From Candidatus Calditenuaceae archaeon HR02 (GTDB taxonomy: Archaea > Thermoproteota > Nitrososphaeria_A > Caldarchaeales > Calditenuaceae), in NCBI GenBank assembly GCA_002898395.1, contig BEHE01000009.1:15392-79391 (forward strand): a DNA stretch of 64,000 nt, written 5' to 3'. Positions within the stretch are counted from its first letter, which is position 1. The number at the start of each line of letters is the position of its first letter. Positions 1 through 64,000 of the stretch are shown here, piece by piece. Both the position numbers and the translations under genes were made by a program. The notes beneath the pieces were generated by a model. That model did no database searches, had not been told where the DNA came from, and was given only the letters and a program-made list of their open reading frames with translations.

Positions 1-339
1 ACAATCGCCTTTAACCTACGTGAAAGCTGTAGTGAAAGCTCCATAAAATCTTGGACAGATGCATCTACATCCCGGAGGAAGACAAAAATTTTGTTTTTTT
101 GACGTATTGAGCCGGCGTACTCGCCCTTAGCTAGTATAGGCAGGTTCAGATCGATTAGCGCTGTTAAGACCTCGACATCCAGCCGCGTAACCTCTCCTCT
201 CTCTAACTTCCTCTGACAACTCGGGCAAAGAGAGCCACTCCGCAAGTCGAACTCGCAAACGGGAATCCTCAGTAATCACCGCCTCCAAGTCTATCATCAG
301 CCTCATCCGTTTTTAACCTTCCTTAGCCTCTTCGGGCCT

Positions 340-609
340 CTAAGAGGCAATCTTAATCTCGATCGTGCTCACGTTTACGTCCCTGTTGTCCTGCCCCTTT
401 AACATCTCTGTGCCCAGCTTTATCTCCTGAACCTTTAGGTCCTTGTAGAACCTGTTCTTCAGTATCTGGACCACGTCAACGGCCCTGCTAATCGACCTAC
501 CTCTCGCCTTCAGCGTCACGTTCTGCCCCTGCTGCAGCGATATCAGACACGCAAGGACATAGCTCATCGCCGGCTTCTTTCCTACCAATACAGTTACCTC
601 ATTTGCAGA
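340..609 (-). CDS. albA: DNA/RNA-binding protein Alba (Sso10b family); probable start at the internal Met (MSANEV)
   Basis: About 90 aa; GKKPxMxYVLAxL ... KARGRxISRAVDVV ... VSTIEI motifs align by eye with archaeal Alba. Confidence 0.8.
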   Translation of the reverse strand, partial: SANEVTVLVGKKPAMSYVLACLISLQQGQNVTLKARGRSISRAVDVVQILKNRFYKDLKVQEIKLGTEMLKGQDNRDVNVSTIEIKIAS

Positions 610-695
610 CATTCTTCTCACTCCCTCTGGTTTTTGCAGAAGACTTATCCACTAACCTAAATAAAAACCTTCATTACGCCTCTAAATACCCAGAC

Positions 696-1466
696 TCAGA
701 GAGTGTCAGCGAAAGAGTTTATGTGGAGAGCTGTCTGGTTGAGGATTTTGAAGGCCTCGGCGTATCTATAGCCAGCTCGCTTCCCAAGCAGCTGAGAATA
801 CTTGACCAATAGCTCTATGACCTCTTGGGTGAATTGAGACTGGTGCGCGGCCATGGCCTTCTTTTTGACGTCAATCAGGTCTGAGATGTCGATGTACAGG
901 TTCGGGTTCTTTGTCCAGTAGTAGGCTATGTATCTTGGGGAGTGGGGCTCTAGCCCCTTTTCAAGGTCTTCACGATTGATGTTTGTGAGATTGCTGAAAA
1001 AGAAGGCCTCACTGGCTACGAGCCCCGTTGCAACGTGGTCTGGGTGGGCCTCGTAGGGCAGCCAGGGGTCAACCGTCAGAATAACATCTGGCTTATAGTG
1101 CCTCACAAGTGTTATTAGCCTGTTTCGAAGCTCAAGCGTGGGCCTAAGCTCAGAGTCCCTATAATCCAGCCAGATAAGCTCAGAGACTCCTAAAGTCTGC
1201 GCAGCTGCCTGCTGCTCCCTCTTACGAATATCTGACAGCCTGTCCCAAGACATTGAGGGGTCTGTTGTCCCAGCGCCACCATCAGTGACCGTCACGTATA
1301 TGATTCTACAACCACGGGAAGAAAGCCTAGCAACCGTACCCCCAGCAGCTATATCAGTATCATCCGGATGGGGCTGGATCGAGAGCAATGTTTTACAATT
1401 TTCAAAAGCTTCCTCCGGCCTTAAGCCTATTAACGACCTAATTTCCTCGGCTTCAGCGGAGTGCAT
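696..1466 (-). CDS. PIG-L/LmbE family N-acetylglucosaminyl deacetylase
   Basis: HPDDxxxxxGG and HPDH metal-binding motifs; length typical of LmbE-like proteins. Confidence 0.65.
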   Translation of the reverse strand: MHSAEAEEIRSLIGLRPEEAFENCKTLLSIQPHPDDTDIAAGGTVARLSSRGCRIIYVTVTDGGAGTTDPSMSWDRLSDIRKREQQAAAQTLGVSELIWLDYRDSELRPTLELRNRLITLVRHYKPDVILTVDPWLPYEAHPDHVATGLVASEAFFFSNLTNINREDLEKGLEPHSPRYIAYYWTKNPNLYIDISDLIDVKKKAMAAHQSQFTQEVIELLVKYSQLLGKRAGYRYAEAFKILNQTALHINSFADTL

Positions 1467-1552
1467 ACCCGTTCAAGCAATTCCTAGTGTGTGAAGGTTT
1501 ATAAAAGTTGAGTCAAAGCTTTTGACAGGCGCTATACGGTATTATTTGTGAG

Positions 1553-1630
1553 AGGTTACAGAGAGGTATCGGCATGAGAATGAAACACAGACGAAAACTC
1601 GCCCCCTCCCCCCTTATCCCTTCATTGCTT
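1553..1630. repeat. Intergenic repeat family A, copy 1 (~78 bp), next to tRNA-Val
   Basis: About 85% identical to 11804..11870 (ttgtgaNaggttacagagaggt...cagacgaaaacNcgccccctcccc). Confidence 0.7.
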
Positions 1631-1668
1631 ACCACATTGAAACGTCAATAATTTTAAATTTTTCAATT

Positions 1669-1740
1669 TGGGGCCGGTGGGAATCGAACCCACGACCTCC
1701 GCCGTGTGAGGGCGGCGTCATACCGCTAGACCACGGCCCC
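1669..1740 (-). tRNA. tRNA-Val (anticodon CAC), no encoded CCA
   Basis: The reverse complement folds as a cloverleaf: GGGGCCG acceptor stem, anticodon loop CTCACAC, T-arm GGGTTCGATTCCC, discriminator A. Confidence 0.85.
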
Positions 1741-1802
1741 TTCTTCAGAACCGTATACCAATGCTGTAACAAATAACCCTTATCTCCTCTACATCGGAGC
1801 TG

Positions 1803-3182
1803 CTATGCTAAGGGGCTGTATAGGCCTACGGTATGTATCCTTATCCCAGCTTCTAGTAGCCGGCGCGTGTTTAGAACTCTTCTTCCGTCGATGATTAGTG
1901 GTTTTCGCATGAGGGACTTAATTGTGGAGGGGTCTGGGTCTGTGTACTCGGGCCATTCTGTGGCTATTATTGCTAGGTCTGCACTGTCTAGGCATTCATA
2001 TAGCTCCGAGCAGTAAGTGACACCTTCGCCTAGGACTCTTCTAGCATTTTCGAGCGCGGCTGGGTCGTGGACCCTAACTTCTGCCCCGCGGGCTAGTAAC
2101 TCGCGGATTATATCGATGGAGGCGGATTCTCTGACGTCATCTGTTCCGGGCTTGAAGGCCAGCCCCAGGACAGCAACCCTCTTCCCCGACAGCCCACCCA
2201 GCATAGACTCAGCCTTCTCCACAATCCTGAGCCTTTGGGCCCTGTTAATCCCGATTATCGCCTCGAAGAGTAATGTGTCCACGCCGAGGCGCGCCGCAAA
2301 CCATCTCAAGGAGCGGAGGTCTTTCGGGAGACAACTGCCCCCAAATCCCAACCCCGCCCTCAGGAACAGGGGGCCGATCCTTGGGTCGAGTCCCAGCCCC
2401 TCAGCCACAACCCCCACGTCTCCGTCTTCAGTTGCTTCGCAGACTTGCGAAATTAGGTTAATGAAGCTGATCTTAAGGGCTAGGAAAGCGTTCGTTGCAA
2501 GTTTTATGAGTTCTGCATTGGTGGGGGTCGTGACTAGGGTTGGGATTTTCGAGGGGTGGTAGAGGGCTTCGTAGAATTTTTTCAGTCTTTCAGCCGCCTC
2601 GCCATGCTTGGCACCTATGACTATTCTGTCAGGATTCATGGTGTCTTGGAGTGCCGAGCCCTCCCTAAGGAACTCGGGGTTTACACAGAGGTGGAATTCC
2701 TCTCCGCAGGTCCTACCGCTAGCCTCCTCAATTAGTGGTCTCACGACATGCCAGGTTGTCCCTGGCGGAACCGTGCTTTTAACCACTATGAGGGGGGTGG
2801 CGCCCCTGCGGGTGGGCATGGCTTCTCCAATCTGTCTTGAGGCTTCCTCGACTTGGGAGAGGTCGGGGACACCGTCGGTACCCGTGGGTGTGCCGACAGT
2901 TATAAAAACTATGTCAACCCTCTCCAGCATGTCTCCAATCTCGTCTCGCGCCTCCAGCACACCATCCCTTACAACGTGTTGGAGTAGCTCTGGGAGTCCC
3001 TGCTCATGTATTGGGGATACACCGTCCATAATTTTCCTAACCTTATCCCCGTCCCTCTCCACGCATATCGTTTTTACACCCTTCGAGGCAAGGAATACGC
3101 TGAGTGTCAGGCCTACATAGCCAGCCCCTATAACCCCAACCCCCCTGCCCAAACCACCAGTCGACATGCCAATACTCTGCAA
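1803..3182 (-). CDS. Nucleotide-sugar dehydrogenase (UDP-glucose/GDP-mannose 6-dehydrogenase family)
   Basis: N-terminal GAGYVGL Rossmann motif; catalytic GGSCLPKD motif; 459 aa. Confidence 0.8.
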   Translation of the reverse strand: MQSIGMSTGGLGRGVGVIGAGYVGLTLSVFLASKGVKTICVERDGDKVRKIMDGVSPIHEQGLPELLQHVVRDGVLEARDEIGDMLERVDIVFITVGTPTGTDGVPDLSQVEEASRQIGEAMPTRRGATPLIVVKSTVPPGTTWHVVRPLIEEASGRTCGEEFHLCVNPEFLREGSALQDTMNPDRIVIGAKHGEAAERLKKFYEALYHPSKIPTLVTTPTNAELIKLATNAFLALKISFINLISQVCEATEDGDVGVVAEGLGLDPRIGPLFLRAGLGFGGSCLPKDLRSLRWFAARLGVDTLLFEAIIGINRAQRLRIVEKAESMLGGLSGKRVAVLGLAFKPGTDDVRESASIDIIRELLARGAEVRVHDPAALENARRVLGEGVTYCSELYECLDSADLAIIATEWPEYTDPDPSTIKSLMRKPLIIDGRRVLNTRRLLEAGIRIHTVGLYSPLA

Positions 3183-3231
3183 TATGCTCCCTATGGTTGG
3201 TTTTAGGGTTTGCTGGAAAACATGTGAGGGC

Positions 3232-4122
3232 TTAACGCATTGAACCCATTGTCGAGAGCTTGTATGAGAGCTGGAGGGCCTCCCAGTAAAGCTGTGGCGT
3301 GCCTATATCCATCTTCAGACCATCCTCAAGCTTGATCGCGTCAACCCTATACCCCCACTCAATGAGACGCTGTATCCCATCGGTTAGCTGGAGCTCGCCG
3401 CCAACACCACTCTTTATAGATCTGAGCGCCCTGAATATCGAATCCCTGAAGATATAGAGCGGGACAATCATCAGGTTCGAGCGGGGCACCTTGGGCTTCT
3501 CCTCAACCCGCGTAACCCGTAAAAATCCTCCGACCTCGGAGACCTCTGCCACCCCGTACTGTCTCGGATCTTCAACCTCCTGCAGTAGAAGAACAGCCTC
3601 AGCACCCTCAGCCTCGAAGTGTCTATACATACGCTCAATCACTTGCGAGCCGTTAACGATGTATGTGTCCCCTGCATGGACGAAGAATGGAGAGCCTCCA
3701 ACAGTCTTCTCACAGATGAGGACTGCGTGCCCGAATCCTAGGGGCTGGGGCTGGTTGACCCATACTAGTACAGACTCACTAATCCTCCTGTAGAATGCCT
3801 CGAAGTCCCTCAGTAGGAAGTTCCTACTCCTCTTAATCATCTCGAGATAACCCTGGTCTGGCGTGAAGTGGTCCTCCACAGCCCTCTTTCCCCTACCAAC
3901 CACGAGTATGAACTCCCGAATGCCAACATCGAAGAGCTGCTCGAAGATCAGCTGCACAATAGGCTTCACACAGAGTGCCCCCTCCTCACTTCTGGCGAAG
4001 ACTGGGAGCATCTCCTTCGGCTGCTCCTTAGTGGCTGGAAGCATCCTTGTACCCAAGCCAGCGAGAGGAAGGACGGCCTTAAGCTCCTCGACGCCCATAA
4101 GCTCGCGACACAAAACCACCAC
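3232..4122 (-). CDS. galU: UTP-glucose-1-phosphate uridylyltransferase (GalU-like)
   Basis: LPLAGLGTRMLPATKEQPKEMLPV matches the GalU signature; also LGFGHAV and QLTDGI motifs. Confidence 0.75.
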   Translation of the reverse strand: MVVLCRELMGVEELKAVLPLAGLGTRMLPATKEQPKEMLPVFARSEEGALCVKPIVQLIFEQLFDVGIREFILVVGRGKRAVEDHFTPDQGYLEMIKRSRNFLLRDFEAFYRRISESVLVWVNQPQPLGFGHAVLICEKTVGGSPFFVHAGDTYIVNGSQVIERMYRHFEAEGAEAVLLLQEVEDPRQYGVAEVSEVGGFLRVTRVEEKPKVPRSNLMIVPLYIFRDSIFRALRSIKSGVGGELQLTDGIQRLIEWGYRVDAIKLEDGLKMDIGTPQLYWEALQLSYKLSTMGSMR

Positions 4123-4259
4123 ACCGGTATTAAAGCAGCTCCCTATCCTCTAAACCCAGCCCAGCCGGCAGCCCAATGTTGTGGGACTACCTATTTCTCA
4201 CCCCTTTACTCCGAACCGACTATTTTTATCATAGAGTATGCCATAACACTTGTAGGGGA

Positions 4260-5831
4260 ATGACCCACGGAGGAGGCCGGGGCACTACCAACAGAGAGAA
4301 AGTGCTCATCCTTGACTTCGGAGGCCAGTATACCCACCTCATAGCCAGGAGATGCAGGGAAGCTGGCGTCTACTCAGAGATAGTGCCCTTCAACATTTCA
4401 CCAGAAGAGATAAGCCGCTATAGTAACGTTAAGGCGCTTATATTCTCGGGAGGGCCTAGGAGCGTCTACGAGGAGGGCGCACCGCATCCTGACAAGAGGG
4501 TGCTCGAGACGGGTATACCTATACTGGGGATATGCTATGGCCACCAGCTCCTTGCAGAGCAGCTTGGAGGTAAAGTGGTGCGTGGTTCTAAAGCTGAGTA
4601 CGGGAGAGCCATAGTTAACGTGGTTGAGGACTCGGCGCTCTTCGCATCACTTAACAAACGTTTTGAGGTGTGGATGAGTCATGGCGACGCTGTGCTGAAG
4701 ACGCCTGAGGGATTTAGGGTGACAGCTATCTCTGAAGACAACCTCATCGCTGCAATGGAGAACGCGGAGAAGAAGATATACTCGGTGCAGTTTCACGTCG
4801 AGGTGAAGCATACACCACCTGGTATGCAAATTCTCAAAAACTTCCTCAAGAACGTGGCCGGTTGTAGATGCGATTGGCGGCCAATAGACATACTGGATGA
4901 GGTTGTGAGAAGCGTCGCCGAGACCGTGGGGGAGGATGAGAAAGTTATCTGCGGTGTCAGCGGAGGGGTAGATTCCATGACCACCGCGGCCATTATCCAG
5001 AGGGCTATCGGTGATAGGCTCCATGTAATATTCATAGATCACGGGCTTCTCAGGAAGGGAGAGAGGGAGCTTGTATTAGAGGGTCTGAAGCTCCTCCAGA
5101 TAAAAAATGTACACTTCATCGATGCAAGTAGGGAATTTCTGATGGCCCTTCGCGGAGTCAGGGACCCCGAGGAGAAGAGGAGGATTATAGGGCGGGTGTT
5201 TGTAGAAGTCTTTGAGAAGGTTGCATCCAGTATAGGGGGCGCGAAGTATCTTGCACAGGGAACGATATATCCCGACAGGGTGGAGAGTGGCGCAACTGGA
5301 GCCCTGACAAGCCTCATCAAGAGCCACCACAATGTCGCCGGATTGCCAGAAAAGCTCGGACTACAGCTAATAGAGCCGCTAAAAGACCTCTACAAGGATG
5401 AGGTCAGAGAGGTCGCGAAGACCCTAGGTCTACCTGCATCCGTGATAGAAAGGCACCCATTCCCCGGCCCAGGCCTAGCAGTTAGAGTCGAGGGGGAAGT
5501 GACGGAGGAGAAGCTGAGAATCTGCCGGGAAGCGAGCGCTATTGTAGAGGAGGAATTCCATAGAGCAGGCCTATACGGCTCGGTTTGGCAGGCGTTCGCC
5601 GTTGTGCTTGACTCGAAGTGGGTGGGGGTCAAGGGCGACGCCAGAAGCGTTGGCCACGTAGTTGTCGTTAGGGCTGTAACGAGCGAGGACGGCATGACCG
5701 CTGACTGGTATCCGGCACCCAGCGAGCTGATGGACAGAATCTCACGGAGAATAACAAACGAGGTTGAGGGCGTGGTTATGGTGGCCTATGCCCTCACCTC
5801 TAAACCCCCCGCCACAATAGAGGCTTACTAG
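4260..5831 (+). CDS. guaA: GMP synthase (glutamine-hydrolysing), with GATase and ATP-PPase domains fused
   Basis: VLILDFGGQYTHLIARRCRE start; GICYGHQ catalytic Cys; SGGVDS PP-loop; the ORF-track start at 4176 is probably an upstream extension. Confidence 0.85.
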   Translation: MTHGGGRGTTNREKVLILDFGGQYTHLIARRCREAGVYSEIVPFNISPEEISRYSNVKALIFSGGPRSVYEEGAPHPDKRVLETGIPILGICYGHQLLAEQLGGKVVRGSKAEYGRAIVNVVEDSALFASLNKRFEVWMSHGDAVLKTPEGFRVTAISEDNLIAAMENAEKKIYSVQFHVEVKHTPPGMQILKNFLKNVAGCRCDWRPIDILDEVVRSVAETVGEDEKVICGVSGGVDSMTTAAIIQRAIGDRLHVIFIDHGLLRKGERELVLEGLKLLQIKNVHFIDASREFLMALRGVRDPEEKRRIIGRVFVEVFEKVASSIGGAKYLAQGTIYPDRVESGATGALTSLIKSHHNVAGLPEKLGLQLIEPLKDLYKDEVREVAKTLGLPASVIERHPFPGPGLAVRVEGEVTEEKLRICREASAIVEEEFHRAGLYGSVWQAFAVVLDSKWVGVKGDARSVGHVVVVRAVTSEDGMTADWYPAPSELMDRISRRITNEVEGVVMVAYALTSKPPATIEAY

Positions 5832-5885
5832 CCAGCTGAGGCCCAATCAGAGTTAAATTCCACCAGATGACAGCTGGAGTAGAGT

Positions 5886-6647
5886 TTGCGGATAGCTTAT
5901 TTCGTCGGGACAGCAGGGTCTGGGAAATCCTCGCTGACAGCGGCCTATGCAGAGTGGCTGAAACAAAATGAACAGAGCGTCGCGACGGTAAACTTAGACC
6001 CTGCCGCTACAGTCCTCCCCTACGAGCCAGAAGTAGACATCAGAGAATACGTCGACTATGAACGGATGATGCTTACATATAATCTAGGCCCTAACGCCGC
6101 ACTCATCGCCTCGGTGAGAGAAGCTGTGAGGGAGATCGACACACTCTGCTCAGAGATCATGGACCTCTCGGTAGACTATGTGCTAATCGATACGCCTGGC
6201 CAGCTAGAGTTATTCGCCTTCAGGAAGGAGGGTAGAGCAATCGTTAAGGCCCTCAGAAGGGTTCCAAGCATCATAATATATCTAATGGATCCAGTCGCGA
6301 GCCACACGACAAGGCTATTTGCATCCTCGCTATTCCTAGCCACATCGGTCTATCTCTCACTCAACCTCCAATCAATCATCGCAATATCGAAGATCGACAT
6401 AGTCCCGAAGAGAATACTTAGACGAATCCGCAGATGGATCTCTTCACAGGAAGCCCTCGAGGTTGATATAGAGTCTAGGAGCCAAGGCATGCAAATGCTT
6501 ATAACAAGGGATATTGTTCATATTTTGCACGACATTGGCAGAACATTTCCGGTTATTGCTGTGTCTTCCAAAACACTGGAAGGACTGGGAGCGCTCCACG
6601 GCGCAGTCACTAGAGCACTTAGTGAGGGTGAATATGAGCTCAGATAG
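5886..6647 (+). CDS. GPN-loop GTPase
   Basis: GTAGSGKSS P-loop, NLGPNAA (GPN) and DTPGQLE motifs. Confidence 0.75.
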   Translation: MRIAYFVGTAGSGKSSLTAAYAEWLKQNEQSVATVNLDPAATVLPYEPEVDIREYVDYERMMLTYNLGPNAALIASVREAVREIDTLCSEIMDLSVDYVLIDTPGQLELFAFRKEGRAIVKALRRVPSIIIYLMDPVASHTTRLFASSLFLATSVYLSLNLQSIIAISKIDIVPKRILRRIRRWISSQEALEVDIESRSQGMQMLITRDIVHILHDIGRTFPVIAVSSKTLEGLGALHGAVTRALSEGEYELR

Positions 6648-7547
6648 GTGGTCCTTATGAGCATCGAGGAAGAGATTTCGAGAGAGATCGGCGAACTAAA
6701 GGACAGGATAAGCGAGCTGGACAGGAAGATTGAGGAGATAAACACGAAAATCAGCAAAAACATCTCGGAGAGAGACAAGACACATGATAAGATGAGAGAG
6801 ATAAGGGAGAAGGTAAAGAGGCTAAAGGAGGAGAAAGCATCACTCATGGAAGAGAGCAGAGCCTTGAGACGAGAGGTGAGAGAGCTGAGACAGAAGCTGC
6901 TTAACTATGTCATAGAGAAGAGGCAGCTAAAGGGTGAGCTGAAGAACCTGAGACTTTCGATGGATGTGAATAGGATAAAGAAGAGGCTCGACGAGATAGA
7001 TCTCTATCTAACATCTCATAGGGTGAGTAGAGAGGAAGAAAGAAAGCTCTTCGAGGAGGCTTCAAAGCTTGAGGCGATGCTCATAGACTATGAGAAAGCC
7101 CTAAAGATACACCTCTCACTGAACGAACTCTCACCCCAGATGGAGGAGGTTAGGAGAGATCTTGAAGAGAAGAGAAAGAGGCTTGAGAGTGTGACAGCTA
7201 GGCTGGGCCAGATCTCGATGGAGATGGAGGCCCTTAACAATCTTTACGACAATCTTAAGAGTGAGGCAGATAGATACCACTCCAGCTACATCGAGGCTAG
7301 AGAGGAGAGAGACAGGCTTGAAGCCGAGAGAATATTAGCAGCTTCTAGAATATACGAGCTCTACAGACTCCTGAGGGGTAAGAGGGAGGAGCTGCTAAAG
7401 AAGAGGATCAGCGAGGTCAAGGCTAAGAGAAAGAAAGAGGCCATCGAGAAGCTGGAGAGAGGGGAGAAGCTAGAGTTTGAGGAGATGAAAATATTGCTGG
7501 AGGATGAGACCCTCTGGCAGCCAAACGGAGGAGCAAGACAATCATAG
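6648..7547 (+). CDS. Coiled-coil protein, E/K/R-rich, function unknown; coupled to the GPN GTPase gene
   Basis: Heptad-like charged repeats through the whole 299 aa; start overlaps or abuts the upstream stop. Confidence 0.4.
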   Translation: MVLMSIEEEISREIGELKDRISELDRKIEEINTKISKNISERDKTHDKMREIREKVKRLKEEKASLMEESRALRREVRELRQKLLNYVIEKRQLKGELKNLRLSMDVNRIKKRLDEIDLYLTSHRVSREEERKLFEEASKLEAMLIDYEKALKIHLSLNELSPQMEEVRRDLEEKRKRLESVTARLGQISMEMEALNNLYDNLKSEADRYHSSYIEAREERDRLEAERILAASRIYELYRLLRGKREELLKKRISEVKAKRKKEAIEKLERGEKLEFEEMKILLEDETLWQPNGGARQS

Positions 7548-7879
7548 CGGGGAAGAAGAAACCGTATATAACCCTTTAAATATCATTACCAGATGGTATG
7601 TTGAAAAATTGTTACCAATATTACGGCATACTATGAAATAGATCTCCGCTAAGATTCGTCTGAGAATCCCATGTCTACTGGCCGGAGAGAATAACTTTGC
7701 CTTCATATGTACTGATTACATTATTCATAGAGAGGACAGGCGACCTAGCCCTGAGTAAGATGCACAAGGCCCATAAATGTTTATCGTAGTGATTGGTAAA
7801 CTACGGTAGAATCATAGTGATGGGTTAAACGCCCAAATTAGGGAAAAATGGGGGAGGGGGTTAGCCCAGCAGACAACCA

Positions 7880-8129
7880 GCCCAGCAACAAGGATAAACC
7901 CGAGGCCGGCATGTCAAGAAGGTTAACGGACTGGCATTTTCGCCAGTCATGTCTGGAGTTTAAACGGCCGGCCTCTTTTGGGTTTCCTAGATGTTGTTGG
8001 GCTGGTTGTCCGATGGCTAACCCCCCGTCTTTCCATTGTTTAAGTTTTTAATCCTTCACTATGGTTGTCGGATGATATTGAGTGTTTTAAGCCGCTCTCT
8101 CGGCCCCTCTTAGAGAGCCTTCTCGCGAC
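7880..8129. repeat. Intergenic repeat family C, copy 1 (~250 bp), structured, candidate ncRNA or MITE
   Basis: About 85% identical to 31928..32188; reading frame is not conserved between copies; internal hairpin gactggc/gccagtc enclosed by a gaggccgg/ccggcctc helix and an outer cccagcaaca/tgttgttggg pairing. Confidence 0.6.
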
Positions 8130-8351
8130 CTTCTACGAGTCTGTCAAATATCTGCTCCTCCAGCTCGCTCATCCTAGACTTCAGCTGGCCAAGGGCCTCG
8201 TTAAGAAGATTCTCACAGGTCTGTGCCTCGCTTAGTAGAGCGTTCCTCTCGTCTGAGAGCTGGTTGAGCTTCTTCACGGATCGGAGGTCTGGGCACTACT
8301 TATCAACCCCAATAAAGTCCCAGGTAAGATAACCACAAGGCTGGACTTCCT

Positions 8352-9551
8352 ATGCTACCAGTCATGGTAGGTTTTAAATTTAAAGAGGTAATCATGTATG
8401 TCTGGGGTTGGATGGCTGAAGAGGCGAAGAGGCCGCTCCTGATACTGGTTATTGATGAGGATAATGATGTCGGGGTTAAGGCTGGGGTACAATCCCCCAT
8501 CATAGGACGTGAAAAAAACCTGGAAGCGGCTCTGAAGCTTATCATGGCAGACCCCGAGGATGCCGATGCCAATGCGATGTTCGCCGCCATCAAGATATTC
8601 GACAATGAGTCGCATAGGTGGCCTAATGGTGTTGAGATAGCTACTGTGACGGGAAAACATGATGGTGGACTTGAGTCAGACCTGAAGATTTCAAGGGAGA
8701 TAGAAAGCGTTATCAGGCAGCTGGGGGCTACCGAGTGTATTGTAGTCTCAGACGGTCCACTCCCCTCATCACTCTCATCTATCATCAGCTCACGCATCAA
8801 GGTAGTCTCGTCCAGAACAGTAATTGTCAAGCAGAGCCAGACGATAGAGACTAGCTGGATACTATTCCTCAGATACCTCAAAATGCTCGTCTACGACACC
8901 TCCTATTCAAGAATAATTCTCGGAGTCCCCGGCATACTATTATTATTAATGGGAGTGCTTCATTTTTTCAATCTGCTCAGCCTACCCCTCCTCCTAATCT
9001 TTGTGGGAATCGCGCTCCTCGTTAGGGGGTTCGGAATAGATGCGGCCTTCTCAGGCCTCATCCGGAGACTGGCCGAGATATCGAATAAACCTAGTCTAGT
9101 ACAGCTACGTATATTCACAGCCGTTGTCGGTCTGATTCTAATAATAGTCGCTTTTGTAGCGGGTTTTCAGGCGGCCTTAAACTATCTTCAATCCGCTTTA
9201 AGGGGTGGGGAGCTAAACTTCGAGCAGGTTCTTCCGCGCATGGGACCATTCGCAGGTGTGTTGATAGTCAATAGCATAGACTTGATAGCTATTGCCGCAT
9301 TCCTCAACACAGCCTACAACATATTCTACTACTATCAGATGAAGAGTACTCGCGTTTGGAGGCATGTACAAGCCATGCTGATATTCTTCTTCCTCTGGAT
9401 TATGATGAGGCTGCTCGGAGCCTTCCTTACCACACAGAGCATCGTCTACCTCATACAGCTTGTATTGATCGCGCTGATAGGTTTCGCCTCGCTGCTAACC
9501 TCTATTACGATTATAAGATCGATCAGAAGTATGAGGGCGCCTAAGCAATGA
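8352..9551 (+). CDS. Conserved archaeal membrane protein (DUF373-like): cytoplasmic N-domain plus a multi-TM C-terminus
   Basis: Hydrophobic helices fill the C-terminal half; N-terminal LILVIDEDNDVG domain; real start may be an internal Met. Confidence 0.4.
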   Translation: MLPVMVGFKFKEVIMYVWGWMAEEAKRPLLILVIDEDNDVGVKAGVQSPIIGREKNLEAALKLIMADPEDADANAMFAAIKIFDNESHRWPNGVEIATVTGKHDGGLESDLKISREIESVIRQLGATECIVVSDGPLPSSLSSIISSRIKVVSSRTVIVKQSQTIETSWILFLRYLKMLVYDTSYSRIILGVPGILLLLMGVLHFFNLLSLPLLLIFVGIALLVRGFGIDAAFSGLIRRLAEISNKPSLVQLRIFTAVVGLILIIVAFVAGFQAALNYLQSALRGGELNFEQVLPRMGPFAGVLIVNSIDLIAIAAFLNTAYNIFYYYQMKSTRVWRHVQAMLIFFFLWIMMRLLGAFLTTQSIVYLIQLVLIALIGFASLLTSITIIRSIRSMRAPKQ

Positions 9552-10333
9552 TTGAGAAGATACTCAGGCTTTTTGGGGTGTATTCGCTCTATGAGAGATG
9601 GTTAGAGAGGATTGTGGGCAGCGGTGATATACCCCAACACCTCGCAGTAATCCTAGACGGTAATAGGCGCTGGGCTAGGAGCGTAGGTATTCCCCCAAGC
9701 AAGGCGTACAGGTTTGGCGCCGACAAGGTTGAGGAGCTTCTGAGGTGGTGCCTGAAGATCGGGATTAAAATTGTTACCCTGTATGTCTTGTCAGTTGAAA
9801 ATATAATGAGGAGGCCTAGGGAAGAGCTTGAGGAAATTTATAGGATTTTGATGGAGAAGGCTGAGAGGTTCTTGAAAGACGAGACGGTCTGGAGGGAGAA
9901 GGTTAGGTTTAGGGTGATAGGTAGGCTGGATTATCTGCCAGGCGAGCTTGCTGAGAGTCTTAGAAGGCTTGAGAGGGAGACGATGCATCATGATAGGTTC
10001 CATTTGAACATTGCAGTCGCGTACGGTGGGAGAGCAGAGATAGTTGATGCGGTCAGAAAGATCTGCAGCAAAGTTGCGGAGGGGGAACTTCAGCCAGACC
10101 AAGTTGACGAGGAGACCATCGAGCATAACTTGTATACCAATGGGCTTCCCAAGCCTGACCCCGACCTAGTCATCAGGACATCGGGTGAGGAGAGAATAAG
10201 CAACTTCCTCCTCTGGCAGATAGCTTACAGCGAGCTGGTCTTCCTAGATGTCTACTGGCCTTCATTTAGAAGGATAGACCTTCTGCGCGCCATTAGAACT
10301 TATCAGCAGAGGACACGTAGATTTGGCGGCTAA
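9548..10333 (+). CDS. uppS: Undecaprenyl-diphosphate synthase (cis-prenyltransferase, UppS)
   Basis: HLAVILDGNRRWA and RTSGEERISNFLLWQIAYSEL motifs. Confidence 0.85.
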   Translation: MIEKILRLFGVYSLYERWLERIVGSGDIPQHLAVILDGNRRWARSVGIPPSKAYRFGADKVEELLRWCLKIGIKIVTLYVLSVENIMRRPREELEEIYRILMEKAERFLKDETVWREKVRFRVIGRLDYLPGELAESLRRLERETMHHDRFHLNIAVAYGGRAEIVDAVRKICSKVAEGELQPDQVDEETIEHNLYTNGLPKPDPDLVIRTSGEERISNFLLWQIAYSELVFLDVYWPSFRRIDLLRAIRTYQQRTRRFGG

Positions 10334-11430
10334 TAGACCAGATAATCGTCTAAGGGGTAGGAGGTGAGTGGTATGGCAGATTCCTCCGTGACCAAGACTG
10401 TGTCCTCCATTCTGACACCCCACTCACCCATTATATAGATACCCGGCTCACAGGTCACCACGTTATTCTCCATGAACTGGTCTTGACTGCCAGGACCTAT
10501 TCTCGGGGGCTCATGAATATCAATCCCCACGCCGTGGCCTAGGCTGTGTATAAAGTAGGATCCCATCCCCTTGCTGCTTAGTGAGTCACGGGCTATGTCG
10601 TCAACGTAGCTGCATGAGACTCCTGGCCGCATTATGCTTTGAGCCAGCGTCTTGGCGTTTATAACGGATTCGAATGCATTCTGAAGTTTCTCATCCATCT
10701 CTTTTCCGATGTAGAAGGTCCTAGTTATATCGGAGCAGTATCCCTCTACTTTCACACCAAGATCAATGACAACTACATCACCCTTCTTTAGGACCCTATC
10801 TCTAGTCGTTCCTCTTTGGATTGGCCCGTGGGGGAAGGCTGAGCGCTCTCCGAAAGCAACTATCGGCGCGAAGGCGGGCTCTTGGCCCACACGCCTGTAA
10901 ATTTCAGCGGTCAGCTCCGCCTTGACCTCACTCTCCCTAATCCCTGGTACCAAGAGGTCTGAGGCTGCCCTCATGACCTTGTCGGAGATTGAGCAGGCTT
11001 CCCTAATCACCTCCACCTCATATGGATCCTTTGACATTCTCATGTCCCATACGAGCCTTGACTGTGGCCGCAGGTCTATACCTCCTATTAGGGCGCTGAT
11101 CTTCCTATAAGTCTCGATGTCTAGGTTGTCTATTCCGACCATTCCTCCTAACTGGCTGAGAATCTCTGCGAGGAGCGCTTCTGGCGCAGCCCCCATTTTT
11201 AACTGCACTATCTCGATCTCCTGCGAAGCCTCCTTCTCTGCGAGACCGTAGTTCATTGGTGAAACGTAGAGAATTGCTGAGCCATCTTGGCGGATAAGGA
11301 GTGTTGCTGGACCTGGTAGTCCCGTGAAGTAGAAAATGTTTGACTCGTTGATGCATATGTAGGCGTTGAATCCGGAGAGCTCCAGCCGTGCTGCAAACTT
11401 TTCAATCCTGTCCTTATACCTCAACTCCAA
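10330..11430 (-). CDS. M24 family Xaa-Pro aminopeptidase/dipeptidase
   Basis: HGVGIDIHEPP, CEPGIY and MEDTV metal-ligand motifs. Confidence 0.75.
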   Translation of the reverse strand: MELRYKDRIEKFAARLELSGFNAYICINESNIFYFTGLPGPATLLIRQDGSAILYVSPMNYGLAEKEASQEIEIVQLKMGAAPEALLAEILSQLGGMVGIDNLDIETYRKISALIGGIDLRPQSRLVWDMRMSKDPYEVEVIREACSISDKVMRAASDLLVPGIRESEVKAELTAEIYRRVGQEPAFAPIVAFGERSAFPHGPIQRGTTRDRVLKKGDVVVIDLGVKVEGYCSDITRTFYIGKEMDEKLQNAFESVINAKTLAQSIMRPGVSCSYVDDIARDSLSSKGMGSYFIHSLGHGVGIDIHEPPRIGPGSQDQFMENNVVTCEPGIYIMGEWGVRMEDTVLVTEESAIPLTSYPLDDYLVY

Positions 11431-11593
11431 TCTGCTGTCAATCTATCCGCGGACTATATCAATCTTCAACCATTAAAGCAGAATAGAAATTGTCCTGAAG
11501 ACGGTTTGAGGGGTTCTGATGAAGGGAGATTTAAACGGGAGGTAGGCTGGTTTAGCGCTTTTTCCATGTGATACTCGCCCCCGCCCTACATCT

Positions 11594-11740
11594 ATTATCT
11601 TCTTGACTTGTTTCTTAGTTTTGTGTTGCATCGGGGGCATCTAATTTGTTCTGTGTTTATGTATTGTTGGCATTTTGAGGAGTATTTAAATCACCTACCA
11701 TATGCACCACTACTAGCGTCGGGGGTATCGAACTCTCAAC
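11594..11740. repeat. Intergenic repeat family B, copy 1 (~145 bp), contains a TATA-like box (agtatttaaatc)
   Basis: About 85% identical to 31449..31590. Confidence 0.65.
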
Positions 11741-11803
11741 AAAGACGATATGGCATTATAGGGATGAGATAGGAGAAAGGAAGGATTGGTGGAAGATTTG
11801 TGA

Positions 11804-11870
11804 TAGGTTACAGAGAGGTCTAGGCAGGAGAATGAGGCGCAGACGAAAACCCGCCCCCTCCCCTTTATCC
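11804..11870. repeat. Intergenic repeat family A, copy 2
   Basis: Matches 1553..1630. Confidence 0.7.
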
Positions 11871-12099
11871 CCTCTTTTTCCTTTTTCGGATCGGTTTCGC
11901 ACCCGCATTCCATATGAAAGTAAGGTTATTCCCTGGATGCCTCCAAGGCGGGCCGTCAAGCCCCTCCCCACCACTCTTCACGCCCTTCTCCCTCACCTCC
12001 ACGACCTCTCTTATGCTCCCGAGCACCTCAAGCTCGTGCTCCAGCTCCCTAATCTTCTTATCAAGATATTCTCTTAGCTGGCTTATCCATTCTCAACCT

Positions 12100-14424
12100 T
12101 TAGGTTCGCACTACGTCGTGTATCACTATTGTGGTCTTCCCGTCTATCTTGTGTATTGTGGCGAGCGCTTTGAAGACTTTCCCCTTCTTTATTAGGTCTC
12201 TGGGGCCGTTGTATGCTGTTGCGTCGAGCCTCGCCCTAAACCTGTCATCAACCACTACTATCGCGAATCCTGGATAGATCTTCTCGACCATTATCTCGTG
12301 GACTTTCTCGGGGGCCTTGGAAGCCTTCACAGCGGCCTTTGCAACATATCTTTCACCCGACTTGACCACTAGTCCGTCCCTGACTAGCCTGTTCAACGAT
12401 ATCCTGACTATGTCGGGGCTGTGGCTGAGAAGGTCCATGGCATCGGCCATGGATAAGCCCTTAACTCCAGCCTCCAGAAGCCTGTCGTAGAGCTCTCTCC
12501 TACACCTGAGAAGCTCCCCATAGCTGATCTTGGAAGTATCAATAGAGGGTTCGCTCTCCTTGGTCTTCTCTAATTCACCTTCAACCACCACTTCTAGCGC
12601 GTCCCGCCTCCAGGGCCACGGCTCTCCGGGCTTAGGCTCAGGCCCCCTCCTCTCGACCTTGAAGCCGCTCAGCTTCTTCGAGACGTTCTCAAGGATTTTA
12701 GCCATCTTCCTAGCCCTCCTATACCCTTCCCTGAAGTAGTATTCGTCCACTGTTTTCTCCGTGATGAGAATGGTTACTTTCCCAGGTAGTCTCCTACCAG
12801 TCCTTCCCCTTCTCTGTATGTATCTTATCCCTGAGACTGCCGGCTCGTAGAATATAACGTATCCGCACTCAGGTATGTCTAGGCCCTCCTCTCCTATAGA
12901 TGTGGCTACTAGTACTTTGAATTCTCCCCTCCTGAAGGCATCTAGTATCTTCTTCTGCTCCTCCTGGCTCATCCTCGGGCCCATCTTACCCTCACCCTTA
13001 CCTATGAAGAGGTGTGCAGATACTCCTCTAGACCTTAGCCGCTCAACCAGTATCTCGGCCGTGTGCCTAATATTGGCGAATACCATAATCCTGTCACCCG
13101 GCTTCTCCCTTAGGTGCTGGTCGACTAGGGCTAGGAGGGCCTCGACCTTGCTGTGGTCCTCGCTGCACTTCTCAGCCATCCTGACTAGCTCCTGGAATTC
13201 TGGTCTCCTAGAGAGCATCTTGTGGCTCTTCAGCTCCGAGTTTGAGATCTCCCTCAGATACTCCCTCAACGAGTAGGCGTGCTGGCTCTCTATCAACTCC
13301 AAGGCATGGTAGAGGCTCAGGAGCTCAGAGCATAGTGCCACGTAGTGCATGTTCTGGCCCTTAACGCCTGAGTCTATCTCAGCCCTAAGCCTAGCCATGA
13401 GCTGGACTATCACCTTCCTGTTTATGCCCTCTAGCGGAGACCTGAGCAGGCCATATGTCTGTAGTTGCCTAGCCGTAGACTCTATCATCCGCTTTATACG
13501 GCTCCTAATCGCCTCGTATGACTGTGGGAGCCCCAGCTTAACCCACGCAACCTTAACCCCTGGAATATAGCTCGAGACATCCTCATCCTCCTCTGTCCTC
13601 CAGACAATCCTCTCTATCCAGAGGTTCTTGACGACCTCGAGCACTCTCTCCTCCTCGCTCCCCGGACTAGCTGTAAGCCCGAGAATCCTGGGCCACGGGC
13701 ATTTCCTAACGTATTCGGACGCGAGCCTAGTATAGGCGTATCTGCTCCTACTTCTGTGGCACTCGTCGAAGACTAGTAGGGCGAACTCCTCAAGCCTTAT
13801 CCAGCCCCGTCTATAGTCGTTATAGGCTGTCTGGGGTGTTGAGAATACCAGCCTGATAGAGGGGTTCTCCCAGACCATTCTCCTATTGGTGTCCACCACC
13901 TCTCCGGTAACGGCCACGGCCTCGCCCTCCGATATGTTGAGGTGTTTTAGGAAGCTCTGCCTGTGCTGTAGGACTAGCGGCTTGGTTGGAGCCATCATGA
14001 GTATTCTGCATCTAGGATGCCTGTGGAGCAGCTCTGCGGCCACTAGCTCGGCTATGACAGTCTTACCCAGTGCTGTGGGTAGGACTACTAGAGTATTGCC
14101 CTTGAGGGCTCCCCCAACCATCCCCCTCTGATAATCTCGGTCCTCGATCGTCTCGGTCCTAACCATGGGATGAGTTACAAACTGCCTCATCTCCACCCTC
14201 TCAACCTCCTCCGTTGTTCTCTCTTGGACGACTGTTTGGTTGGGCGTCGGGGATGCCAATAGACCCTCAGCAACCTTCACCGCATAGATGTGCTTACAGT
14301 CCCTGCCCTGCTTCTTGGCCCTGTATACGTAGTCAGGGCATGTGCACGTGAATTTTTCCCCGTCAAACGTTACTCTGTAGGTCTTTGAGGGGTCTTCCTG
14401 GCTGGGGACATCCCAGACACGCAT
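12100..14424 (-). CDS. Hef/FANCM-family SF2 helicase with N-terminal SWIM-type zinc finger and C-terminal winged-helix-like region; no ERCC4 nuclease domain
   Basis: N-terminal FTCTCPDY...CKHIYAV (CxCxnCxH); Walker A LPTALGKT; DECH box; LGLTASPG motif III typical of Hef/RIG-I/FANCM. Confidence 0.7.
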   Translation of the reverse strand: MRVWDVPSQEDPSKTYRVTFDGEKFTCTCPDYVYRAKKQGRDCKHIYAVKVAEGLLASPTPNQTVVQERTTEEVERVEMRQFVTHPMVRTETIEDRDYQRGMVGGALKGNTLVVLPTALGKTVIAELVAAELLHRHPRCRILMMAPTKPLVLQHRQSFLKHLNISEGEAVAVTGEVVDTNRRMVWENPSIRLVFSTPQTAYNDYRRGWIRLEEFALLVFDECHRSRSRYAYTRLASEYVRKCPWPRILGLTASPGSEEERVLEVVKNLWIERIVWRTEEDEDVSSYIPGVKVAWVKLGLPQSYEAIRSRIKRMIESTARQLQTYGLLRSPLEGINRKVIVQLMARLRAEIDSGVKGQNMHYVALCSELLSLYHALELIESQHAYSLREYLREISNSELKSHKMLSRRPEFQELVRMAEKCSEDHSKVEALLALVDQHLREKPGDRIMVFANIRHTAEILVERLRSRGVSAHLFIGKGEGKMGPRMSQEEQKKILDAFRRGEFKVLVATSIGEEGLDIPECGYVIFYEPAVSGIRYIQRRGRTGRRLPGKVTILITEKTVDEYYFREGYRRARKMAKILENVSKKLSGFKVERRGPEPKPGEPWPWRRDALEVVVEGELEKTKESEPSIDTSKISYGELLRCRRELYDRLLEAGVKGLSMADAMDLLSHSPDIVRISLNRLVRDGLVVKSGERYVAKAAVKASKAPEKVHEIMVEKIYPGFAIVVVDDRFRARLDATAYNGPRDLIKKGKVFKALATIHKIDGKTTIVIHDVVRT

Positions 14425-14457
14425 CTAAGCCTATCTGGCCCACGATTCATAAATATT

Positions 14458-14754
14458 TTGAATGCCTTCATATGTTTGATGAGCTATCGTAGGGGTAGGA
14501 GGTTTGAGTATGAGGTTAGGGATTATTTTGGGAGTAGGGGCTGGCTTGTAATAAGGGCCGCTAGGAGCAAGCCAGTAGACCTGGTGTGTATTAAGGGTGG
14601 TAGGGTGGTTCTGGTTGAGTGCAGGTATGCTGGAGGAAGGCTCACGAGGAGTGAGAGGAGGAGCCTAGCGAGGATGGCTAGGAGGTATCGTGTCGGTGTA
14701 ATTATAGCTCATAGGAGGGTGAGGGGAGGTCTGGAGCTTACGACAGTGAAGTAG
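14458..14754 (+). CDS. Mini Holliday-junction-resolvase-like PD-(D/E)xK nuclease (Hjc family); probable start at the internal Met (MSYRRG)
   Basis: Aligns by eye with Hjc: RGxxxExxVxxxxxxxGWxVIRAAxS...VDLVxIKGGxVVLVECR; divergent from the helicase gene. Confidence 0.55.
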   Translation: MNAFICLMSYRRGRRFEYEVRDYFGSRGWLVIRAARSKPVDLVCIKGGRVVLVECRYAGGRLTRSERRSLARMARRYRVGVIIAHRRVRGGLELTTVK

Positions 14755-14838
14755 ACTCGATTATCTATTGGAGGCTGTGGAGCCTAGGCCTCATAGTCAG
14801 GCGGCCGCAGATATAACAGATGTCGGGGACGGCTGGGG

Positions 14839-15177
14839 CTATATTTCTAGTGACTCGTCTGGGCTTGTTTCCTTGGGGTTTACCTTTTCAATGGCCTTTA
14901 GAACGTCTTCTAGCCTCTCGTCGGAGAGTAGTTTCCTGAATGTCTCAAGCTCGTCTACTGTCCTTAGGATTAATCCCCTCTTCTTGGTTGGCGCTCCATC
15001 ATCACCCACAGGGTTAATCTCTACTAGTAGTGATGCTGGCCTGCCTCTAGATGCTGGTGCCTTGACGACGAATATTCCCGGAGAGCCCCTAACCGGAACC
15101 CTCTGCCAATCCCTACCACTCTCAAGAACCCTCCTCAAAGACTCTTCCAGCGTCATCGGCTGAGGAGGTGAATCCAT
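14839..15177 (-). CDS. Hypothetical protein
   Basis: ORF only; no motif recognised. Confidence 0.3.
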   Translation of the reverse strand: MDSPPQPMTLEESLRRVLESGRDWQRVPVRGSPGIFVVKAPASRGRPASLLVEINPVGDDGAPTKKRGLILRTVDELETFRKLLSDERLEDVLKAIEKVNPKETSPDESLEI

Positions 15178-15669
15178 GCATATAAGCGTAGCAGCCTCTC
15201 TTCCTAGCCATAAGCCATCAAAATAATGATTAGACAGTGGATAAGTCAGTTACGCTCAATGGATGAATTGAATACTGTTCCGATGTCTGAAGCTACTCAG
15301 AGGGCCTGGTTGGGAAGAGGTCTAAGAAAGCCTCCAAGAAGTCACGCGTCAGGGAGAAGGCTAGGAAGACAGCTAAGAAGCCTGTAGAGGCTGGGGAGAA
15401 GCCTGCTGAGACCGAGCCTGTAACTGGGGTTTGGGACTCCGACTTAGCTATCCTCCCTAAATATCGTCATTTTTCGTGGTTCCATCTTGTTAGAAGGTCT
15501 TTTCCAACGCTTGCCACATCCGCTTTCCTTATCGACTACGTAGATTACGGGTCTCTGCATATTTAGTGCGTGTCCCTTGCCTTACCTTGAGGGCGAATAT
15601 GTCCTGGCCCTTCTGCGTCGAGACACTTATTGACTTCCAATACAAGATAAAAGCGGATTCGCAACAGCA

Positions 15670-17949
15670 CTAAGCAACCTCGTCGATCATAGTAGGGGCG
15701 TTCGTGGACAACTCCCTTTCAAACCTGAATATCTTAGCTTCGGCGCCCTCGAACACTTCCTCGTCATGGGTTATAATTATCACCTGCCTAACTGCCTTGC
15801 TCAGGCTAGTGAAGACGTCTAGCAGCCTCTTTCTATTTTCTGAGTCTAAATGGATTGTGGGTTCATCGAGAATGAAGAAGCCCAGTCTCTGGGCGCCCAA
15901 CACATCCCCTATCGCGAACCTGAGTGCCAGGGCAAGGGCAACTTTCTCTCCCCCGCTTAGCCTACTCATATCCACTTCTCTGCCCCTGAAGAAGCATTTG
16001 AACATGATTTTTACGCCGCTTTCCTCGATCTTGACATCATCTATCCTGACGTCAAAGGCGTCTAAGTAGCTCTTGGCGTGGTCTGCAACCTTTCTGAATA
16101 TCCACGTCCTCAGGCTCCTCAATACTACACCATCGCGGTAGAACAACTCGTTCCTTACCTTATCCATGAGCCTGTAGAACCTCTCGGCCCTGACAAGTAC
16201 TTCCCTGACCCTTTGCAACTCTTTAATCTTCTTTTTAGCCTCCTCAAGCTCTTTCTCAACGCTTTCCAATCTTGCCTCTCGATCGCTGATCAATTTTATG
16301 AGACCCTTTTCTTCGACTTCCAGCCTTCCGAGTTCTTCAGGATTGAATTCCTTTTTCCGAGCCTCCTTCACTCTCTCTTTCAGCCAAGGGAGGAGCTGCT
16401 CTCCCTCTTCTCCGATTAGCCTACTAATGTCCTCGAGTAGCTGGTCTTCTAGATTGACTTCTCCCCAGATCACTTGATTTAGCGTCTCCAAACTCCGCTT
16501 AGCCTCCTCTAACATGGCTTTAGCTTTCTTAACACCTTCCGGGCCCCCGATCTTTTCTAGTTCTTCCGACGCCCTCTTAACCTCTTCACGTAGCCATGAG
16601 ACCTCTTTCCCATATAACTTGCTGAGGTTATCTCTCTCCTTCTTGGCTTCATCTAATTTCTTTGTGAGAGAGCGTAGTTCCCGGTCTATTTCCTCGAGCT
16701 GCTTACTTACCTGGTCGCGCTCCTTTTCCCGGTTGGCAACATGGCTTGCTAAGGCGGAGCTATACGCCTCTGAGACCACCGCCACAACCTCTTCTACTTC
16801 TTGGTCTACCTGTAGGCTGAGGAGATTTATCTGGCCTCCCTTACTAATAGCTAGGGTTCTGCCCAGCTCGATCGCGTCATCCCTAAGCTTCTCGGCTTTG
16901 ACGCGGGCCTCCTTTTCAAGTTCTTTTAAGGTCTTAGCTTTCGAAGCATCCACCTTGACCCTGCCCAGCTCGTCTTCTATCTCCTTCAAGCGTTTACTCG
17001 CTTCTTCCCTCCTCGCCTTCAGTGAGAATAAGTCGCCTTTAATCTTCTCGATCTTCTTATCAAGTTCCTCTACACTCTTAACTCTCTTTTCTATATCGTC
17101 CTTCAACTCTATCAACTTAAGATACTCTAAGCCCTTCTCCGAGATGTCTCGCAACCGGGTCACTTTATCATTCAATAAATCCCTAAGCGTTAGGAGGTCT
17201 AATCGTATTTTTTCAAGAAGTTCTCTCACCTGTCTCAGCTCCTTAATCCTTGCGTCTACTTTTTCTTTCATTCGTTTAAGCTTATCTAGCTCCTTTTGTA
17301 GTGATGCTCTTGTTTCCTCACCTGTTTCGGCCTTCTTTTCAAGCCCTCTTAGTTCTTCACCCACCTTATCGGCCTCTCGCGGGGGCCTCCCAACCTCCCT
17401 GACCACCCTCTCTTCAAAGCTTTTGAGGACTTCAAGCATGGCATAGTAGGCTTTTTCCATGGCAGTGAGACCCATTAAGTCGTCGAACAGCTCTTTGAGG
17501 TCTTTTGGATCAGCGGAGAGTATCTTATCGAGTTCTCCCTGCTGGATTATCACCGCGGTTCTCATCCTATCGTAGTTTAGTTCGAACAGTTCTTGAACAG
17601 CCTTTGATACGGTTTCTTCCCCTCTCTTCTCACCGGAGGCAATTAATTCCCCATCCTTTCTCAGCGTAGCGGATTCAAGGTTTCCTCTCACGTCAAAGCT
17701 CCTAACGATCTGATACTTACTGCCCCTATACTCGAATTCGAGCTCAACTCTACCGCTGTCTGTCCCGTCTCTCACAATATTCCTATTTCCGCCCTTCATG
17801 TGCTTCCCATAGAGGGCGTAGGTTATCCCGTCTATCACGGAGCTCTTGCCAGAGCCGTTTCTCCCAAGGAAGATAGTCAATCCTTCTGGAAACTTTATCT
17901 CGGTTTCTTTGTGGCAGGTGAAGTTTAGGAGCTTAACCCTCACTATCAC
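15670..17949 (-). CDS. rad50: Rad50-type SMC-like ATPase (DSB repair), no recognisable CxxC zinc hook
   Basis: N-terminal GRNGSGKSS Walker A; long coiled coil; C-terminal LSGGEKV signature; FILDEPTIHLD Walker B; only two Cys in the whole protein. Confidence 0.8.
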   Translation of the reverse strand: MIVRVKLLNFTCHKETEIKFPEGLTIFLGRNGSGKSSVIDGITYALYGKHMKGGNRNIVRDGTDSGRVELEFEYRGSKYQIVRSFDVRGNLESATLRKDGELIASGEKRGEETVSKAVQELFELNYDRMRTAVIIQQGELDKILSADPKDLKELFDDLMGLTAMEKAYYAMLEVLKSFEERVVREVGRPPREADKVGEELRGLEKKAETGEETRASLQKELDKLKRMKEKVDARIKELRQVRELLEKIRLDLLTLRDLLNDKVTRLRDISEKGLEYLKLIELKDDIEKRVKSVEELDKKIEKIKGDLFSLKARREEASKRLKEIEDELGRVKVDASKAKTLKELEKEARVKAEKLRDDAIELGRTLAISKGGQINLLSLQVDQEVEEVVAVVSEAYSSALASHVANREKERDQVSKQLEEIDRELRSLTKKLDEAKKERDNLSKLYGKEVSWLREEVKRASEELEKIGGPEGVKKAKAMLEEAKRSLETLNQVIWGEVNLEDQLLEDISRLIGEEGEQLLPWLKERVKEARKKEFNPEELGRLEVEEKGLIKLISDREARLESVEKELEEAKKKIKELQRVREVLVRAERFYRLMDKVRNELFYRDGVVLRSLRTWIFRKVADHAKSYLDAFDVRIDDVKIEESGVKIMFKCFFRGREVDMSRLSGGEKVALALALRFAIGDVLGAQRLGFFILDEPTIHLDSENRKRLLDVFTSLSKAVRQVIIITHDEEVFEGAEAKIFRFERELSTNAPTMIDEVA

Positions 17950-19069
17950 TCCCAGCCCAATCCCTCGGCCACGATTTCCAAAGCTTCCAGACAGCTTCCT
18001 TCGCGTTTACTAGATCTCCTGAAGCTAGGCGAGGGAGTAGCTCGTTTAGGGCAAAATCTATGACCTTCTCGTCTCCTATCGCCTTCACCGCGAGCCTTCT
18101 GAGCTCCCCATCAATACTAATCTCCGGCTCGCTTGCGTATACCTTTCCCTCAGTTGGGGCTGGAATCACCTGTAGCCTCTTGATTATGAACTTATCACTA
18201 AGCCTCTGCTCAATACTCTGGACACTTACCGGCCTATCGGCCTTGACGACAAGCCATAAGCATGGCTTGGACGGATAGTCGACGCCGGTGATCTCCTTGA
18301 CCTTCTCGTCAAGCTCTCTTACATCTACCTCGAGTCTGAGTTTCGGCCTAACGTTTGGGAGCCTGACCCATTCGGCTAGGGCCTGATCACCTGATAAATC
18401 CACTATGAAGACGCCGCACTCACCGGAGTCGTCGACCTTGACCCAATGCGTTGCTCCGGGGTAGGCTAGTAGTCCACTTCCCCAATTCCGTTTATAGCTC
18501 TTATGAATGTGCCCCATCGCATAGTAGTCGAATCCGGCAGGTAGCTCGAATATCGAGAGCTCGGCTCCAAGCTCCCAGGCCTCCTTTATCCCCTGATGGA
18601 GGACTAGGACCTTCTTTCCCCCTATATTCGGTAGCATCCTCTGAATTTTTTCAAATTTTTCTATGAGAGATTTCCACTCAACCCGCTTATGCTTATGGAG
18701 GCCTATTACGGTAACCCCTCCAACTTGGTATGGTTCGCCTGTTCCAATATATCTGCCGAGGCCCTGTAGCTGTAGGATTATGGGATGCGGCGTTGAGGGG
18801 ACGTTGCTTATGTCATGCTCTCCGAGCGTGAATAAGAATGGGATGCCGCGCCCTTTCAGCTTTCTCACTTCCTGGATCAAGACCTTCATTGCTGTTCCAT
18901 AGGGTTTCGGCTCATGTAGAATGTCTCCTGAGTGGATTACGAGTTCAACTCTTTCTCTGATGAATAGGTCTATGGCATCCTTAAACGCATTGTAGTGGTC
19001 TTCTTCTCTCTCTGGCTCGACTCCCGCATGGACCCCCAGATGCGTGTCGGATATGTGACCGATCATCAT
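17933..19069 (-). CDS. mre11: Mre11 DSB-repair nuclease (calcineurin-like phosphoesterase)
   Basis: MMIGHISDTHLG, HSGDILH, GEHD and MGHIH phosphoesterase motifs; overlaps the rad50 start. Confidence 0.85.
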   Translation of the reverse strand: MMIGHISDTHLGVHAGVEPEREEDHYNAFKDAIDLFIRERVELVIHSGDILHEPKPYGTAMKVLIQEVRKLKGRGIPFLFTLGEHDISNVPSTPHPIILQLQGLGRYIGTGEPYQVGGVTVIGLHKHKRVEWKSLIEKFEKIQRMLPNIGGKKVLVLHQGIKEAWELGAELSIFELPAGFDYYAMGHIHKSYKRNWGSGLLAYPGATHWVKVDDSGECGVFIVDLSGDQALAEWVRLPNVRPKLRLEVDVRELDEKVKEITGVDYPSKPCLWLVVKADRPVSVQSIEQRLSDKFIIKRLQVIPAPTEGKVYASEPEISIDGELRRLAVKAIGDEKVIDFALNELLPRLASGDLVNAKEAVWKLWKSWPRDWAGSDSEG

Positions 19070-20562
19070 AGCTTTATCAGCTCCTCCGTCGAGTAGTCGG
19101 AACCAGAACCATACTCTCTCTCCCATAAATCGACTGCATCCAAGTCTCTACCGATCAACTTCTCCTCTACGAGATCCACCTTAACGAGGGCTGGAACTTT
19201 GATGAACTGGCCTGCGAGTATCATCTCTCCTGGGTTCAGGCTTGGTAGAGAGGTGCCGAGCTCTTCTGATACGTCGTCGGTGACCTCCCTGACGAAGTTC
19301 TGGTCTTTTGGATGTATTAGACCTGAGATCGCAAAGCTCCCCATCTGACTTATCGTGTCGGCGTCCAGCTTGCTCGGCCTCTGCGAGATGATTATCAGCG
19401 ATACCCCGAACTTCCTACCCTCCCTAGCAATTCTCGCGATTATCTCCGAGCACCTAGTCCGCCTTTCTGATGGGAGGAATGCATGAGCCTCCTCTATCAC
19501 CACTATCACAGGCGACTTGAACTTCGCCCCGCCCTCGCCCCTAACCGCATTCTTCCTATCCTGCAGTATCTCTTCTAGGTAGCGATCAACTATGATTTGG
19601 GACTGATATTCCGTCAACTCTGAGATATCGAGGACGTTTACCCTATTGTTGACGATTACATCGAGTGGGCTTCTAGCCGAAGGATCGAATACCTTTCCCC
19701 ACACGGTTAGAGCCCTGTTGATTATCTCGGTAACGCTCACAGCCCTAATCCTCGTCTGGAAATCAAAGTTGTTATCATCCACGGCTATTGCCTGAAGTCT
19801 TCCAATAATAGCCCCCCAGAAGTCTTCAGCCTCCCTAACCTCTTGAGTATAGACTTGTTGAAGTAAGCCCCTCTGCCTTTCGGCATCCCTCCTGACTCCC
19901 ACCAAGTCTGCCAACTCCTCTGCATCTAGGTATCGGGGATTTATCTTCGGTATGGTAATCTTTATTCCGGGGATTCTTAACTGATCGTATTCTCCATGAT
20001 AGTCGAATATCACCATGGTCCCATGTCTTTCGGAGACCTTCTTAGCGAGAAGGGCTAAGAGATTTGACTTGCCCTTGCCAGTTGCCGCCAATATCGCTAG
20101 ATGCCTCGAGGCGACCATGTTCAAGTTTATCGATACCCTGACCTCGGGCCTTCTCAGCAGATAGCCCACGCCCACCCATCTCTTCCCCTCGGAGCCGTAG
20201 ATACTCTTCAGCAAATCATCTCCGGCCGGTTTAACAGATGCTCCAGGCTCAGGCGGCAACGTAGGGTAAATTCTCCTACCCTCCAATAGCTCATTAACGA
20301 GTCCAAGAGCCCTAGCGATGCCTATCCTAACCCTATCTCTCGGGTTCTTACTGCTTGCCCGCCTCACCTCGTCAGCAGTTTGGTAATCTGTTTCATTTTG
20401 CAACAACTCACTGATGTTCCTAAACCCCTCAACCATGTAGACTATGGGCCCATCCTCGGTGTCCACAACTACATAATCCCCAACTCTTACTGGGTACTTC
20501 GCCACGAACTCTATCCTATCGGGTCTCGCCTCCCCTATCACGATTCCGACCTCGTCGCTCAT
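19066..20562 (-). CDS. herA: HerA hexameric DNA helicase/translocase
   Basis: HLAILAATGKGKS Walker A; N-terminal HAS barrel region; position inside the Mre11 operon. Confidence 0.85.
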   Translation of the reverse strand: MSDEVGIVIGEARPDRIEFVAKYPVRVGDYVVVDTEDGPIVYMVEGFRNISELLQNETDYQTADEVRRASSKNPRDRVRIGIARALGLVNELLEGRRIYPTLPPEPGASVKPAGDDLLKSIYGSEGKRWVGVGYLLRRPEVRVSINLNMVASRHLAILAATGKGKSNLLALLAKKVSERHGTMVIFDYHGEYDQLRIPGIKITIPKINPRYLDAEELADLVGVRRDAERQRGLLQQVYTQEVREAEDFWGAIIGRLQAIAVDDNNFDFQTRIRAVSVTEIINRALTVWGKVFDPSARSPLDVIVNNRVNVLDISELTEYQSQIIVDRYLEEILQDRKNAVRGEGGAKFKSPVIVVIEEAHAFLPSERRTRCSEIIARIAREGRKFGVSLIIISQRPSKLDADTISQMGSFAISGLIHPKDQNFVREVTDDVSEELGTSLPSLNPGEMILAGQFIKVPALVKVDLVEEKLIGRDLDAVDLWEREYGSGSDYSTEELIKL

Positions 20563-21446
20563 TCCTCAAGCACCTCCCTAGCCTCGACCCATCCGGTTAG
20601 GCCGGCCGTCTTACAGATAAGATCCATTAACTGGTCTGGCAGGTTGGCGGTCTTGTGGGCTAGCCTGAGGGCGTAGGGATAGCCAGCGATGGACCTTTCA
20701 CGCAGAACGTCTATGAACCATTTGACGGAGTCTTCTTCTACTACGGCTGGCACTTCTATGTGCAGGGCGTTGGAGTGCTCTGACAATCTAACGTAGAATA
20801 TCGAGAACTTATAATCTTCTCTTTCGATGACATGTGGTGCCGTATACCCTACCCCCTTGGTTGCATGGTTAATGTAATATACGTCTCCGAGAACTCCGCC
20901 GAATAGGCTTTTATCATGCGAATATTTCGAGACGAATGCTAGCTTATCGTTGCCCATGAGAGGTTTAACGTAGGCCATGTATTCAGTCTGAAGGCTTTTG
21001 GAAATTCTTTTACTGATATCAGCCAGCCTAGCAATAAGGGAGCCATCAACTAGAACTAGGTCAGGGTCCTCCTCTTCGGAAACATTATAGGCTATGCTAT
21101 GCTCGTGGATCTCGGCCTGGTACTTAAGGAAGAGATCTGGAGACAGGGCCGCGTCGTAGGGGTCGCCTGATAACATATCAACATCCGTTACGGATTGGTA
21201 GGTGTTCACGGCCTCATCAACGGCTGCCGCCTTCATGGCGTAGATATAGAAGCCTGTGTAGAGCCTGTAGTTCCAACCGCTGTCAATAGCGAGGATACCA
21301 GCCCTTCTCGGCTTTGGGCTATATTCTATATAGCAAGCCCTCGCCCTGTCCAAGATCTCTTTAACCGTTCCCGCCCCATCCGTTCTCTTAAATTCCTCGA
21401 GCTTGGCCTTCAGGCGGACGGCCTTCTCGAAAAGCTCCTCCAGCAT
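20559..21446 (-). CDS. nurA: NurA 5'-3' nuclease
   Basis: ILAIDSGWNYRL motif carrying the catalytic Asp; translationally coupled to herA. Confidence 0.75.
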   Translation of the reverse strand: MLEELFEKAVRLKAKLEEFKRTDGAGTVKEILDRARACYIEYSPKPRRAGILAIDSGWNYRLYTGFYIYAMKAAAVDEAVNTYQSVTDVDMLSGDPYDAALSPDLFLKYQAEIHEHSIAYNVSEEEDPDLVLVDGSLIARLADISKRISKSLQTEYMAYVKPLMGNDKLAFVSKYSHDKSLFGGVLGDVYYINHATKGVGYTAPHVIEREDYKFSIFYVRLSEHSNALHIEVPAVVEEDSVKWFIDVLRERSIAGYPYALRLAHKTANLPDQLMDLICKTAGLTGWVEAREVLEE

Positions 21447-21559
21447 CGAGTAAAGGCTTGACCAACGGGTATATATGAATTGGTGGTCCTCCCAGCGATT
21501 TTTCTCAGCATCTCCACTATCGATTCATGGATACATACTTCAAACTAGCTCCAAACCTT

Positions 21560-21949
21560 CTAGATTAGATTGGTTAGGTAACTCTTAATCCGTATATAAC
21601 TGGGAGCTCGGTCACTATGTGGAGCTCCCTGAATAATTTGTCTCGAGATTACTATGCTTAGCTCCCCCCTGGCTTGGGCTTCCAGCCTCCTAGTGTGTGC
21701 TGCCTTTATCAGCTCCGCTATTGATTCTGGGTCTCTCCTTATGTCTGATGCCTGTATTCTGAATACGTCGTATCCAGCCTCCCTCAGCGTCTCAATCTTC
21801 CTCATGTCCTTCTCCTGTATCCTTTCCTGGTAGTGCTGGAGGCCGTCAACCTCGACGACTATCATGCTATCCGGTATGAGTATGTCCACGTTATATCCCT
21901 CGAAGTACACGTTGGTCACGTGGCGTATGTCCCGTCTCCAGAGCTCCAC
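21560..21949 (-). CDS. DUF559-type endonuclease domain protein (Vsr/restriction-endonuclease-like fold)
   Basis: VDILIPDSMIVVEVDGLQH ... KIETLREAGYDVFRI pattern. Confidence 0.55.
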   Translation of the reverse strand: MELWRRDIRHVTNVYFEGYNVDILIPDSMIVVEVDGLQHYQERIQEKDMRKIETLREAGYDVFRIQASDIRRDPESIAELIKAAHTRRLEAQARGELSIVISRQIIQGAPHSDRAPSYIRIKSYLTNLI

Positions 21950-22181
21950 CGAGAGCCTGCGCTCCTACCAAGAAACCCTCAGCATCTTAACCCTGACCCT
22001 TAGTCTTGAAGAGCCTTTATCAATTGCCTCCATGATGGCCCTCTCGACACCCTCGTCGCCCTCCGCTACCAAGTATATTGCAAAGCCGTTGCTCGGGTGC
22101 TTAGTCGTATATGTGACCGGCGCATGCTCCAGCAGACGCCTCACACTCTTGACTGAAGAACTTTTAACACCTCCATCCTTC

Positions 22182-23372
22182 CTAACCTGAACTCGGACCC
22201 CTCCCCCCTTTTCTCTCCTCATCCTTATTATTCTCTCCTCCACGCGCATCTACGAAGCGAAGCACCTTTCCTCTCCACCTCTCCATAACAGCCCTCTCGC
22301 TCCTATGTATCTGCTCATACAGTCTCTTAACGTCTCCACTTATAAGAGGAGACACGATTACAGGCTTCACGACTAGGTCTCCGCGCACGCCTGTCCGTCT
22401 CCATAGCCCACGCCCCTTCACAACCACCGATACGCCAGGACGCGTCATAGGCGGTATTTTTACCTCAAGGAGCCCATCGACGCCCTCTATCTTTACCGTC
22501 GCCCCCAACACCGCTTCACTCGGAGATATAGGAGCCCTCACAACGAGGTCGCCGTCCTTCACATGGTAGTATGGAGATTTTTTGACACCTATTCTGACGA
22601 CAAGTATGATCTCGCCCCCGCCGGCCCCCGAATTTCCCGGAACTCTAAACTGGAGGATGGAGCCGTCTGAAACCCCCCTGGGAATATCTATGTCTTGCTT
22701 CCTGACGCTCTGAACCCTTCCACTCCCTCTGCACGTCCTGCAGGGCCTTTCTATTATTCGCCCTATCCCGCCACAAACTTCGCAAGTCCTAGCCACACTG
22801 TATGTCATGTGACCTAGGACGCTTGTTCTCACAACTTGACCTGTCCCCCTACAGTTGGAACATACCCTCAGCCCACCAGGCTCAGCTCCACTACCTCCAC
22901 AACTGTGGCACACTTCCAACACCGAATACTGAACAGTTTTTCTCGCACCGTTAAACAGCTCCTTTGGCGAGAGCTCAACATCAACAACAACTTCGCGCGC
23001 AGCTCTCTCCTCATAGATGCCGAATCCGAAATCCCTGAACAACCTTTCAAAGATCGAGCTAAAACTTCCTAGTCCAAGGTCCCTGAAAATGTCTTCGAAG
23101 TCCTCCATCCTAGACCTGAAAAAGTCTTCCCTAGTGTATGCACCTGACAACCCCTCGTGACCGTACATGTCGTATATCCGCCTCTTCTCGTCATCCATAA
23201 GTACGGCGTAGGCCTCGCTGATCTCCTTGAATTTCTCCTCGGCCTCCGGAGACTTATTTCTATCGGGGTGATACTGGAGGACGAGCCGCCTATACGCCTT
23301 CTTAATCTCATCCTTTGTAGCATTGCGTGGGACGCCGAGGATCTCGTAGTAGTCCTTCTTGGTCCCCCGCAT
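22182..23372 (-). CDS. dnaJ: Chaperone DnaJ (Hsp40)
   Basis: J-domain DYYEILGV...YHPDRN; four CxxCxGxG zinc-finger repeats. Confidence 0.9.
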
Positions 23373-23460
23373 CCTCTACTCTACCTTCTTCTTTATGGTG
23401 GCTATTGATAAATTAAAATCAATGGTTGATTTCTCGGGTTGATTGGTATGGTTATGGCTT

Positions 23461-23808
23461 TTACTGTACACCTGCGCCTGGCTCTATCTCTGCCTCCGGG
23501 GCTATGGGGACAATATTCTCCTCGCTTGTCATTGCTGCCAGTATCATGCACTCTGATACTAGGCCTCGGACCTTTCTAGGCTTTAGATTGGTGACGAAGA
23601 CGTAGAGCCGACCCTCAAAGTGCTCGGGGCTATATAGATGGCCTAGGCCGGTTATGGCCTGTTTTCTCTGACCTCCGAAGTCGACTTCCAGCCTTAGAAG
23701 CCTGTCGGTGGCAGGCACGCGCTCCGCCTTTACTACCTTCCCAACACGCATCTCAACCCGCTTAAACTCTGTGATATCGATCTCAGGTAGACTCAAGCCC
23801 GTCTGCAC
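23461..23808 (-). CDS. tRNA-binding protein (Trbp111/CsaA/EMAP-like OB-fold)
   Basis: MRVGKVVKAERVP...DFGGQRKQAITGL...NLKPRKVRGLVSECMIL pattern. Confidence 0.7.
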   Translation of the reverse strand: MQTGLSLPEIDITEFKRVEMRVGKVVKAERVPATDRLLRLEVDFGGQRKQAITGLGHLYSPEHFEGRLYVFVTNLKPRKVRGLVSECMILAAMTSEENIVPIAPEAEIEPGAGVQ

Positions 23809-23885
23809 GACTATTGGAGGCTACTATATTTGTGTGATGCGTCAGACTCCTAGGAGGGTCTTAAGGGGCGGTAGGCCTTGTGTGG

Positions 23886-24464
23886 CTAAGCGGTGTTTTT
23901 GAGGTATCCCCGCCTTCTCCAGCTGAATAGGGGTCTCTCATCACGGAGTTGTTGTGACCAGAGCCTCTCCATGATGATGCCAGTTGGGATAGAGGCGAGC
24001 GTTGGCGCGGCAACCATTACTGGGAGTTCGAGCGGCTTCTCCAAGAAAAGTATTGAAAAGACGGCGTCTATCTGCCATCTGAGATCTCCACTCTGAACCG
24101 AGAGGGTAGGTAGAAAGCCGATCATGAGCATTATGGCCATTATTAGGAGGAGCATCGAGGTTGTTAGGGCAGCTGTTATAGCCTGTGGGAGGGTGCGGCT
24201 CATAAGCCCTACAAGAAGCCCAGCCAATACGAGTGAGAACAGGGGGAGGGGCCCGTAGCTGGAGCTTAGCACAAAATTCACACCAGTTATCTTCACGCCT
24301 TCCCCCAAGATGCTTGATAGGGGGGTTAAGTGGAAGAAGGCTGCTTTGAGAAACTCCCCCACTACAGCCCTCTGTGGATCATAGACGGGAAGCTGTACAC
24401 CCGCCGTGTAGTATACCCCCAGCAAGAGTAGAAGCGATACCGCCGCAAGTATCCCTCTCAGCAT
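23886..24464 (-). CDS. Hypothetical integral membrane protein
   Basis: Several hydrophobic helices. Confidence 0.35.
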   Translation of the reverse strand: MLRGILAAVSLLLLLGVYYTAGVQLPVYDPQRAVVGEFLKAAFFHLTPLSSILGEGVKITGVNFVLSSSYGPLPLFSLVLAGLLVGLMSRTLPQAITAALTTSMLLLIMAIMLMIGFLPTLSVQSGDLRWQIDAVFSILFLEKPLELPVMVAAPTLASIPTGIIMERLWSQQLRDERPLFSWRRRGYLKNTA

Positions 24465-24574
24465 TCAGGGTTATATGCAAGCGTAGCGATATATTTAGCC
24501 GTTATATCGCTAGAGCCCCGAATTACCCTCGAATAATACCGCGGGATTCTCTAAAAGGGTCCCCGAGACCTCGC

Positions 24575-24787
24575 CTACATTACCGACGCCTGGATGTACT
24601 TAGACGAGTCGACGGGCTTCTTCTTCCTTGGCGAGTTCCTCAGGAGTATCCCGCAGTATGGGCACCTGACGCTGTCTGTTAGGTGGTATGTCCTGCATCT
24701 GCTACAGTATTTATAGCCTGCGGCGTAGCTCCTCCTGGCAGGAATCCTTATGGTCTCAGTTTCCTGTAGGGATGCCATGTCCCTCAC
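24575..24787 (-). CDS. Small zinc-ribbon protein (CxxC...CxxC)
   Basis: CSRCRTYH...CPYCG. Confidence 0.35.
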   Translation of the reverse strand: MRDMASLQETETIRIPARRSYAAGYKYCSRCRTYHLTDSVRCPYCGILLRNSPRKKKPVDSSKYIQASVM

Positions 24788-24865
24788 CTCTTACGTCTAT
24801 GACATACCTTTACTGTTATGATAAGCGTTATGCTTAAATAGTATATACATTACATATACAGACAA

Positions 24866-25915
24866 ATGGCCATTTATCCGCGAAGGCTTCAGAGATTAGG
24901 CACAACCACGCTCGTAGTATCGCTGCCTAAACAATGGGTTGCTGAGAGGAGGCTAAAGCCCGGCGACATCGTCTACATCGAGGCTAACGGAGACAGCCTC
25001 ACCATACATAGTAGAGAAGTTGTGCATGAGCCTGCGTCGGCAGTCATAAATGCCGACGAGGTAGAGAAGCCCGAGGTCTTGGCCAGGATAGTTACCTCCT
25101 GCTTCTTACAGGGATACGACATAGTCAAGGTCATCTCTAACACAGGTCTCACGGGTAGTCAATCCCACGCTATATTGGCTGCAGTTGAGTCTCTTCCAGG
25201 TTTTGAAGTTATTGAACAGACACCGAGGCAGATAGTATTGCAGGCGATAATTGACCCGACGCGGTTTAAGGTCGAGGCCATAATCAGGCGACTCAACGTT
25301 CTGGTCATATCCATGTTAGGTGTTGCCATAGACTCGCTTGTCCGCGGAATCTCTGAGAAGGCGGGGGATGTTATAAACACGGGAAAGAAGCTTGAGGAGC
25401 TCTACTCCATAGTCGTAAGGCAGCTAATCCTCGCCCTCAGAAACCCATCACTCGCACACACAATAGGAATCGACATGCCAATCGCTGTTCTGGGATACAG
25501 GCTTGTCGCAAAGGCTCTAGAAGAGGCAGGGCAACATGCTATCGCACTGGCAAAAGAGAGCCTGAACATCAGGCATAAAGGAGCACCGACCAAGAAGAAG
25601 GTTGTAGACAGGCTAGTCTCATTGGCTGAAGATATTCAGAGCCTTCTCACAAACGGTGTCAACGCCTTCCTAACACTTGACCTCAAGATGATAAATAATG
25701 TCCTCGACTCCTTGGAGGGTTTGGCTGATGAGATTGAGTCAACCGAGCGGGAGTTGATTGAGGAAGTAAGTGACGTCGAGTTCTCCCTCTCCCTCAGGGT
25801 CTCGCTGATGCACTTCTCGGCAATACTGGATTCGGTTAAGATGATTGCAGAGGTGGCGTTGAACAAGTTTGTGAGAATGAATACAGATATTGTCCAGGCG
25901 GTTAGTCCTCCCTAA
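24866..25915 (+). CDS. SpoVT/AbrB-domain + PhoU-like domain regulator, paralog 1
   Basis: N-terminal LVVSLPKQWVAERRLKPGDIV swapped-hairpin motif; helical PhoU-like remainder. Confidence 0.55.
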   Translation: MAIYPRRLQRLGTTTLVVSLPKQWVAERRLKPGDIVYIEANGDSLTIHSREVVHEPASAVINADEVEKPEVLARIVTSCFLQGYDIVKVISNTGLTGSQSHAILAAVESLPGFEVIEQTPRQIVLQAIIDPTRFKVEAIIRRLNVLVISMLGVAIDSLVRGISEKAGDVINTGKKLEELYSIVVRQLILALRNPSLAHTIGIDMPIAVLGYRLVAKALEEAGQHAIALAKESLNIRHKGAPTKKKVVDRLVSLAEDIQSLLTNGVNAFLTLDLKMINNVLDSLEGLADEIESTERELIEEVSDVEFSLSLRVSLMHFSAILDSVKMIAEVALNKFVRMNTDIVQAVSPP

Positions 25916-26646
25916 ATGGCTGAATCTGGACCCCCTACGAGTCTTGCTGCGCGTCTAAATACGTTGTTTATCATCCGCTGGGTTAGTAGTCGTGTCTGCG
26001 TGTTCCTCCTGCTCGGATGATAGGTCGCCAGTAGCCAGATAACCCGCCCACCCTGTCTCTGAGTAAATCTGTAGGCCTGCCCGTGCTTGAACACGGGTCT
26101 ACCACTATCTGGTGTGAACCCCTTATCCCGGAGAAGCCTAACAGATGTGCTGAATGCTAGGCTCCCTAACGCCACTATGACCCTTACCCCTTCGAGAGCA
26201 TCGAATTCCTCTCTCAGATATCTATAGCAATTCTCCAGCTCTTCTTTAAGCGGTGTATTACCTGGCGGAACACATCGCAGGGCAGCGGTCAGGAAGCACC
26301 CCGTCAGTCTCAACCCATCATTGAGGCTTATCGAATAGGGAATATTCGCCAGGCCATTTGCGTATAGTGCCTTGATCAGAGTATTGCCAGCGCTATCCCC
26401 AGTGAACATACGGCCCGTCCTATTGCCTCCATGCGCAGCGGGGGCTAAGCCTATGACGAGAATCGAGGCCTTTGGGTCTCCGAAACCTGGTAGAGGCTTG
26501 GCCCAGTAAGTCTCTGCGGAGTATCTTTTGGGTGGATGCCGCGCGACCTCCTGCCTATATTTTACGAGTCTGGGGCATAGGGTGCATGAGACTATTCTAT
26601 CGCTTATCTCGGCCAGTCTCTTCTCGAATTGGTCTTGGGACATCAT
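25912..26646 (-). CDS. udgB: Uracil-DNA glycosylase, family 5 (UdgB-type)
   Basis: Motif A is GLAPAAHGG (not GEAPG); motif B HPS; N-terminal CxxC. Confidence 0.7.
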   Translation of the reverse strand: MMSQDQFEKRLAEISDRIVSCTLCPRLVKYRQEVARHPPKRYSAETYWAKPLPGFGDPKASILVIGLAPAAHGGNRTGRMFTGDSAGNTLIKALYANGLANIPYSISLNDGLRLTGCFLTAALRCVPPGNTPLKEELENCYRYLREEFDALEGVRVIVALGSLAFSTSVRLLRDKGFTPDSGRPVFKHGQAYRFTQRQGGRVIWLLATYHPSRRNTQTRLLTQRMINNVFRRAARLVGGPDSAI

Positions 26647-27362
26647 GCCCTGACGAACGGGTTATTCCGCTTCTCGTAGCCTACAGTTGTTGATGGGCCA
26701 TGCCCAGGATATACTAAGATGTCGTCGGGTAAAGTGTATAGCTTTGATTTTATCGACTCTACTATTTTCTGGGGGTCTGCTAGGGGTATGTCTGTCCTTC
26801 CTATTGTGCCTTGGAAGAGCGTGTCCCCGCTGAATAGTGTCTTGCCTGTCAGGAGGCATGAACTTCCAGGTGAGTGACCCGGCGTATGGATAATCCTTAG
26901 CTGCAGCCCCCCGACGTGGATTATGTCACCGTCCTCCAAGTAGCCGTCAGGCCTCGGCGGCTTCAGACGTATTCCCAGTATTCGAAGAGTGGCCTCAGGC
27001 AGGATATCTAGTACTACCTGATCTGCGCGGTGAATCAGAAACTCTACTCCGAGAACCTCTCTAATATCATCTACAGCTAGGACGTGGTCGAAGTGCCCGT
27101 GCGTCGCTATTATCTTCTTGACCTTGACACCAGTCTTGAGTAAACCCAGTATCTTGTGCGGCTCGTCTCCTGCATCGATGATCACAGCCTCGCCACTTCC
27201 GCCGTCGATGAGCAGATAAGAATTGCTTCTCAGAGGCCCCACACTAACATAGTAGACCTTCTCCAAGTCTAACCCCCCAGAAGTTCTCGGCTTCGAGCTA
27301 AATCCATCGTTGCTGGAAAGAGAGCCTCCTCGGCCAAGAAACCACCTCCTTCCTTGCCGCAT
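26643..27362 (-). CDS. MBL-fold metallo-hydrolase (glyoxalase II-like); true start probably downstream of 27362
   Basis: HGHFDH and HTPGHSPGS motifs; 65-nt overlap with the upstream gene suggests a later start. Confidence 0.65.
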   Translation of the reverse strand: MRQGRRWFLGRGGSLSSNDGFSSKPRTSGGLDLEKVYYVSVGPLRSNSYLLIDGGSGEAVIIDAGDEPHKILGLLKTGVKVKKIIATHGHFDHVLAVDDIREVLGVEFLIHRADQVVLDILPEATLRILGIRLKPPRPDGYLEDGDIIHVGGLQLRIIHTPGHSPGSSCLLTGKTLFSGDTLFQGTIGRTDIPLADPQKIVESIKSKLYTLPDDILVYPGHGPSTTVGYEKRNNPFVRA

Positions 27363-28173
27363 CTACGAAGGATGCTGGATCTAGGCAGCCGAGCTCGGAG
27401 ATATACTCTTGAATCAAACTTGAGTCGATTCTCTCAAATACTTGGAACTCTACCGGGATCCCTTCAGCCGTCAATCTCCACTTCTCGGCCAACCACAAGT
27501 TGTTTATGTCGAGCTTGGTCGAGTCGCAGATTATGAGTGTTGGGACCCCCGCCTCTCGGGCGGCGAGTGCCACTATGCTTGAGCCTGACCTATTGATTGC
27601 CGAGCCGTCAGGCAGCACCGCATCACACCCCAGTAGCAGGACATCAACATCTGTAAGGGCTTCACAGACTGAGAGGTCGGGTAGGAGAATAGCGTTCACA
27701 CCCGAGGCCTTGAGCTCCCTATAAGCTGCGAGCCCGTCCATCAGAGGCCAGCCCACCAATACCCTAGTCTCATGAGGCGAAAGCCTCTTCACCGTCGATA
27801 TTACTTGGGAGCTCTTACTAAGTGTGAGGATCGTGTTACATTGTGCCAGCCTCTTCTCAGCCGATCTCAAAGCTGCTTCGAGGGCTGCCCCATACATCTG
27901 GCGCAACAGGCGTATCATATCCCGCAAATAAGGTCTAGGCCCGCTTTCTCCCAGAGAGATCTCGTAGGCCTGCCTCAGAGTGTTGACAAGGTTTATCGGG
28001 GAGATGAGACTCCTCCGTTTAAGGACAATTTCATACAGTTCCTCTAGGAAGAGTTTGACAACACTAGGCTCTTCCTTCTGCGCGACCTCCTCCAGATAGC
28101 TGAGGAGACCCATGGCTATTTGAGAGGAGCCGCCACGGCTATCAAAAACTATCTCAGAAACCTTCTCCAACAT
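27298..28173 (-). CDS. eIF-2B alpha/beta/delta family protein (putative sugar-phosphate isomerase)
   Basis: C-terminal GCDAVLPDGSAINRSGSSIVALAARE resembles the IF-2B family core. Confidence 0.5.
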   Translation of the reverse strand: MLEKVSEIVFDSRGGSSQIAMGLLSYLEEVAQKEEPSVVKLFLEELYEIVLKRRSLISPINLVNTLRQAYEISLGESGPRPYLRDMIRLLRQMYGAALEAALRSAEKRLAQCNTILTLSKSSQVISTVKRLSPHETRVLVGWPLMDGLAAYRELKASGVNAILLPDLSVCEALTDVDVLLLGCDAVLPDGSAINRSGSSIVALAAREAGVPTLIICDSTKLDINNLWLAEKWRLTAEGIPVEFQVFERIDSSLIQEYISELGCLDPASFVDAARKEVVSWPRRLSFQQRWI

Positions 28174-28174
28174 T

Positions 28175-29194
28175 CTACGGCTTCAGCAATATCTTCCCAA
28201 AATGCTCACCGGCCTCCAACCTCCTATGGGCCTCAGACGCGTCCTTGAGGCTGAAGACTTTATCAATCACTGGGCGTAGCTTGCCGTGGGAGAATAGATC
28301 GATGATTCTGAGAAACTCGCCTTGAGTGCCCACACCGCTCCCAATAATTCGCTGATATTTTCTAAAGAATGGCCTCACGTTAAACGAGACTTGGTCACCT
28401 GCTGTTGCGCCCACCACCACGAGTGTGCCGCCTGGTGCAAGGCATTGTAGGGCCTTCTCCCAGAAGGGGGTTCCGGCCATTTCAAGCACGACGTCCACAC
28501 CCTCACCCCCCGTCGTCTTCAAAACCTCCTCGACCACATCCTTCTTTTTACGGTTTACGACAAAGTCGGCACCGGCCTTGTAGGCCTTCTCCTCCTTCCA
28601 GTTATCCCCAACCACAGATATTACACTCGCACCCGACAGTCTGGCAATCTGCGTAGCAGCCACACCTACTCCACTACTTCCACCAACCACTAGGACCCAC
28701 ATCCCCGGACCCACAGCCGCGTCTGTGACCAACGCTCTCCACGCTGTAGAGTAGTTTACTGGGAGGGCAGCGGCCTCCTCTAAGCTGACTCCGCTCGGGA
28801 GAGGAATCGCTGTAGATGCAGGCGCTACTATCTGCTCTGCATATCCTCCCCAACGCGTAGAGCCGAGCCTCGAAGCGTTCCTGCAGAGTTGGAAGCGCCC
28901 AGTGAGACAGTATCTGCACCTGCCGCAGGGCGTGTCGGGGAACAGCACAACCCTGTCACCCTTTCTGAGATGGGGTACTGTTGAGGAGACAACCTCACCG
29001 GCAACATCAACCCCTAGGACGTGGGGGAGCTTCACTTGGTATTTCCCAGTCCGAATCCACACGTCCACCCTGTTAACGCCTGCTGCCGCAACTCTGACTA
29101 ACACCTCTCCCTCCGCCGGCACCGGGTCGGCCACGTCCTTATACTCGAGGACCTCAGGTGATCCGTACCGCTCAAGGACTACTGCTTTCAACAC
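28175..29194 (-). CDS. Zinc-type alcohol dehydrogenase/quinone oxidoreductase (MDR superfamily)
   Basis: Layout GVNRVD ... VVGGSSGVG ... with CxxC. Confidence 0.7.
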   Translation of the reverse strand: MLKAVVLERYGSPEVLEYKDVADPVPAEGEVLVRVAAAGVNRVDVWIRTGKYQVKLPHVLGVDVAGEVVSSTVPHLRKGDRVVLFPDTPCGRCRYCLTGRFQLCRNASRLGSTRWGGYAEQIVAPASTAIPLPSGVSLEEAAALPVNYSTAWRALVTDAAVGPGMWVLVVGGSSGVGVAATQIARLSGASVISVVGDNWKEEKAYKAGADFVVNRKKKDVVEEVLKTTGGEGVDVVLEMAGTPFWEKALQCLAPGGTLVVVGATAGDQVSFNVRPFFRKYQRIIGSGVGTQGEFLRIIDLFSHGKLRPVIDKVFSLKDASEAHRRLEAGEHFGKILLKP

Positions 29195-29324
29195 CCTATT
29201 CAGAACTAGTGCGGGGTAAATGAGTGTATCGCCTCTCTACCTCAGCCCGCGTCTAGCGGGGATTGAGGGAAAACTAAAATTGAGCCCTACCTACTCTAAT
29301 GCCGAAAAAGAGGTTGAAAATAGA

Positions 29325-30506
29325 TTGAAGACAACACTATCCGTCATTAAGGCGGATGTTGGGAGCGTCTCTGGACACTATAAGCCACACAGCGAGATGC
29401 TACGCTATGCTCAGAAGAAGCTGAACGAGGCCAAGACGACAGCCCTCATCAACAGTGGATATGTGACTCACGCGGGAGACGACATAATACTCGTCATGAC
29501 CCATAATAGGGGTGAGAATGACGCTGAGATCCACGGCCTTGCTTGGAGAATCTTCAAAGAGATAACTGATAACGTGGCGAAGCCGATGAAGCTTTACGGG
29601 GCCGGCCAAGACTTGTTAAGCGACGCTTTTAGCGGCAACGTAAGAGGCCTCGGTCCAGGTGTGGCCGAGATAGAGTTTGAAGAGAGAAGGTCGGATCCGG
29701 TTGTAGTCTTTGCGGCTGACAAGACCGAGCCAGGCGCCTGGAACCTACCACTCTACAGAATATTCGCCTCACCTGACAACACAGCAGGCCTAGTCATCGA
29801 TCCGCAGCTCCAGAAGGGCTTTGTTTTCGAGGTACTCGACCTATACGAGAGCAAGATAGTGGAGCTGAAGACCCCTGAGGAGCTTTACATGCTCCTAGGA
29901 CTGCTGGGAACACCAGGTCGATACGCCGTCGCCCGCGTCAGGCGGGCTGCTGACGGAGAGCCTGCAGCCGCGGCCAGCACTACGAGGCTGAGCCTAATTG
30001 CTGGGCGCTATGTGGGTAAGGACGATCCTGTGCTAGTTGTTAGGGCTCAATCTGGCTTCCCTGCCGTTGGGGAGATACTGGCCGCCTTCGCCGTGCCGCC
30101 GATAGTGAGTGGGTGGATGAGGGGATCACATAGGGGGCCACTGATGCCTGTCTCGTTCAAGAATGGGCAGAATGTTGTCTCATACTTCGATGGTCCCCCG
30201 AGGGTGATTGCGATGGGCTGGCAGGTAAGTAACGGCAAGCTAATAGGCGTTGATGGTGAGGAGCCTGCAGACCTGTTCGCCGACCCGTTCTGGGACTATG
30301 TAAGGCATAAGGCAGCCGAGTTGGCTATTTATCTGAGGACGATGGGCGAGTTTGAGCCTGCACGCCTAGGCCATGAAGAGATGGAGTACACTACACTACC
30401 CTCGATCCTAGAGACTTTGAAGCCAAGGTTTAAGCCATACGAAGAGAAGCCAACCACGAAGGCTCCGGCCACGAAGAAGAAGGAAGTCCAAGAAGAGGTA
30501 GATTAA
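29325..30506 (+). CDS. fbp: Fructose-1,6-bisphosphate aldolase/phosphatase (class V FBPase), probable TTG start
   Basis: KTTLSVIKADVGSVSGH, MTHNRGE and GAGQDLLSDAFSGNVRGLGPGVAE align along the full length with archaeal FBPA/P; the ORF-track start at 29220 adds ~35 non-homologous aa. Confidence 0.85.
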   Translation: MKTTLSVIKADVGSVSGHYKPHSEMLRYAQKKLNEAKTTALINSGYVTHAGDDIILVMTHNRGENDAEIHGLAWRIFKEITDNVAKPMKLYGAGQDLLSDAFSGNVRGLGPGVAEIEFEERRSDPVVVFAADKTEPGAWNLPLYRIFASPDNTAGLVIDPQLQKGFVFEVLDLYESKIVELKTPEELYMLLGLLGTPGRYAVARVRRAADGEPAAAASTTRLSLIAGRYVGKDDPVLVVRAQSGFPAVGEILAAFAVPPIVSGWMRGSHRGPLMPVSFKNGQNVVSYFDGPPRVIAMGWQVSNGKLIGVDGEEPADLFADPFWDYVRHKAAELAIYLRTMGEFEPARLGHEEMEYTTLPSILETLKPRFKPYEEKPTTKAPATKKKEVQEEVD

Positions 30507-30581
30507 ACCACCAAGAAGAACACAACATTCTTTTTTATGGATCCAAAGAGGCAAAGGCATAGCATAGCCCATGCGGGTGTT

Positions 30582-31418
30582 TTAGTGTTTGACTATCTCT
30601 ACTCCAAGCTGTCGGAGCTTCTCAACCACGAGTCCCCTATGCTGACCATGGATACCCTTCCAGTCAATAACCGCCACACTACACCCGTCCACAACACTTC
30701 TAATAGCCTCACCCAGAAGATCGAGCGCCCCGGGGATAAAGTATTTTGGAAGTATGTGTCCAAAGTCATGCTCGCCGAGGCTCATCAGCCGGGTAAAGGT
30801 GGGTGCATAGTGTCCTCCGCCTACGCCTATCGCGGCAGACCTTGACGGCCCCGCGAGACACGCCTCAATACACGCCTCAGCCACGGCCTCCGCCGCCCTC
30901 TCGTCAGTCCTAGCCTCGACAGGCCCACCGAACTCAACGTATACCATTGGTACAGGTGAGTAGGGGCCGTGATGTGTGACCTCCAGCCCCACCCACCAGT
31001 CTCGCAGACTGCTGCTTTCCTCGACGGCCCGTCTGAGAGTGTTGTAGGCAGCCCTGATGGCACCAGCTAGTGTTAGAGACAGTGCGCGCGGTTTTCCTCC
31101 CATGCTCACGTCGCAAGTCCAGTTGCCCGTTGCGTGAGTAGTAAGTGCCTTTGTCCCACTCTCCGACCTATGGGAGGATGCTACTACTATGAGGTCTGCT
31201 TTGAGTTCCAATATCTCCTCCTCTGTGAGGTAGAGGTGGTGTTTATCGACGACTATTGCTGATACTGGGCGCCCGCGCAGAAACTCCACTCCCGCTTCTT
31301 GGACAGGCTCAAACCCAAACCTCTCTACAAGGCACTCCCTAACAAGCATTGACGAGCTATCAGCACGTGATATGAGGATAAAGCGTCCGGCCAAGGGCTT
31401 TGAAGGGTTAAACGGCAC
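30582..31418 (-). CDS. dtdA: D-aminoacyl-tRNA deacylase, archaeal type (DtdA)
   Basis: ALTTHATGNW, THHGP, GVGGGHYAP and GHILPKY motifs. Confidence 0.75.
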   Translation of the reverse strand: MPFNPSKPLAGRFILISRADSSSMLVRECLVERFGFEPVQEAGVEFLRGRPVSAIVVDKHHLYLTEEEILELKADLIVVASSHRSESGTKALTTHATGNWTCDVSMGGKPRALSLTLAGAIRAAYNTLRRAVEESSSLRDWWVGLEVTHHGPYSPVPMVYVEFGGPVEARTDERAAEAVAEACIEACLAGPSRSAAIGVGGGHYAPTFTRLMSLGEHDFGHILPKYFIPGALDLLGEAIRSVVDGCSVAVIDWKGIHGQHRGLVVEKLRQLGVEIVKH

Positions 31419-31448
31419 CCCGACTATTTATAGAGTCGTGAGTTAAGG

Positions 31449-31590
31449 ATTATCTTCTCGACTTGTTCCTTAGTTTTGTGTTGCATCTAGGGCATCTTTG
31501 TTTATGTATTGTTGGCTTTTTGAGCAGTATTTAAATCCCCTATTGTATGCATCACCCCTAGCGGCGGGATAGTATCTTAGACTCACATTT
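31449..31590. repeat. Intergenic repeat family B, copy 2
   Basis: Matches 11594..11740. Confidence 0.65.
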
Positions 31591-31927
31591 TCAAGCCTTA
31601 CCATAATGGTGTCTGGGGAGTAGTCTTACCTTGATTGGCCTCTCCCTATCTAATAATAGCTCATAATCATGTATTGGTTAGGGAGCTCTAGCTGAGCTAT
31701 TGACGTATGTTGATTTCAGTAAGTCATTTAGGAGGGTTCGTGGATACTTGAGGCTGTATCGGCGACGGTCGTATAATAGGAGGTATGGACATGCGACGCG
31801 TGAAGCGTTGGGAGGACTTACGATGGCGGTAATTGGTAGATATAGGTTGAGGGCTAGGGATCAAGAGGATGTGCTGAAGATGTGGCTGATGTTCTGAGGG
31901 GAGACATGGAGGCCGGCGGGTATACCG

Positions 31928-32188
31928 GCCCAGCAACAGTGATAAAACCCGAGGCCGGTATGACCCACGGGTTTAAACGGACTGGCATTTTCGCCAGTCA
32001 TGTCCAACACATAAACAACCGGCCTCGTTTGGGTTTCCTAGATGTTGTTGGGATGGTTGTCCGCCGGCTAACCCTCCCATCTTTCCATTGTTTGAGTGTT
32101 TAACACATCACTATGATTATCTTATCTAATGGTATTAAGTGTTTTAAGTCGCGCCTCCTCAGTCCAGCTTAGAGAGCCTTCTTGCGAC
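31928..32188. repeat. Intergenic repeat family C, copy 2
   Basis: Matches 7880..8129; helices kept by compensatory changes (gaggccgg...ccggcctc vs cgaggccgg...ccggcctcg). Confidence 0.6.
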
Positions 32189-32277
32189 TGATGGTTCTTC
32201 GCCCGTCAACTCTTTGAATAGAGGGAGTAGAAGTATCGATACAATGATAGGCAGATTAAAAGGGGCCAGGGGAAGGG

Positions 32278-32811
32278 ATGGGCGAGGCTGCCGGCCGCGT
32301 GGCAGAGGCGTTAGAGAGGGTGGGGCTCAGAAGCGAGGTTTTCACCGATCATGGTGGTTACCCAGTCGTGTGGGGGGAGCTTAGGGAGGAGCGGCATGGC
32401 ACCCTTCTAATTTATAACCACTACGATGTCCAGCCACCAGACCCCCTGGAGAAATGGGCTTCACCACCCTTCCAGCCGACCATTAGAAACGGTAGAGTGT
32501 ATGCTAGGGGTGCATGCGACAATAAGGGGAACCTAGCAGCAAGGCTATGTGCCTTAGACCTACTGCTGGACGCTATCGGCGAGGTGCCCCTAAACATCAA
32601 GTTCCTAATAGAGGGTGAAGAGGAGATTGGCAGCCCACATCTCAGCAGGCTGTTATGGTTGATGCAACAAGAGGGTGGCGGGACTATTTTTACCTGCAGA
32701 CGAGGGGGAAGAGGAATTAAACTCGCTAGGAGAAGGGATAACCATAATCATAGAAGTTGTGGAAGAGAAAAATGGTGTGTAAGACTAGGGAAAACAATAC
32801 TTGTTAGTTAA
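32278..32811 (+). pseudogene. M20-family peptidase (ArgE/DapE-like) N-terminal fragment, truncated
   Basis: NHYDVQP and GACDNKG M20 motifs are present; homology is lost after ~140 aa and the ORF runs into low-GC sequence; full-length enzymes are ~380-400 aa. Confidence 0.6.
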
Positions 32812-32947
32812 AAAAATACTGTGACCGAAATCAAAGAGGATAGAATATGTCTTTAAATCCGAACACTGAATTTTTAAACCATCTACACCATCTTCAACGA
32901 AGCCCGAAAGAACCCGGCGACCCAGCACAACGCCTTGCTGGTGATAG

Positions 32948-33832
32948 ATGTTTTATATAGGCTTCTCTTGTTGTATGGTGGTGCTTGCAACCAGCCTTAG
33001 CGGAAGGTTGAGGATAGCTCTGGCACAGGTCTCGACACGGATAGGCGATGTTAAGGCGAATAAGGTGAAGCACATAGAGTATATCGAGAAGGCGCGGAGC
33101 GAGGAGGCGGACCTAGTTGTTTTCCCCGAGCTATCGCTGACCGGCTACCTGCTGAAAGACGTCGCCTATGAGGTCCCCCGCGCCTGTGGCGAGGCCTTGG
33201 AGGAGATTAAACGTGCCTGCCGCGATATCCACGTAGTCATCGGGGTGGTTAGAGAGGTGAGGCCAGGCATCATACAGAACGCAGCAGCGATCATAGGCGA
33301 CGGAGAGATAAAGTGCATAGTCCCGAAGTTCTATCTTCCAACCTATGGCCTCTTCGAGGAGGCACGCTACTTCATGCCCGGCGACCCTCTTAGAGACCTT
33401 AAAATCTTTGAAGACAAGTTTGGGGTCTTAATCTGCGAAGACCTGTGGCATCCGGAGCCTGCAGAGGCTCTTGTAAGACTGGGTGCAGAGGTGCTCATCT
33501 GCATAGCATCATCGCCCCTTAGGGGGTTGAATAATCCGGTGGAGGGTAAACCATGGATTGACCATGCCTGGACCTCGATACTAAATGCAACAGCACTGAC
33601 GCATGCAGTCCATGTCGTCTTCGTGAATAGGGCTGGGCCGGAGGATGAGGAGTTCTTCTGGGGAGGCTCAAGGGTTGTGGGGCCGAACGGTGTAGAGCTG
33701 GCAAGATGCAAAACTATGGAGGAAGACTTCAAGATCTGCGAGATAGACCTCTCAGAAAATGCGAGGACTAGAAGGTTCAGCTCTTTCCGGATACATCTCA
33801 GGGAATTCCACCGCGCATTGTCTAGGCTCTAG
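32948..33832 (+). CDS. Carbon-nitrogen hydrolase (nitrilase superfamily), probably the glutaminase partner of NadE
   Basis: IALAQV...VVFPELSLTGY with the E-K-C triad layout; directly upstream of nadE. Confidence 0.7.
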   Translation: MFYIGFSCCMVVLATSLSGRLRIALAQVSTRIGDVKANKVKHIEYIEKARSEEADLVVFPELSLTGYLLKDVAYEVPRACGEALEEIKRACRDIHVVIGVVREVRPGIIQNAAAIIGDGEIKCIVPKFYLPTYGLFEEARYFMPGDPLRDLKIFEDKFGVLICEDLWHPEPAEALVRLGAEVLICIASSPLRGLNNPVEGKPWIDHAWTSILNATALTHAVHVVFVNRAGPEDEEFFWGGSRVVGPNGVELARCKTMEEDFKICEIDLSENARTRRFSSFRIHLREFHRALSRL

Positions 33833-33880
33833 AAATTTTCTTCCTCAGGCAGATTTTTAAACCCGTTGCGGCTGGAATGA

Positions 33881-34753
33881 TTGGATGATGTGAAATTGGC
33901 CACTAGGGTAAGCCTCCCAATCAAAGAGTTGGAGATCGATGTTGTGAAGGTCACCAGCTACCTCTGTGAGAGGCTAAGACGCTATGTCTTCGAGTACGCG
34001 GGTAGGCGAGGAGGGGTTATAGGTCTGAGTGGGGGAATAGATTCGTCTACCGCCGCCTATCTAGCGGCCCGTGCACTAAAACCCGAGAACCTCTTCTGTT
34101 ACATTCTTCCAACCTCGGCTACGCCGCAACACGACATACAGCTAGCCCAGACAGTAATTGAGGAGCTGAGAATACCTGAGGACAACTACGAGCTGATAAA
34201 CATCGACGATATTGTGAGGATATTTGCAGAGAGGCTTATGGTCGAGAACCCCCTCATAGTCGGCAACATAGCCGCGAGGGTCAGAATGATAATACTCTAC
34301 GCACAGGCGGCGAAGCATAACTGCCTCGTCATCGGAACAAGCGACAAGTCAGAGTTAACAATAGGCTACTTCACCAAGTATGGGGATGCTGGGGTAGACG
34401 TTATGCCCCTCGCCGACCTCTACAAGACCCAAATCAGGCAGCTTGCAAGGTATCTCGGCGTCCCCGAGGCGATAATCGTGAAGCCGCCGTCACCCGCTCT
34501 CTGGCCCGGCCAGACTGCGGAGGCGGAGCTTGGAATGCCATATGACCTACTCGACAGCATCCTATATCTCAGGTTCGACGCCTGGCTCAGCGAGGAGGAG
34601 GTCGCATCCCGCCTAGGAATAGACACGGAAGTTGTGGAGAAGGTCGTGAGGATGGTGAAGCAGACACAGCATAAGAGGCAACTACCCGAGATATTCAGAC
34701 TCAGTACTAGATCGCATGGATCTGACTGGAGGTATCCTAGGGAGTGGAGGTAA
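33881..34753 (+). CDS. nadE: NAD+ synthetase (NadE, PP-loop ATPase)
   Basis: GLSGGIDSS PP-loop. Confidence 0.8.
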   Translation: MDDVKLATRVSLPIKELEIDVVKVTSYLCERLRRYVFEYAGRRGGVIGLSGGIDSSTAAYLAARALKPENLFCYILPTSATPQHDIQLAQTVIEELRIPEDNYELINIDDIVRIFAERLMVENPLIVGNIAARVRMIILYAQAAKHNCLVIGTSDKSELTIGYFTKYGDAGVDVMPLADLYKTQIRQLARYLGVPEAIIVKPPSPALWPGQTAEAELGMPYDLLDSILYLRFDAWLSEEEVASRLGIDTEVVEKVVRMVKQTQHKRQLPEIFRLSTRSHGSDWRYPREWR

Positions 34754-34902
34754 ATGGATTGGCCCGAGGCACGGCTCACGGTGTTAGCTGTGCTAGCCGG
34801 CGGGTCAAAGAATGGTAAGGCTTTAATTCTGGCGTCACTCGCGATTCTACTGGCTCACAATACTTTTATATTTAGGAGATGAGTGAGCTTCAGGCACGGT
34901 GA

Positions 34903-35037
34903 TTATGAGCTACATTAGGTTCTCTGAAGAAGAGTGGGAAGAGGAGGAAGAGTGGGAGGAGGACTTCGAGGAAGAGGAGGAAGAGTGGGAGGAAGAGGAG
35001 TGGGAAGAGGAGGAGTTAGAGGAAGAGGAGGAGGTAT
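34903..35037 (+). CDS. Micro-ORF encoding a 44-aa E/W/F-only acidic peptide (MSYIRFSEEEWEEEEEWEEDFEEEEEEWEEEEWEEEELEEEEEV) on a homopurine tract
   Basis: ATG ~35 nt downstream of ttttatattt TATA-like box; uninterrupted GAR-repeat DNA; could be simple-sequence DNA rather than a gene. Confidence 0.25.
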
Positions 35038-35189
35038 AGTCTAAGCCACCGATAACCAGAATTTTTTATTTAGAGGGTCTAGGACAGTTTTCTCATTGCG
35101 AGGTTTACCGAAATTTGGATACACTGGCCTCCGCGGTTAGGGCTTATCGCTGGATAAGCGTTATAACACTGGTGCGAGAATAGTTATAC

Positions 35190-36086
35190 ATGCCTAAGCT
35201 TGAGGAGAGGAGATTACAGCAACTTCGGGGAAGCTCCTATGTTTTGACACTCCCGAAGGACTGGGTGGAGGAGCTGGGGCTCGGTAAGGGGTCTAGTGTT
35301 TTCCTGCTTGCGGAGCCGGGGCTCCTGATAGTTGTTCCAGGGGAGAGGGCTGGTTATCCTCTAGTGGATGTGGAGTTGGATGTAATAGGTGTTGGACGTC
35401 TTGAGGAGTTAACTAAAGCCCTGTATAAGATTGGTGTGAGCCAAGTGAAGTTTAGGACGCGCGAGCCAGTTCAACAAGTTATAAGTAGGCTTAGGAAGAT
35501 GAGAGGAGAGGTTCACGGCCTCATAGCCACCACTCCTAGTGAGAACGAGGTTTTAGCCTCCTTTTCCGACGAAGTCTTCGCAAGTCTAGACCATGGTATC
35601 AGAGTTTTTTTGACGACTCTGGTCTCAGCAGCCCAATCAGTTGCGAGAGATGTGGGCTCCGGATATACTGCATCACTGCCTGATGAGCTGGCTGACTGCC
35701 GCCTATACGCCCTCGCTCTCTTCAGATATGCCTCAGGGCTGATAACCAAAGCCTCTAGAGACTTGATAGTCCGAGCCCTTCCCATAGCTAGCCTGGTCTC
35801 AGCCCGGATGCTAGACCTCTGCGAGGCTTTTGAAGACGTTATGACTGACAGTGGGGGAGAAGACCTCTCACAGTTGGTCAAGACCTTTACTACATTTGTC
35901 TCCGAGCTCATAGACGCTATTGGTGGTGATTTTGAGGCGTTGGAGAGGGTGGAGGAGAAGGTGGAGAAGGTTTTGGCTGGTAGGAGGTTGGAAGACCGCC
36001 GGGCTTGTACGCTGTTTGTGGTGTTGTCAAAAGTGGTTGAGAGTCTTAAGGAGCTCGCACTCGTCAAGGCTGTGCTTACTGCTTGA
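35190..36086 (+). CDS. SpoVT/AbrB-domain + PhoU-like domain regulator, paralog 2
   Basis: N-terminal YVLTLPKDWVEELGLGKGSSV; same architecture as 24866..25915. Confidence 0.55.
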   Translation: MPKLEERRLQQLRGSSYVLTLPKDWVEELGLGKGSSVFLLAEPGLLIVVPGERAGYPLVDVELDVIGVGRLEELTKALYKIGVSQVKFRTREPVQQVISRLRKMRGEVHGLIATTPSENEVLASFSDEVFASLDHGIRVFLTTLVSAAQSVARDVGSGYTASLPDELADCRLYALALFRYASGLITKASRDLIVRALPIASLVSARMLDLCEAFEDVMTDSGGEDLSQLVKTFTTFVSELIDAIGGDFEALERVEEKVEKVLAGRRLEDRRACTLFVVLSKVVESLKELALVKAVLTA

Positions 36087-36837
36087 TGGCGAAGAGCTCT
36101 ATGGCTACGTGGAGCTTCGAGGGAGAATAGCTCTTAATGACCCTCTGGCCCAGGAGCCTCGCCTTGTATCCCAGTCTCTCGGCAGTGGATATGGCCTTGG
36201 CTGCCAGTTCACCTTCCCTCCCCCTCACAGCTAAGCTGTGGAGATGGATAATTCCCCCAGCTGATGAGAGCGTGTCCAGAGCATATGGGAGGAAGCTGAC
36301 TGTGTTATGAAGGTACCCCATTATGACCCTGTCCGCTACCTGGCCTATTTGCTTAGCAACTTCTCTGCAGTCTCCGAGATGGGGTACAACTATCTCCGAG
36401 ACCCTATTCCTCTCGATATTCTTGACTAGAAATCCGTAGGCGTCTGGATTAATCTCTATTGCGTGTATTTTCTTAGGCCTGGCGTGGTATGCTATAGGGA
36501 TGCTGAACTGCCCTACACCTGCAAACATGTCTACGACCACCTCCCAGCTCCTGACCATGGCCGCGGTCCTAATCCTCTCAAACTTGTTCCCGAGACAGAA
36601 CATCAAGCTGGCTGGGTCGAGCTCAAACTCCACACCATATTCGCGATAAACTATGGAGTCAGGAGTGGCGCCCCAGAGAACCTCTATCCTCGGCCTCCTA
36701 TACTCACCCTCTATTCCCCAATACCTCAGTATCGCCTTGACATTCGGGTGGCTCTTCAGTATCCGCCTGACTGTCTCCTCGACGTCGCTCGACTCTTCCG
36801 GCCTAACCAGCGCAACGCCGCCAAACAGCTTAACCAC
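36076..36837 (-). CDS. Class I SAM-dependent tRNA methyltransferase, Trm5/Taw2 (Met-10+) family
   Basis: VVDMFAGVGQFSIPIA SAM-binding motif; NPxAY-like motif. Confidence 0.65.
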   Translation of the reverse strand: MVKLFGGVALVRPEESSDVEETVRRILKSHPNVKAILRYWGIEGEYRRPRIEVLWGATPDSIVYREYGVEFELDPASLMFCLGNKFERIRTAAMVRSWEVVVDMFAGVGQFSIPIAYHARPKKIHAIEINPDAYGFLVKNIERNRVSEIVVPHLGDCREVAKQIGQVADRVIMGYLHNTVSFLPYALDTLSSAGGIIHLHSLAVRGREGELAAKAISTAERLGYKARLLGQRVIKSYSPSKLHVAIELFAIKQ

Positions 36838-36871
36838 TCCGAAGAAGCCTAACCGAGTCCATAGATAAAAC

Positions 36872-37009
36872 CGTAACCCTGGGGCTTAGAGGGTCCGTTA
36901 AGTTGGTATTACTGAGATGCTGCCTGGATGAATAAATCGCCTCAACCATTGCCTATAGTTGGTTTTAAGACTTATAAACTAGCAACTCTTAAATAAAATT
37001 TAACGGACC
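36872..37009. mobile_element. MITE-like 120-bp AT-rich insertion with 11-bp terminal inverted repeats and 9-bp target-site duplication
   Basis: gggcttaga | gggtccgttaa ...(98 bp AT-rich)... ttaacggaccc | gggcttaga. Confidence 0.55.
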
Positions 37010-37063
37010 CGGGCTTAGAAAAGGAAAAATCTTAGAGGCGCAGACAGAGTCGACGATATAGCG

Positions 37064-37537
37064 TTGAGGGAGACGACCACGCTTGAGGATTACTTAAAGG
37101 AACATGGGGTAGATGCGCGCATAATATTTTTTGAGGGGCACGTGAAAACCGTGGCCGCTGCGGCAAAGCGGCTTGGTGTGGGGGCGGAGCGAATAATCAA
37201 GAGTATCCTGTTCATAGATGATAAAGGTGGGCCCGTCCTCGCCATTGTCAGGGGCGACAGGAGGGTGAGCGAGTATAAGCTTGCGAGACTGATTGGTGTG
37301 AGGAGTGTCAGGATCGCCACTCCGGAAGAGACGCTGGTGCACACAGGCTACGAAGTGGGTGCGGTTCCCCCAATAGGGTTGAAGTCGAGTGTTCGCGTGG
37401 TCATCGACTCTGAGATTGTACGTCTCGATAGGGTCTATGGTGGCGGTGGTAGCCAAAACGCACTGGTTGAGATTTCTCCTGCCGATATTCAGAGGCTGAC
37501 TGGTGGCGTGGTAGGGGATATAGTCGTGCCTACTTAG
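37064..37537 (+). CDS. YbaK/ProX-type aminoacyl-tRNA deacylase
   Basis: KSILFIDDKGGPVLAIVRGDRRVSEYKLARLIGV and VGAVPPIG match the YbaK family. Confidence 0.7.
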   Translation: MRETTTLEDYLKEHGVDARIIFFEGHVKTVAAAAKRLGVGAERIIKSILFIDDKGGPVLAIVRGDRRVSEYKLARLIGVRSVRIATPEETLVHTGYEVGAVPPIGLKSSVRVVIDSEIVRLDRVYGGGGSQNALVEISPADIQRLTGGVVGDIVVPT

Positions 37538-37546
37538 AGACCAACA

Positions 37547-37556
37547 CATATATAAT
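37547..37556 (+). promoter_or_regulatory. TATA box (atatataat) ~30 nt upstream of the S25e start; implies a leaderless transcript
   Basis: AT-rich TATA-like hexamer in a GC-rich context at archaeal promoter spacing. Confidence 0.4.
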
Positions 37557-37577
37557 GGCCGGCTAGAAGGTTGGTGG

Positions 37578-37958
37578 TTGTCTCAGAAACAGCAGACAAG
37601 ACAGGCTGAAAAGGCTAAGCCAGTAGAGAAGCGCGTACTTGGCTTATCAGTCAGCAACGTCGCTGAGATCGAGTCCTTCGCCAAATCCCAGCCCTACCTC
37701 ACCCCATACCTTATTGCAGAGAGATTTGGTGTTAGACTATCCGTAGCTAAGAGGTTTCTGAGAGAGTTGGCCGAGAAGGGGGTTCTAAGACCGCTTGAAG
37801 GTGTCACGAGGCTGAAGCTCTACGTACCGACGACAGAGGTTAAGATCACTCCACACAAGCCTCAGACCGCTGAACAGACGGTTGAGGAAGGAGAGGTTGT
37901 AGGTGTGGCTGCTAAGAAAAAAGCCAAGGGGAAGGCTGCTAAGCCTAAGAAGAAATAG
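37578..37958 (+). CDS. rps25e: 30S ribosomal protein S25e
   Basis: Winged-helix core LTPYLIAERFGVRLSVAKRFLRELAEKGVL resembles eS25; Lys-rich tail. Confidence 0.5.
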   Translation: MSQKQQTRQAEKAKPVEKRVLGLSVSNVAEIESFAKSQPYLTPYLIAERFGVRLSVAKRFLRELAEKGVLRPLEGVTRLKLYVPTTEVKITPHKPQTAEQTVEEGEVVGVAAKKKAKGKAAKPKKK

Positions 37959-38337
37959 ACTCATCCCTGGCCTCCGTAACGACTATACGTGCGCCCTGCC
38001 TCAAGTTCTTGAGACCGCTGGGGTCGCTGGTCAGTCTACCAATCCTGACAGCCTGCACCGGCGGCGGTATCGGCTCCACCACAAAGGCGATAGCTGGGAT
38101 TGAGGGCCAGTAGAGAATGTCCCCAGGCTCAACTTTTTTGGCCTCCTTCTCAGCTCCTCTCCTTATCTCGACTTGGAAGTATGCAAGCCCGCCTGACAGT
38201 GCCAAGGCGCCACTCAGGGGAAGAGCCCTGACCACCCTATCATAAGTCATAGGGGCCAAGTATCTGTTAAGCTCCCCCTGCAGTTCAACTCCACCTTCAA
38301 TCTGGATTCTGATCTGTGTGGATGGTCTGAAGGGCAT
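37945..38337 (-). CDS. Cyclophilin-like fold protein (TM1367-like)
   Basis: GDILYWPSIPAIAFVV...AVRIGRL...LKNLRQGARIVV aligns by eye with TM1367-family proteins. Confidence 0.5.
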   Translation of the reverse strand: MPFRPSTQIRIQIEGGVELQGELNRYLAPMTYDRVVRALPLSGALALSGGLAYFQVEIRRGAEKEAKKVEPGDILYWPSIPAIAFVVEPIPPPVQAVRIGRLTSDPSGLKNLRQGARIVVTEARDESISS

Positions 38338-38345
38338 CTAGGGCG

Positions 38346-40136
38346 TCACTGCCCCTTCTGCTCTTCCTTGCCGACCTCGCCACTACTCTGCTGATAGATC
38401 ACTGCACCTATTTCCTGCGCAACCTTCCTCAGAGACTCCATTGAAGACTTTATACCCTGTATGTCGGACTTCTTCAGCGCATCCCTCAGCTTGTCAGAGG
38501 CGTCCTTTATCTTACTCCTTGTCTCTTCACTGAGCTTCGAGCCATACTCACTCATCGCCTTGTCTACTGTGTAGAGTAGGGACTCGGCCTCATTCTTCAG
38601 CATTGCCTCCTCCTTCCTGCGCCTATCCTGCTCTGCATACTGCTCGGCCTCCCTAATCATCCGCTCAATCTCTTCACGGGAGAGCCTGTGGGGAGCTGTT
38701 ATCTTCACGCTCATCTCCTTACTCGTCCCCAAGTCTTTAGCGGTAACGGTTAAAATTCCATCAGCATTTATGTCGAACGTTACCTCGATTCGCGGGACAC
38801 CGCGCGGGGCAGGCGGAATCCCATCCAATATGAACCTCCCCAATGATACGTTGTCGGCAGCCATCGGCCTCTCACCTTGAACGACATGTATCTCCACTGA
38901 TGTCTGGAAGTCAGAGGCGGTTGTGAAGATTTTGCTCCGTCTGACCGGTATTGTCGTGTTTCTCTCGATTAGCGGCTCGACCAGCCCACCTAGCACCTCG
39001 ACGCCAAGCGTGAGCGGCGTGACGTCTAAGAGTACAATGTCCTTGCCCTTCAGCTCCCCGGTCAGTATTGCCGCCTGAATCGCCGCGCCAGCAGCCACGC
39101 ACTCCATCGGATCTATTCCACGCTCAGGCTCCTTACCAAGCGTCCTTTTTAGAAACTCTCTTATAATCGGCATCCTCGTAGGCCCACCAACTAAGATGAT
39201 CTTGTCTATATCTTCGGGCTTGAGCTTGGCGTCCTTCAGCGCCTGCTCTATGGGCCCTCTACACCTCTCGATAATAGGTGCGACGAGCTCCTCAAGCTTT
39301 GCCCTTGTCAGGACGTGGGTGAAGTGTTTAGGCCCACTTGCGTCCTGGGCGATGAACGGCAGGTTTATCTCTGTCTCGTAGACGTTTGAGAGCTCTATCT
39401 TTGCCCTTTCAGCGGCTTCGCGGAGCCTGTTCATGGCTACCGGGTCTTTTGTCAGGTCTATTCCCGTCTCCCTTCTAAACGTCTCCACCAAGTAATTGAC
39501 TATTGCATCGTCCATGTCTCTGCCTCCGAGCTGGGTATCGCCTGAAGTAGCCTTTACCTCGAAAACACCTCCACCGAATTCCATTATCGTAACATCAAGC
39601 GTCCCACCACCTAAATCAAAAACAAGAATCTTCATCTCCTTCTCCAGCTTATCAAGACCGTACGCGAGGGCGGCAGCCGTGGGCTCATTTATTATCCTAA
39701 GAACCTTCAGCCCTGCGATCTCGGCAGCATCCTTTGTTGCCTGCCTCTGGTTATCGTTAAAGTATGCGGGCACCGTTATGACGGCCTCCTTAACCTCCTC
39801 GCCGAGATAAGCCTCCGCGTCGCGCTTTATCTTCTGGAGTAGGAAGGCGGAGAGCTGCTGGGGAGTAAACTCTTTACCGTGCAGCCTATACTTGTAGTCT
39901 GTACCCATCTTCCTCTTGAAACCAGTGACCGTGCCTTCAGGGTTAGTAACAGCCTGCCGCCTCGCAGGTTCGCCGACCAGGAGTTGTCCATCCTTCGTGA
40001 ACGCCACATAGGATGGGAAAGCCTTTCCATAGAGTGTGACGCCTTCGGTGCTCGGAATCAGTGTCGGCCTGCCACCAACCACCACGGCCGCGGCCGAGTT
40101 ACTTGTCCCGAGGTCAATGCCGATGGCCTTCGCCAT
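38346..40136 (-). CDS. dnaK: Chaperone DnaK (Hsp70)
   Basis: [18 protein letters not shown] and full-length Hsp70 architecture. Confidence 0.95.
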
Positions 40137-40202
40137 ATGACCCCACCATTATTGTAGGATGTGGTAGAGGAATATTAACCAATTGTCTGAGACAAGTCTT
40201 CA

Positions 40203-40769
40203 CTAACCCATGCCGATCTTTTTCTCGTAGATATATATTCCATCGAGGAACTTTCTAAGGTCTTTCCGCGTTATCCGCGTCCCCTGTTCTATGCGGCCCG
40301 CTGCGAGGCCTACGAGGTACTTGTCAATCCCCGTAACTATTACGTCGTCTCCCTTCACCTGAACCTTCACGCCCTCTGGGAGGCGGATTACCCGCGGATA
40401 CTTTTCCCCGGCGAAGTTCTCGACTACCAAATTGCCTCCCTGAACCTTAACACTCATGGGGAAGTGGCTCTGAACTATTTTCAGCTTATATGTGAATCCC
40501 TGTGTTACGCCTATTATCATGTTTTTAATATTTGCCTTCACGGTGCCGAGCCTCGCAAGACATCTCCGTCCCCTACCATAGACTCTTATGTGCAATACAT
40601 CGCCGTCCAAGCTAACTTCTGCGCCTGCATGGCCGAAGTCCCTCTCAACACTCCCTAGCTTCCCCTTAATTTTCACGCGGGCTGGGGGGGTTAGCTCAAC
40701 CTGTATATCCTGAGGAATCTTGACAGTATCTTCTTGAAACTTCATCTTAGAAATAGACTCTTGGGCCAT
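40203..40769 (-). CDS. rpl6: 50S ribosomal protein L6
   Basis: 188 aa, two-domain uL6 pattern; sits with S8. Confidence 0.8.
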   Translation of the reverse strand: MAQESISKMKFQEDTVKIPQDIQVELTPPARVKIKGKLGSVERDFGHAGAEVSLDGDVLHIRVYGRGRRCLARLGTVKANIKNMIIGVTQGFTYKLKIVQSHFPMSVKVQGGNLVVENFAGEKYPRVIRLPEGVKVQVKGDDVIVTGIDKYLVGLAAGRIEQGTRITRKDLRKFLDGIYIYEKKIGMG

Positions 40770-40785
40770 CCCCGTTCACCTCGTC

Positions 40786-41175
40786 TCAATACACGTATCC
40801 AAGGAGCTTTCCACCAAGTCCGCGGGAAACCGCCTCCCTATGCGACAACACGCCCTGATTGGTTGTCACGATCAGGATTCCGACGTCCTTAGCCGGCAGA
40901 TAGAGCTTTGCCCAGCTATCATATCCGTTCCGCGAGACACTGTATCTGGGCCTAATAGGTGCGGCCCTATTGATTCTGCCAAGTAGCTGGATTATCACCT
41001 TACCGCCCCTGCCGTCTTCGATATACTCGAAAGAGCCGATGTAAGAATGTCTCTGAAGTGTCCTTAATATGTCGCCGATCAACCGTGAGTAGTAGTATAT
41101 ACACTCCTTGTTGCGTACCGCCTCGTTATTCTGGAGCGTCGTAAAGAGGCCTGACACTAGGTCCTTAGATACCAT
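40786..41175 (-). CDS. rps8: 30S ribosomal protein S8
   Basis: LFTTLQNNEAVRNKECI start; GGKLLGYVY end, typical of uS8. Confidence 0.8.
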   Translation of the reverse strand: MVSKDLVSGLFTTLQNNEAVRNKECIYYYSRLIGDILRTLQRHSYIGSFEYIEDGRGGKVIIQLLGRINRAAPIRPRYSVSRNGYDSWAKLYLPAKDVGILIVTTNQGVLSHREAVSRGLGGKLLGYVY

Positions 41176-41260
41176 CTCTTCTCGTCTGTTCTAAAATTCC
41201 TGCGAGCCCATCTAATAAGCCTAATTAAGCCGGGTAGCGCCCTCTAGGCAGACTAGCCTC

Positions 41261-42049
41261 CTATTGGAGCCGGATTCTCACCCTGTCACCCGGTTTAAGT
41301 CCAAGTAGCATGGAGGCGCTCCCCCTACTCGCCGCCAGCTCCAGCTGACCAGTCCCACCGAATGTAACTAGGAGCGAGCCAGGAGGCACATCGCCGTAGG
41401 CCTTCACATACCGGGCAGTATAGACCCGCCCTCCATACTCTACAATAAGCTCGTCACCGAGCCCCAACCCTTCAGGCATTCCACTTGAATCGATGTTAAG
41501 GATGGCGTTCCCGAACCTGTCTATGTGTAGAACCTCTGTCTCTACGCTTCCTCCCACGAACCTCGCAGTAGTTAGCTCAAGCTTCACGATTGATTGGGCG
41601 TCGATTTTCCTGAGAGCAGGCTGTAGGCCGGAGGCCAGCTCGCCGGCAACAGGACCGAACACGTCGCGCGCATGAAACGTATGACCACCAATCCTAGGAT
41701 ATTTTTCTAGCATGATCTCGAAGCACTCCTCAAGCCCATCGCTCATCGCAGCGGGGTAGAGGAGACCATTGTCAGGCCCTACGAACCAGTAGTTATGCGT
41801 CTTTAGAACTAGCCCGCGCCTCTCCGTACCTACGCCAGGGTCAACGACGGCGACATGTATTGTCCCAGGCGGGAAGAACTTGTAGGAGAGGAGAAGTAGG
41901 AATGCACCCTGCCTGACGTTGAAGGGCTCCACCTGGTGGGTTATATCCACTATCTTAACATCACCGCACCTAGATAGGATTACACCCTTAACCTCAGCCA
42001 CATAGATATCTGAGACGCCAAAATCTGTCAGAAGGGTCACTATCCTCAC
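41261..42049 (-). CDS. SAM hydroxide adenosyltransferase (SAM hydrolase, DUF62 family)
   Basis: VTLLTDFGVSDIYVAEVKGVI...IVDITHQV N-terminal signature. Confidence 0.65.
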   Translation of the reverse strand: MRIVTLLTDFGVSDIYVAEVKGVILSRCGDVKIVDITHQVEPFNVRQGAFLLLLSYKFFPPGTIHVAVVDPGVGTERRGLVLKTHNYWFVGPDNGLLYPAAMSDGLEECFEIMLEKYPRIGGHTFHARDVFGPVAGELASGLQPALRKIDAQSIVKLELTTARFVGGSVETEVLHIDRFGNAILNIDSSGMPEGLGLGDELIVEYGGRVYTARYVKAYGDVPPGSLLVTFGGTGQLELAASRGSASMLLGLKPGDRVRIRLQ

Positions 42050-42082
42050 ACTCTAACCTCTCCACCTCCAACTAGATTAAGT

Positions 42083-42526
42083 TCAGGGAGAGACCTCTAT
42101 TATCCCACCCTTGTGGGGGTGGAGCATGCAGTAGTACGTATAGGTACCCGAGACCCTAAAGGTGTAGCGATAGCTGTCGCCGGGGTTGACGGGGCCCGAG
42201 TCGAACTTGCTTGCACCGCTAGGTACCATGCTTGCAGTGAAGGTATGAGGGACCTCGTCTTCGTTGACGTAGACCACCGTGTCGCCGACACTTATTGAGA
42301 GTCTGGCAGGGTTGTAATACTTGTCGTCGATGACTGGAGGATCTCCCACTTTCCATCCTTCAGGTGGAAGATAGGAGCCCTTCATGCTCCTGATGGTATA
42401 TGTCTTTCCGGAGGTCTGTCCTGCAACTACGGTAGCTCCGATAAGCTGCCCCCACAACAGCATAACAGCAACCGCGACAACCGCTATAGCAACGACAAAA
42501 GCCACGGCGACGTAAACTGGCCTCAA
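42083..42526 (-). CDS. Membrane-anchored cupredoxin (plastocyanin/azurin-like blue copper protein)
   Basis: N-terminal TM helix; HTF...YTYYCMLHPHKGG C-terminal copper-ligand cluster, with no canonical downstream Met. Confidence 0.55.
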   Translation of the reverse strand: MRPVYVAVAFVVAIAVVAVAVMLLWGQLIGATVVAGQTSGKTYTIRSMKGSYLPPEGWKVGDPPVIDDKYYNPARLSISVGDTVVYVNEDEVPHTFTASMVPSGASKFDSGPVNPGDSYRYTFRVSGTYTYYCMLHPHKGGIIEVSP

Positions 42527-42552
42527 AGATGATCTGCCCGCGAGGAGCCAGG

Positions 42553-42563
42553 CCGAACGTCGA
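42553..42563 (-). promoter_or_regulatory. TATA-like box (tttttaaata on the minus strand) ~30 nt upstream of the cupredoxin start
   Basis: Only AT-rich element in the short upstream region. Confidence 0.35.
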
Positions 42564-42754
42564 TATTTAAAAATTTCTTGGCTTTTAACGGTTTTGGCTT
42601 CGTTAGAGAGGTGGCGGTACTAGATTCCCGCAGTATATACTGTATATTGTTTTAGGTCGCGAATATGCACAAGGTATATTAAGCGGTAAAAGGTTATATC
42701 TGATGAGGTGAAGGGGTTTAAAGCTTTTCACCGGAAACAATCCTCAGGAGGGAG

Positions 42755-43696
42755 GTGTGTATGGCACTTCCTAATAGGCGTGTAGAAGGATATATCTGCC
42801 CAGAGTGCGGCAGCGATAATATAATTACCGATTCTAGGACAGGTGAGATAAGCTGCGGCGACTGTGGATACGTCCTCCTAGCTAAGGATGTTGACAGAGG
42901 GCCTGAGTGGAGGAGTCTCGATGATGATCAGCAGAGCAGGGCTAGAACTGGAGCACCACTCTCTATAATGTATAGAGACCACGGCCTCTCGACTGTGATT
43001 AACAGGATCGGCGAGGACGCGGGTGGGAGGCGTCTCCCCAAAGAGATGAGGGAGAAGATGCTCAGGCTGAAGAAGCTCGACCAGACATCCCAAGTAAATG
43101 CCTCTGAAAACAGGAACCTCCAGCAGGCGGCAAACGTCCTCGAGATCTATGTCGACAAGCTTCACATACCTCAGTCAGTAGCGGAAATGGCCATGTCGAT
43201 CTACAGGAAAGCCTTGAAGGCGGGACTGGTCAGGGGCAGATCCATCAGGAGCATAGTAGCGGCCGCGACATACGCTGCCTGCAGGATGAGTGGGATGCCG
43301 AGGGACCTGAGAGAGTTTGAGCGCGTCTATCCACTGGTTAAGAGGAAAACTATTGCACAGGGCTATAGACTCCTAGTCAAGAACCTGAACATCAAGATAC
43401 CTGTAGTGGAGCCTAGCCTATATGTCAGGAAGATCGCCTCCTCTAGGGTTGGGCTGGACGAGCGGACAGTACAGGAGGCTCTTAACCTTCTAAACAAGGC
43501 CGCATCTAGGGGAGCAACGGTGGGTAAGGACCCAGTGGGCATAGCCGCAGCCGCTCTCTACATGGCATGCCAAGAGATGATGCAGAACATAACTCAGAAG
43601 GACATAGCCCGCGCCGCCGGCGTAACGGAAGTAACGGTCAGGAACAGGTTCAAGGGCCTAAAGGAGGCGCTAGAAAGCACAGCACAGGCGGTATAG
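42755..43696 (+). CDS. tfb: Transcription initiation factor TFB (TFIIB)
   Basis: N-terminal CPECG...CGDCG zinc ribbon; two cyclin-fold repeats; ~310 aa. Confidence 0.9.
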   Translation: MCMALPNRRVEGYICPECGSDNIITDSRTGEISCGDCGYVLLAKDVDRGPEWRSLDDDQQSRARTGAPLSIMYRDHGLSTVINRIGEDAGGRRLPKEMREKMLRLKKLDQTSQVNASENRNLQQAANVLEIYVDKLHIPQSVAEMAMSIYRKALKAGLVRGRSIRSIVAAATYAACRMSGMPRDLREFERVYPLVKRKTIAQGYRLLVKNLNIKIPVVEPSLYVRKIASSRVGLDERTVQEALNLLNKAASRGATVGKDPVGIAAAALYMACQEMMQNITQKDIARAAGVTEVTVRNRFKGLKEALESTAQAV

Positions 43697-43800
43697 CTTT
43701 CACCTAAGCTATAAGCCAGGAAAAGACATCCTCTTCCCCACGATTTTTAAATAGAGAAGTAAAGGATAAAAGTTATTGGATAGTAGAAAAGATTAGAGGG

Positions 43801-44109
43801 ATGCCTATCGAAGGAATTGAGTGGGTGATGGTTTTAGGCGTAGTCCTCATTATGATTTTTTGGAGTCCGGAGAAGATTCCGGAAATTGCGAGGGCCATCG
43901 GTAGATTCGTGAATGAAATCCAGAAAGCGCAGATGGAGGCGGATAGATATGTTAAGGAGCTTATCAAACCCGGTGTGGAGGCGGTTGATATGGCTGATAG
44001 GCAGCTCATTGAGGCAGCAGGGAAGCTAGATATTGTCACCGAAGGGCTTAAGAAAGAGGAGATAATATCCCTGATAAATAAAAGGCTCGAGGGCGCGGCG
44101 TCAAACTAG
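43801..44109 (+). CDS. tatA: Twin-arginine translocase subunit TatA/E
   Basis: N-terminal TM helix then amphipathic FWSPEKIPEIARAIGRFVNE motif. Confidence 0.65.
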   Translation: MPIEGIEWVMVLGVVLIMIFWSPEKIPEIARAIGRFVNEIQKAQMEADRYVKELIKPGVEAVDMADRQLIEAAGKLDIVTEGLKKEEIISLINKRLEGAASN

Positions 44110-44414
44110 ATTATCTCGAGGTTCTCAGACGGTATTCCGAGCTCTACTAGAATCTTTGGCACTTTTTCGCGCTGGTCGCCCTGCAACATTATTACTCCAT
44201 TCTTCACCGCTCCTCCACAGGCGCACTTCGCCTTAAGGATAGATGCGACTTCTTCCATATCTATACTGCTTGAATCGAGGCCCTCGATAATCGTCATAGT
44301 CTTGTTCCACTTCTTTGTCTCGAGTTTTATCTTGACACGCTGTTGCTCATAGTCGATAGTTTTGCACACACAGAGATTCTTGGGGAGCCCGCAGGTGGGG
44401 CATATCTCCGCCAT
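44106..44414 (-). CDS. sui1: Translation initiation factor aSUI1 (eIF1 homolog)
   Basis: ICPTCGLPKNLCVC start; EQQRVKIKLETKKWNKTMTIIEGL; KCACGGAVK; near-complete match to archaeal SUI1. Confidence 0.85.
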   Translation of the reverse strand: MAEICPTCGLPKNLCVCKTIDYEQQRVKIKLETKKWNKTMTIIEGLDSSSIDMEEVASILKAKCACGGAVKNGVIMLQGDQREKVPKILVELGIPSENLEII

Positions 44415-44476
44415 TATTTCTCTCCTAGACCCTCCGCAAAATTTAGGACCTGGGGGGATATAAATGTTAAGCGGAC

Positions 44477-45172
44477 TTAGCCCGACTCGTAGCTCTTTTT
44501 CTTCTGCTCAAACATCTCCCTGTCTGAGACAGGCCTTGCCGGCGAGCCCATGACCAGTTGGTTGGGCTCAACATCCCTCACAACTATTGAGCCGGCCGCG
44601 ACAACAGCTCTTGAACCAATTGTCACCCCAGCCAATATGAGGGCGCCCGCACCTATCACGGCTTCGTCTCCTATTGTCACACCTGTCAGTTTTCTGCTTG
44701 GTGGATAGCGATCATTAGTAACGCAGACGAGAGGGCCTATGAAGACCTTTCTACCAATCTTTGTGAGATGAGGAAGGTAGGCCATTGATTGGATGTTGGT
44801 GCCATCTCCGATTACTACTTCGCCATCCAGCTGGCACCCACTCCCTATCTTCACAGCGCGCCCAACCCTCGACCCCTTTCTAATCAAGACATTGTGCCCC
44901 AGCTCCACATTGTCCATCAATTCCACCTCCTCATATATCACGGAGCCAGATCGTATCAAGCAACCCACACCAATTCTAGCACCAGAACTCAGCGTGTCAA
45001 GCTGGTTGATCGATGAGGGCTGTCCCTGCAGCAGCTTCTCCCTTGAGGGGTACCCGACTACTGTGTTGAAGTCAATGTAAGACTCTTCGCCAATCTCAGT
45101 GCTTCCGAGAATGATTGAGCCGTGAGATATGTGGCCCCTACACCGGGCCCGGGGACTAACGTATCCCAACAA
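44477..45172 (-). CDS. Hexapeptide-repeat (left-handed beta-helix) acyl/acetyltransferase
   Basis: Repeated [LIV]G-x-x-x-x hexads; C-terminal GDEAVIGAGALILAGVTIGSRAVVAAGSIV. Confidence 0.7.
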   Translation of the reverse strand: MLGYVSPRARCRGHISHGSIILGSTEIGEESYIDFNTVVGYPSREKLLQGQPSSINQLDTLSSGARIGVGCLIRSGSVIYEEVELMDNVELGHNVLIRKGSRVGRAVKIGSGCQLDGEVVIGDGTNIQSMAYLPHLTKIGRKVFIGPLVCVTNDRYPPSRKLTGVTIGDEAVIGAGALILAGVTIGSRAVVAAGSIVVRDVEPNQLVMGSPARPVSDREMFEQKKKSYESG

Positions 45173-45211
45173 TTCATAATAGGTGGTTTAGGGTGTTCTA
45201 TATAATTTGGG

Positions 45212-45487
45212 TTGGGGTCGGCCGTGAACTGGAATGACTTCAAAACACGACTGAGGTCGCTCCAGTCGAGGAGCCTTCTGGCTGAGGACTTACTCGATAT
45301 TTTATTGACTACTTATAACTATTCGGTAGTCTCTCCCGAGAAGGGAGAGGAGATTGTTAAGCTGTTTATCACCCGGGAACTTGATTCCCCTGAAGCAGTC
45401 TACATGCTAGTTGATTTAAGCATAAGAGCTGAGCCTGAGAAGACTTTAAAGGTGCTTAAGAACCACGGACTCGTCCATGGGATATGA
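45212..45487 (+). CDS. Hypothetical protein; 4-nt overlap with the downstream LLM oxidoreductase gene
   Basis: ORF only. Confidence 0.3.
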   Translation: MGSAVNWNDFKTRLRSLQSRSLLAEDLLDILLTTYNYSVVSPEKGEEIVKLFITRELDSPEAVYMLVDLSIRAEPEKTLKVLKNHGLVHGI

Positions 45488-46470
45488 AGTATTCTATCGA
45501 GATACCACCTAAGGACCCTATCTGGCGCCTCCAGATATACGCCCACCTCGCAGACACTCTCTCTTTCCACACAATATGGCTCAGCGACCACTACTATAAT
45601 CGGAACATAGCCATAGTCGCAACGGCAATGTGCATGGTGACTAAGAGGGTGGGAATCGGCTTAGGCATCATGAACCCCTACATTTATCACCCTGTATCGA
45701 TGGCACAAATGGCCGCCTCGCTATCCGAGGTGGCTCCCGGCAGGGTCTCGATAGGCATTGGGGCGGGTGATAGAAACATTCTCGAAAGTCTGGGGATTAT
45801 ACAGGAGAGGCCCGTGGATAGAGTACGGTGGGCTGTGAAGACGATTAGAGAGCTTTTCAGCGATAGCAGACGCAGCGGGGCCCTGGGCCTAGACTTCAAG
45901 GCCTGGGGATCGCCACAGATTTATATCGCAGCTCAAGGACCAAAGATGCTTCAGCTAGCAGCTGAGATGGGAGATGGAGTCCTAGTCAACACTTCCTGGC
46001 TCCCAAACCCTGAAAAGCCTCTAAGCCTCGTCAAGAAGACCCTAGACGAGGTGGGGCGTCGCCGAGCAGAGTTCTCAATAGAGCTTGAGACTCTAGTCTC
46101 AGTCCACGAAGACTCTGAGAAGGCCAGCAAGACTGTGAAACCATACGTGGGCGTGGTCATGCAGGGCCTGTCGCCCGAGATGGTAGAGGAGCTGCGGATA
46201 AGCGAGGAGACTCTTAGAAAGATAAGATCTATGGTACAGGCTAGGATGTGGCTTGAGATGCATAGAGTGATTCCTGACGAGGCTGTGGAGTTATTCTCGA
46301 TCGCTGGTACCCCTAGCTATGTGCGGTCTAGGCTGGAAGAGATCTCGTCAATAGATTTGGATGGCTTAGTTCTTGGCGGGCCCCTCGGCCCCACTCCACG
46401 AAAAGCAATGATAATGCTAGATGAGATTATTAAAGGGTTTAGTGGATCACCATCCGCGCGAGCAGCCTAA
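45484..46470 (+). CDS. LLM-class (luciferase-like) flavin/F420-dependent oxidoreductase
   Basis: TIM-barrel LLM motifs: WLSDHY and GIGAGD. Confidence 0.7.
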   Translation: MKYSIEIPPKDPIWRLQIYAHLADTLSFHTIWLSDHYYNRNIAIVATAMCMVTKRVGIGLGIMNPYIYHPVSMAQMAASLSEVAPGRVSIGIGAGDRNILESLGIIQERPVDRVRWAVKTIRELFSDSRRSGALGLDFKAWGSPQIYIAAQGPKMLQLAAEMGDGVLVNTSWLPNPEKPLSLVKKTLDEVGRRRAEFSIELETLVSVHEDSEKASKTVKPYVGVVMQGLSPEMVEELRISEETLRKIRSMVQARMWLEMHRVIPDEAVELFSIAGTPSYVRSRLEEISSIDLDGLVLGGPLGPTPRKAMIMLDEIIKGFSGSPSARAA

Positions 46471-46864
46471 TACTCGTCTTAAAAACTCTCAATTCCTCTT
46501 CGCTGAGTATATTCTGGCCGAAGCGGACGGCTTCATATAGCTCCACCAACTCCAACGCCTCCCTCCTATCAATGGCCTGGAAAATCTCCCTGACCGTGGA
46601 GGATGGCTTAATCTCCAACAATTTACGCTCGACTAATAGTTGAATAAAAATGTTGATACAGTTTTTAAGATACTCCTTTTGCCTCTCGCTCGTCACCTCC
46701 ATGCTAAGAGCCCTTTCAAGCCTCCAGAAAGGGCCTTCAACAAACTCTTCCACACTAGACTTTGAGGCGGCGCTCAGGCTTTTCCTCAACTTCAATATTC
46801 CAAACGCTACAAGAATATTGAGCACCAACCAGAAAACGGGGCTGTAGATTATGTCGAGCTCCAT
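46439..46864 (-). CDS. Hypothetical membrane-anchored protein
   Basis: N-terminal TM helix. Confidence 0.3.
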   Translation of the reverse strand: MELDIIYSPVFWLVLNILVAFGILKLRKSLSAASKSSVEEFVEGPFWRLERALSMEVTSERQKEYLKNCINIFIQLLVERKLLEIKPSSTVREIFQAIDRREALELVELYEAVRFGQNILSEEELRVFKTSIRLLARMVIH

Positions 46865-47625
46865 TCTATATCTCCTTCAACTATTGTCGCGTTTGTGATC
46901 TGGATTGGGATAAAGGTCTCGTCACTAACCACGGATAAAATGCTCCACGGAACTATTGTGTTTGTGCTTGAGAGGACTGGTACCACTACATCGTACAAGA
47001 CGTAGACAGCCGATGGTTGTAGGCTGATATAGTAGGGGCGGGGCGTTATATGCCATGCCACAGCCTCATGCGTCGGGTAGACGAGCTTTCTACCCATTTG
47101 ATCTATAGTAGTTATGATTGGGGTTGAAGCGTATATAATCTTGTCCGATGGCGGCATATACTGCATTTCAACACTGCTAGAGTCTGTGGTGTAGTTTACC
47201 ATCAATATTAGAGAGTCGGGAATAAGCTTCTCTTCCCTGAACGAGACTAGGATCAATAGCGGCTTTTCAACCTTCACGATTGTTCTGAACGGGTAGAGTA
47301 TTCCGTCACGCCATGAGACTATGAGGCTATAGTTCCCTGGAGGTAGGCTGAAAATCGCCTCACCCTTAGCGTCTAGGTCTGCTATATTCCCACCTAACAC
47401 GACGAAAACCAGTCCAGTAATTGGCGGCCTAGGGGTCTCATTTCCTATCTGGTGTGTTACTCTGACCTTCACTGTGATCCCGCTTTCAACTGGAGAGGCT
47501 ATGTTGGAGACGTATGCGATGGCGCTTGATGACGAGAGTGATAGCGGTGGCGAATTAAAAAGGATGAATAATAGAGCTAGAATTACTGCAAGCGACATGA
47601 CCAGTAATTCATGGCGCCTAAGCAA
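46849..47625 (-). CDS. Hypothetical secreted/membrane protein with Ser-rich linker
   Basis: N-terminal signal-anchor helix. Confidence 0.3.
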   Translation of the reverse strand: MLRRHELLVMSLAVILALLFILFNSPPLSLSSSSAIAYVSNIASPVESGITVKVRVTHQIGNETPRPPITGLVFVVLGGNIADLDAKGEAIFSLPPGNYSLIVSWRDGILYPFRTIVKVEKPLLILVSFREEKLIPDSLILMVNYTTDSSSVEMQYMPPSDKIIYASTPIITTIDQMGRKLVYPTHEAVAWHITPRPYYISLQPSAVYVLYDVVVPVLSSTNTIVPWSILSVVSDETFIPIQITNATIVEGDIEWSST

Positions 47626-47776
47626 GATCCATAATCAATATTCAGAGCGCGGGATATAAGCTATTTTTGAAAACCCGCCCTGAGCCCCTTGGAACGGTGT
47701 CGGACGCATATATCAGGCTTGACACCGCATGTAAAAGGTTTAAAAACTTAGCGTTGATTCACGGTGTCTCCGATCT

Positions 47777-49027
47777 TTATGAGAATCTCGCAGGTGAGAA
47801 ATGTTGTAGCAGTGGGTTTTCACGCCCTGTTATAACGTCCTCGACGAGCATAGCAGTTGCCGGGCTTAGCGTGAGGCCGAGTCTGCAGAGACCCGTAGCC
47901 ACCAGAACGCGGCCCTTACCGCCAATCCTACCGACCAGCGGCAGGCCATCGGGTATGCAAGGCCTTGAGCCTACCCACTCATCAACTATTCGCACCTCAT
48001 CCTCAAGCTTGATGGCCCTCTTCGCTTTTCTCACCATCTGGATTATCTTGGATCGGTCTAGAGGTGCATCTGGGTTGTTAAGCTCGAAATAGCTTGTGAA
48101 CCGTAGATTACCATCTGCTGTCTGCCCAATAACTATCTTCTCATCAGCGTAGAAGAGTGGTCTGGACAGCCTCTTTTTAACCGGCTCTGAGACTGCGAGA
48201 TATCCCCGCCCAGCGATAAGGGGTATCTCGACACCAAGACTCTTAAGTAGGTTTCTGGTCCAAGCTCCTGCAGCCAATACTACGTGTCCAGCCCTCAGCC
48301 CTCCACTATCCGCCTCGACCTTCACACCATCTCCATCCTCTCTGACACCTCTGACTCTTTCCCAGACTATCTGTACACCGAGCCGCTGGAGGGCTGAGAT
48401 GAGGGAGTTCAGTGTCTTAGAGGGATTTACCCATGCGTCGTCGACATAGTATAGCCCACCTGCGACGCCCTCCCTCAGGAGGGGCTCCAACTCCCTGCAC
48501 TTCTCCCCTTCAAGGATCTGGACCCTGTATCCCAGCTTAGCCGACTCCTCTGAGACGACGCGGGACTCGAGGCTGAAGAGCTCTTCAGAGAAATAGGCCT
48601 CAATAGACCCTTGCTCCAGCAACTCAGTATCGAGCTCCTCGCTCCTGATTATCTCAAGCCACAGCTTCTTACTCTCGCGGACTAGACGGGCCAGCAAAGC
48701 TGCACGCACGGCTAGCTGCTCCTTTTTGAGGGAGCGCGCATATCTCCAGAGCCATCCACCGGGGAGGGATTCCCGCAAAGCTATCCATGGATTTGACGAT
48801 ATGTAGGACCCCCGTCTCAAGGCCAGCCTAACCACACGCCAGAAGCCCATTATCTCCGGCACAGTAGTTGTCGAGCCCTGATGTATCAGCCCCGCATTCC
48901 CCCACGAGGCACCTCGACGCGGCCCCTCCCCACCAACAACCACCACCCTCAAGCCACTCTTATGCAGCCGGTATGCTGTGTGCAGGCCTACGAATCCACC
49001 ACCTACAACAATGGCGTCCGCATCCAA
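47777..49027 (-). CDS. FAD-dependent oxidoreductase (DAO family: glycine/D-amino-acid oxidase-like)
   Basis: N-terminal VVGGGFVGL dinucleotide-binding motif; 416 aa. Confidence 0.7.
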   Translation of the reverse strand: MDADAIVVGGGFVGLHTAYRLHKSGLRVVVVGGEGPRRGASWGNAGLIHQGSTTTVPEIMGFWRVVRLALRRGSYISSNPWIALRESLPGGWLWRYARSLKKEQLAVRAALLARLVRESKKLWLEIIRSEELDTELLEQGSIEAYFSEELFSLESRVVSEESAKLGYRVQILEGEKCRELEPLLREGVAGGLYYVDDAWVNPSKTLNSLISALQRLGVQIVWERVRGVREDGDGVKVEADSGGLRAGHVVLAAGAWTRNLLKSLGVEIPLIAGRGYLAVSEPVKKRLSRPLFYADEKIVIGQTADGNLRFTSYFELNNPDAPLDRSKIIQMVRKAKRAIKLEDEVRIVDEWVGSRPCIPDGLPLVGRIGGKGRVLVATGLCRLGLTLSPATAMLVEDVITGRENPLLQHFSPARFS

Positions 49028-49125
49028 TTCAATATACTCTATCCACCACCCGCCTAAATACGCGTTACTCTTGGCGTCACACCCTAGGAAAGGTTTTTAA
49101 TCGGCTCCGAGCAGGTCTAACCAAC

Positions 49126-49479
49126 ATGGCAGCCGAAGAGTTTCTAAAGGCGCTACGGTACACACACGAACTGAACATCACTACAGTCGGAAGGAGGAGT
49201 GGGAAACGCATCAGTCTACCTGTCTGGTTCGTCAACGAGGATAGGAAGGTTTACCTCCTGCCCGTGAAGGGCTCAGATACGAACTGGTATAGGAACGTCT
49301 TGGCAAACCCCTCCATGGAGTTGGCGGCTGGTGATAAACGGCTAACAGTAGTGGCAAGGCCGTTAAGCGACAAGAAAAGCGTGGAGAAAGTGGTAGAGCT
49401 ATTCAAGAGGAAGTATGGCGAGTCTTCAATTAAGAGGTACTACTCTAAGCTCGACGTATGTATCGAGATAGAAGTATGA
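49126..49479 (+). CDS. Nitroreductase-family deazaflavin (F420)-dependent oxidoreductase (DUF385/Ddn-like)
   Basis: TTVGRRSGKRISLPVWF...NWYRNVLANP pattern; the ORF-track start at 48868 is an antisense extension. Confidence 0.55.
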   Translation: MAAEEFLKALRYTHELNITTVGRRSGKRISLPVWFVNEDRKVYLLPVKGSDTNWYRNVLANPSMELAAGDKRLTVVARPLSDKKSVEKVVELFKRKYGESSIKRYYSKLDVCIEIEV

Positions 49480-49702
49480 GTTAAACGAGAAAGACGTCGC
49501 TGTCCCCTCATTGAACATGATCTGGCGGCGAGAAAATACGGCGTATGAAAATTCTGAAGAGCCTTTACGCAGGGCTCAAAATAATATTATGGCTCCCAAG
49601 AATAGAGACCAGCCTAACTTGGAGACATTAATAATACTTCATAACCTGCACCTTAACGTACTTTGGGTCAAAGCTTTTGTATTAGCTCATCTGTAGCTAC
49701 AC

Positions 49703-50026
49703 ATGCCCCAATACGTTATACTACAGAGTCATCCTCTAGGGAATTGTCCGCTCGCAAGCAAGGGTGCAAGAGAATGGTTTAAGAAGACTTTCCCAGAAGT
49801 GGAAAGCGTAGCTAAGAAATTCAGTGTTAAGCTCGTCGTGCCATATATTCATCTCGACCCAGCCCACAAGGGACTTATGTTACTGGAAGCCCCAAGCGCC
49901 GAGGCAGTTAGAGATTTTCTTATGCAGGCAGGTTTCTTCCATTTCGTTGACATGGAGTTCTATCTAGTCACACCAATAGCAGACCTCGTAAAGGACATAG
50001 ACAGGATCCCAACAATATACCCGTAG
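49703..50026 (+). CDS. Hypothetical protein
   Basis: ORF only. Confidence 0.3.
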   Translation: MPQYVILQSHPLGNCPLASKGAREWFKKTFPEVESVAKKFSVKLVVPYIHLDPAHKGLMLLEAPSAEAVRDFLMQAGFFHFVDMEFYLVTPIADLVKDIDRIPTIYP

Positions 50027-50257
50027 AGTGGGTCTGTCATTACCTAATGGGTTTAATGACGATGCGCCTGCTCTTTTTGACGGTTTTGTGGCCGTCTATA
50101 GGAGTTTGTTGATGAGGTTTTATTTGGACTAATTTCCGCCACATTGACGGTGTAACGAGCCTTAATGCCTCTTTAACGATTTTCTAATAAGCGTGGTTAT
50201 CGGGATCCTTAAACAGTATGGGCTGGATGAGCCGGTGCCATCTATAGATGGTCTGAT

Positions 50258-50318
50258 GATGGGTCAGAGCGGGTATCTTCATCACGTCTCAGAAATACCC
50301 GCTATCATCACCCACAGT
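50258..50318 (-). ncRNA. Candidate C/D-box sRNA (C GTGATGA, D' CTGA, C' GTGATGA, D CTGA; 12- and 11-nt guides)
   Basis: Box order and spacing on the minus strand are canonical for archaeal sRNAs; caveat: the two guides are largely self-complementary. Confidence 0.35.
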
Positions 50319-50372
50319 ATAGCCTAAAAATTCGAGAGATAAATGTTGGTGTCTCCCGGCATTTTGGACTGT

Positions 50373-50549
50373 TTAGAAGTCTTCCTTAATTATCGTCTTC
50401 CGGTTGTTTGCCTTGCAGCGCTCTACAGCCTTTTGGATCGCTTGCCTGACAACAGCGTCGAGCCCCTGAAGAGCGTCACTGCTCAGTCGGATACCCTCCG
50501 GCAGCAGCTCCCTAACCTTTGATTCTACAACCACAAACTCCCGTGGCAT
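50373..50549 (-). CDS. Small histone-fold protein (archaeal histone/DUF1931-like), 58 aa; not in the ORF track
   Basis: Translation MPREFVVVESKVRELLPEGIRLSSDALQGLDAVVRQAIQKAVERCKANNRKTIIKEDF; the C-terminal NRKTIIKEDF matches the histone GRKTIKAEDI motif. Confidence 0.5.
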   Translation of the reverse strand: MPREFVVVESKVRELLPEGIRLSSDALQGLDAVVRQAIQKAVERCKANNRKTIIKEDF

Positions 50550-50640
50550 GGTTTCGGTAAAAACTGCTAAAGGATGCTTTTTAGGTTTATCTGGCTTCTC
50601 TGACAGCCATGCAGCGGGTAATACTGGCGTCGTTTCCTAT

Positions 50641-52065
50641 TTATATTGTGGTAGGGAGCTTGGGATGGAGGTTTATAAGGCTTGAACCGGGGGCAACCCG
50701 GCTTAGGACCGGCTGGAATAGCTCCGGGGTCTCGGTATGTATTGGTATTACTCTCTTGGGGCGGGCCATTCGGATAATGTGTGCCAGCTCCTCCCTGCCG
50801 GCGTGTCCAGAGGCGTGGACCTGGATGCTCTTCATACCCAGTATCGAGAGCCAGTTATCTATCCGCTCCCTGTCTATTTCCTGCTCCTCGTTGTGCGGCT
50901 CGCTCGTAGAGTAGATGAATAGGGAGTCTTCGACGGGCCTCATCAGTAGTAGGTCTAAGACGTCGTCCGGCGAGTTAAGGACAATCGTGTACTTGCTTTG
51001 ATAGGCCGCGACATCTAAGTCTGTTAGCACCGGCAAACCCTTGTCCAAGAGCTTCTCCAGGTATTCTCTCTCCCAGCCGTGGTAGTCTTGCCTGTCCAGT
51101 AAACCGCTTCCCTTCCTCTCAACCAGAACCCCTACTTTCCCCTTGCCCGGGAGGAAGTCCTCAGGCATCACCCCAAGGTTCCTAAAGGTGTTGAGCATCA
51201 TGGCCATCCTAGGAGAGATGAGGACCGTTCTCCCCGCCGCCTCGGAGGCAGAGACGATTGAGCTGAAGCGGTCGTAGTCTAGGAGACCAGTAAGCACCGC
51301 TACTAGCCCTCTCCTCTCCATAATGTTGTGGGTAAGACTCTTCTCCACATCTGCCTCGGTCGCCTGTTCCTCTTCACCTATCCGGGTGCCCTCCAACATC
51401 ACTACGTCAACACCTTGAGAAGTGATGGTCTCTGCAAACTCTTCCGTAAATACGCTCTTAGGCCCATGTAGCCTTAGATCACCCGAATACGCCACACTCC
51501 CTTCCGGTGAGTGCACTATAAGGCCGTAGGAGCCTGGAACCGAGTGGTCTACATGTATTGGAACTACCTCGAATGAACCGATCCGAACATTGCTGCCCGT
51601 CCTGAAGAGGCGGACCACCCTATCTTCATCGGTAAATATTTTATCTTCTAGCGTCTTCGCGGGTTTGGTCAGCTCCCTCGTCCTAGCTATCTCGTAGCTC
51701 CCTTCACCGAGATAGATGGGGATGTCCTTTCGCAGCAGTGAGACGTGGCCGATGTGGTCCGTGTGGGGGTGGCTAACCACTATGCCCTGCACGTTTAGTT
51801 CGGGGGCCTTACGAAGGAACTCACTTGTGAGGCCGGTTGGGTCGAAGAGCTCCCTGTCGTAGAGGTTTCGGACTAGGGGGATGGAGCGGGACGCGATTAG
51901 CGAGGCCAGCAGCGAGAACTTTTTGGGCCTCAGAAAGAACCCGAAATAGCGCCTCCTGTATGCATAGCTTATTCCGAAGTCGATGAATAAGCCTTCACTC
52001 CGGGCCTCGATATAGAATTTGTTACCGCCAACCTCGCCCACGCCTCCAAACCCCCACACCCTCAT
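50641..52065 (-). CDS. MBL-fold beta-CASP ribonuclease (archaeal RNase J-like)
   Basis: GGVGEVGGN start; VSHPHTDHIGHV HxHxDH motif; beta-CASP C-terminal motifs. Confidence 0.6.
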   Translation of the reverse strand: MRVWGFGGVGEVGGNKFYIEARSEGLFIDFGISYAYRRRYFGFFLRPKKFSLLASLIASRSIPLVRNLYDRELFDPTGLTSEFLRKAPELNVQGIVVSHPHTDHIGHVSLLRKDIPIYLGEGSYEIARTRELTKPAKTLEDKIFTDEDRVVRLFRTGSNVRIGSFEVVPIHVDHSVPGSYGLIVHSPEGSVAYSGDLRLHGPKSVFTEEFAETITSQGVDVVMLEGTRIGEEEQATEADVEKSLTHNIMERRGLVAVLTGLLDYDRFSSIVSASEAAGRTVLISPRMAMMLNTFRNLGVMPEDFLPGKGKVGVLVERKGSGLLDRQDYHGWEREYLEKLLDKGLPVLTDLDVAAYQSKYTIVLNSPDDVLDLLLMRPVEDSLFIYSTSEPHNEEQEIDRERIDNWLSILGMKSIQVHASGHAGREELAHIIRMARPKRVIPIHTETPELFQPVLSRVAPGSSLINLHPKLPTTI

Positions 52066-52185
52066 GCTCTCGTAATAGCTGGATAAACTGATTTAAAGCT
52101 ACGTCCCCCGAAAATCGCCTATGATTTGGACTCTTGTAGCTAAACAAATCTTTTAAACCTCTTTCATGAAGGTTCAGGTAGAGAA

Positions 52186-54798
52186 ATGCTTGAGACGCTT
52201 TGGATTTGGCGTGACGAGCGTGTCGTAAAAAGGCTCTCGTGGTATCTTGCGGTCTCAACCAACAAGATGCCTGCAAAGTATCTGATATGTCGGAGGATAC
52301 CGGTTGATGTGGATTTTAGCGCCAGCGAAGAGGAGCTCTGGGACGCGAACAGGAGGGCTGCTAAGATTTTCGATCAGATTCACAGGGGCATAAGGAGGGG
52401 CGAGATAGCCCTCGGAGATCTTGAGAAGCCGAAGAAGAGTCTCATGGATTTGAAGGTTGAACTTGTGAACAAGATGCTCAGGCACTGCAACTTCTGCAGG
52501 TGGAACTGTAAGGTAGACAGGCTCCAGGGCCAAAAGAGGGGTACATGCATGCTCGATTGGACATCTCGTGTGAGCAGCTACTTCCACCACCTCGGAGAGG
52601 AGCTCCCTATACGCGGGGTGAGAGGCTCAGGCACAATATTCTTCACGTCATGCAACATGAGGTGTGGTTTTTGCGTTCATCCAGACACCTACGTAATGAC
52701 CGACACGGGGCCTAGGAGGATAGAGGAGTTATTCTTAGAGGCTGAAGGGGCAGTATTGCACGGCGACGGCTACGTAAGGTTTCCAAGGGAGGTATACACC
52801 TACACGTACGACGGTAAAAGGGTTAAGGTATCTAAGGTCTTCAAGCATTTTTACGCCGGTGATCTTATCGTCATCAAGCCTTTCTACGCACCTCCTATAA
52901 ATGTAACGCCAGCTCATGAGCTAGTAGTTTATAGCGAGGAGGAAGGAGGAATAAGGAAAAAGAAGGCTAGCGAACTTAGCATAGGAGATAAGTTGTTGAT
53001 ACCTAGACTGAAGAGGGAAAGCGGCGAAGAAGTCTGTATAGACGTAGGGCGAATTTTGGAGAGCGCTATAGCTGAGCTTAAGTTCTTCGTGAACATTCAG
53101 CCGGAGATGCACGAGCTAGTCGTCAAACTTCACGAATCAGGCCTGACATCTAGCGAGATAGGGGGGAGGACGGGTTACCACCCTGCATACGTTAGAGGCC
53201 TTATAAGTAGGTTAAGAAGGGGCGAGGTAGGAGGCAAGGAGAAAAAGAACTCATTAGTCTTTGAGGACGGTAGAGTGAGATTAAAGACAGAAAAGCGACC
53301 TGGCATACCAGCTAAGTTGAAGCTCGATGAGGAGGTTGCCGAGCTATTAGGATATTATTGCGCTGAGGGCCATGTGAGTAAGTGTAGCGACAGGCCGAGT
53401 AGTTATAAATTAGTGATCAGCTTCGGCAAAAATGAAAGGGATTTAGCCGCTAGAACAAAGACTCTCTTGGAGAAGAAGTTCGACATAAGTGCACGGATAG
53501 TTGAGCGCAAGACGACCATAAGCGTCGAAGTGGGCAAAACTTCGCTGGCCCTTCTCTTCAAATCGTTATGCGGAAGCAATTCATACGATAAGAAAGTACC
53601 TCCCCACCTATTCAAGGCGCCTGATAGCGTGATAGAGTCGTTCACAGAGGCTATTAACGTAGGGGACGGGTGTATAACAGGGGGTTACGTATCCATTAAT
53701 ACGTCGTCGAGGGAGTTGGCGCATGGATTATATGGGCTATATATACTGTTAGGGCACCTCCCGAGCTATAACGTCTATAAACCATCTGCTGAGAAGATCA
53801 TAGAGTCTAGGAGAGTTAAGCAATCTATAATCTACTACGTGAAGGTTAGATTATCTAGGATGCGTGATAAATCTTGGAGAGAAGCTAAACACGTCAGGTA
53901 TAGATTTACAGACGATTACATAATAGTCCCGATACACTCAATATCGAAGAAACGATACACCGGCCCAGTATATAACATGGAGGTGGACGACAAGAGTCAT
54001 ACATACACGGCTAGCTACATAGCTATAGGTAACTGCCAGAACGGGGACATAAGCAGGGATAAGGATAATGGGCTGGTTGTGGACCCTGAACTCCTAGCCA
54101 TGATGATGTGGGAGCTGAGGGTTGAGGGCTGCCATAACATAAACTTGGTGGGCGGCGAGCCGACAATCCACCTACATACAATAGTCGAGGCCATATCCCT
54201 CTTAGGAAGCATCCAGCCTACGCGGGATAAGCTAACCTATCTCTGGATGATGAAGCCCGACGCGCTCAGGTGGCGGAGGCTCGAGCCATCCCAGTACCTC
54301 TACGGCGGAGAGCTAAACACACCCATTCTCTGGAACTCGAACATGTACATGAGTGGCGAGACCCTCGCGATTTTGAGGGAGCTCGTAGACATCTGGCTTC
54401 CAGACTTTAAGTTTGGGAGTAACACCTGCTCCATAAAGCTGGCGAGGACTCCATGGTACTGGGAGACCGTCTCAGCTAATCATAAGACAATCTACGACTG
54501 GGGTGAGGATATAGTGATTAGGCACTTGGTCATGCCCAACCACGTTGAGTGCTGCACCAAGAGGGTTCTCTCTTGGATAGCGGAGAACATGCCTGGCACC
54601 CCAGTCAACGTAATGGACCAATACCATCCCGACTGCTTCGCAGACCCTCTAAGCCCCGAATTCGACCCACGGTACAGCGAGATCGCGCGGAGACCTACGA
54701 AGGAGGAGATACTTGAGGCCTATAGGTATGCGAGGGACCTGGGACTCCCCTTCGAATCCATAAGCCTGGAGAAAAGCGTGTTTGGCTTGCGTCCTTAG
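52186..54798 (+). CDS. PflX-family radical SAM enzyme (COG1313), interrupted by an intein
   Basis: Exteins: ...FFTSCNMRCGF | CQNGDISRD...GGEPTIHL...; the spliced join restores the family signature CNxRCxFCQN; the mature protein would be ~416 aa. Confidence 0.8.
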   Translation: MLETLWIWRDERVVKRLSWYLAVSTNKMPAKYLICRRIPVDVDFSASEEELWDANRRAAKIFDQIHRGIRRGEIALGDLEKPKKSLMDLKVELVNKMLRHCNFCRWNCKVDRLQGQKRGTCMLDWTSRVSSYFHHLGEELPIRGVRGSGTIFFTSCNMRCGFCVHPDTYVMTDTGPRRIEELFLEAEGAVLHGDGYVRFPREVYTYTYDGKRVKVSKVFKHFYAGDLIVIKPFYAPPINVTPAHELVVYSEEEGGIRKKKASELSIGDKLLIPRLKRESGEEVCIDVGRILESAIAELKFFVNIQPEMHELVVKLHESGLTSSEIGGRTGYHPAYVRGLISRLRRGEVGGKEKKNSLVFEDGRVRLKTEKRPGIPAKLKLDEEVAELLGYYCAEGHVSKCSDRPSSYKLVISFGKNERDLAARTKTLLEKKFDISARIVERKTTISVEVGKTSLALLFKSLCGSNSYDKKVPPHLFKAPDSVIESFTEAINVGDGCITGGYVSINTSSRELAHGLYGLYILLGHLPSYNVYKPSAEKIIESRRVKQSIIYYVKVRLSRMRDKSWREAKHVRYRFTDDYIIVPIHSISKKRYTGPVYNMEVDDKSHTYTASYIAIGNCQNGDISRDKDNGLVVDPELLAMMMWELRVEGCHNINLVGGEPTIHLHTIVEAISLLGSIQPTRDKLTYLWMMKPDALRWRRLEPSQYLYGGELNTPILWNSNMYMSGETLAILRELVDIWLPDFKFGSNTCSIKLARTPWYWETVSANHKTIYDWGEDIVIRHLVMPNHVECCTKRVLSWIAENMPGTPVNVMDQYHPDCFADPLSPEFDPRYSEIARRPTKEEILEAYRYARDLGLPFESISLEKSVFGLRP
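52672..54033 (+). mobile_element. Intein (454 aa) with LAGLIDADG homing-endonuclease domain
   Basis: Block A CVHPDTYVMTDTG; block B TPAHELV; LAGLIDADG blocks LLGYYCAEGHVS and INVGDGCITGG; C-terminus ...YIAIGN followed by +1 Cys. Confidence 0.8.
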
Positions 54799-55265
54799 CT
54801 TAGCTTCAGCTTCTTGTCCGACAGTAGTCTGGCTATTCTTGCGAGGACTTTGGAGGAGCTATTCAGCTTTGCCGAGGACATTTTAGGCGCCTTAACCACC
54901 CTGACCTGCCATCCTTCCCTCTTCGCCTCCTCCATGAACTCGCTGCGGATCTTGTCTTGGTCGTAGCCGAAGACCACAGCGTCTGGGCGGAACCTCTTAA
55001 TAACTCTCCTGAAGCTGAATGGCTTATAGCCTAGATGGGCTTCGTCAACGAATTTCAGACTCCTGACTAGGATCAGCCTCTCCTTCTCGCTGAAGATCGG
55101 CGGCCTCTTCTTCCTCCTCTTCACGGTCTCATCCCTCGCGATTATTACTATTAGGCGTCCATTCTTCCCCTTCAGCCTGCCCGCGTATCGGAGTAGGTAT
55201 ATGTGGCCTGGGTGCAGTATGTCGAAGACGCCTGTAGTGAGTATTATCCTAGACCTTCTCACCAA
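54795..55265 (-). CDS. ribL: Cytidylyltransferase-fold protein, probable FAD synthase RibL
   Basis: TGVFDILHPGH (HxGH) and VIIARDETV; ~150 aa. Confidence 0.5.
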   Translation of the reverse strand: MVRRSRIILTTGVFDILHPGHIYLLRYAGRLKGKNGRLIVIIARDETVKRRKKRPPIFSEKERLILVRSLKFVDEAHLGYKPFSFRRVIKRFRPDAVVFGYDQDKIRSEFMEEAKREGWQVRVVKAPKMSSAKLNSSSKVLARIARLLSDKKLKLS

Positions 55266-56290
55266 GTGAACTCGACCTTCCCCAGCGCTCTTAGACAGTC
55301 TAGCAGTCCCTCAGCATAGGATACGGCTATGAGAGAGTCGTCGGCCATATCCGAGTTGAGGAAGAATTTCGCGTCCTCAACGTATGATCTGGCGAGTTCT
55401 AGGACCCTTCGCGTTTCGGCGTCGCCGCTGAGTATTTGGAGTCGAGTGAGGGTGCTACTGGCCTTGGCCACGTATCTCTCGGCCCGAGCCCTACGGTGGC
55501 TTGCTGGCTTATGGGGTTTAAGAAGACCTTCATCGACACGCATCAATTTGTTGATGGCATCCCTCTCATAGGAGCGCAGCTCGGCCGGAATAATAACTAT
55601 GTGTGGTGGAGGTGGGAGGTGGAGGTTTGAGACGTCGGAGGCCCTACACGCAACCCGGACCTCGTCTCTATAGCCCAGCCTAGCCAACACAATGACCGTG
55701 CTATCAGGCCCGAGCCTACCCCCTACCTCGGCCCCCGCGTCGAGCAGCATTCTCACAGCCTCTGATGCGCTGAGCCCACCCCCGGCCACGTCCAAGAGGA
55801 CTAATGTGTGGAGCCCGGCCTCAATGTTCTCCTCTACGCACCTATAGATGGTTTTGAGGCTCTCGCCGCTGGCGTCTCGGGGAACTGTGACTATGCGGCC
55901 AAACTTGTAGGAGGAGAGGCAGGAGGAGCCGATGGCTGCTGAGACGGAGGACACGCCGTAAACTATTTCGCAGCCCACACCCCTGCCTGCCGCCTCCATT
56001 AAGACCGCGATGTGGGTTGTGGCGATAAGCGGGTCCCCCGGGACGGCAACCGCGACACTCATGGTCGCTGCCTTATCCACCAGCTCAGCAACCCTCTCTT
56101 CGAGGTCTGACCTCTCGGCCAATCTCAGCCTTTCCCCCAGCCTCGACCTCAGAAACTCCACTAGCTCACTGGGCAGGGGGCTGGTGTAGGTGTCCAGATA
56201 GACTATGTCCGACTCCTCAAGAGCCTTGATGGCCTTTAGCGTCATGTACTCAGGGGGGCCAAGCCCTAGCCCTACTAGCCTCAGCACCAC
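55259..56290 (-). CDS. dph5: Diphthine synthase (Dph5) with an ~90-aa C-terminal extension
   Basis: LVGLGLG start; GDPLIATTH; homology runs through PPPHIVIIP and then continues ~90 aa beyond the usual end. Confidence 0.7.
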   Translation of the reverse strand: MVLRLVGLGLGPPEYMTLKAIKALEESDIVYLDTYTSPLPSELVEFLRSRLGERLRLAERSDLEERVAELVDKAATMSVAVAVPGDPLIATTHIAVLMEAAGRGVGCEIVYGVSSVSAAIGSSCLSSYKFGRIVTVPRDASGESLKTIYRCVEENIEAGLHTLVLLDVAGGGLSASEAVRMLLDAGAEVGGRLGPDSTVIVLARLGYRDEVRVACRASDVSNLHLPPPPHIVIIPAELRSYERDAINKLMRVDEGLLKPHKPASHRRARAERYVAKASSTLTRLQILSGDAETRRVLELARSYVEDAKFFLNSDMADDSLIAVSYAEGLLDCLRALGKVEFTW

Positions 56291-56358
56291 GAATGCATCT
56301 TATTGGCGAGGTGATAAACACATCTTCTGAAGGATGGATGAAGGACTTATAGGGGTGT

Positions 56359-57429
56359 GTGGAAAGTCTTCCCCCAGGAGGTCGGGTAGTAGGTGGGTTG
56401 AAGGCAGTAGTGCTTGCTGCGGGTGAGGGTAAAAGGCTCGATCCACTAACTAGGAATAGGCCTAAGCCCCTCCTACCGGTCGCAGGTATTCCCTTAATCC
56501 TCAGAACGGTCAGGGCTCTTCAAAGCGCCGGCGTGGGTGAGGCCTGCATAGTTACCAGTCCGGCAGGTGACCGGATAATGGATGCTCTAAAAGGTGTGGA
56601 GGGGCCACGTTTGAGGCGCGGAGTACAGGAGAAGCCGTTGGGGACGGCACACGCGCTCCTCGCTGCCAAGGATTTCGTTGAGGGGGAGGAGAGTTTCCTC
56701 CTAGTTTATGGGGACCTTTTCTTCGAGGCTGGGATGCTCCGGGGGCTAGTGGAGCATGTTGCGAGAGGGTTTGATGGAGGAGTCTTGGCTATCCAGCGGG
56801 AGGATGCGAAGAGGTTCGGCGTGCTGCATGAGGAGGATGGGTTGTTGAAGGGCATAGCTGAAAAGCCCGAAAACATATTCGGTCCAGCCCTGATAAACTC
56901 TGGAATCTACGTACTGCCAGGTGAGATATTCGAGGCGGCTGAAGAGGTTAAACCATCACCTAGAGGTGAATACGAGCTCACAGACGCAATAACTCAACTC
57001 GTGAAGAGGGGGAGGCGGATTGCTGTCTATAGGCATCCTAGTGGATATTGGCTTGACGTGGGGACGCCCGCAAGCTACTTAGAGGCAAACCTGCTGGCGC
57101 TGCAGGAGTTGAGCCCGCAGGCCACCTCAAAGACCCTGCGAGACTCGTACATCGGTGGGGGAGTCAGGTTGGGTGGCCGCGTCGAGGTGAAGTCCTCCGT
57201 CCTGATGGAGGGCGTCGAGGTCGGCGAGAATGTGGCTCTAGATTCCGTGGTGTTGCTTGAGAGAGCGGTCGTCGAGGATGATTCTCGGCTCTCCTACGCT
57301 ATCGTTGGTGAAGGGGGTAGGGCTGGCGTGGGATGCCGGCTCGAGGGTCTCCGCGAAAAGCCGGTAATCGTCTCTCCAGGCGCCACCATTCCACCCTACC
57401 TCACTGCGGAGCCCGGAGACGTGCTTTAG
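56359..57429 (+). CDS. Sugar-1-phosphate nucleotidyltransferase with C-terminal left-handed beta-helix (GlmU/RmlA-like)
   Basis: VVLAAGEGKRLDPLTRNRPKPLLPV N-terminal signature; hexapeptide repeats at the C-terminus. Confidence 0.7.
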   Translation: MESLPPGGRVVGGLKAVVLAAGEGKRLDPLTRNRPKPLLPVAGIPLILRTVRALQSAGVGEACIVTSPAGDRIMDALKGVEGPRLRRGVQEKPLGTAHALLAAKDFVEGEESFLLVYGDLFFEAGMLRGLVEHVARGFDGGVLAIQREDAKRFGVLHEEDGLLKGIAEKPENIFGPALINSGIYVLPGEIFEAAEEVKPSPRGEYELTDAITQLVKRGRRIAVYRHPSGYWLDVGTPASYLEANLLALQELSPQATSKTLRDSYIGGGVRLGGRVEVKSSVLMEGVEVGENVALDSVVLLERAVVEDDSRLSYAIVGEGGRAGVGCRLEGLREKPVIVSPGATIPPYLTAEPGDVL

Positions 57430-58036
57430 CCTCACTCCTTAGCAAGGAGCGCGCAAGCAACCTGGCAATCCTTATTGGCTCTGGGACCCTTCCACTAATA
57501 GTCATCCTATTCAAGACCGCCTCGGCAGACCTCCGAGAGAGCCCGACCCTCCTCACATGGACTGTGTAGCCCGTCTTGAGGACGTATTCCTCTCTCTCCC
57601 CATTGGACTCATAGACTCTGAGCCTCTCCTCCCAATCGCCTGGAAACCTGGACTTTATAACCTCGGAAAGCCCCTCAGAGGGGTTGTATGTTACGCAGAG
57701 GAGTGGAACACTTGTCTCAGACGCAACCTTGCCTAGGTCGACTATGTTAAAGAGGCTTATGATGCAGCCTCCGAGCATGAGGAGGTTGATGTCACTCCTA
57801 TCGAGCTCCCTATACATCTCGATTATGCTGTCCGTCGCATCCATCCCTCCCACAGTGCACCTGCCCACAGCGAACCCGTCGAGGAGAAAGTCCGCCCGCA
57901 TCACCACGCCTGCGAGGAAAGACTTATCGCCTAAAACCGGCCTGAAGCTTTCTGCGACCCCGAAGACCCTGAATCCAGGCTTAAAGGCGGAGAACCCCTT
58001 AATTCTCAAGCCAGCGACAGAGCCACCTCCATCCAA
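57401..58036 (-). CDS. DUF99 (UPF0215) family protein
   Basis: RVFGVAESF...AGVVMRAD...GGMDATD pattern. Confidence 0.45.
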   Translation of the reverse strand: MDGGGSVAGLRIKGFSAFKPGFRVFGVAESFRPVLGDKSFLAGVVMRADFLLDGFAVGRCTVGGMDATDSIIEMYRELDRSDINLLMLGGCIISLFNIVDLGKVASETSVPLLCVTYNPSEGLSEVIKSRFPGDWEERLRVYESNGEREEYVLKTGYTVHVRRVGLSRRSAEAVLNRMTISGRVPEPIRIARLLARSLLRSEAKARLRAPQ

Positions 58037-58998
58037 GCCCTTGCCACATTCTCGGGATTATACCCACCACCACCCATCGCAACGATCCGGCCGCCGCATC
58101 TCTCACCCGCCAGCTTCCTAAGAGCCGTCGCAGCATACCTGTGAGACGCCGGAGAATACTCTAGCCGTGTTAAGGGGTCGTCCTCGATTCCATCGGCCCC
58201 ACATTGCAGAAGAACAAAGTCGAAGTCGTGCTTCTCGAGAAAAGCTAGGCCCTCGTCGAAGGCGTTCTTAAAGTCAGTATCATCCGCACCCGGTGGTAGC
58301 GGAATGTTGAGCTTCTTTCCTTTCCCTGCGCCTCGCCCATCCTCATACCTGAATCCAGTCCCTGGATAAAGCGTCCTGCCATCCTGATGGATGTCGAAGA
58401 AGATGACCCGCGGATCTTCTTCAAACTCATAGTACACTCCATCGCCATGGTGGGCGTCTATGTCAACATAGGCCACGGCCCTAACCTTCTCCCTCTCTAA
58501 GAGATACTTGATGGCTACGGCGGCGTCGTTGAAGACACAGAAGCCCCCAGCTTTGCTGCTCATGGCGTGGTGGAGCCCACCCATAGGGTTGAAACCCCTG
58601 CAATCCTCCCTCAATACGAGCTTCACAAGGCCGAGGGTTGTGCCGACAACATATGATGCGGCTTCGAAGACGCCTGGGAAGGCGGGGGTGTCTCCATAGT
58701 CGAGGTATCCATAGCCCTGCCACGACGCGTACTGAACAAACTTGATATAATCCTCGTCATGGAAGAGCCGGAGCTCCTCTAGGCTAGCCATCACTGGCTT
58801 GAAGACGCTATACTTTAACCCCGACTCGTCCAGGGCCTTGTAGAAGGACTCGAGCCTCACCCGGTTCATCGGATGCGCCCCGCTGAAGCTGTATCTCAGC
58901 AGCTCCTCGCCACGTGCAATATACAGCATACCAAGACAAGCATCGCGCATAGGGGATAAAAACATGTCTCTCTCGCGCTGCGTCAGCAATATAACCAT
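58006..58998 (-). CDS. Histone-deacetylase-superfamily protein (AcuC/AphA-like)
   Basis: DIDAHHGDG and CGADG motifs; true start probably at an internal Met. Confidence 0.7.
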   Translation of the reverse strand: MVILLTQRERDMFLSPMRDACLGMLYIARGEELLRYSFSGAHPMNRVRLESFYKALDESGLKYSVFKPVMASLEELRLFHDEDYIKFVQYASWQGYGYLDYGDTPAFPGVFEAASYVVGTTLGLVKLVLREDCRGFNPMGGLHHAMSSKAGGFCVFNDAAVAIKYLLEREKVRAVAYVDIDAHHGDGVYYEFEEDPRVIFFDIHQDGRTLYPGTGFRYEDGRGAGKGKKLNIPLPPGADDTDFKNAFDEGLAFLEKHDFDFVLLQCGADGIEDDPLTRLEYSPASHRYAATALRKLAGERCGGRIVAMGGGGYNPENVARAWMEVALSLA

Positions 58999-59028
58999 CC
59001 GTGATGCATGAATCTTGTGGTGATTATA

Positions 59029-59874
59029 ATGGAGTATAAACGCCTCGGTAAGACGGATGAGAAGATAGCCGCTATAGGCCTCGGGACCTGGAAGCTAGGT
59101 GGTTCTATGTCGGCGGACTACTCCCACGACCTCGAGGCCATCGAGGTCATCAGGCACGCAGTGGAGCTAGGCATGAACCATATAGATACCGCCGAGATGT
59201 ATGGGGCGGGACACTCTGAAGAACTTGTAGGGAGGGCGATCAAGGTCTTTCCACGCGACGAGGTCTTCATAGCCACGAAGGTCTGGTACACAAATTTACG
59301 CTACGACGACGTGCTACGGGCGTGTGAGAGAAGCCTGAAGAGACTCGGTGTGAAATATGTGGACCTCTACATGGTCCACTGGCCGAACGAGAGGATACCT
59401 CTCTCAGAGACGATGAAGGCGATGGAGAAGCTCTACAAGGACGGGAAGATCAGATACATTGGTGTAAGTAACTTCTCCACGCACCTCGTCGAGGAGGCGC
59501 AGAGCAGTCTCTCAACCACAGACATCGTTGTGAACCAGGTAGAGTATGGTCTTCACGACAGGTCGATAGAGAACGAACTCCTCCCCTACTGTGAGAGGAA
59601 TGGAATAACAGTGACGGCCTACAGCCCCTTGGGGCAGGGCAGAATCGTTATGGAACTCAAGACCAAGACTAGGAGGACCGAAATATTACATGAACTGGCT
59701 GAGCGATATGGGAAGACTCCTATCCAAATCTCCCTCAACTGGGTCATCTGGAGAGAGAATGTCATAACCATACCGAAAGCCTCTAGGAGGGAGCATTTAG
59801 AGGAGAATGCGGGGGCCTGCGGCTGGCGCCTCTCCCCCAAAGACTACGAACTCTTATCGAATGTGTGGAGGTAG
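59029..59874 (+). CDS. Aldo/keto reductase
   Basis: MEYKRLGKTDEKIAAIGLGTW start; AEMYG; HWPN. Confidence 0.8.
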   Translation: MEYKRLGKTDEKIAAIGLGTWKLGGSMSADYSHDLEAIEVIRHAVELGMNHIDTAEMYGAGHSEELVGRAIKVFPRDEVFIATKVWYTNLRYDDVLRACERSLKRLGVKYVDLYMVHWPNERIPLSETMKAMEKLYKDGKIRYIGVSNFSTHLVEEAQSSLSTTDIVVNQVEYGLHDRSIENELLPYCERNGITVTAYSPLGQGRIVMELKTKTRRTEILHELAERYGKTPIQISLNWVIWRENVITIPKASRREHLEENAGACGWRLSPKDYELLSNVWR

Positions 59875-59966
59875 CGTAACTCTCCTTCATAGAGATGTCC
59901 TAGGTGAACTGGGGGAGTTTTCCGCAGAATCTTAATTAATTGGGGGGTCTATATATTATAATCTGG

Positions 59967-60470
59967 ATGAAGCTTGATAAGAGGGATGTCAAGATTTTAA
60001 GCATCCTCCAAGAGGATGGTAGGGCGTCTTACTCCAGCATCGCAAAGCAGCTGAATATAAGTGAGGCTGCAGTATATGCTCGCGTCAACAAGCTTGTAAA
60101 GGAGGGAATAATCAAGGGGTTTACCGCAATACTCGACGAGACTAAGCTCAACCTCGGCATAGGAGCCTTCATAGGCCTAAGGGCGACACCCTCAAAGTAC
60201 GCCGAGGTCCTGAGCCAGCTCGCCAGCTTCCCAGAGGTAACCGAGATACACGATGTCACCGGGGACTACTACGCCATACTTAAGGTCAAGACACGGAACA
60301 AGGAAGAACTCGCAATCCTGCTAGACAAGATCGGCAGGCTCGACGGCGTGGTATCCACCGACACAAAGCTGATACTTAGGACCATTAAGGAGACCACCAA
60401 GCTACCACTCTCGAGGCTCGAAGAGGCCGCTCTGCCTCCGAGACAAGCCCGCGTCAGGGCGAGACAATAA
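59967..60470 (+). CDS. Lrp/AsnC-family transcriptional regulator
   Basis: LDKRDVKILSILQEDGRASYSSIAKQLNISEAAVYARVNKL HTH plus RAM domain; tatatattataat TATA ~15 nt upstream. Confidence 0.85.
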   Translation: MKLDKRDVKILSILQEDGRASYSSIAKQLNISEAAVYARVNKLVKEGIIKGFTAILDETKLNLGIGAFIGLRATPSKYAEVLSQLASFPEVTEIHDVTGDYYAILKVKTRNKEELAILLDKIGRLDGVVSTDTKLILRTIKETTKLPLSRLEEAALPPRQARVRARQ

Positions 60471-60531
60471 CTGTTGGAGGCGGCTCACAAATATATACTG
60501 ACACCGAGTAGAATCTCTAGGATAGGAAGGG

Positions 60532-60927
60532 ATGGTCAGGGAATACACCTACCGCGGCTACACGCTACAACAGCTACTCGAGATGCCGACAGACCAGCTA
60601 ATCAACCTCCTCCCAAGCCGCCAGAGAAGAAGTCTCAGGCGCGGACTCACAGAGGCCCAGCGTAAACTTCTAATAAAAATAAGAAAATACAAGCAAAACA
60701 ACATTAACAAACCTGTTAGAACACACGCAAGAGACATGATCATCCTTCCAGAGATGGTTGGCCTCACAATCTGGGTACACAACGGCAAAGAATTCACACC
60801 CGTAGAAATCCAACCCGAAATGATAGGCCACAGACTCGGCGAATTCGCAATCACAAACAAACGAGTACAACACGGCAGACCCGGCGTCGGAGCGACGAAA
60901 AGTAGTATGTATGTCCCGTTGAAGTGA
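60532..60927 (+). CDS. rps19: 30S ribosomal protein S19 (uS19)
   Basis: [60 protein letters not shown] matches uS19. Confidence 0.85.
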
Positions 60928-61154
60928 CGAAAAAATACGAATTTTTTGTCAAAATGACAAATGTCCAATGTTTTTTCTCAGGTTTTGCCTAACTTTAATC
61001 CTCTGCTTCGATAATTGAGCACTGATGTTACGTGGGTGATAGGCTTAAATTTAAAACGCTCATGTAAAAAGAGCAGAAAAGAGGGGGCCGTGAACAAAAG
61101 CTTAAATGCAATTTAATACCTATGTGGGTCCTCCTCGCTGTTGGTCGCTGAGGC

Positions 61155-61475
61155 CTAATCTTCCGCTTCGATGATTATTTCGTCGAGGGTGTACTTTACT
61201 TTTTTACCGCGCCTTACATCTTGAAAGGTTTCGAACCATGTTTCTTCAATTATATCTTCAGGCGCAAAACCTAATGTTAATTCAAACATGTTTGCTATGT
61301 CCTGTGGTCTTATCACTAGTCTATCCCTGTAGCTAACTAACAAGATCCCGGAGTTATCCGGCAATACGGTATACTCATCTATTATCTTTAGATCTGTTAA
61401 TGCTTTAGCGTATTCTTTGTGGTCTTCATCGGCATAGGGCCAAGCTATTATTATCTTTGGTTCCTTAACCCGCAT
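61155..61475 (-). CDS. Hypothetical protein (low-GC island ORF 3)
   Basis: ORF in AT-rich DNA; 11-nt overlap with the upstream ORF. Confidence 0.3.
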   Translation of the reverse strand: MRVKEPKIIIAWPYADEDHKEYAKALTDLKIIDEYTVLPDNSGILLVSYRDRLVIRPQDIANMFELTLGFAPEDIIEETWFETFQDVRRGKKVKYTLDEIIIEAED

Positions 61476-62316
61476 TTATGATCACCCAAAGACGCCCTGT
61501 AGACGTGCCCCCTTCTGAGAACTCTTCGATTAGGGTATTTAATGATTTAATAGTTGCGGTTAATCGTTGTAACCTCTCCGATTCTTCCTTGGTCAACGAA
61601 TTTAGTAGGTAGTTTAGGGATTTCTTCCTTTCGTAGGTAAAGTATTTAATCAGCTCATTAAGTTTTTTAGTTCTTTCATCCATCCTTTCTTTCCGCCCTT
61701 TTAGTATCAGCGGATATATCTGGGGTAGCCGCTTTATGATGTATTCGTTGTAGGGGCCCTTCAGCGGTTTTTCGATATTACAGCTTATTATCTTTTTGAC
61801 TGTGTTTATGTCTTCAAGTTGTTTTAGGCGCTTCGTATAGGCCTGCACAGTTTCGTTTAGGATTGTTGCAGTTATTCTCTTCCACGTGTTTTCGAGTGTT
61901 AGAGATTTAAGAATAGAAGCAGGTCTAGCGTCGTTGGTGCAATCTGCGTAGAAATAGTGAATGTGCGCCAAGCTGGTTCTCCGCGTTCTTAGGTCTAATT
62001 GGTAGCTTTTATAGTGCTTTAGTCCCTTATCTAGAACCAGATTTCTGAGTTTTGCTACAAAGTGGTCTATCCATAACGTTGAGGGTGTTATTTTGCCGTC
62101 TTTGATAAATCTCTTAGTCTCTATCACTGAGAGTCTTAGACGATTAGATAGATTGTTGATCTCTACATCTTTGATAGTCTCGTATTGCGTTATCGAGATC
62201 ATCAGCAACAAGCGACTTCCCCATTTTTGGATGAAAAAGTTACCTTCGAATTCAATTTCCATCGTAGAAAAGATGACATGTCTAACTGGTCGAGTATGGC
62301 TTTTTAGGCCCCTCAA
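61465..62316 (-). CDS. Hypothetical protein (low-GC island ORF 2); possible HUH-endonuclease-like motifs
   Basis: LAHIHYFY (H-u-H) followed ~40 aa later by VQAYTKRLK (Y-x-x-K); weak. Confidence 0.3.
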   Translation of the reverse strand: MRGLKSHTRPVRHVIFSTMEIEFEGNFFIQKWGSRLLLMISITQYETIKDVEINNLSNRLRLSVIETKRFIKDGKITPSTLWIDHFVAKLRNLVLDKGLKHYKSYQLDLRTRRTSLAHIHYFYADCTNDARPASILKSLTLENTWKRITATILNETVQAYTKRLKQLEDINTVKKIISCNIEKPLKGPYNEYIIKRLPQIYPLILKGRKERMDERTKKLNELIKYFTYERKKSLNYLLNSLTKEESERLQRLTATIKSLNTLIEEFSEGGTSTGRLWVIINAG

Positions 62317-62581
62317 GACATTGAAGTACTACATCGCTAAGCCTTTTCGGAAAGTAACTGCCGAAACACCATGTATTGCCTGTGCCATACGCTATGAATA
62401 CAGTGTTTATTAACCCTAGGTCTGCTAGATGTCTGAAGATCATTGGATCTATGTTTCTGACACCTATGGCTATTCCGTTGTAGTGGCCGTCTATCAGATA
62501 GGCTGCTAGGACCGCCTCTAATCTCTGCTTTGCTACTTCGCTATTTAGCGTATCTACTGGTTCACTGACCCACTGGCTCAC
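62282..62581 (-). CDS. Hypothetical protein (low-GC island ORF 1)
   Basis: ORF only; 35-nt overlap with ORF 2. Confidence 0.3.
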   Translation of the reverse strand: MSQWVSEPVDTLNSEVAKQRLEAVLAAYLIDGHYNGIAIGVRNIDPMIFRHLADLGLINTVFIAYGTGNTWCFGSYFPKRLSDVVLQCLEGPKKPYSTS

Positions 62582-62717
62582 CCATGGTCACCCCCATAGG
62601 ACGCCCTTTCGCCGGTGAGCGGGACGTGGGGGGTTTTGGGATTTAGTTTAGGGCACTTTGCCCGGGCACCTTGATATCGTCTGTCATTGCTGGAGGATAG
62701 CTTTGTAAACATGTTGC

Positions 62718-62972
62718 CTACCCCTCAGGCATCACCCCCTCTACATGAGAATGCAATTTTGGTCTCATCGCCTTCGATGCCTCGCTATAGCATGTTAGTA
62801 ACCCATCGCCAAGCCTGGTCAGCGCTAATGTGCCGTCGCTACCCACCTTCTTAAGCAACTCCCACTTCAACAGATCTTTTAACAGCTTCCTTTCCACATC
62901 TTTGTGGAATACTGCCTGTCCACCCCGTATTTTCTCCATTACATGGATGTGGGCAGGTCCTAGAAGCTTCAT
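62718..62972 (-). CDS. Hypothetical small protein, possibly winged-helix
   Basis: ORF adjacent to the IS end. Confidence 0.25.
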   Translation of the reverse strand: MKLLGPAHIHVMEKIRGGQAVFHKDVERKLLKDLLKWELLKKVGSDGTLALTRLGDGLLTCYSEASKAMRPKLHSHVEGVMPEG

Positions 62973-63002
62973 TCCCGGCGTAATCTTATTTCCTTTTTCT
63001 GC

Positions 63003-63817
63003 GAACTCATCTCAAAATCCCGTTTCCGTATCTTAGGTGGGTTATTATGCATGCTATTTTTACTAGTGCTGTATATGTTGTTGATAGTCTTTCATATCTT
63101 ACTGTGATTCTCCTGAGGGTTTTTATCCATGTGAAGAACCTCTCTACAGCGCTCCTCATCTTCCTGTACGCGTCTACGTTGTAAGGCTTGGGCCTCCTGC
63201 CTCTCCTGGGGTTGAGTGGTATGTTCGGCTCTACTCCCATTGAGGAGAGCTCATTCCTCATCTCCTCTGTGTCGTATGCCGCGTCGGCGTAGAGCTCTCT
63301 TGGCTTCGTATCCAGCTCGCTGACCAGCTCCGGTAAGCTTCCTCGAGTCGTGCCAGTTCCCAGGCCCTATAGCTACCCTCAGGGGCATGGACCCTCCGTC
63401 GACGCAGACATGTATCTTGGAGCCCTTCCTCTTCCTGAAGCCGTCATAACCCACCAGATCTCCCCCTTTTTAGCCTCTACTGTACTGCTGTCTACAGCGA
63501 CCCTATCCGCGCTCCTAGACGATGCAAGGGCCCTCAATATCCTATCCCAGACGCCCAGCTCCTGCCAAAGCCTAAGCCTCCTCCAGGCCGTTTTGTAAGA
63601 ACCGTACTCAGCGGGCATGTCCATCCACCGGCACCCAGTCGTCAGGACATAGAGTATGCCGTTCAGCACGCGCCTGTCATCAGCCCTAGGCCTACCAACC
63701 CTAGGCTTAGGAGGGAGAAGCGGCCTAATCGACCCCCACCCGGAATCGCTAAGCTCCCTGAACTCCAAGCCGAAAACATATGACCTTAGAGAGCTTAAAT
63801 AATTTTGAGACGAGTTC
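63003..63817 (-). mobile_element. IS5-family (IS427-like) insertion sequence, probably degenerate
   Basis: 16-bp terminal inverted repeats gaactcatctcaaaat / attttgagacgagttc; transposase N-terminus PRVGRPRADDRRVLNGILYVLTTGCRWMDMP; an A_AAA_AAG -1 slippery site; a further frameshift splits the DDE part across ORFs 63251..63454 and 63007..63261. Confidence 0.7.
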
Positions 63818-63819
63818 AT
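63007..63819 (-). pseudogene. IS5/IS427-family transposase (orfA/orfB): programmed -1 frameshift plus one disrupting frameshift
   Basis: Three ORF-track fragments in three frames; the ADAAYDTEE (DDE) motif is only readable after shifting frame around 63300-63350. Confidence 0.6.
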
Positions 63820-64000
63820 AGAGTAGAGCTCATTTCGATGTATTTAAGCTCTCTTCTCTGGCTATCTTTACGTGGAGTTTAGGGAGCTTAATGATGAATG
63901 GTTCTTAATAAGCTCCTATCTTCCCCCTCTATGTTACTGCTTGAAGGAGTCAAAGTCTCTACAGGAGACCAAGGGTAGGCTGGTCAGAGCCATCGTCCCA

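Follow-up and report, generated by a model that had tools for sequence, protein, structure and literature searches.

The 64,000-nucleotide stretch analyzed here (the window), from the metagenome-assembled genome (MAG) of the hot-spring archaeon Candidatus Calditenuaceae archaeon HR02, harbors two copies of a non-coding, hairpin-forming repeat of ~260-330 bp, here termed family C. The copies are homologous direct repeats lying 24 kb apart, and the stretches of the window between them hold housekeeping genes. HR02 itself has been described in an enrichment study (PMC5877337). Alignment places copy 1 at ~7856-8137 and copy 2 at ~31905-32195, and blastn pairs them over 265 bp with 79.6% identity (E = 3e-58); a 21-mer and a 25-mer core block of the family occur exactly twice each in the window, as opposed to zero occurrences expected. 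A first-pass annotation had reported the repeat at 7880-8129 and 31928-32188, with an identity of about 85%. The repeat is real and the homology does lie there, but the figure was slightly generous (207 of 261 columns are identical over these intervals, that is, 79% overall and 83% ungapped) and the unit is larger, with the palindrome of copy 1 starting as far to the left as 7810. The GC content of family C is 49%.

Both copies are built around a long imperfect palindrome followed by a conserved, non-palindromic tail (Table 1). The arms of the copy 1 palindrome are ~96 nt each and contain segments of 35 and 43 nt that are 80-84% complementary. The central hairpin is enclosed in a block of 29 nt (7925-7953) in which the copies do not differ at any position, and a second perfectly identical block spans 25 nt. 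The helices singled out by the first-pass annotation (gaggccgg/ccggcctc and the hairpin gactggc-attttc-gccagtc) are present in both copies, as is the outer pairing cccagcaaca/tgttgttggg, with one G·U pair. Copy 2 comprises an inner palindrome at ~31912-32068 and an outer right arm at 32076-32118, for which the only pairing partner is the outer left arm of copy 1 (inverted repeat I1). The copy 1 tail carries a TATA-like motif, TTTTAAG on the plus strand and CTTAAAACAC on the minus strand, and its end coincides with the start of a gene fragment, the homology of which to the protein P0035 ends at 8131. The right boundary of family C matches in both genomic contexts to within ~7 bp (8130-8137 and 32189-32195).

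Table 1. Positions in the window of the two family C copies, their parts and the patches that contain them.
Feature	Position	Strand	Basis or remark
Patch 1, 815 bp	7557..8371	.	Replaces the cupin gene and flanks of relatives L003-L008
Copy 1, imperfect palindrome, 257 bp	7810..8066	.	Inverted repeats I1 and I2, folding
Copy 1, left arm of palindrome	~7810-7905		
Copy 1, centre of palindrome, 64 bp	7906-7969		
Copy 1, right arm of palindrome	~7970-8066		
Central hairpin GACTGGC-ATTTTC-GCCAGTC, 7-bp stem perfectly conserved	7929..7948	.	Repeat D9
Copy 1, conserved non-palindromic tail, 71 bp, right of palindrome	8067..8137	.	Alignment, repeat D11
Internal fragment of the gene for a 258-aa coiled-coil protein (P0035 family), residues ~80-140	8131..8331	-	tblastn, phmmer
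Patch 2, 1,460 bp	31414..32873	.	Absent from L084 and L083
Copy 2, palindrome without outer left arm	31905..32118	.	Alignment, inverted repeat I1, folding
Copy 2, tail homologous to 8067-8137	32119..32195	.	Alignment, D11, blastn
Truncated M20 peptidase open reading frame, GBC71257.1	32278..32811	+	Pfam profile, PDB 4mmo alignment

The products of the open reading frames (ORFs) lying over the two copies (67 and 73 aa) are 33% identical across 58 aa. Such a low protein identity despite ~80% identity at the DNA level indicates that no reading frame has been maintained over family C, in agreement with what the first-pass annotation had noticed, and these ORFs matched no Pfam or PHROGs family. The same annotation placed both copies in unusually long gene-free gaps, and the length of these gaps (~800-860 bp) is borne out, but they are not empty, for each contains an internal fragment of a gene. 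It had likewise contemplated that the copies might be pieces of a protein-coding pseudogene family; the ORFs over the repeat itself show no Pfam or PHROGs homology and their frames are not kept, and it is the immediate right-hand neighbors of the copies that are pseudogene fragments. The ORFs in the gaps are identical to HR02 proteins deposited in GenBank (GBC71230.1, GBC71255.1, GBC71256.1 and GBC71257.1), three of which look wrong: GBC71230.1 (8110-8277, minus strand) represents a pseudogene piece from the interior of a gene, GBC71256.1 (73 aa; 31882-32103, plus strand) corresponds to an ORF superimposed on the palindromic repeat, and GBC71257.1 is an M20 fragment in spite of its name, succinyl-diaminopimelate desuccinylase.

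The corresponding loci of relatives were obtained by means of the UppS gene, the DtdA gene and short contigs from the same population. At locus 1, the genes on either side of the gap are collinear with the window in six relatives (L003-L008), at 72-89% DNA identity, and in all of them a 113-aa cupin gene (Cupin_2, E = 1e-16) lies between a coiled-coil gene and a DUF373 gene. The DNA that occupies this interval in the window (patch 1) is unrelated and contains no trace of the cupin gene, and a distant blastn comparison of the patch with the phage and plasmid collections gave no match. Copy 1 is followed immediately on its right by the fragment of the P0035 family, which is 79% identical to residues 93-140 of P0035 (E = 1.3e-13, phmmer) and which appears in GenBank as the 55-aa hypothetical protein GBC71230.1. 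On a metagenome contig from Caldarchaeales (L086, 303-4786), an intact P0035 gene lies directly downstream of a eukaryote-like cluster encoding ubiquitin, E2, E1 and a JAB deubiquitinase, a position that suggests a link between this protein and the ubiquitin system.

Locus 2 presents a comparable arrangement. In the two relatives available there, L084 (86-88% DNA identity to the window) and L083 (~70-73%), the DtdA and CN-hydrolase genes are separated by 137 and 133 bp, respectively, at the point where the window contains patch 2. A direct repeat, TTAAAC (31408-31413 and 32874-32879), flanks this patch on both sides and occurs only once in L084. The patch comprises a further repeat, D2/D3 (31449-31568), copy 2 and, ~65-80 bp further right, an M20 peptidase fragment. 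The M20 ORF covers only positions 1-84 of the 206 in the Pfam profile and aligns with residues 26-145 of the 437-aa enzyme in PDB entry 4mmo; it accounts for ~28% of an M20 peptidase. The left junction of patch 2 is confirmed by an independent Logan contig (L085). An assembly artefact was rejected on the strength of this contig and of the divergence of the sequences involved, the arms being only ~80% complementary and the copies only ~80% identical.

Family C is thus absent at both loci from every relative compared (L003-L008, L083 and L084; 70-89% DNA identity), although this absence concerns the larger patches and not a clean insertion of family C alone, and both patches are mosaics in which an internal fragment of a cellular gene lies to the right of the repeat. 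Searches with blastn and with an nhmmer profile of the two copies found no further copies, either within the window or across 1.3 Mb of related loci, syntenic sites included, and no comparable long palindrome was seen in ~175 kb of relatives' loci. Exact core 21-24-mers had no match in GTDB species genomes, JGI metagenomes or IMG/VR, sets that apparently do not include the HR02 genome itself, and there was no similarity to 50,697 phage and virus records, 72,556 plasmids or IMG/VR. The copy number, within the window and the collections searched, is therefore two in 64 kb, which leaves a multi-copy spread unproven. As far as these searches reach, the sequence of family C is new, but the kind of element to which it corresponds is already known.

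Other repeats and variable junctions lie in the vicinity. Repeat D2/D3, represented in patch 2, has another copy at 11594-11723 (~81% identity over 130 bp) and a weak third one at 61787-61835. Its copies each sit a short distance upstream of a gene on the minus strand, inward of the left border of a lineage-specific segment by 35-150 bp, and contain a TATA-like box (GTATTTAAAT); the repeat has no match in Rfam and is absent from the loci of relatives, and contig L085 ends within it. Repeat D4 (1544-1626 and 11796-11877; 86% identity over 83 bp) has one copy ~45 bp from the 3' end of a tRNA-Val gene and another near the left end of a 10.8-kb segment (11445-22265), near the right end of which a partial piece is found (~22185-22215). 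The G-rich end of D4 (GGGATAAGGGGGGAGGGGG) is very similar to the 7841-7860 stretch of the left arm in copy 1 of family C; this motif was defined post hoc. The 10.8-kb segment is missing at the same position in four relatives (L003, L004, L005 and L007), where window position 11443 is followed by 22267 within ~45 bp; it encodes a SWIM/SNF2-type helicase, Rad50, Mre11, HerA, NurA and a DUF559 endonuclease-like protein, and may represent a repair operon that was translocated or, alternatively, an island. A Logan contig from run DRR101361 (L001) is 100% identical to window positions 9405-11568 but beyond that point reads into the gene of an APC-type amino-acid permease, which the window lacks altogether, diverging right after the permease ATG, which points to strain heterogeneity or to a hypervariable junction. 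In L003, positions 1783-2143 hold a tandem pair of partial copies of the tRNA-Val region (window 1665-1775); tandem partial tRNA duplicates are the usual scar left by integrative elements at a tRNA gene. Finally, 34926-35039 is a run of 9-15-bp repeats of the GAAGAG/TGGGAG type, which, if translated, would endow a short ORF with an acidic C-terminal tail rich in Glu and Trp; at the equivalent place, L084 has a 44-aa gene.

The pronounced folding of family C raises the question of whether it acts as RNA or as DNA. The copy 1 region (7800-8140) has a minimum free energy of -155 kcal/mol, with z-scores of -9.2 on the plus strand and -9.9 on the minus strand, and copy 2 presents a plus-strand z-score of -4.8. 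A gene encoding a long hairpin RNA (~170-260 nt), with its promoter in the conserved tail, would account for these plus-strand values, for the preservation of nested helices in both copies, in which all 55 consensus pairs can form (two of them altered on both sides and four through wobble changes), and for a divergence that falls mostly in internal loops. It would also fit the minus-strand form of the TATA-like motif, which lies ~22-26 nt upstream of the right edge of the copy 1 palindrome and, read by eye, is 100% conserved in the tail, and the run of five T in the left arm. The promoter was nonetheless picked out by eye, which does not amount to a test, and neither the outer left arm nor the T-run is present in copy 2.

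The remaining evidence argues against this RNA gene, which we consider rather improbable. The two strands fold to a similar extent, at -138.7 (plus) and -128.7 kcal/mol (minus) for full copy 1, and at -105 versus -103 and -85.4 versus -85.7 kcal/mol for the cores of the family, and the arm mismatches of the G·U type are as numerous on the plus as on the minus strand (8 versus 7 in copy 1 and 10 versus 10 in copy 2). Equal folding and the lack of a G·U strand bias imply that the symmetry belongs to the DNA duplex rather than to one transcript. A search of Rfam 15 with both copies, a check that had been proposed in the first-pass annotation, returned nothing at gathering scores and only chance-level matches at E <= 10, the best of them being a plant miRNA model with 21.7 bits against a gathering score of 190. 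The co-varying pair announced in that annotation, an extra c...g in copy 2, is no covariation, for copy 1 has a C·T mismatch at that place; the true double changes are a C-G to U-A replacement atop the gaggccgg helix and an A-U to G-C replacement in the outer stem. These two compensatory pairs, which come from two sequences only and have no statistical weight, were equalled by 139 of 500 shuffles. Moreover, the putative gene would be missing from all close relatives at both loci. Inspection by eye also led us to reject H/ACA and C/D sRNAs, as the lower stem is not followed by an ACA box and neither a K-turn nor C/D boxes are present.

Differences between the copies affect 8 of 110 paired columns and 31 of 70 unpaired ones, a contrast that is inflated because the structure was derived from the same two sequences. 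The conservation of stems is compatible with a structural constraint on RNA, with one on DNA or with patchy gene conversion, and the conserved paired columns, together with the perfect 29- and 25-nt blocks, could reflect a constraint imposed by RNA or protein binding or, again, patchy gene conversion.

Another possibility is that the palindrome is an origin-like or terminal-repeat structure left behind by an integrated virus or plasmid. Both arms of family C contain inverted G-rich GGAAA-N3-GGGGG(G) motifs, ~175 bp apart, which we take to resemble archaeal origin recognition boxes; family C would share with archaeal origins the presence of inverted elements of this kind. A 20-mer version of the motif is common to family C and to repeat D4, which adjoins the tRNA-Val gene and, with its partial third piece, lies near both ends of the 10.8-kb lineage-specific segment, and this tRNA gene is an integration hot spot in L003, which carries duplicated tRNA fragments. 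The G-rich motif was, on the other hand, defined post hoc, and the palindrome centre is not AT-rich, with 52% GC versus 51% for the window. Family C differs from archaeal origins in having neither an AT-rich unwinding element nor an adjacent orc1/cdc6 gene, as well as in its two copies being situated 24 kb apart in lineage-specific DNA. No transposase, integrase, Orc1/Cdc6 or viral gene was detected among the ORFs scanned with Pfam (most large ORFs in 696-40136), and the viral and plasmid collections listed above offered no match. A viral or plasmid origin for family C hence seems very unlikely. An integron attC site was also considered and rejected, since there is no cassette array and housekeeping genes separate the copies.

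A more prosaic possibility is that family C is older DNA endowed with neither mobility nor function, which was copied twice as filler at double-strand breaks or through illegitimate recombination. Both copies do lie inside larger mosaic patches of unrelated fragments, a 6-bp microhomology brackets patch 2, the truncation point of copy 2 bears no relation to any structural boundary, and the ends of family C show no target-site duplication. The loci also vary within the sampled population, as attested by the divergence of contig L001 at 11568. Passive duplication would not, however, predict that both copies share their right end in two unrelated contexts, which suggests a defined element end instead of random breakage. 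Neither would it readily explain why stems are far better conserved than internal loops, and three repeat families at insertion junctions within 64 kb are more than random filler predicts. We regard a passive origin as unlikely on the whole, while according it an appreciable chance.

Given that family C is non-coding, consists largely of inverted-repeat arms, is lineage-specific and has a defined end, we tentatively favor, at somewhat less than even chances, its interpretation as a relic foldback or MITE-like selfish repeat. The presence of other interspersed repeats (D2/D3 and D4) at comparable junctions, which are sites of genome plasticity, lends support to the same interpretation. Between the two possibilities envisaged in the first-pass annotation, a noncoding RNA and a nonautonomous mobile element, the mobile or selfish one fits the new evidence, whereas the RNA one gains nothing from it; family C has the appearance of a selfish or mobile DNA relic rather than that of a conserved RNA gene. 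In mechanistic terms, a transposase or recombinase might have recognized the inverted ends of the repeat (ends AATCATAGTGATGGGTTAAAC) in trans and moved it; alternatively, family C may have been carried along passively when DNA patches were inserted. As a long palindrome, it may also have constituted a fragile site, at which hairpin extrusion would be followed by cleavage and by microhomology-mediated repair, and this fragility could have helped create the surrounding patchwork of filler DNA. That family C was once mobile in its own right, and that palindrome fragility contributed to the patchwork, is inferred and not directly shown. Since copy 2 is truncated, the family is probably inert now.

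The comparison with miniature inverted-repeat transposable elements reveals relevant similarities and several differences. Like prokaryotic MITEs, of which Sulfolobus SM1-SM4 and Coxiella QMITE2 are examples, family C is small, non-coding and intergenic, presents inverted-repeat ends and a very stable stem-loop, varies in presence between related genomes and is associated with genome plasticity (PMC10969869). It is short (a 257-bp palindrome plus a 71-bp tail), terminal inverted repeats are apparent in copy 1, with copy 2 keeping the inner arms only, and insertion polymorphism is observed at orthologous sites, though for whole patches. Unlike MITEs, however, family C is palindromic throughout instead of having only terminal inverted repeats (TIRs) of 20-30 bp, is not AT-rich, lacks a known cognate IS and has been seen in two copies. 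Furthermore, both copies share an asymmetric, non-palindromic tail of ~70 bp, which is unexpected for a simple MITE with two TIRs and counts against the selfish interpretation. Target-site duplications, another check proposed in the first-pass annotation, do not bound the repeat itself: none was found between 7800-7809 and 8067-8076, nor at the end of the tail, and the TTAAAC repeat delimits the whole of patch 2 and not family C. The target-site duplications of MITEs are known to decay (PMC10969869). The membership of family C among MITEs is, in consequence of these mixed features, not established.

Together with MITEs, whole-length palindromic repeats such as ERIC come closest to family C in the way they work, and a further class is also worth considering. 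Like the ERIC/IRU sequences of enterobacteria, family C is imperfectly palindromic from end to end, lies dispersed between genes, has stems that are better conserved than loops and can fold on either strand. ERIC sequences are ~127 bp long, common to several genera and often co-transcribed with neighboring genes; family C, in contrast, is twice as long, occurs, as far as seen, in a single MAG lineage and resides in inserted patches. In a similar vein, eukaryotic foldback elements and the gene capture of the Pack-MITE or Helitron type resemble family C in that the repeat consists mostly of long inverted arms and has fragments of unrelated host genes next to a defined end. It departs from such capture in that the fragments lie outside the arms and not between them, in the lack of a known transposase (no transposase remnant was detected with Pfam in ten ORF segments of the flanks) and in the existence of only two cases. 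To our knowledge, no member of this foldback, Pack-MITE or Helitron-like class has been described in archaea.

This last parallel leads to a bolder interpretation, according to which family C would be the functional end of a hitherto undescribed mobile element of archaea, or the site of a palindrome-driven form of break repair, by which pieces from the interior of host genes are captured and moved elsewhere. The idea stems from the fact that both copies end at the same nucleotide, within the ~7 bp indicated above, and are there joined to unrelated fragments, one from a coiled-coil protein associated with a ubiquitin operon and the other from an M20 peptidase. The association with gene fragments comes from two cases, and we deem this interpretation a very long shot. 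Were it true, it would constitute a prokaryotic analogue of Pack-MITE or Helitron transduplication, but a new mechanism would come into view only if the association with gene fragments proved to be systematic.

On a practical level, the analysis flags three HR02 proteins in GenBank as spurious or fragmentary, marks hypervariable junctions at which MAG assemblies break and supplies a sequence probe for strain-level variation. The favored interpretation of family C as a relic foldback or MITE-like selfish repeat, if true, would provide a first glimpse of such repeats, and of patchwork insertions, in the Caldarchaeales (formerly Aigarchaeota), a thermophilic group whose mobile elements are essentially uncharacterized and whose genomes are almost exclusively MAGs.

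Follow-up and report, generated by a model that had tools for sequence, protein, structure and literature searches.

A Hef/FANCM-type helicase without a nuclease domain, encoded with orf112 and a core-only Hjc-family protein in Aigarchaeota

Hef and FANCM are central to the rescue of stalled replication forks. Reviews have called Hef euryarchaeon-specific; in H. volcanii, the one archaeon studied genetically in this respect, Hef has a functional link with Hjc, the two acting in alternative, jointly essential pathways and not in one complex (PMC7776575). We analysed a window of 64,000 nucleotides from Candidatus Calditenuaceae archaeon HR02 (contig BEHE01000009.1, positions 15,392 to 79,391 of the forward strand), which encodes a helicase with the same SF2 core, inserted helical bundle and full set of ATPase motifs as euryarchaeal Hef from P. 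furiosus. Unlike Hef, this helicase has neither ERCC4 nor HhH2; it carries instead a winged helix-turn-helix (wHTH) and an S1-like OB fold, plus an N-terminal SWIM finger, and it is found in Nitrososphaerota-type archaea together with a small partner gene, orf112. Like eukaryotic FANCM/Mph1/Fml1, the helicase has a Hef-type motor that itself lacks nuclease activity and, apparently, one or more dedicated small partner proteins. In FANCM a degenerate ERCC4-HhH2 module has been retained and pairs with FAAP24; the helicase described here lacks this module entirely. The locus is a lineage-specific rearrangement or variant of known repair parts and not a new kind of system.

The helicase gene (positions 12100–14424, minus strand) encodes a protein of 774 aa with Pfam DEAD, PF21210 and Helicase_C matches and no nuclease domain. 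A preliminary description made from the sequence had called it Hef/FANCM-like, which a PDB profile search upheld: the P. furiosus Hef helicase 1wp9 matched with an E-value of 3.6e-107 over residues 88–570. This SF2 motor core (12715–14163, minus strand; aligned to 1wp9 residues 3–488) consists of two RecA-like domains and the inserted helical bundle typical of Hef, RIG-I and Dicer, with the PF21210 match at residues 312–400. FANCM (9el5) is the second-best structural relative (E 7.8e-61), followed by RIG-I, MDA5 and Dicer. The DECH box and LGLTASPG motif noted earlier are present (DECH at residue 220, TASPG at 251), as are Walker A LPTALGKT at residue 115 and motif VI QRRGRTGR at 537, and in the family alignment SF2 motifs I, II, III and VI are invariant. 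The NCBIfam “Hef nuclease” model PRK13766 gave an E-value of 1.5e-164 and 549 bits, below its equivalog cut-off of 610 bits; because only profile positions 2–514 of 781 were aligned, the nuclease half of the model is absent from this protein. Neither ERCC4 nor HhH was matched in the Pfam scan, in agreement with the preliminary description, while canonical Hef relatives in the same scan (L084, L088 and L100) carry both ERCC4 and HhH2 and share 35–42% identity with the helicase core. By its domains the protein is a Hef/FANCM-type SF2 helicase.

Neither the helicase ORF nor the small ORF beside it is a chance reading frame: database relatives of the helicase number more than 4,364, and the small protein has 46. 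The helicase is 100% identical to the NCBI entry for Ca. Calditenuaceae archaeon HR02 (P0001). That entry is misnamed “RhlB”, an annotation error; the RhlB, SrmB and CshA models of the RhlB/DEAD-box RNA helicase family reach about 60 bits, their cut-offs being above 500 (above 560 for RhlB), and membership of that family was rejected. Full-text literature searches found no description of a Hef-type helicase in Thaumarchaeota or Aigarchaeota.

The motor is followed by a conserved RxGPxPxPGxPWPW motif and an acidic linker (residues 592–633; 12526–12651, minus strand). R592, P595, G600, P602, W603 and W605 are invariant in the helicase alignment, and the acidic segment after them varies in length. 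The winged-helix region and small beta-rich domain proposed for the C-terminus in place of ERCC4/HhH2 were both recovered in an AlphaFold model (pLDDT 84.6). The wHTH (about residues 635–703; 12316–12522, minus strand; model maec688b39044 and Foldseek) is modelled as H-H-H-beta-beta with a pLDDT of about 85. Its Foldseek matches are IclR/GntR-type wHTH regulators, and helicase homologues have matches to the Pfam families HTH_11, HTH_24 and DeoR. The beta-rich domain is predicted to be a five-stranded, S1/cold-shock-like OB fold (about residues 708–773; 12106–12303, minus strand; AlphaFold and Foldseek). It is the best conserved part of the C-terminus (VEKIYPGFA..FRARL..YNGPR..KKG), contains invariant alignment columns and is modelled with a pLDDT of about 88–93. 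Foldseek matched it to the Unr cold-shock domain (CSD) 4qqb_X (rmsd 3.1 Å over 66 columns), M. tuberculosis S1 (4nnh; 2.8 Å), NusA S1 and exosome Rrp4/Csl4, all with weak E-values of only ~1e-2; the CSD and S1 superpositions range from 2.8 to 3.3 Å over 66–68 columns. The C-terminus had no S1 or CSD match in Pfam. S1/CSD-type OB folds, and the kinship of the motor with RIG-I and Dicer, would also fit an RNA substrate.

At the N-terminus, the predicted CxCxnCxH finger matched the SWIM family (PF04434) with 24.2 bits against a cut-off of 19.6. It spans residues 16–50 (14275–14379, minus strand), with C27-x-C29 and C45-x-H47 in the sequence CTCPDY..CKH, and every SWIM-bearing homologue retains the CxC..CxH pattern. 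The finger is absent from distant orf112-linked helicases and is therefore dispensable for the family; wHTH and OB fold are kept even in helicases that lack it. The same signature occurs in other SWIM proteins (SWI2/SNF2 ATPases, MuDR transposases and MEKK1), whereas here it is joined to a Hef-type motor and not to one of the SNF2 type. Makarova, Aravind and Koonin reportedly described in 2002 the fusion of SWIM to an SF2-type ATPase in bacterial SWI2/SNF2 proteins. No description of SWIM combined with a Hef-type helicase was found in full-text literature searches. An annotation error in Ca. C. subterraneum, a truncated helicase start, has cut off the SWIM finger.

The earlier reading overlooked a third gene, orf112 (14839–15156, minus strand), which encodes a conserved protein of 105 aa and is attached to the helicase more consistently than any other. 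It lies directly upstream of the helicase gene, in the same orientation, in 19 of the 30 distant loci, as well as in L005 and L016, and is the helicase's most widespread genomic partner. Its 106 close homologues are all annotated as “hypothetical”. Among 311 representative clusters we found tandem repeats and rare fusions to RING or NYN domains, one homologue being fused to an NYN RNase, and no orf112-helicase fusions. Searches of Pfam, NCBIfam, PADLOC, PHROGs and a PDB sequence profile gave no significant match. The model (pLDDT 85.8) shows a basic alpha-beta4-alpha-alpha core and a disordered tail with an acidic tip, DESLEI, and had no fold match in Foldseek searches against PDB and BFVD. 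Resemblances to PC4/PUR-alpha, SH2 and rudivirus ORF131-like proteins reached a TM-score of at most 0.47 and are not evidence of kinship.

There is likewise no sequence or fold similarity between orf112 and FAAP24 or the histone-fold MHF proteins, and, unlike the FANCM partners FAAP24 and MHF1/2, orf112 is a candidate partner on the strength of gene order. In charge pattern and gene order it is analogous to the tail of bacterial SSB, in that the protein is small and basic and its flexible tail ends in an acidic-hydrophobic tip. The bacterial SSB tail recruits helicases. An adaptor role for orf112 is a conjecture drawn from this analogy, because its fold is not recognisable.

Between orf112 and the helicase gene lies a gene on the plus strand (14479–14754) for a small PD-(D/E)xK nuclease of the Hjc family, reduced to the core, which we call mini-Hjc. 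The family membership given in the preliminary description stood, with Pfam Hjc (PF01870) at 32.9 bits against a cut-off of 21.1 over profile positions 1–86 of 93. The size did not: instead of 98 aa from TTG 14458, the protein most likely has 91 aa from ATG 14479, a start favoured because MSYRRG.. resembles MYRKG.. of Hjc and the starts of all homologues; the NCBI call is also 91 aa (P0121). The 46 relatives have 91–120 aa, the nearest being 77% identical. A PDB profile search with the family returned Hjc/Hje structures only, with P. furiosus Hjc (1gef) at an E-value of 5e-12 aligned over Hjc residues 2–92 of 123. The mini-Hjc is thus an Hjc core without the C-terminal part, about 30 residues shorter than P. 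furiosus Hjc and about 45–50 shorter than Sulfolobus Hjc. The NCBIfam Hjc equivalog NF040854 scored 14.1 bits against a cut-off of 70, with only residues 10–57 aligned.

The catalytic Glu, Asp, Glu and Lys columns of the mini-Hjc family are in register with those of Hjc (1gef; S. solfataricus 1hh1/4tkd) and Hje, the P. furiosus set being E9, D33, E46 and K48. A Cys that is invariant in the family and lies in an E-C-K motif sets it apart from Hjc. Of 28 sequences taken from loci, 26 retain E-D-E-K, and at least 90% of the family has the Lys. In the window copy E10, D34 and E47, which are invariant in the family, are present and Lys49 is replaced by Arg; the “LVECR” quoted in the preliminary description is therefore in the protein and deviates from the family motif ECK at the catalytic Lys. 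The change is a single nucleotide (AGG versus AAG). Arg is also found in one other lineage (P0140), and Lys is present in each of the six nearest relatives that were checked. No second Hjc-like ORF turned up when the six-frame ORFs of the whole window were scanned with HMM and phmmer. The proposal that nuclease function is supplied in trans is consequently weakest in the HR02 genome itself, because its mini-Hjc has Arg for the catalytic Lys, and activity of this copy is putative.

The mini-Hjc gene adjoins the helicase gene in 7/7 closest relatives, which include the helicase-ascertained loci L106 and L107 and the orf112-ascertained L108, the complete genome of Ca. Caldarchaeum subterraneum. 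The two-gene unit suggested earlier holds in this group, where the divergent pair is conserved; elsewhere the genes are often unlinked and their orientation varies. They are adjacent in about 40% of other Aigarchaeota-type loci (5/12 species-level loci ascertained through mini-Hjc; 5/13 Aigarchaeota-type metagenome loci ascertained through the helicase, with one further, convergent case). Four orientations of the pair occur, namely divergent, tandem in both orders and convergent, and these map to separate subclades of the helicase tree; adjacency has therefore been kept through rearrangements. The two genes lie apart in four Calditenuis species, in L003 and L017–L019 and in Wolframiiraptor, and adjacency is absent in distant helicase-bearing lineages. 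Even very close helicase relatives differ, with mini-Hjc adjacent in L022 and L026 and not in L023 and L024. Elsewhere the mini-Hjc gene lies in unrelated contexts, beside spermine synthase, HMG-CoA reductase or topoisomerase genes. In L005 an RM gene separates the genes.

The divergent spacer of the window (14425–14478) is 54 bp long and not 34 bp as first described, because the mini-Hjc start moves to ATG 14479. It contains one central A/T-rich, TATA-like element, ATAAATATTTT (14449–14459), about 25–30 nt from both start codons. The C. subterraneum spacer is likewise 54 bp, and those of relatives are 36–111 bp with TTTAAA/TTTTAAG-type boxes. The helicase and mini-Hjc genes are probably co-regulated from a shared bidirectional promoter.

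In the window, as in L106, L107 and L108, orf112 and the helicase gene point in one direction with the mini-Hjc gene inverted between them. The strand that encodes orf112 also carries, immediately upstream of it, a nurA-herA-mre11-rad50 operon (15670–21446, minus strand), composed of nurA (20559–21446; Pfam NurA), herA (19066–20562; DUF87 and HAS barrel), mre11 (17933–19126; Metallophos) and rad50 (15670–17949; SMC_N/AAA_23). The nurA-herA-mre11-rad50 genes are also close to the locus in Ca. C. subterraneum, and such Rad50/Mre11 synteny was not found in the first set of related loci compared. A DUF559/REase-like gene is located near the locus in the window. PIP-box (PCNA-binding) motifs were found in none of the helicase, mini-Hjc and orf112. 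Gene order suggests a functional coupling of these three.

We lean slightly towards reading the locus as an Aigarchaeota module of three separately encoded proteins that processes stalled forks and recombination intermediates. The helicase would be an ATP-driven DNA translocase that, like Hef and FANCM, remodels or branch-migrates forks and junctions, with DNA rather than RNA as its presumptive substrate, and its wHTH, OB and SWIM domains may serve branched-DNA recognition or partner docking. The ancestral operon partner of this motor would be orf112, most likely an accessory or adaptor subunit whose basic core could bind nucleic acid while its tip docks on a partner, by analogy with the bacterial SSB C-terminal tip. 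The core-only Hjc-family nuclease would cut four-way junctions, its gene having been drawn next to the helicase gene in Aigarchaeota. Physical interaction between the three proteins is putative. As in bacterial RuvAB-RuvC, genes for a motor and a junction nuclease stand side by side; this is a functional analogy without homology, the RuvAB motor being an AAA+ hexamer and the present one an SF2 enzyme. The separate Hef and Hjc pathways of H. volcanii count against reading the proteins as one machine (PMC7776575).

The Hef-type helicases of Aigarchaeota and related Nitrososphaerota form a large and well-conserved family, with more than 4,000 relatives in the database, in which predicted DNA/RNA-binding domains have taken the place of the nuclease. 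The family has its own conserved small partner gene, orf112, without annotation, Pfam family or recognisable fold, and some members of the lineage have a trimmed Hjc gene attached to the helicase gene, beside the Mre11-Rad50-HerA-NurA genes. The locus could offer a compact, thermostable three-protein system for studying a nuclease-less Hef/FANCM motor with accessory factors and junction nucleases. A bolder version of the module reading, which we consider speculative and rather unlikely, takes orf112 to be a novel subunit dedicated to a FANCM-like remodeller of archaea. A split complex of motor, adaptor and junction nuclease would then exist in Nitrososphaerota, with orf112 reaching Asgard archaea, and the wHTH-OB module and the acidic tip of orf112 would bring the machine together on branched DNA, where the machine would recruit the core-only Hjc. 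If true, this would provide a prokaryotic precedent for the eukaryotic organisation of FANCM, partner and nuclease, and would overturn the confinement of Hef-type helicases to Euryarchaeota.

Alternatively, the genes could be independent members of a housekeeping repair island, in which the mini-Hjc is a general resolvase and the helicase a stand-alone fork remodeller. They would be neighbours through clustering and shared regulation, and the mini-Hjc would be no substitute for the missing nuclease of Hef. We give this an appreciable chance, well short of an even one. It would account for the unrelated contexts of mini-Hjc in many genomes, for the adjoining nurA-herA-mre11-rad50 operon and for the lack of a second Hjc-like ORF in the window. 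It is also consistent with the description of Hjc as present in all archaea, with Hef and Hjc in alternative pathways (PMC7776575), and with a separate short XPF as the expected ERCC4 nuclease in TACK archaea (PMC7776575, PMC5797428). However, immediate adjacency in four orientations across subclades and in all seven closest relatives exceeds what a loose island would lead one to expect, and the very short spacers (36–111 bp) imply coupled promoters for the pair. The Lys49 to Arg replacement raises a narrower question, whether the HR02 mini-Hjc is a catalytically impaired junction-binding protein acting as a recognition or targeting subunit. The residue is otherwise near-invariant and is Arg both here and in P0140, and conservation is good elsewhere in the protein (77% identity to the nearest relative), so that it is not decaying. 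Yet all three acidic metal ligands have been retained, Arg keeps the positive charge, the six nearest relatives have Lys, and a single-nucleotide change in a metagenome-assembled genome may be a strain variant or an error, so that impairment seems improbable.

An RNA-directed machine, with an RNA helicase that binds RNA through its S1-like OB fold, would fit the NCBI name “RhlB”, the Pfam label “RNA_helicase_helical”, the typical occurrence of S1/CSD folds in RNA binders, the rank of RIG-I, MDA5 and Dicer as the next-closest structures after Hef and FANCM, and the NYN RNase fusion of one orf112 homologue. We hold it to be quite improbable, since the DNA enzymes Hef and FANCM are closest to the helicase by a wide margin, the “RNA helicase” label of 1wp9/PF21210 was given by the depositor to what is the Hef helicase domain, the RhlB models reach only about 60 bits against cut-offs above 560, and the neighbours are a junction-resolvase homologue and a double-strand break repair operon. 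The pairing of an SF2 helicase with a small PD-(D/E)xK nuclease also formally resembles several anti-virus defence systems, and there is a DUF559/REase-like gene nearby as well as the RM gene between the genes in L005. PADLOC gave nothing specific: neither mini-Hjc nor orf112 has a family there, and the helicase drew only generic RecA2-domain matches of at most 88 bits. A defence function is hardly credible. Helicase, mini-Hjc and orf112 are highly conserved and core-like across the lineage, with 59–75% identity, and lie in housekeeping contexts and not in variable islands.

The gene at 12100–14424 on the minus strand encodes a 774-aa helicase in which Pfam recognises SWIM, DEAD, PF21210 (a Hef-type helical bundle) and Helicase_C domains. 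Its helicase motifs are LPTALGKT (motif I, residue 115), DECH (220), TASPG (251) and QRRGRTGR (537). The nearest solved structure is that of the helicase domain from P. furiosus Hef (1wp9; E 3.6e-107, residues 88–570), followed by human FANCM (E 7.8e-61), with RIG-I, MDA5 and Dicer far weaker. The NCBIfam "Hef nuclease" model matches strongly (E 1.5e-164, 549 bits, under its cut-off) and exclusively along profile positions 2–514 of 781, so the nuclease half is absent. The preliminary description had proposed a Hef/FANCM-type helicase with a DECH box, a SWIM finger and no nuclease domain, all of which is borne out; the SWIM finger, at residues 16–50, scores 24.2 bits against a Pfam cut-off of 19.6. 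We regard the protein as a homologue of the Hef/FANCM motor, predicted from its sequence to work likewise, and not as Hef in the strict sense, since a search for the defining nuclease found none. An NCBI protein with exactly this sequence (100% identity) is named "ATP-dependent RNA helicase RhlB", a name that is not supported: RhlB models give ~57–59 bits against cut-offs of 564–588, compared with 549 bits for the Hef model. Other such helicases are labelled "FANCM", "ERCC4-related helicase" or "helicase-related protein" in the databases. The helicase of Ca. Caldarchaeum subterraneum (L108:10707–13061; BA000048.1, about 924 kb) is annotated as 694 aa with a start at L108 position 10977. Its frame is open upstream as far as an ATG at 10707 and includes the SWIM finger (CTCPDY..CKH), with translation probably beginning near 10725 (MPIHWDVPSQ); the deposited annotation has therefore lost the SWIM domain. 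The longer start leaves a 54-bp spacer to the neighbouring mini-Hjc gene, the same as in the window.

The winged-helix-like region and small beta-rich domain previously read from the helicase C-terminus are supported by structure prediction. In an AlphaFold model of residues 625–774 (pLDDT 84.6), a winged helix leads into a beta barrel of five strands. Foldseek matches the first part to IclR/GntR winged helix-turn-helix (wHTH) regulators and the barrel to S1/cold-shock OB folds (Unr CSDs, M. tuberculosis S1, NusA S1 and exosome Rrp4/Csl4) at about 3 Å rmsd over roughly 67 columns, with E-values of only about 1e-2; among known folds, the modelled barrel would fit an S1-like OB fold best. This wHTH-OB module is common to the whole helicase family, as are a conserved PGxPWPW motif and a variable acidic linker. 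More distant helicases from the same scan carry either ERCC4 and HhH2, as in canonical Hef (L084, L088, L100), or only short tails. In the window the strictly conserved form of the motif, RxGPxPxPGxPWPW (12526–12651, minus strand; residues 592–633), stands between the motor and the length-variable linker, a position that in euryarchaeal Hef is taken by the disordered, partner-binding region. No PIP box was found. The SWIM finger is an add-on of Aigarchaeota-type and Wolframiiraptor-type helicases; a distant group of metagenomic helicases (33–39% identity) keeps wHTH and OB and is devoid of SWIM. Hef has been considered specific to euryarchaea (PMC7776575), and full-text literature searches returned no description of the SWIM, Hef-motor and wHTH-OB architecture, whether in general or outside Euryarchaeota.

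The most interesting element lies just beyond the interval of the preliminary description, and is a conserved operon of the helicase with orf112, an unannotated gene at 14839–15156 on the minus strand that encodes 105 aa from a conserved start. Of the 30 loci of the distant helicase group with upstream flank, 19 have an orf112 homologue directly upstream of the helicase gene and co-oriented with it, and so do L005 (Wolframiiraptor) and L016. The arrangement is common to all deep branches of a quick neighbour-joining (NJ) tree of the helicase. Order and strand are kept in the window as well as in L106, L107 and C. subterraneum, where mini-Hjc is inserted between the two genes in reverse orientation. 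All 106 close homologues of orf112 (61–75% identity) are called "hypothetical", neither they nor orf112 contain a Pfam domain, and the literature searches yielded no description of the protein. An exhaustive profile search recovered 311 representative clusters, nearly all standalone proteins of about 100–115 aa, with no fusion to a helicase among them. The exceptions (P0273, P0274, P0277, P0293, P0374 and P0384) are tandem repeats of two to four copies, one RING finger fusion (P0374) and one fusion to a Zc3h12a-type NYN RNase (P0384); no other Pfam domains occur in these proteins. The orf112 domain behaves as a reusable module. Named carriers include Nitrososphaerota and one Helarchaeota (Asgard) MAG. 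The AlphaFold model (pLDDT 85.8) has an alpha-beta4-alpha-alpha topology with a disordered tail; it found no significant structural match in PDB or BFVD, and a sequence profile search of PDB was negative. In 23/23 members examined, the core is basic (pI 9.0–10.7) and the tail terminates in E-[DE]-[VIL]-[FLI]-E-I.

Both ORFs of the preliminary description exist, and the smaller, mini-Hjc, clears the Pfam Hjc cut-off (32.9 against 21.1 bits, profile positions 1–86 of 93). Its proposed size of 98 aa and spacer of 34 bp have to be replaced: its start codon is almost certainly ATG 14479 (MSYRRG..; 14479–14754, plus strand), the start shared by all homologues and by the NCBI call, which gives 91 aa and a 54-bp spacer. 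Database searches found 46 relatives of 91–120 aa, all with PF01870. In an alignment of 22 of the 46, E10, D34, E47 and C48 are invariant and at least 90% of the sequences have K49; the catalytic Lys is also found in 26 of 28 further copies from fetched loci, the window copy having Arg and one degraded remnant Thr. The previously quoted VECR departs from the motif of the family, E-C-K. The family profile matches Hjc/Hje structures only, and the alignment to Pfu Hjc (1gef, E 5e-12) covers residues 2–92 of 123, so that the protein is the Hjc catalytic core minus the last ~30 residues; Sulfolobus Hjc is longer by ~45–50 residues. On the NCBIfam Hjc equivalog the protein reaches 14 bits, below the cut-off of 70. 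Mini-Hjc is an Hjc member at Pfam level and not an NCBIfam equivalog, and in HR02 it deviates at the catalytic Lys. There is no second Hjc-like ORF within the window. In L020 (5051–5490), the N-terminal half of a mini-Hjc, with the catalytic Lys replaced by Thr, is joined directly to the final 54 residues of the helicase OB domain; this remnant looks like a large deletion, or misassembly, of a tandem hjc-helicase pair.

Counts of pair conservation vary with the route by which loci were found (mini-Hjc, helicase or orf112). Among 12 species-level genomes found through mini-Hjc and having adequate flanks, the helicase is directly adjacent in five, always on the same strand (hjc then helicase in L008, L012, L013 and L015; the reverse order in L016), and is not within 10 kb in the other seven (four Calditenuis/Calditenuaceae species and L017–L019). 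Other mini-Hjc neighbours in individual genomes are spermine synthase, HMG-CoA reductase and topoisomerase genes. Thirteen Aigarchaeota-type metagenome loci found through the helicase (53–64% identity, flanks on both sides) include five divergent pairs (L022, L026, L029, L039, L040) and one convergent pair (L027). In the closest relatives of the window the divergent pair is present in 7/7, with spacers of 36–111 bp; these were found through mini-Hjc (L102–L105), the helicase (L106, L107) or orf112 (the complete C. subterraneum genome). Tandem and divergent layouts fall in separate subclades of the NJ tree, and losses are scattered through the divergent subclade. Judging from gene number, chance would place two specific genes side by side in roughly 1 genome in 1,000, so its retention across three or more rearrangements is meaningful. 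The proposed two-gene unit is half right: it holds among the closest relatives, and the linkage is restricted to a lineage and repeatedly lost, not fixed. Within one tight cluster of nearly identical helicases, L022 and L026 have the divergent mini-Hjc and L023 and L024 have none within 3.5–5.5 kb upstream, a contrast which shows that the neighbouring gene was gained, lost or moved very recently.

On the minus strand of the window, a DUF559/REase_MTES_1575 (Vsr-like PD-(D/E)xK) endonuclease-type gene (21560–21949, 129 aa), immediately upstream of nurA, heads a same-strand run of nurA, herA, mre11 and rad50, which is followed by orf112, the oppositely oriented mini-Hjc and the helicase. In C. 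subterraneum this trio has a NurA-HerA pair on one side and a NurA-HerA-Mre11-Rad50 cluster on the other; of the two flanking NurA-HerA pairs (L108:5147–7569 and 16787–20318), only the downstream one continues into Mre11-Rad50. The 54-bp spacer contains one central ATAAATATTTT, about 25–30 nt from each start codon, and the spacers of relatives contain one or two TTTAAA-type boxes. It is reasonable to infer that one bidirectional promoter may drive mini-Hjc and the helicase, with leaderless transcripts.

We favour, with somewhat better than even confidence, a Hef/FANCM-type translocase that recognises branched DNA via its wHTH-OB module and, in the window lineage, the SWIM finger. Orf112 would act with it as an accessory or adaptor subunit, and in Aigarchaeota the helicase would be co-regulated with a core-only Hjc nuclease, to which it might hand junctions. 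The analysis establishes the domain identities, the conserved motifs and the neighbourhood counts; a DNA substrate, physical contacts, a common promoter and activity of the Arg variant are proposed on top of these. The main alternative, in which housekeeping genes for repair are independent of each other and simply cluster, is a possible but doubtful explanation; it agrees with the universality of Hjc in archaea as stated in a review and with Hef and Hjc acting as alternative pathways in H. volcanii (PMC7776575), and the adjacency retained across rearrangements would have to be accounted for. That the Arg-bearing mini-Hjc of the window is inactive and binds junctions seems unlikely, and would be compatible with the other readings. 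Both an RNA-directed function, which we consider improbable, and a defence system, for which PADLOC was negative and which is highly improbable, are less likely than independent repair genes.

A further DNA-repair gene, of the uracil-DNA glycosylase superfamily, is located at 25912–26646 (minus strand), about 11 kb from the trio. An intein that carries a LAGLIDADG homing-endonuclease domain splits the 870-aa radical-SAM protein encoded at 52186–54798 (plus strand; Pfam Radical_SAM, Intein_splicing and LAGLIDADG_3).

Follow-up and report, generated by a model that had tools for sequence, protein, structure and literature searches.

Exactly what the zinc hook of Rad50 does is debated: it may be a simple permanent linkage, it may open in a regulated manner, or it may switch the complex between rod and ring. 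According to reviews, the hook is what defines Rad50 and lets it dimerise, and is conserved from phage to human (PMC7752040, PMC10586767, PMC5093744). It is a dimerisation module that the unrelated MukB hinge can functionally replace, and two chimeras, S. pombe Rad50 with a MukB hinge and B. subtilis Smc with a Rad50 hook, indicate that any stable dimerisation module suffices at the apex (PMC6969161). The coiled coils beside the hook can also co-align as a rod (bioRxiv 10.1101/2020.06.24.160820).

Here we describe a Rad50 that has no such hook, encoded in a 64,000-nucleotide stretch of DNA (the window) from the hot-spring archaeon Candidatus Calditenuaceae HR02. Our literature search for naturally hook-less Rad50 proteins, those of Aigarchaeota included, found no published description among the papers it covered, which did not extend to subscription-only ones.

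The operon and its four proteins

The preliminary description of this DNA recognised four overlapping minus-strand genes for NurA, HerA, Mre11 and Rad50. The open reading frames, Pfam, NCBIfam and the overlaps at the junctions all agree with this. The genes, and a putative promoter element, are as follows.

20559..21446, minus strand: nurA, 295 aa, first gene of the operon (Pfam NurA, PF09376)
19066..20562, minus strand: herA, 498 aa, hexameric helicase/translocase (Pfam and NCBIfam)
17933..19069, minus strand: mre11, 378 aa, its ATG overlapping the herA stop (Pfam and NCBIfam)
15670..17949, minus strand: rad50, 759 aa, GTG start, hook-less (SMC_N, AAA_23, SbcC_Walker_B)
21470..21477, minus strand: CATATATA, a putative TATA-like box of the archaeal kind lying 24-31 nt 5' of the nurA ATG, proposed from reading the sequence

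A Pfam search confirmed the NurA domain (PF09376, 80.4 bits against a cut-off of 21), and the best NCBIfam match of this protein is NurA_Sulf (E=1e-20). HerA has the DUF87/HerA central domain (PF01935, 112 bits) and the HAS barrel (PF09378), both above the Pfam cut-offs. It aligns end to end with the NCBIfam model HerA_Thermprot (NF040937, E=6e-95) and carries a Walker B motif, VIVVIEE, at residue 352. Mre11 matches Pfam Metallophos above cut-off, and also Metallophos_2, as well as the NCBIfam model Mre11_Sulfo (E=7e-47). Its phosphoesterase motifs DTH, GDILH, GEHD and GHIH account for motifs I-V of a calcineurin-like enzyme. The third of these motifs reads GEHD in place of GNHD across the lineage, hook-bearing relatives included. 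The likely start of mre11 is at 19069 (the longest open reading frame runs to 19126); the orthologues, of 372-379 aa, all begin MMIGH, as the protein does from this start.

The nurA/herA junction is an ATGA overlap, and so is herA/mre11 with the corrected mre11 start, while mre11 lies immediately upstream of rad50 and overlaps it by 17 nt. The order nurA-herA-mre11-rad50, as first described, is conserved within the clade: order and overlaps are kept in four orthologous loci (L082, L083, L084 and L090) and partially in another (L091). The adjacency of mre11 and rad50 is likewise conserved across orthologous loci, and this suggests that the two proteins are partners. That the order differs from the Sulfolobus-type herA-mre11-rad50-nurA was also noted before; the latter is as given in PMC10470591, and the point is correct but minor. 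With a NurA nuclease, a HerA translocase, an Mre11 nuclease and a Rad50 ATPase, this is predicted to be the operon for chromosomal double-strand-break resection in a Caldarchaeales ("Aigarchaeota") archaeon. Its flanks in the window hold housekeeping genes, namely a Hef-type helicase, an Hjc-like gene and DnaJ. No small partner gene is conserved 3' of rad50, the downstream ORFs being unrelated between the loci compared, and Rfam gave no match within the 490-nt gap.

The head of Rad50 is encoded in two parts, and it has the Walker A, signature and Walker B motifs reported earlier together with a Q-loop, D-loop and H-loop.

17383..17949, minus strand: N-terminal ATPase half, residues 1-189 (Walker A, Q-loop)
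15670..16140, minus strand: C-terminal ATPase half, residues 604-759 (signature, Walker B, D-loop, H-loop)

The motifs lie at residues 29-36 (Walker A), 136-139 (Q-loop), 664 (signature, LSGGE), 691 (Walker B), 700 (D-loop) and 726 (H-loop), and all of these catalytic motifs of the bipartite ABC-ATPase head are invariant in 23 orthologues. Among Pfam families, SMC_N and AAA_23 pass their gathering scores and SbcC_Walker_B falls just short (26.6 against 27). The best NCBIfam matches are five Rad50 equivalog models, the top one, NF041034, scoring 220.7 bits against an equivalog cut-off of 1000. A score below the cut-off is expected, because these models are lineage-specific (Sulfolobus, Pyrococcus, Halobacteria) and the host phylum is distant from them. 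The closest solved structures are the Rad50 heads of M. jannaschii and P. furiosus (E=2e-44), and the top Foldseek matches are also Rad50 structures.

Hook absence and the conserved apex

The claim that this Rad50 has no CxxC at its apex holds: a direct motif scan finds none in the entire 759 aa. The Pfam hook family Rad50_zn_hook (PF04423) has no match either. Two sister-group proteins with genuine CPxC hooks (P0043 and P0025) escape this model too, which leaves the direct scan as the valid test. The protein was said to have only two cysteines, near residues 12 and 655; the count and the first position are right and the second cysteine is at 652, both lying in the head. In the orthologue alignment the coiled coil (residues 190-603) has no conserved Cys or His. 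Its sole histidine, H403, occurs in fewer than half of the clade members and is not conserved. The peptide ISKGGQINLLSLQVDQEVEEVV is residues 367-388. Alignment with hook-bearing relatives uncovers no hidden Cys/His motif and no conserved metal-binding motif at the apex, nor is there a conserved His, Cys or Asp/Glu cluster of structural-zinc type. The window holds no second, hooked Rad50. No hooked match is labelled Aigarchaeota, most database entries being without an organism name, and a scan of contigs with the Rad50 alignment (generic P-loop and Q-loop peptides) returned mostly bacterial ABC/SMC loci and no Caldarchaeales genomes.

Is this a local deletion, or is it shared with related genomes? 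The hook is absent from all 24 close homologues (identity 40-100%; those with a label are Aigarchaeota or Nitrososphaeria), whereas a central CPxC is present in 96 of 96 more distant matches and in 93 of 93 sister-group proteins. Altogether, 189 of the 189 next-nearest relatives that were checked have a CPxC. On these counts the missing hook is far from a chance pattern. The hook-less clade forms 9 clusters among 1.84 billion representatives, with a bit-score gap from 561 to 487 before hooked proteins appear. A neighbour-joining tree built from head domains has the hook-less proteins as a monophyletic group (100/100 bootstraps), sister to hook-bearing Nitrososphaeria Rad50, and points to a single loss of the hook. 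Every outgroup lineage has hook-bearing proteins, and the only other hook-less tips (P0218 and P0231) are far away, beside a hooked one (P0210). The clade is nested among hooked archaeal Rad50 in a tree that is supportive of descent from the Rad50 lineage, not definitive, because the method is simple.

Arm lengths in the clade, including an excess of about 50 residues in the C-terminal arm, equal those of the hook-bearing sister proteins. Judged from the homologue counts and the tree, hook absence is clade-wide and of single origin, and the comparison indicates that the hook was replaced and not deleted. Two features of Rad50 mark the site.

16735..16929, minus strand: apex module, residues 341-405, two conserved helices at the position of the relatives' zinc hook
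16810..16854, minus strand: apex loop, residues 366-380, variable, indel-rich and Gly-rich, with a predicted turn at 369-373 (orthologue alignment and AlphaFold2)

The helices, residues 341-365 and 381-405, stand either side of this loop and have the consensus AE+LRDDxIELG+xLA and VxQxVExVVxxVSEAYxSALA. In an alignment that is shallow (23 sequences), residues 341-396 are the most conserved 56-residue span of the coiled coil (2.35 versus 1.49 elsewhere). By the same measure, the peak in the hooked sister group falls on the hook itself (2.72 versus 1.45). L355, E361, G363 and V392 are invariant, and A352, L377, V389, E394 and Y396 nearly so; the relatives' pre-hook G-R/K-L motif aligns with invariant G363. 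The C-side helix has a hydrophobic occupancy of 42% at non-a/d positions, compared with 8-20% in ordinary arm segments. Conserved residues outside a/d are L377, V389, Y396, V404 and A405 on the C side and L344 and I360 on the N side, and residues 388-408 are the least charged and most hydrophobic 21-residue span. As measured in this alignment, purifying selection within the coiled coil is strongest at the apex, which also bears an extra conserved hydrophobic face.

The full-length AlphaFold2 model (mean pLDDT 80) has helices from 190 to 603 that fold back at 369-373, which makes a long antiparallel coiled coil. The preliminary description had called the coiled coil continuous. Its length is confirmed; strict continuity is not, as AlphaFold2 predicts five breaks (330-340, 443-449, 468-469, 495-501 and 533-536). 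The same turn is predicted in a fragment model, where the stem has a pLDDT of 94-98 and the apex hairpin a lower 65-76; overall the apex pLDDT is 59-76. The lower value is weak evidence, which would fit an element that requires a partner. The monomer models show a simple hairpin and no additional domain. When the apex fragment was searched with Foldseek, all matches were generic antiparallel coiled coils at E values no better than 0.09, and searches of the apex profile against PDB sequences and of the apex peptide against Pfam gave noise only, e.g. designed helical bundles at E of about 0.07.

Possible roles of the apex

We favour the explanation that a zinc-free hydrophobic dimerisation tip has replaced the zinc hook in an otherwise ordinary resection operon whose Rad50 was vertically inherited, and put its probability at about 0.55. 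The clade's Rad50 would descend from an ordinary zinc-hook protein, and in the clade ancestor a cysteine-free helical hairpin would have taken the place of the CPxC hook at the same position in the arm. Two apex hairpins may then pack hydrophobically, through an interface resembling a four-helix bundle or a rod, and so join both Rad50 arms without zinc. Such joining would preserve the closed M2R2 ring or rod by which canonical Mre11-Rad50 clamps and senses DNA ends. That said, the extra hydrophobic face could have another use: it might fold back onto the arm, for example, or bind a different protein.

The main rival, which we consider unlikely, is that the arms are not joined at their tips at all. 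M2R2 would then be an open-armed clamp whose only ties are the Mre11 dimer and the ATP-driven engagement of the heads, with the apex serving some purpose other than homodimerisation. The lack of a metal site and of a globular dimerisation domain suits this, as do the variability and indels of the extreme tip loop. In addition, nurA and herA are always in the clade's operon, compared with mre11-rad50 alone in two hooked relatives, which could hint that tasks are shared out differently. Against this, the peak of coiled-coil conservation lies in the apex helices, and their conserved non-core hydrophobics are hard to explain for a free tip. The hook's role is stable linkage of the arms, and losing hook dimerisation separates the arms in the systems studied (PMC6969161). 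It is unlikely, too, that this is an Mre11-Rad50 machine working naturally without tip linkage, with closure of the ring at the apex, which is regarded as essential for sensing and tethering DNA ends, dispensable in a whole archaeal order; coupling to HerA-NurA, or an apex acting otherwise, might compensate.

Less probable still is that the apex docks a further factor, acting in trans to bridge the arms or regulate them, be it HerA-NurA, some small protein or DNA. A conserved exposed hydrophobic patch suits any protein-protein interface, and the coupling to nurA-herA is strict within the clade, but no small gene is conserved beside rad50, where the ORFs vary between loci, and no family or structure match points to a known binding module.

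Some defence-type SMC-like ATPases (LmuB, MADS or Septu-like) are naturally hook-less, and the hook is not universal among LmuB homologues (PMC10586767). PADLOC matches this Rad50 to mad3 (130 bits) and LmuB (125 bits), and several orthologous loci lie near restriction, methylase, OLD or PLD genes. However, Rad50 double-strand-break repair models outscore these at 220 bits, and PADLOC has no match for Mre11 or NurA. The gene overlaps a bona fide mre11 downstream of herA and nurA, which are not the Lamassu partners LmuA and LmuC; the flanks are housekeeping genes; and the head-domain tree places the protein as sister to Nitrososphaeria Rad50. On scores and neighbours we rejected a defence system as very improbable. 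A sequencing or assembly error, frameshift or decaying pseudogene, for which we found no supporting evidence, is refuted by an uninterrupted rad50 frame, 0 N bases in the window, invariant catalytic motifs and a hook-less apex that recurs in 24 clusters from many independent assemblies (more than 20 orthologues; some clusters have 40-100 member sequences).

Nature has in effect run an experiment here on what the hook is for: a monophyletic lineage has given it up and yet retains a strongly conserved tip and an intact resection operon. If the tip dimerises without metal, this favours the idea that any stable linkage is enough, and would provide a new small, thermostable coiled-coil dimerisation module that is independent of redox and zinc. 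If it does not dimerise, the need for a closed ring is challenged. For annotators, the lesson is that a missing CxxC does not rule out Rad50.

Comparison with known systems

Like canonical archaeal Rad50 (P. furiosus, M. jannaschii, Sulfolobus), the HR02 protein has an ABC-ATPase head with the full set of motifs and a long antiparallel coiled coil between the head halves. Its gene overlaps mre11 and is linked to herA and nurA, and canonical Rad50 proteins are its best sequence and fold matches. Unlike them, it lacks a CxxC and any zinc site, and its coiled coil is free of conserved Cys or His; a cysteine-free helical hairpin with its own conserved motif forms the apex instead. The Sulfolobales operon (PMC10470591) consists of the same four genes, with nurA coming first in the hook-less clade.

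The closest proteins outside the clade are the hooked Rad50 of Nitrososphaeria (Nitrosocaldus, Nitrososphaera, Nitrosopumilaceae and others), at about 30% identity. They share with it the pre-apex G-[RK]-L, the C-terminal arm excess of about 50 residues and an Mre11 with GEHD as motif III. They differ in having an apex CPxC and, in two loci examined, an mre11-rad50 pair without adjacent nurA-herA.

RecN dimerises via its coiled-coil tip. Like RecN and the hook-less LmuB-type proteins (for LmuB, PMC10586767), the clade's Rad50 is an SMC-like ATPase with a tip that has neither hinge nor zinc hook, but those ATPases are not partnered with Mre11, HerA or NurA and have no detectable similarity to the apex motif. 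The hook-less clade would be a natural counterpart of the engineered Rad50-MukB-hinge and Smc-hook chimeras, with a helical hairpin of about 65 residues and no globular domain where the chimeras have a globular hinge of 150-200 residues.

The nurA-herA-mre11-rad50 operon

The genes nurA, herA, mre11 and rad50 form an intact and conserved operon in this member of the order Caldarchaeales, phylum Nitrososphaerota (the former Aigarchaeota).

The operon and the reading frames in and around it.
12100-14424, minus strand: 774-aa protein, N-terminal SWIM zinc finger and Hef-type helicase core
14458-14754, plus strand: 98-aa Hjc-like Holliday-junction-resolvase ORF, TTG start, Pfam Hjc E=6e-8
14839-15177, minus strand: 112-aa ORF with no family match
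15178-15669: about 490 nt downstream of rad50, ORFs of at most 53 aa only, no Rfam match
15670-21446, minus strand: nurA-herA-mre11-rad50 region, four ORFs of 295, 498, 397 and 759 aa
16514-17446, plus strand: 310-aa Ser/Leu-rich ORF, antisense within the rad50 coiled-coil region
21560-21949, minus strand: 129-aa ORF directly upstream of nurA, DUF559 / REase_MTES_1575-type (Vsr-like endonuclease fold), no PADLOC or NCBIfam match

NurA is assigned by Pfam to NurA, and its best NCBIfam match is the double-strand-break repair NurA model. HerA carries the Pfam HerA central domain and HAS barrel and matches the NCBIfam HerA model end to end (E=6e-95). Mre11 is a Pfam calcineurin-like phosphoesterase (NCBIfam Mre11 model, 7e-47). 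Rad50 matches Pfam SMC_N, AAA_23 and SbcC_Walker_B, as well as five NCBIfam Rad50 equivalog models (best 2.8e-65), all of these below curated cut-offs that were built for other phyla. The nurA/herA junction is an ATGA overlap. So is herA/mre11 if Mre11 begins at its second in-frame Met (19069, 378 aa), a form whose length and MMIGH start equal those of its orthologues; mre11 and rad50 overlap by 17 nt. Inspection of the sequence gives a candidate CATATATA box 24-31 nt before nurA. In Mre11 (17933-19069, minus strand) phosphoesterase motif III, at residue 83, is GEHD instead of the usual GNHD. All five hook-less orthologues share this variant, and so do the Mre11 proteins of two hook-bearing Nitrososphaeria; it is a lineage trait without relation to hook loss.

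The preliminary description gave the gene order as nurA-herA-mre11-rad50. This is confirmed, and each orthologous locus that is informative has the same order (L082, L083, L084 and L090, with L091 partial). The order in Sulfolobales is herA-mre11-rad50-nurA (PMC10470591). Two loci of hooked relatives differ in having mre11-rad50 without neighbouring nurA-herA (L087, and L088 from Nitrosocaldus); HerA-NurA of Nitrosocaldus is encoded elsewhere (PMC5797428). The order marks the clade and is in itself unremarkable. On the L087 contig, Mre11-like/Rad50-like genes occur as two pairs separated by about 2 kb (540-9506), the ATPase of the second pair having 714 aa.

The Hef-like protein matches NCBIfam Hef PRK13766 (E=1.5e-164) over profile positions 2-514 of 781 only, and its C-terminus of about 180 residues has no match to the XPF-type nuclease part of Hef. 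With the Hjc-like and 112-aa ORFs lying between this gene and rad50, the neighbourhood resembles a small recombination and repair cluster. The antisense ORF is most likely no gene and arises as a side effect of the coiled coil's Glu/Lys/Leu-rich codon usage. The operon studied here has housekeeping flanks, whereas those at L082, L083 and L084 are defence- or mobile-element-like, e.g. Mrr_cat, PLDc_2, N6_N4 methyltransferases, an OLD-type TOPRIM ATPase and FtsK/HerA/TrwB-like ATPases.

Distribution and origin of the hook-less Rad50

All the motifs of a Rad50 head are found: Walker A (29), Q-loop (136), signature LSGGE (664), Walker B (691), D-loop (700) and H-loop (726). As first described, the protein lacks CxxC; its only cysteines, 12 and 652, are both in the head. 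An alignment of the hook-less orthologues and a motif scan found no conserved Cys or His across the whole coiled coil. The window contains zero N bases, which argues against a sequencing or assembly gap, and no further Rad50 or SMC-like gene.

Among 5.8 billion proteins searched, 24 homologues have 40-100% identity and are 745-774 aa long (one truncated entry has 681 aa); one deposited from Candidatus Calditenuaceae archaeon HR02 is identical. None of the 24 has CxxC, while 96/96 of the next matches (<=34% identity over full length) carry CPxC at the midpoint. Where named, the hook-less proteins are labelled "Aigarchaeota archaeon" or "Nitrososphaeria archaeon", taxon labels being sparse. When a profile was run against 1.84 billion representatives, they formed nine clusters at 50% identity, and bit scores fell from 561 to 487 where the first hooked protein appeared. 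Another search, started from the nearest hooked protein, added 93 sister-group proteins, every one of them hooked; the named members are Nitrosocaldus, Nitrososphaera, Nitrosotalea and Conexivisphaerales.

A simple neighbour-joining tree (323 head-domain columns, 100 bootstraps) places the hook-less proteins in one clade (100/100), sister to the hooked Nitrososphaeria group. The outgroups are hooked except for a distant pair, P0218 and P0231. The hook-less Rad50 descends from a hooked Rad50, and the simplest history is that the hook was lost once, in the ancestor of the hook-less Caldarchaeales clade. A local deletion, raised as a possible cause, is excluded, since the absence spans the clade. 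The probability of an artefact is negligible: the hook-less clusters span many independent assemblies, some holding 40-102 member sequences, and the same tip in all of these excludes artefact and pseudogene alike.

Domain annotation needs care here. Pfam PF04423 (Rad50_zn_hook) misses the obvious CPxC hooks of two Nitrososphaeria proteins, P0043 and P0025, even at E<=10, so that annotation alone over-calls "hook-less" Rad50.

The distant pair belongs to a second, unrelated group of hook-less Rad50-like proteins (P0218, P0220, P0226 and P0231, 806-823 aa; locus L089 4854-8427), which adjoins the hooked P0210 in the tree. Their apex has about 45-50 hydrophobic residues resembling a transmembrane hairpin, e.g. 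YYKLGIFSTILGTTSSIILLAVSGISMTSLIISSLIVVLAVLSLITSFKKQ. The P0218 gene lies directly 3' of a Mre11-like phosphoesterase gene, and the two may be a membrane-anchored Mre11-Rad50-like pair.

The tip without the hook

The tip of the hook-less Rad50 is conserved and bears an additional hydrophobic face. In an alignment of 23 hook-less orthologues the apex is not degenerate. Residues 341-365 have the consensus TLxELxxEARxKAERLRDDSIELGRxLA (L355, E361 and G363 invariant) and residues 381-405 VxQDVExVVxLVSEAYxSALAS (V392 invariant; V389, E394 and Y396 nearly so), either side of a variable, Gly-rich loop with many indels (366-380). By mean BLOSUM sum-of-pairs score, 341-396 is the best-conserved 56-residue window of the coiled coil (2.35 vs 1.49 in the rest). 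The hooked sister group is equally divergent and served as a control; there the highest score falls on the hook (374-429 in P0043; 2.72 vs 1.45). The peak at the apex in both groups means that the same kind of constraint acts on the tip, with or without zinc.

The invariant G363 aligns to a G-[RK]-L motif just before the hook of hooked relatives, whose CPxC MAFFT sets opposite about E386-V389. Arm-length arithmetic differs from this placement. With a C-arm excess of 51 residues in this protein and 55 in P0043, the hook turn would tentatively correspond in position to the Gly-rich loop.

Among 21-residue windows of the coiled coil, 388-408 has the highest share of hydrophobic residues (58%) and the lowest of charged ones (13%). 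In the best heptad register, hydrophobic occupancy outside a/d is 42% on the C-side apex helix, against 8-20% in ordinary arm segments; conserved residues outside a/d are L377, V389, Y396, V404 and A405 (C-side) and L344 and I360 (N-side).

The full-length protein was modelled by AlphaFold2 with 23 orthologues (mean pLDDT 79.9). Its predicted head resembles that of Rad50, and its antiparallel coiled coil runs from about 190 to 603, turning at 369-373. The coiled coil was described as continuous; it is indeed predicted, but with short breaks at 330-340, 443-449, 468-469, 495-501 and 533-536. The best Foldseek matches of the model are Chaetomium and M. jannaschii Rad50, and the closest solved structures by sequence are the Rad50 heads of M. 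jannaschii and P. furiosus. A model of fragment 280-470 (stem pLDDT 94-98; apex hairpin 65-76, less confident) contains no additional domain, and Foldseek, a PDB profile search and Pfam gave no specific match for the apex.

Joining of the arms and comparison with known Rad50s

We propose, with a probability of about 0.55, that the arms are linked without zinc. Two tips would associate via the extra hydrophobic face, in a four-helix-bundle or rod-like contact. This fits experiments in which the hook acts as a constitutive dimerisation module and the MukB hinge can take its place (PMC6969161), and also the observation that coiled coils beside the hook can co-align (bioRxiv 10.1101/2020.06.24.160820). 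The main rival, an open-armed Rad50 with unjoined tips, is unlikely by comparison. A partner acting in trans at the tip is more doubtful still, as no conserved small gene was found among the neighbours. That the protein is a defence-type SMC-like ATPase is very improbable: its PADLOC scores are lower than its Rad50 scores, and the gene partners are wrong.

Reviews describe Rad50 proteins as using a CxxC zinc hook (PMC7752040, PMC10586767), which has been termed highly conserved (PMC5093744). A full-text search of the freely readable literature found no published Rad50 that lacks the hook and has Mre11 as its partner. Among natural relatives, only some LmuB defence proteins were found described as hook-less (PMC10586767). 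The hook-less protein is a Rad50 by descent and by its partners, and it fails one defining feature of the textbook definition.

Follow-up and report, generated by a model that had tools for sequence, protein, structure and literature searches.

In the 64,000-nucleotide stretch of DNA analysed here (the window), whose source is an uncultured thermophilic Nitrososphaerota archaeon, a PflX-like radical SAM gene is interrupted by an intein of class 1 with its own LAGLIDADG homing endonuclease. We put at nearly nine in ten the probability that positions 52672..54033 encode a genuine class-1 LAGLIDADG intein, most likely splicing-competent and mobile, in the PflX-type [4Fe-4S]-binding loop. It is real, probably active, and a new example within a widespread family of inteins in radical SAM motifs.

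Taken as a single locus, this is a textbook intein and chiefly an annotation matter, as gene calling and family models report an 870-residue "radical SAM/LAGLIDADG" protein where there is a 416-residue enzyme together with a mobile element. More useful is the wider pattern: one clade sits repeatedly at a cluster-ligand Cys in several radical SAM subfamilies and both prokaryotic domains, and its catalytic make-up is unusual yet conserved, with Asn in block F and Gly, Ala or Ser at the penultimate position (G:6).

The interrupted gene and its intein-free alleles

The gene and its exteins contain the following features.

52151..52158, + strand: TATA-like TTTTAAAC, read from the sequence ~30 nt 5' of the ATG; a possible archaeal promoter for a short-leader transcript
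52186..54798, + strand: precursor ORF, 870 residues plus stop, a radical SAM enzyme split by an intein
52186..52671, + strand: N-extein, residues 1-162, gapless against 416-residue intein-free homologs; DNA collinear with contig L001 to 52671-52674
52486..52548, + strand: host N-terminal Cys motif C101-x2-C104-x3-C108...C121, all four Cys invariant in 36 homologs; a probable auxiliary metal or Fe-S site
52651..52671, + strand: radical SAM ligands 1 and 2 in C156-N-M-R-C160-G-F; C160 is position -3 from Cys1 of the intein
52672..54033, + strand: class-1 intein, 454 residues (precursor residues 163-616), starting CVHPDTY and ending YIAIGN, with a LAGLIDADG homing endonuclease
54034..54036, + strand: codon of Cys+1 (precursor C617), the splicing nucleophile and predicted third [4Fe-4S] ligand after splicing
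54034..54795, + strand: C-extein, residues 617-870, with a Pfam Radical_SAM match at 617-796; DNA collinear with L001 from 54033
54151..54165, + strand: GGEPT SAM-binding motif of the C-extein, located in the sequence

The intein lies between CNMRCGF and CQNGDIS, directly before the third Cys of CxxxCxxC. Removal of residues 163-616 leaves a 416-residue protein reading ...TSCNMRCGF/CQNGDIS...GGEPT, with the predicted junction peptide ...CNMRCGFCQNGDISR; CxxxCxxC, as CNMRCGFC, is restored solely by this removal, and the spliced sequence scores 52.3 bits against Pfam Radical_SAM (PF04055). The N-terminus of the precursor, MLETLWIWRDE, is that of the intein-free homologs P0001-P0003. The closest homologs are exactly 416 residues long, 84-90% identical, and align without gaps to the joined exteins across the CNMRCGF-CQN junction. 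The excision and these homologs thus confirm the sequence-only reading, which had proposed an 870-residue ORF whose residues 163-616 can be removed to restore the motif.

Homologs at 64-66% identity are named "uncharacterized Fe-S radical SAM superfamily protein PflX" by JGI. In the structural model of a 90%-identical homolog, CxxxCxxC and the junction lie in the loop after beta-1 (strand 148-153), and the best Foldseek match among solved structures is PFL-activating enzyme 3c8f (E 5e-9, TM 0.73). Profile, motif and Foldseek results point to a partial TIM-barrel fold with a GGE motif, as in radical SAM enzymes. The host matches no solved structure by sequence at E<=1, and it matches no NCBIfam model above that model's own cutoff. 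We describe the host as PflX-like (COG1313) from the source-given homolog names and the PFL-activase-like fold of the model. Its subtype is a 416-residue archaeal form with an extra Cys-rich N-terminal region.

A syntenic contig (L001) carries the same gene uninterrupted (416 residues, 90% identical). Its DNA aligns to window positions 50263-52674 and 54033-60803 at ~88% identity, the 1,362 bp between these blocks have no counterpart in L001, and the breaks are the exact intein borders. The hosts P0001-3 and P0007 also lack any intein. Apart from its large size, nothing about the insert favors a native, lineage-specific radical SAM domain or an assembly chimera, while 90%-identical empty-site alleles in syntenic context, canonical intein blocks and fold, and the recurrence of the insertion across numerous independent assemblies (one copy, in JANVYR010000002.1, is 87% identical) all argue against both. 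The native-domain alternative had already been raised in the sequence-only reading, and hosts 84-90% identical without the insert answer it. We consider these explanations almost certainly wrong and discarded them on the L001 empty site, the Foldseek intein matches and the copies in other MAGs. A family HMM run over the window matches this ORF alone, with no second copy. The exact 870-residue product has no record in the protein collection searched, which leaves this particular allele without a second, independent assembly.

Splicing chemistry and the four-cysteine junction

The intein itself contains the following features.

52672..52734, + strand: splicing block A (CVHPDTYVMTDTGPRRIEELF), with nucleophile Cys1 (precursor C163), invariant in 74/74 clade members
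52885..52926, + strand: splicing block B (YAPPINVTPAHELV), with T79 and H82 (TxxH), both invariant in 74/74
53101..53217, + strand: helical HTH-like region between the splicing and endonuclease domains; three helices, model residues 144-182
53314..53871, + strand: LAGLIDADG homing endonuclease domain, intein residues ~215-400, Pfam PF14528, dN/dS 0.13
53335..53379, + strand: LAGLIDADG motif 1 (VAELLGYYCAEGHVS), LLGYYCAEG, catalytic E232; Glu in 64/74 members
53635..53679, + strand: LAGLIDADG motif 2 (ESFTEAINVGDGCIT), INVGDG, catalytic D332; Asp in 69/74 members
53956..54033, + strand: splicing blocks F and G (YTGPVYNMEVDDKSHTYTASYIAIGN), with N435, H443, penultimate G453 and terminal N454

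The excised 454 residues match the NCBIfam profile TIGR01445 (intein_Nterm) over residues 1-86 with 38.4 bits (cutoff 24.5) and Pfam LAGLIDADG_3 (PF14528) with E 3e-10; Pfam Intein_splicing gives 34.7 bits, slightly under its cutoff of 35.8. The AlphaFold (AF2) model of the intein has a pLDDT of 93.7, and its Foldseek matches (TliVMA intein 7qsu at E 6.6e-24, PI-PkoII, PI-PfuI, PI-SceI and RadA mini-intein 4e2t) indicate a HINT fold whose termini are adjacent. Together with the L001 empty site, these profiles and models place the LAGLIDADG intein between Cys2 and Cys3 of CxxxCxxC to the residue, as had been claimed from the sequence. The intein has the class 1 features of Cys1, a block B Thr-x-x-His, N454 followed by Cys+1 (C617), and a precise in-frame insertion. 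The penultimate residue is Gly453 in place of His, which is typical of class 1 but not obligatory, and N435 replaces the usual block-F Asp; in PI-PkoII the residue aligned to it is the Asp of VYDLSV.

The endonuclease region matches PI-PkoII (2cw7) and VMA inteins (7qsu/7qss) by sequence (E ~1e-11), and its model also matches I-DmoI by Foldseek. DSSP of the AF2 model gives an alpha-beta-beta-alpha-beta-beta-alpha fold repeated twice over residues 220-393, as in two-motif monomeric enzymes. Both catalytic acids are present here, and both are kept in 63/67 full-length relatives. The HTH-like region carries a conserved TS..GYHPAYVR motif and a weak Pfam HTH_29 match (E 0.078); model and sequence make it a probable extra DNA-binding module.

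The conserved residues suggest the following splicing route. After translation of the 870-residue precursor, the intein would fold and a thioester would form between Cys1 (C163) and F162. Cys+1 (C617) would then attack the thioester to give a branched intermediate, and cyclisation of Asn454 would free the intein. An S-to-N shift would yield the 416-residue enzyme, in which CNMRCGF-CQN could take the SAM-cleaving cluster as CxxxCxxC. The claim of the sequence-only reading that the precursor cannot bind the SAM-cleaving cluster is an inference: the precursor still spells CxxxCxxC, using Cys1 of the intein, and Cys1 and Cys+1 are necessarily close together in a folded intein. The alignment supports the earlier proposal that Cys1 occupies the place of the third ligand in primary sequence and that splicing restores Cys+1 as the ligand.

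His at G:6 and Asp at F:4 ordinarily assist Asn cyclisation and C-terminal cleavage (PMC4031507), so with Gly453 and the block-F Asn in their places splicing could be slow or conditional. Taken further, these two residues might stop splicing altogether and leave the gene effectively a pseudogene, and the Chlamydomonas ClpP intein, which has an odd penultimate residue, was helped by reversion to His (PMC4031507). We regard such a dead intein as very unlikely. The 870-codon frame is intact, the exteins keep every family-invariant residue at a dN/dS of 0.10, and functional inteins without the G:6 His exist, at ~5% of the total (PMC4031507). Compared with the copy in L003, the intein has a dN/dS of 0.12 overall and 0.06-0.13 by segment; purifying selection acts on every part of it. 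Cys1, T79, H82, N435, H443 and N454 are invariant in 74/74 clade members, and the penultimate residue is Gly in 35, Ala in 23, Ser in 14, Lys in 1 and His in 1. Gly, Ala or Ser (72/74) and the block-F Asn are kept in intact genes of hosts that evolve under purifying selection, and it is implausible that an entire clade of such inteins is dead. The penultimate Gly had been called uncommon from the sequence alone; this is true of inteins at large but not of this clade.

At the junction of the intein, Cys residues stand at positions -7, -3, 1 and +1. This combination of Cys residues suggests that splicing is probably sensitive to oxidation or metals, by analogy with reports on the P. abyssi MoaA intein. 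A stronger version would make the intein regulatory, with splicing gated by redox state or by Fe-S/metal supply, which is compatible with a selfish element. In the oxidative form, a Cys-3/Cys1 or Cys1/Cys+1 disulfide would block splicing; in the metal form, a metal or cluster would sit on the CxxxCxxC string made with Cys1 of the intein. Either way, an oxygen-labile enzyme would be held inactive, in precursor form, until the surroundings turn reducing. The four junction Cys fit this idea, as does Cys-3, which is present throughout the hosts of related inteins. Divalent cations and active-site disulfides modulate splicing (PMC4031507), and the P. abyssi MoaA intein is reportedly under the control of a native Cys-3/Cys1 disulfide (PMC3922620, PMC10663303). 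Against it, Cys-3 is an ordinary part of the host motif and requires no special cause, and the close hosts P0001-3 and P0007 thrive intein-free. We consider regulation rather unlikely on balance.

Distribution and mobility of the clade

A word search in public databases gave ~90 relatives, some auto-annotated by JGI as "PflX/intein/homing endonuclease", and the window intein is one of 55 clusters (50% identity) with E<1e-30. These relatives share the insertion site, size, HTH-like module, block-F Asn and small G:6 residue. In 132 of 142 related proteins the intein directly follows CxxxCxx, so that the site CxxxCxx/C...N/C is common to them, and the +1 residue is Cys in 194/196. Hosts of the clade are PflX-like, AmmeMemoRadiSam (TIGR04337) and B12-binding radical SAM enzymes, from archaea and bacteria. 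A genome scan with an alignment of 4 intein sequences found 20 MAG loci matching the whole intein or most of it, in Nitrososphaerota, Heimdallarchaeota, Thermoplasmata, Micrarchaeota and Aenigmatarchaeota among archaea and in Chloroflexota, Acidobacteriota, Bipolaricaulia and Planctomycetota among bacteria; all ten junctions inspected were at the CxxxCxx/C site. When the target DNA is reconstituted, its sequence proves to be conserved from phylum to phylum.

The nearest relative of the window intein is 87% identical and comes from a Candidatus Calditenuis fumarioli MAG. At the protein level the inteins of the window and of L003 share 87% identity but the exteins only 71%, while hosts 84-93% identical to the window host have no intein (P0001-3) or one that is merely 52% identical (L006). 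Nucleotide identity to L003 runs from 65% in the N-extein to 86% in the intein and 72% in the C-extein. This disagreement between intein and host histories, which is clear from sequences of hot-spring Nitrososphaerota, points to homing: the freed 454-residue intein would cut intein-less alleles at the motif-coding DNA and would then be copied in by repair. The site would offer such an element a highly conserved target sequence and an assured Cys+1 nucleophile, which would explain why an entire clade is found at one position in several radical SAM subfamilies of archaea and bacteria. The sporadic distribution, incongruent with the host tree, is that of a selfish element and also speaks against a regulatory role.

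Base composition differs as well, with a GC of 0.461 in the intein and 0.516 and 0.541 in the exteins, and across five genomes the intein is 5-10 points poorer in GC than its exteins. An excess of L003-like sites is seen near both junctions, at distances up to ~130 nt (p 0.015 and 0.006, in bins chosen post hoc), which is suggestive of co-conversion. With a dS of 0.57 between the inteins of the window and of L003, the transfer is not recent, and present-day homing activity is inferred from the retained motifs only. Decayed endonucleases are found at this site in relatives, as are mini-inteins without an endonuclease, in ~20 of the best 120 PflX-homolog clusters; the persistence of the latter would fit retention for a reason other than homing, as the regulatory explanation has it. 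Spread by viruses finds no support: 7 viral loci carry inteins that are 22-29% identical and lie in unrelated genes outside the radical SAM group.

A search with the B12-radical-SAM-hosted intein of P0255 found inteins in NifU-like, SufB, IspG and other hosts, with no Tes (tetraether lipid synthase) or MoaA host among the matches; the sequences hint that this intein lineage is broadly associated with Fe-S ligand sites.

These strands could be joined in a single, tentative picture that we hold with low confidence, in which the clade is a "motif-homing" element on the third Cys of CxxxCxxC with redox- or cluster-dependent splicing and adapted block-F and G:6 residues. Such an element would be able to jump between non-orthologous PflX-like, AmmeMemoRadiSam, B12-dependent, Tes and perhaps MoaA genes, and between archaea and bacteria. 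The four-Cys junction would tie splicing to redox state or to Fe-S/metal competition, with maturation only in a reducing, cluster-replete cell, and the clade-invariant block-F Asn and small G:6 residue would be adaptations to that junction. The clade offers a natural system for asking how homing endonucleases exploit active-site-coding DNA common to paralogs. For conditional protein splicing, thermostable inteins whose Cys-rich junction could potentially be switched by redox state also have practical appeal.

We note that the next-nearest inteins lie before the ligand Cys of CGDxM in NifU/IscU-like scaffolds and in SufB, IspG and a CoA-enzyme activase.

Comparison with known inteins

We found no paper naming PflX as an intein host and none on insertion at CxxxCxxC in searches on inteins and radical SAM; searches on inteins with tetraether lipid synthase found nothing, and those with 4Fe-4S nothing relevant. 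Novikova 2016, a survey of inteins, leaves radical SAM unmentioned in its main text. As far as we found, the PflX/AmmeMemoRadiSam/B12-radical-SAM intein family in public metagenomes is unpublished. The sequence-only reading knew of no PflX intein, which holds for the literature searched; the ~90 database proteins, an NCBIfam model with the same site (NF045703) and the published MoaA intein qualify its novelty.

Among solved structures, PI-PkoII (2cw7), TliVMA/PhoVMA (7qsu, 7qss, 7qst), PI-PfuI (1dq3) and PI-SceI (1vde) combine HINT and LAGLIDADG domains as the window intein does. Their Foldseek matches to it range from E 6.6e-24 to 1e-10 at an identity of only 11-19%, and they reside in DNA polymerase, V-ATPase and ribonucleotide reductase, in contrast to the radical SAM enzyme here. 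The PI-PkoII alignment and the consensus (PMC4031507) show the usual penultimate His and block-F Asp, where the window clade has Gly, Ala or Ser and Asn.

The best NCBIfam match of the window intein is NF045703, an "exception" model for intein-containing Tes, which belongs to a different radical SAM subfamily from the window host. The score is 67 bits for the intein alone and 77 bits with its junctions, far under the model cutoff of 1700 bits, so the window protein is not Tes. In three independent alignments, of the window protein, P0128 and P0157, intein residue 1 always falls on profile position 156; this position comes right after the stretch matched to CxxxCxx, and the intein ends near position 610. 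The Tes intein, as represented by the profile, would thus share the site and the ~455-residue size. Nine matches of ~1,000 residues were scanned for Tes with an intein, and none is Tes.

A parallel comes from P. abyssi, whose MoaA intein (Callahan et al. 2011) is the one published case bearing on whether splicing at Fe-S-ligand sites is gated by redox or cluster supply, a question for which the present clade is a natural system. As in the window, the host of that intein is an oxygen-labile radical SAM enzyme, and an N-extein Cys-3 is able to pair with Cys1; the window sequence C160-G-F-C163 has the Cys-3 arrangement of such a redox trap. The host there is MoaA and here PflX-like, and redox control was demonstrated there, according to two reviews (PMC3922620, PMC10663303). 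The likeness lies in the C-x-x-C1 arrangement, and Cys-3 would equally fit the C-terminal CxxC motif of MoaA.

The insert and its empty site

The radical SAM gene in the window is read as one open reading frame that runs through an insert of 454 residues, with the following coordinates.

52186..54798, + strand, radical SAM precursor ORF of 870 codons
52672..54033, + strand, intein of 454 aa, from CVHPDTY at residue 163 to YIAIGN ending at residue 616

A sequence-only reading had described this insert as a LAGLIDADG intein in the CxxxCxxC motif of a PflX-family enzyme, and its coordinates, sequence strings and junction all proved right when the ORF was read and the intein excised in silico. The deletion gives a 416-aa protein, ...GSGTIFFTSCNMRCGF/CQNGDISRDKDNG...NLVGGEPT (slashes mark junctions throughout), with the predicted ligated-junction peptide ...SCNMRCGFCQNGDISR. 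The precursor matches Pfam LAGLIDADG_3 (E 3e-10) and NCBIfam intein_Nterm (TIGR01445, 38.4 bits, cutoff 24.5), in agreement with that reading, and the Pfam Intein_splicing score of 34.7 bits lies slightly under its cutoff of 35.8. For the spliced sequence, the scores climb to 52.3 bits for Radical_SAM and 31 bits for Fer4_12.

We regard the comparison with intein-less homologs and with an empty site as decisive for an intein at the sequence level. With the joined exteins as the query, three homologs (P0001-P0003) were found that are exactly 416 aa long and 90, 85 and 84% identical along 100% of their length, and all three cross the junction without a gap. P0001 is encoded on a syntenic contig, L001, where the genes lie in the order and on the strands seen in the window (MBL-fold RNase, radical SAM gene, cytidylyltransferase and diphthine-synthase-like methylase). 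In the DNA alignment, window positions 50263-52674 correspond to L001 positions 4079-6489 and positions 54033-60803 to 6486-13249, both at ~88% identity, and the 1,362 bp between the aligned blocks are without counterpart in L001. The insertion border is ambiguous by 3 nt alone, the TGC common to the Cys1 and Cys+1 codons, and the empty-site DNA of L001 reads TGCAATATGCGGTGCGGCTTC/TGCCAGAACGGTGACATAAGC. The alternative that the insert is a native domain of this radical SAM family is ruled out by the 416-aa homologs and the L001 empty site. We put at close to nine in ten the probability that these coordinates mark a true mobile intein that is probably active.

The 3′ end of the radical SAM gene overlaps that of a convergent cytidylyltransferase-like gene (54795..55265, - strand) by 4 nt (54795..54798), and the same 4-nt overlap is seen in L001 (7248-7251). 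Elsewhere, a ~780-bp low-GC stretch (0.43-0.46; 49481..50262), flanked by an F420H2-quinone-reductase-like gene and the MBL-fold RNase gene, is missing from L001, which is otherwise collinear, and may be another small insertion; its 107-aa ORF (49703..50026, + strand) has no Pfam match. The sole tRNA within the 64-kb window is a tRNA-Val (CAC) at 1669..1740 on the minus strand.

Domain organization and catalytic residues

We aligned 74 relatives of the intein, each with both junctions. Cys1, Thr79 and His82 of block B, Asn435 and His443 of block F, and the terminal Asn454 are invariant (74/74), and 194 of 196 related proteins have Cys at position +1. The LAGLIDADG motifs LLGYYCAEG and INVGDG hold the putative catalytic acids Glu232 and Asp332 (E394 and D494 of the precursor), and both acids are kept in 63 of the 67 full-length relatives. 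The AlphaFold model of the intein, with the family alignment as input, is confident (pLDDT 93.7, pTM 0.88), and the solved structures closest to it are intein-homing endonucleases, led by TliVMA (7qsu, E 6.6e-24) and including PI-PkoII (2cw7), PI-PfuI (1dq3) and PI-SceI. The endonuclease half matches I-DmoI and the splicing half matches the RadA mini-intein; a PDB sequence search agrees with these results. The model and the alignment also place one further module between the splicing and endonuclease domains, which contains a conserved GYHPAYVR motif and presumably provides an extra DNA-binding surface. This module and two residues considered below are as follows.

Intein residues ~144-182, three-helix HTH-like module
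53974..53976, block-F Asn, intein residue 435 (N597 of the precursor)
54028..54030, penultimate Gly, intein residue 453 (G615 of the precursor)

The penultimate Gly had been called uncommon in the sequence-only reading. This holds for inteins generally, as ~5% of functional inteins have a non-His residue at position G:6 (PMC4031507), but not within the clade, where the penultimate residue is G in 35, A in 23, S in 14, K in 1 and H in 1 (n=74). Because G, A or S prevail (72/74), the Gly is a family trait and not a defect of the window copy. His at G:6 can even impair some functional inteins (PMC4031507). The canonical His-Asn end is frequent in more distant relatives (B12-rSAM, NifU and other hosts). 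The invariant block-F Asn is atypical, because Asp is the usual residue at position F:4, followed by Cys or Trp (PMC4031507); the block-F Asp of PI-PkoII (VYDLSV) aligns with the Asn of the window clade (VYNMEV). The block-F Asn and the small penultimate residue look like a coupled variation of two residues assisting Asn cyclisation.

Insertion site, hosts and mobility

With the intein by itself as the query, 91 proteins (E<=1e-5) were found, archaeal and bacterial, nearly all with radical SAM hosts, and exhaustive HMMER searching across 1.84 billion representatives gave 55 clusters below 1e-30 and 832 below 1e-10. When intein boundaries were placed with the family HMM, CxxxCxx was found directly upstream of the intein in 132 of the 142 proteins whose N-junction was defined, and CxxxxCxx in 2 more. 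The hosts comprise at least three subfamilies: PflX-like, AmmeMemoRadiSam (TIGR04337 above cutoff in 15 of 28 representatives, e.g., P0157 with 367 bits) and B12-binding radical SAM proteins of the HpnJ/BchE type (e.g., P0255, junction GCPYRCAF/C). When species-representative genomes were scanned, 22 loci matched; all are in MAGs, and 20 of them cover the whole intein or most of it. The archaeal MAGs belong to Candidatus Calditenuis, other Nitrososphaerota, Heimdallarchaeota, Thermoplasmata, Micrarchaeota and Aenigmatarchaeota, and the bacterial ones to Chloroflexota/Thermoflexus, Acidobacteriota, Bipolaricaulia and Gemmataceae. The insertion site is the same in all 10 MAG-locus junctions inspected, and the reconstituted target DNA, TGYAAY...TGY...TTY/TGYCARAAC, is kept across these phyla. 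The next-nearest inteins, found with a B12-rSAM-hosted intein as the query, are in other Fe-S-related proteins: NifU/IscU-like scaffolds (P0356, P0358, P0359, P0361 and P0362), SufB (P0370), IspG (P0373) and a CoA-enzyme activase (P0368). The C-junction in the NifU-like scaffolds, ...HN/CGDxM, is just ahead of a conserved cluster-ligand Cys.

The histories of intein and host disagree when the window is compared with L001 and two related loci.

Amino acid identity of exteins and inteins between the window and other loci
Window and P0001/L001: extein 90%, no intein
Window and L006: extein 89%, intein 52%
Window and L003 (Ca. Calditenuis fumarioli MAG): extein 71%, intein 87%

Aligned as nucleotides, the N-exteins of the window and L003 are 65% identical, the inteins 86% over their entire length and the C-exteins 72%. 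At sites that differ between L001 and L003, the window equals L003 more often within ~130 nt of either junction (9/21 vs 18/109, p 0.015; 9/25 vs 21/168, p 0.006). These sites may be a co-conversion trace of homing, which is suggestive only, because the bins were picked after seeing the data. Compared with the L003 intein, the window intein has a dN/dS of 0.12 (0.13 for the endonuclease domain), comparable to the 0.10 of the window and L001 exteins. The dS of these two inteins is 0.57, and the transfer is therefore not recent. The GC content of the intein is 5-10 points under that of its own exteins in 5/6 genomes (L003-L008 and the window), e.g., 0.52 vs 0.62-0.63 in L003 and 0.46 vs 0.52-0.54 in the window. 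Intein GC also follows that of the host, which points to partial amelioration since the transfer.

The Calditenuis host clade includes L004 and P0122, whose exteins are 97% and whose inteins are 57% identical, and both LAGLIDADG acids of P0122 are replaced (E to V, D to A), as in an endonuclease that is apparently decaying within a still-intact splicing domain. Other PflX homologs (P0031, P0038, P0041, P0052, P0210 and P0005) carry, at exactly the same site, mini-inteins 186-229 aa long or a degenerate form of 298 aa, and roughly 20 of the best 120 clusters of extein homologs have mini-inteins. With 60% identity to the full-length P0212 intein, the P0038 mini-intein is a deletion derivative. 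By their sequences, these forms appear to complete the picture of a homing cycle. In the viral contigs searched (IMG/VR L025-L031, 75-407 kb), we found only distant LAGLIDADG inteins, 22-29% identical to that of the window, in unrelated, non-radical-SAM genes (e.g., ...DFKPDIV/CVPPGT...VHN/CSIRDWW).

Host enzyme, proposed splicing and known inteins

The spliced host sequence passes the cutoff of no NCBIfam model and has no match to solved structures by sequence. The model of P0001, 90% identical to the host, has a pLDDT of 88.5, and its best structural match is pyruvate formate-lyase activating enzyme (3c8f, E 5e-9, TM 0.73), followed by Viperin, QueE and MoaA. The junction falls in the cluster-binding loop, which follows strand 148-153. 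The PflX label is putative and rests on this fold and on the JGI names of host homologs ('PflX' or 'putative PFL activating enzyme'). One more cysteine motif precedes the radical SAM core.

52486..52548, Cx2Cx3C...C motif, C101, C104, C108 and C121

This motif is invariant in 36 archaeal homologs, which suggests that it may bind an auxiliary Fe-S cluster or zinc. The consensus of bacterial PflX-like hosts has a similar string, CxxCPRxC...GxC.

From conserved residues, we infer all the steps of splicing: an N-S acyl shift at F162-C163 would be followed by trans-thioesterification to C617, cyclisation of N616 (intein N454) and an S-N shift giving CNMRCGFCQN. The canonical three-Cys site would be contiguous only after the S-N shift. 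It is plausible that the precursor is unable to bind the cluster; the unspliced precursor still reads CxxxCxxC by way of Cys1 of the intein. Cys1 and Cys+1 must be near each other in the folded intein, so that four thiols (Cys-7, Cys-3, Cys1 and Cys+1) would be gathered at the junction. In the Pyrococcus abyssi MoaA intein, a native Cys-3/Cys1 disulfide is reported in reviews to keep the intein inactive under oxidising conditions (PMC3922620, PMC10663303), and its C-x-x-C1 arrangement is also present in the window intein. Redox state, zinc or the insertion of Fe-S might gate splicing in this family. We consider it unlikely that this is a clade homing on the radical SAM motif with redox- or Fe-S-gated splicing.

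In the sequence-only reading, PflX was not known to be a recognised intein host. In the literature searched, no paper connects inteins to PflX, AmmeMemoRadiSam or the CxxxCxxC motif itself, but many proteins of this type are already in databases, some of them with the automatic annotation 'PflX/intein/homing endonuclease'. What appears to be undescribed so far, and more interesting than the window locus, is the clade-level pattern: one insertion site across several radical SAM subfamilies in archaea and bacteria alike, a conserved but unusual set of catalytic residues, and next-nearest relatives ahead of the NifU-like ligand Cys and in SufB and IspG. The window intein itself is of a known kind, a LAGLIDADG intein with a radical SAM host and a Cys-3/Cys1 pair, for which the published P. 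abyssi MoaA intein is one precedent and another is the curated intein-containing Tes model of NCBIfam (NF045703). The latter is the best NCBIfam match of the window intein and, in three independent alignments, intein residue 1 falls at profile position 156, right after the CxxxCxx-aligned residues. Judging from these model coordinates and the reported Cys-3, the MoaA and Tes inteins may share the site and the clade of the window intein.
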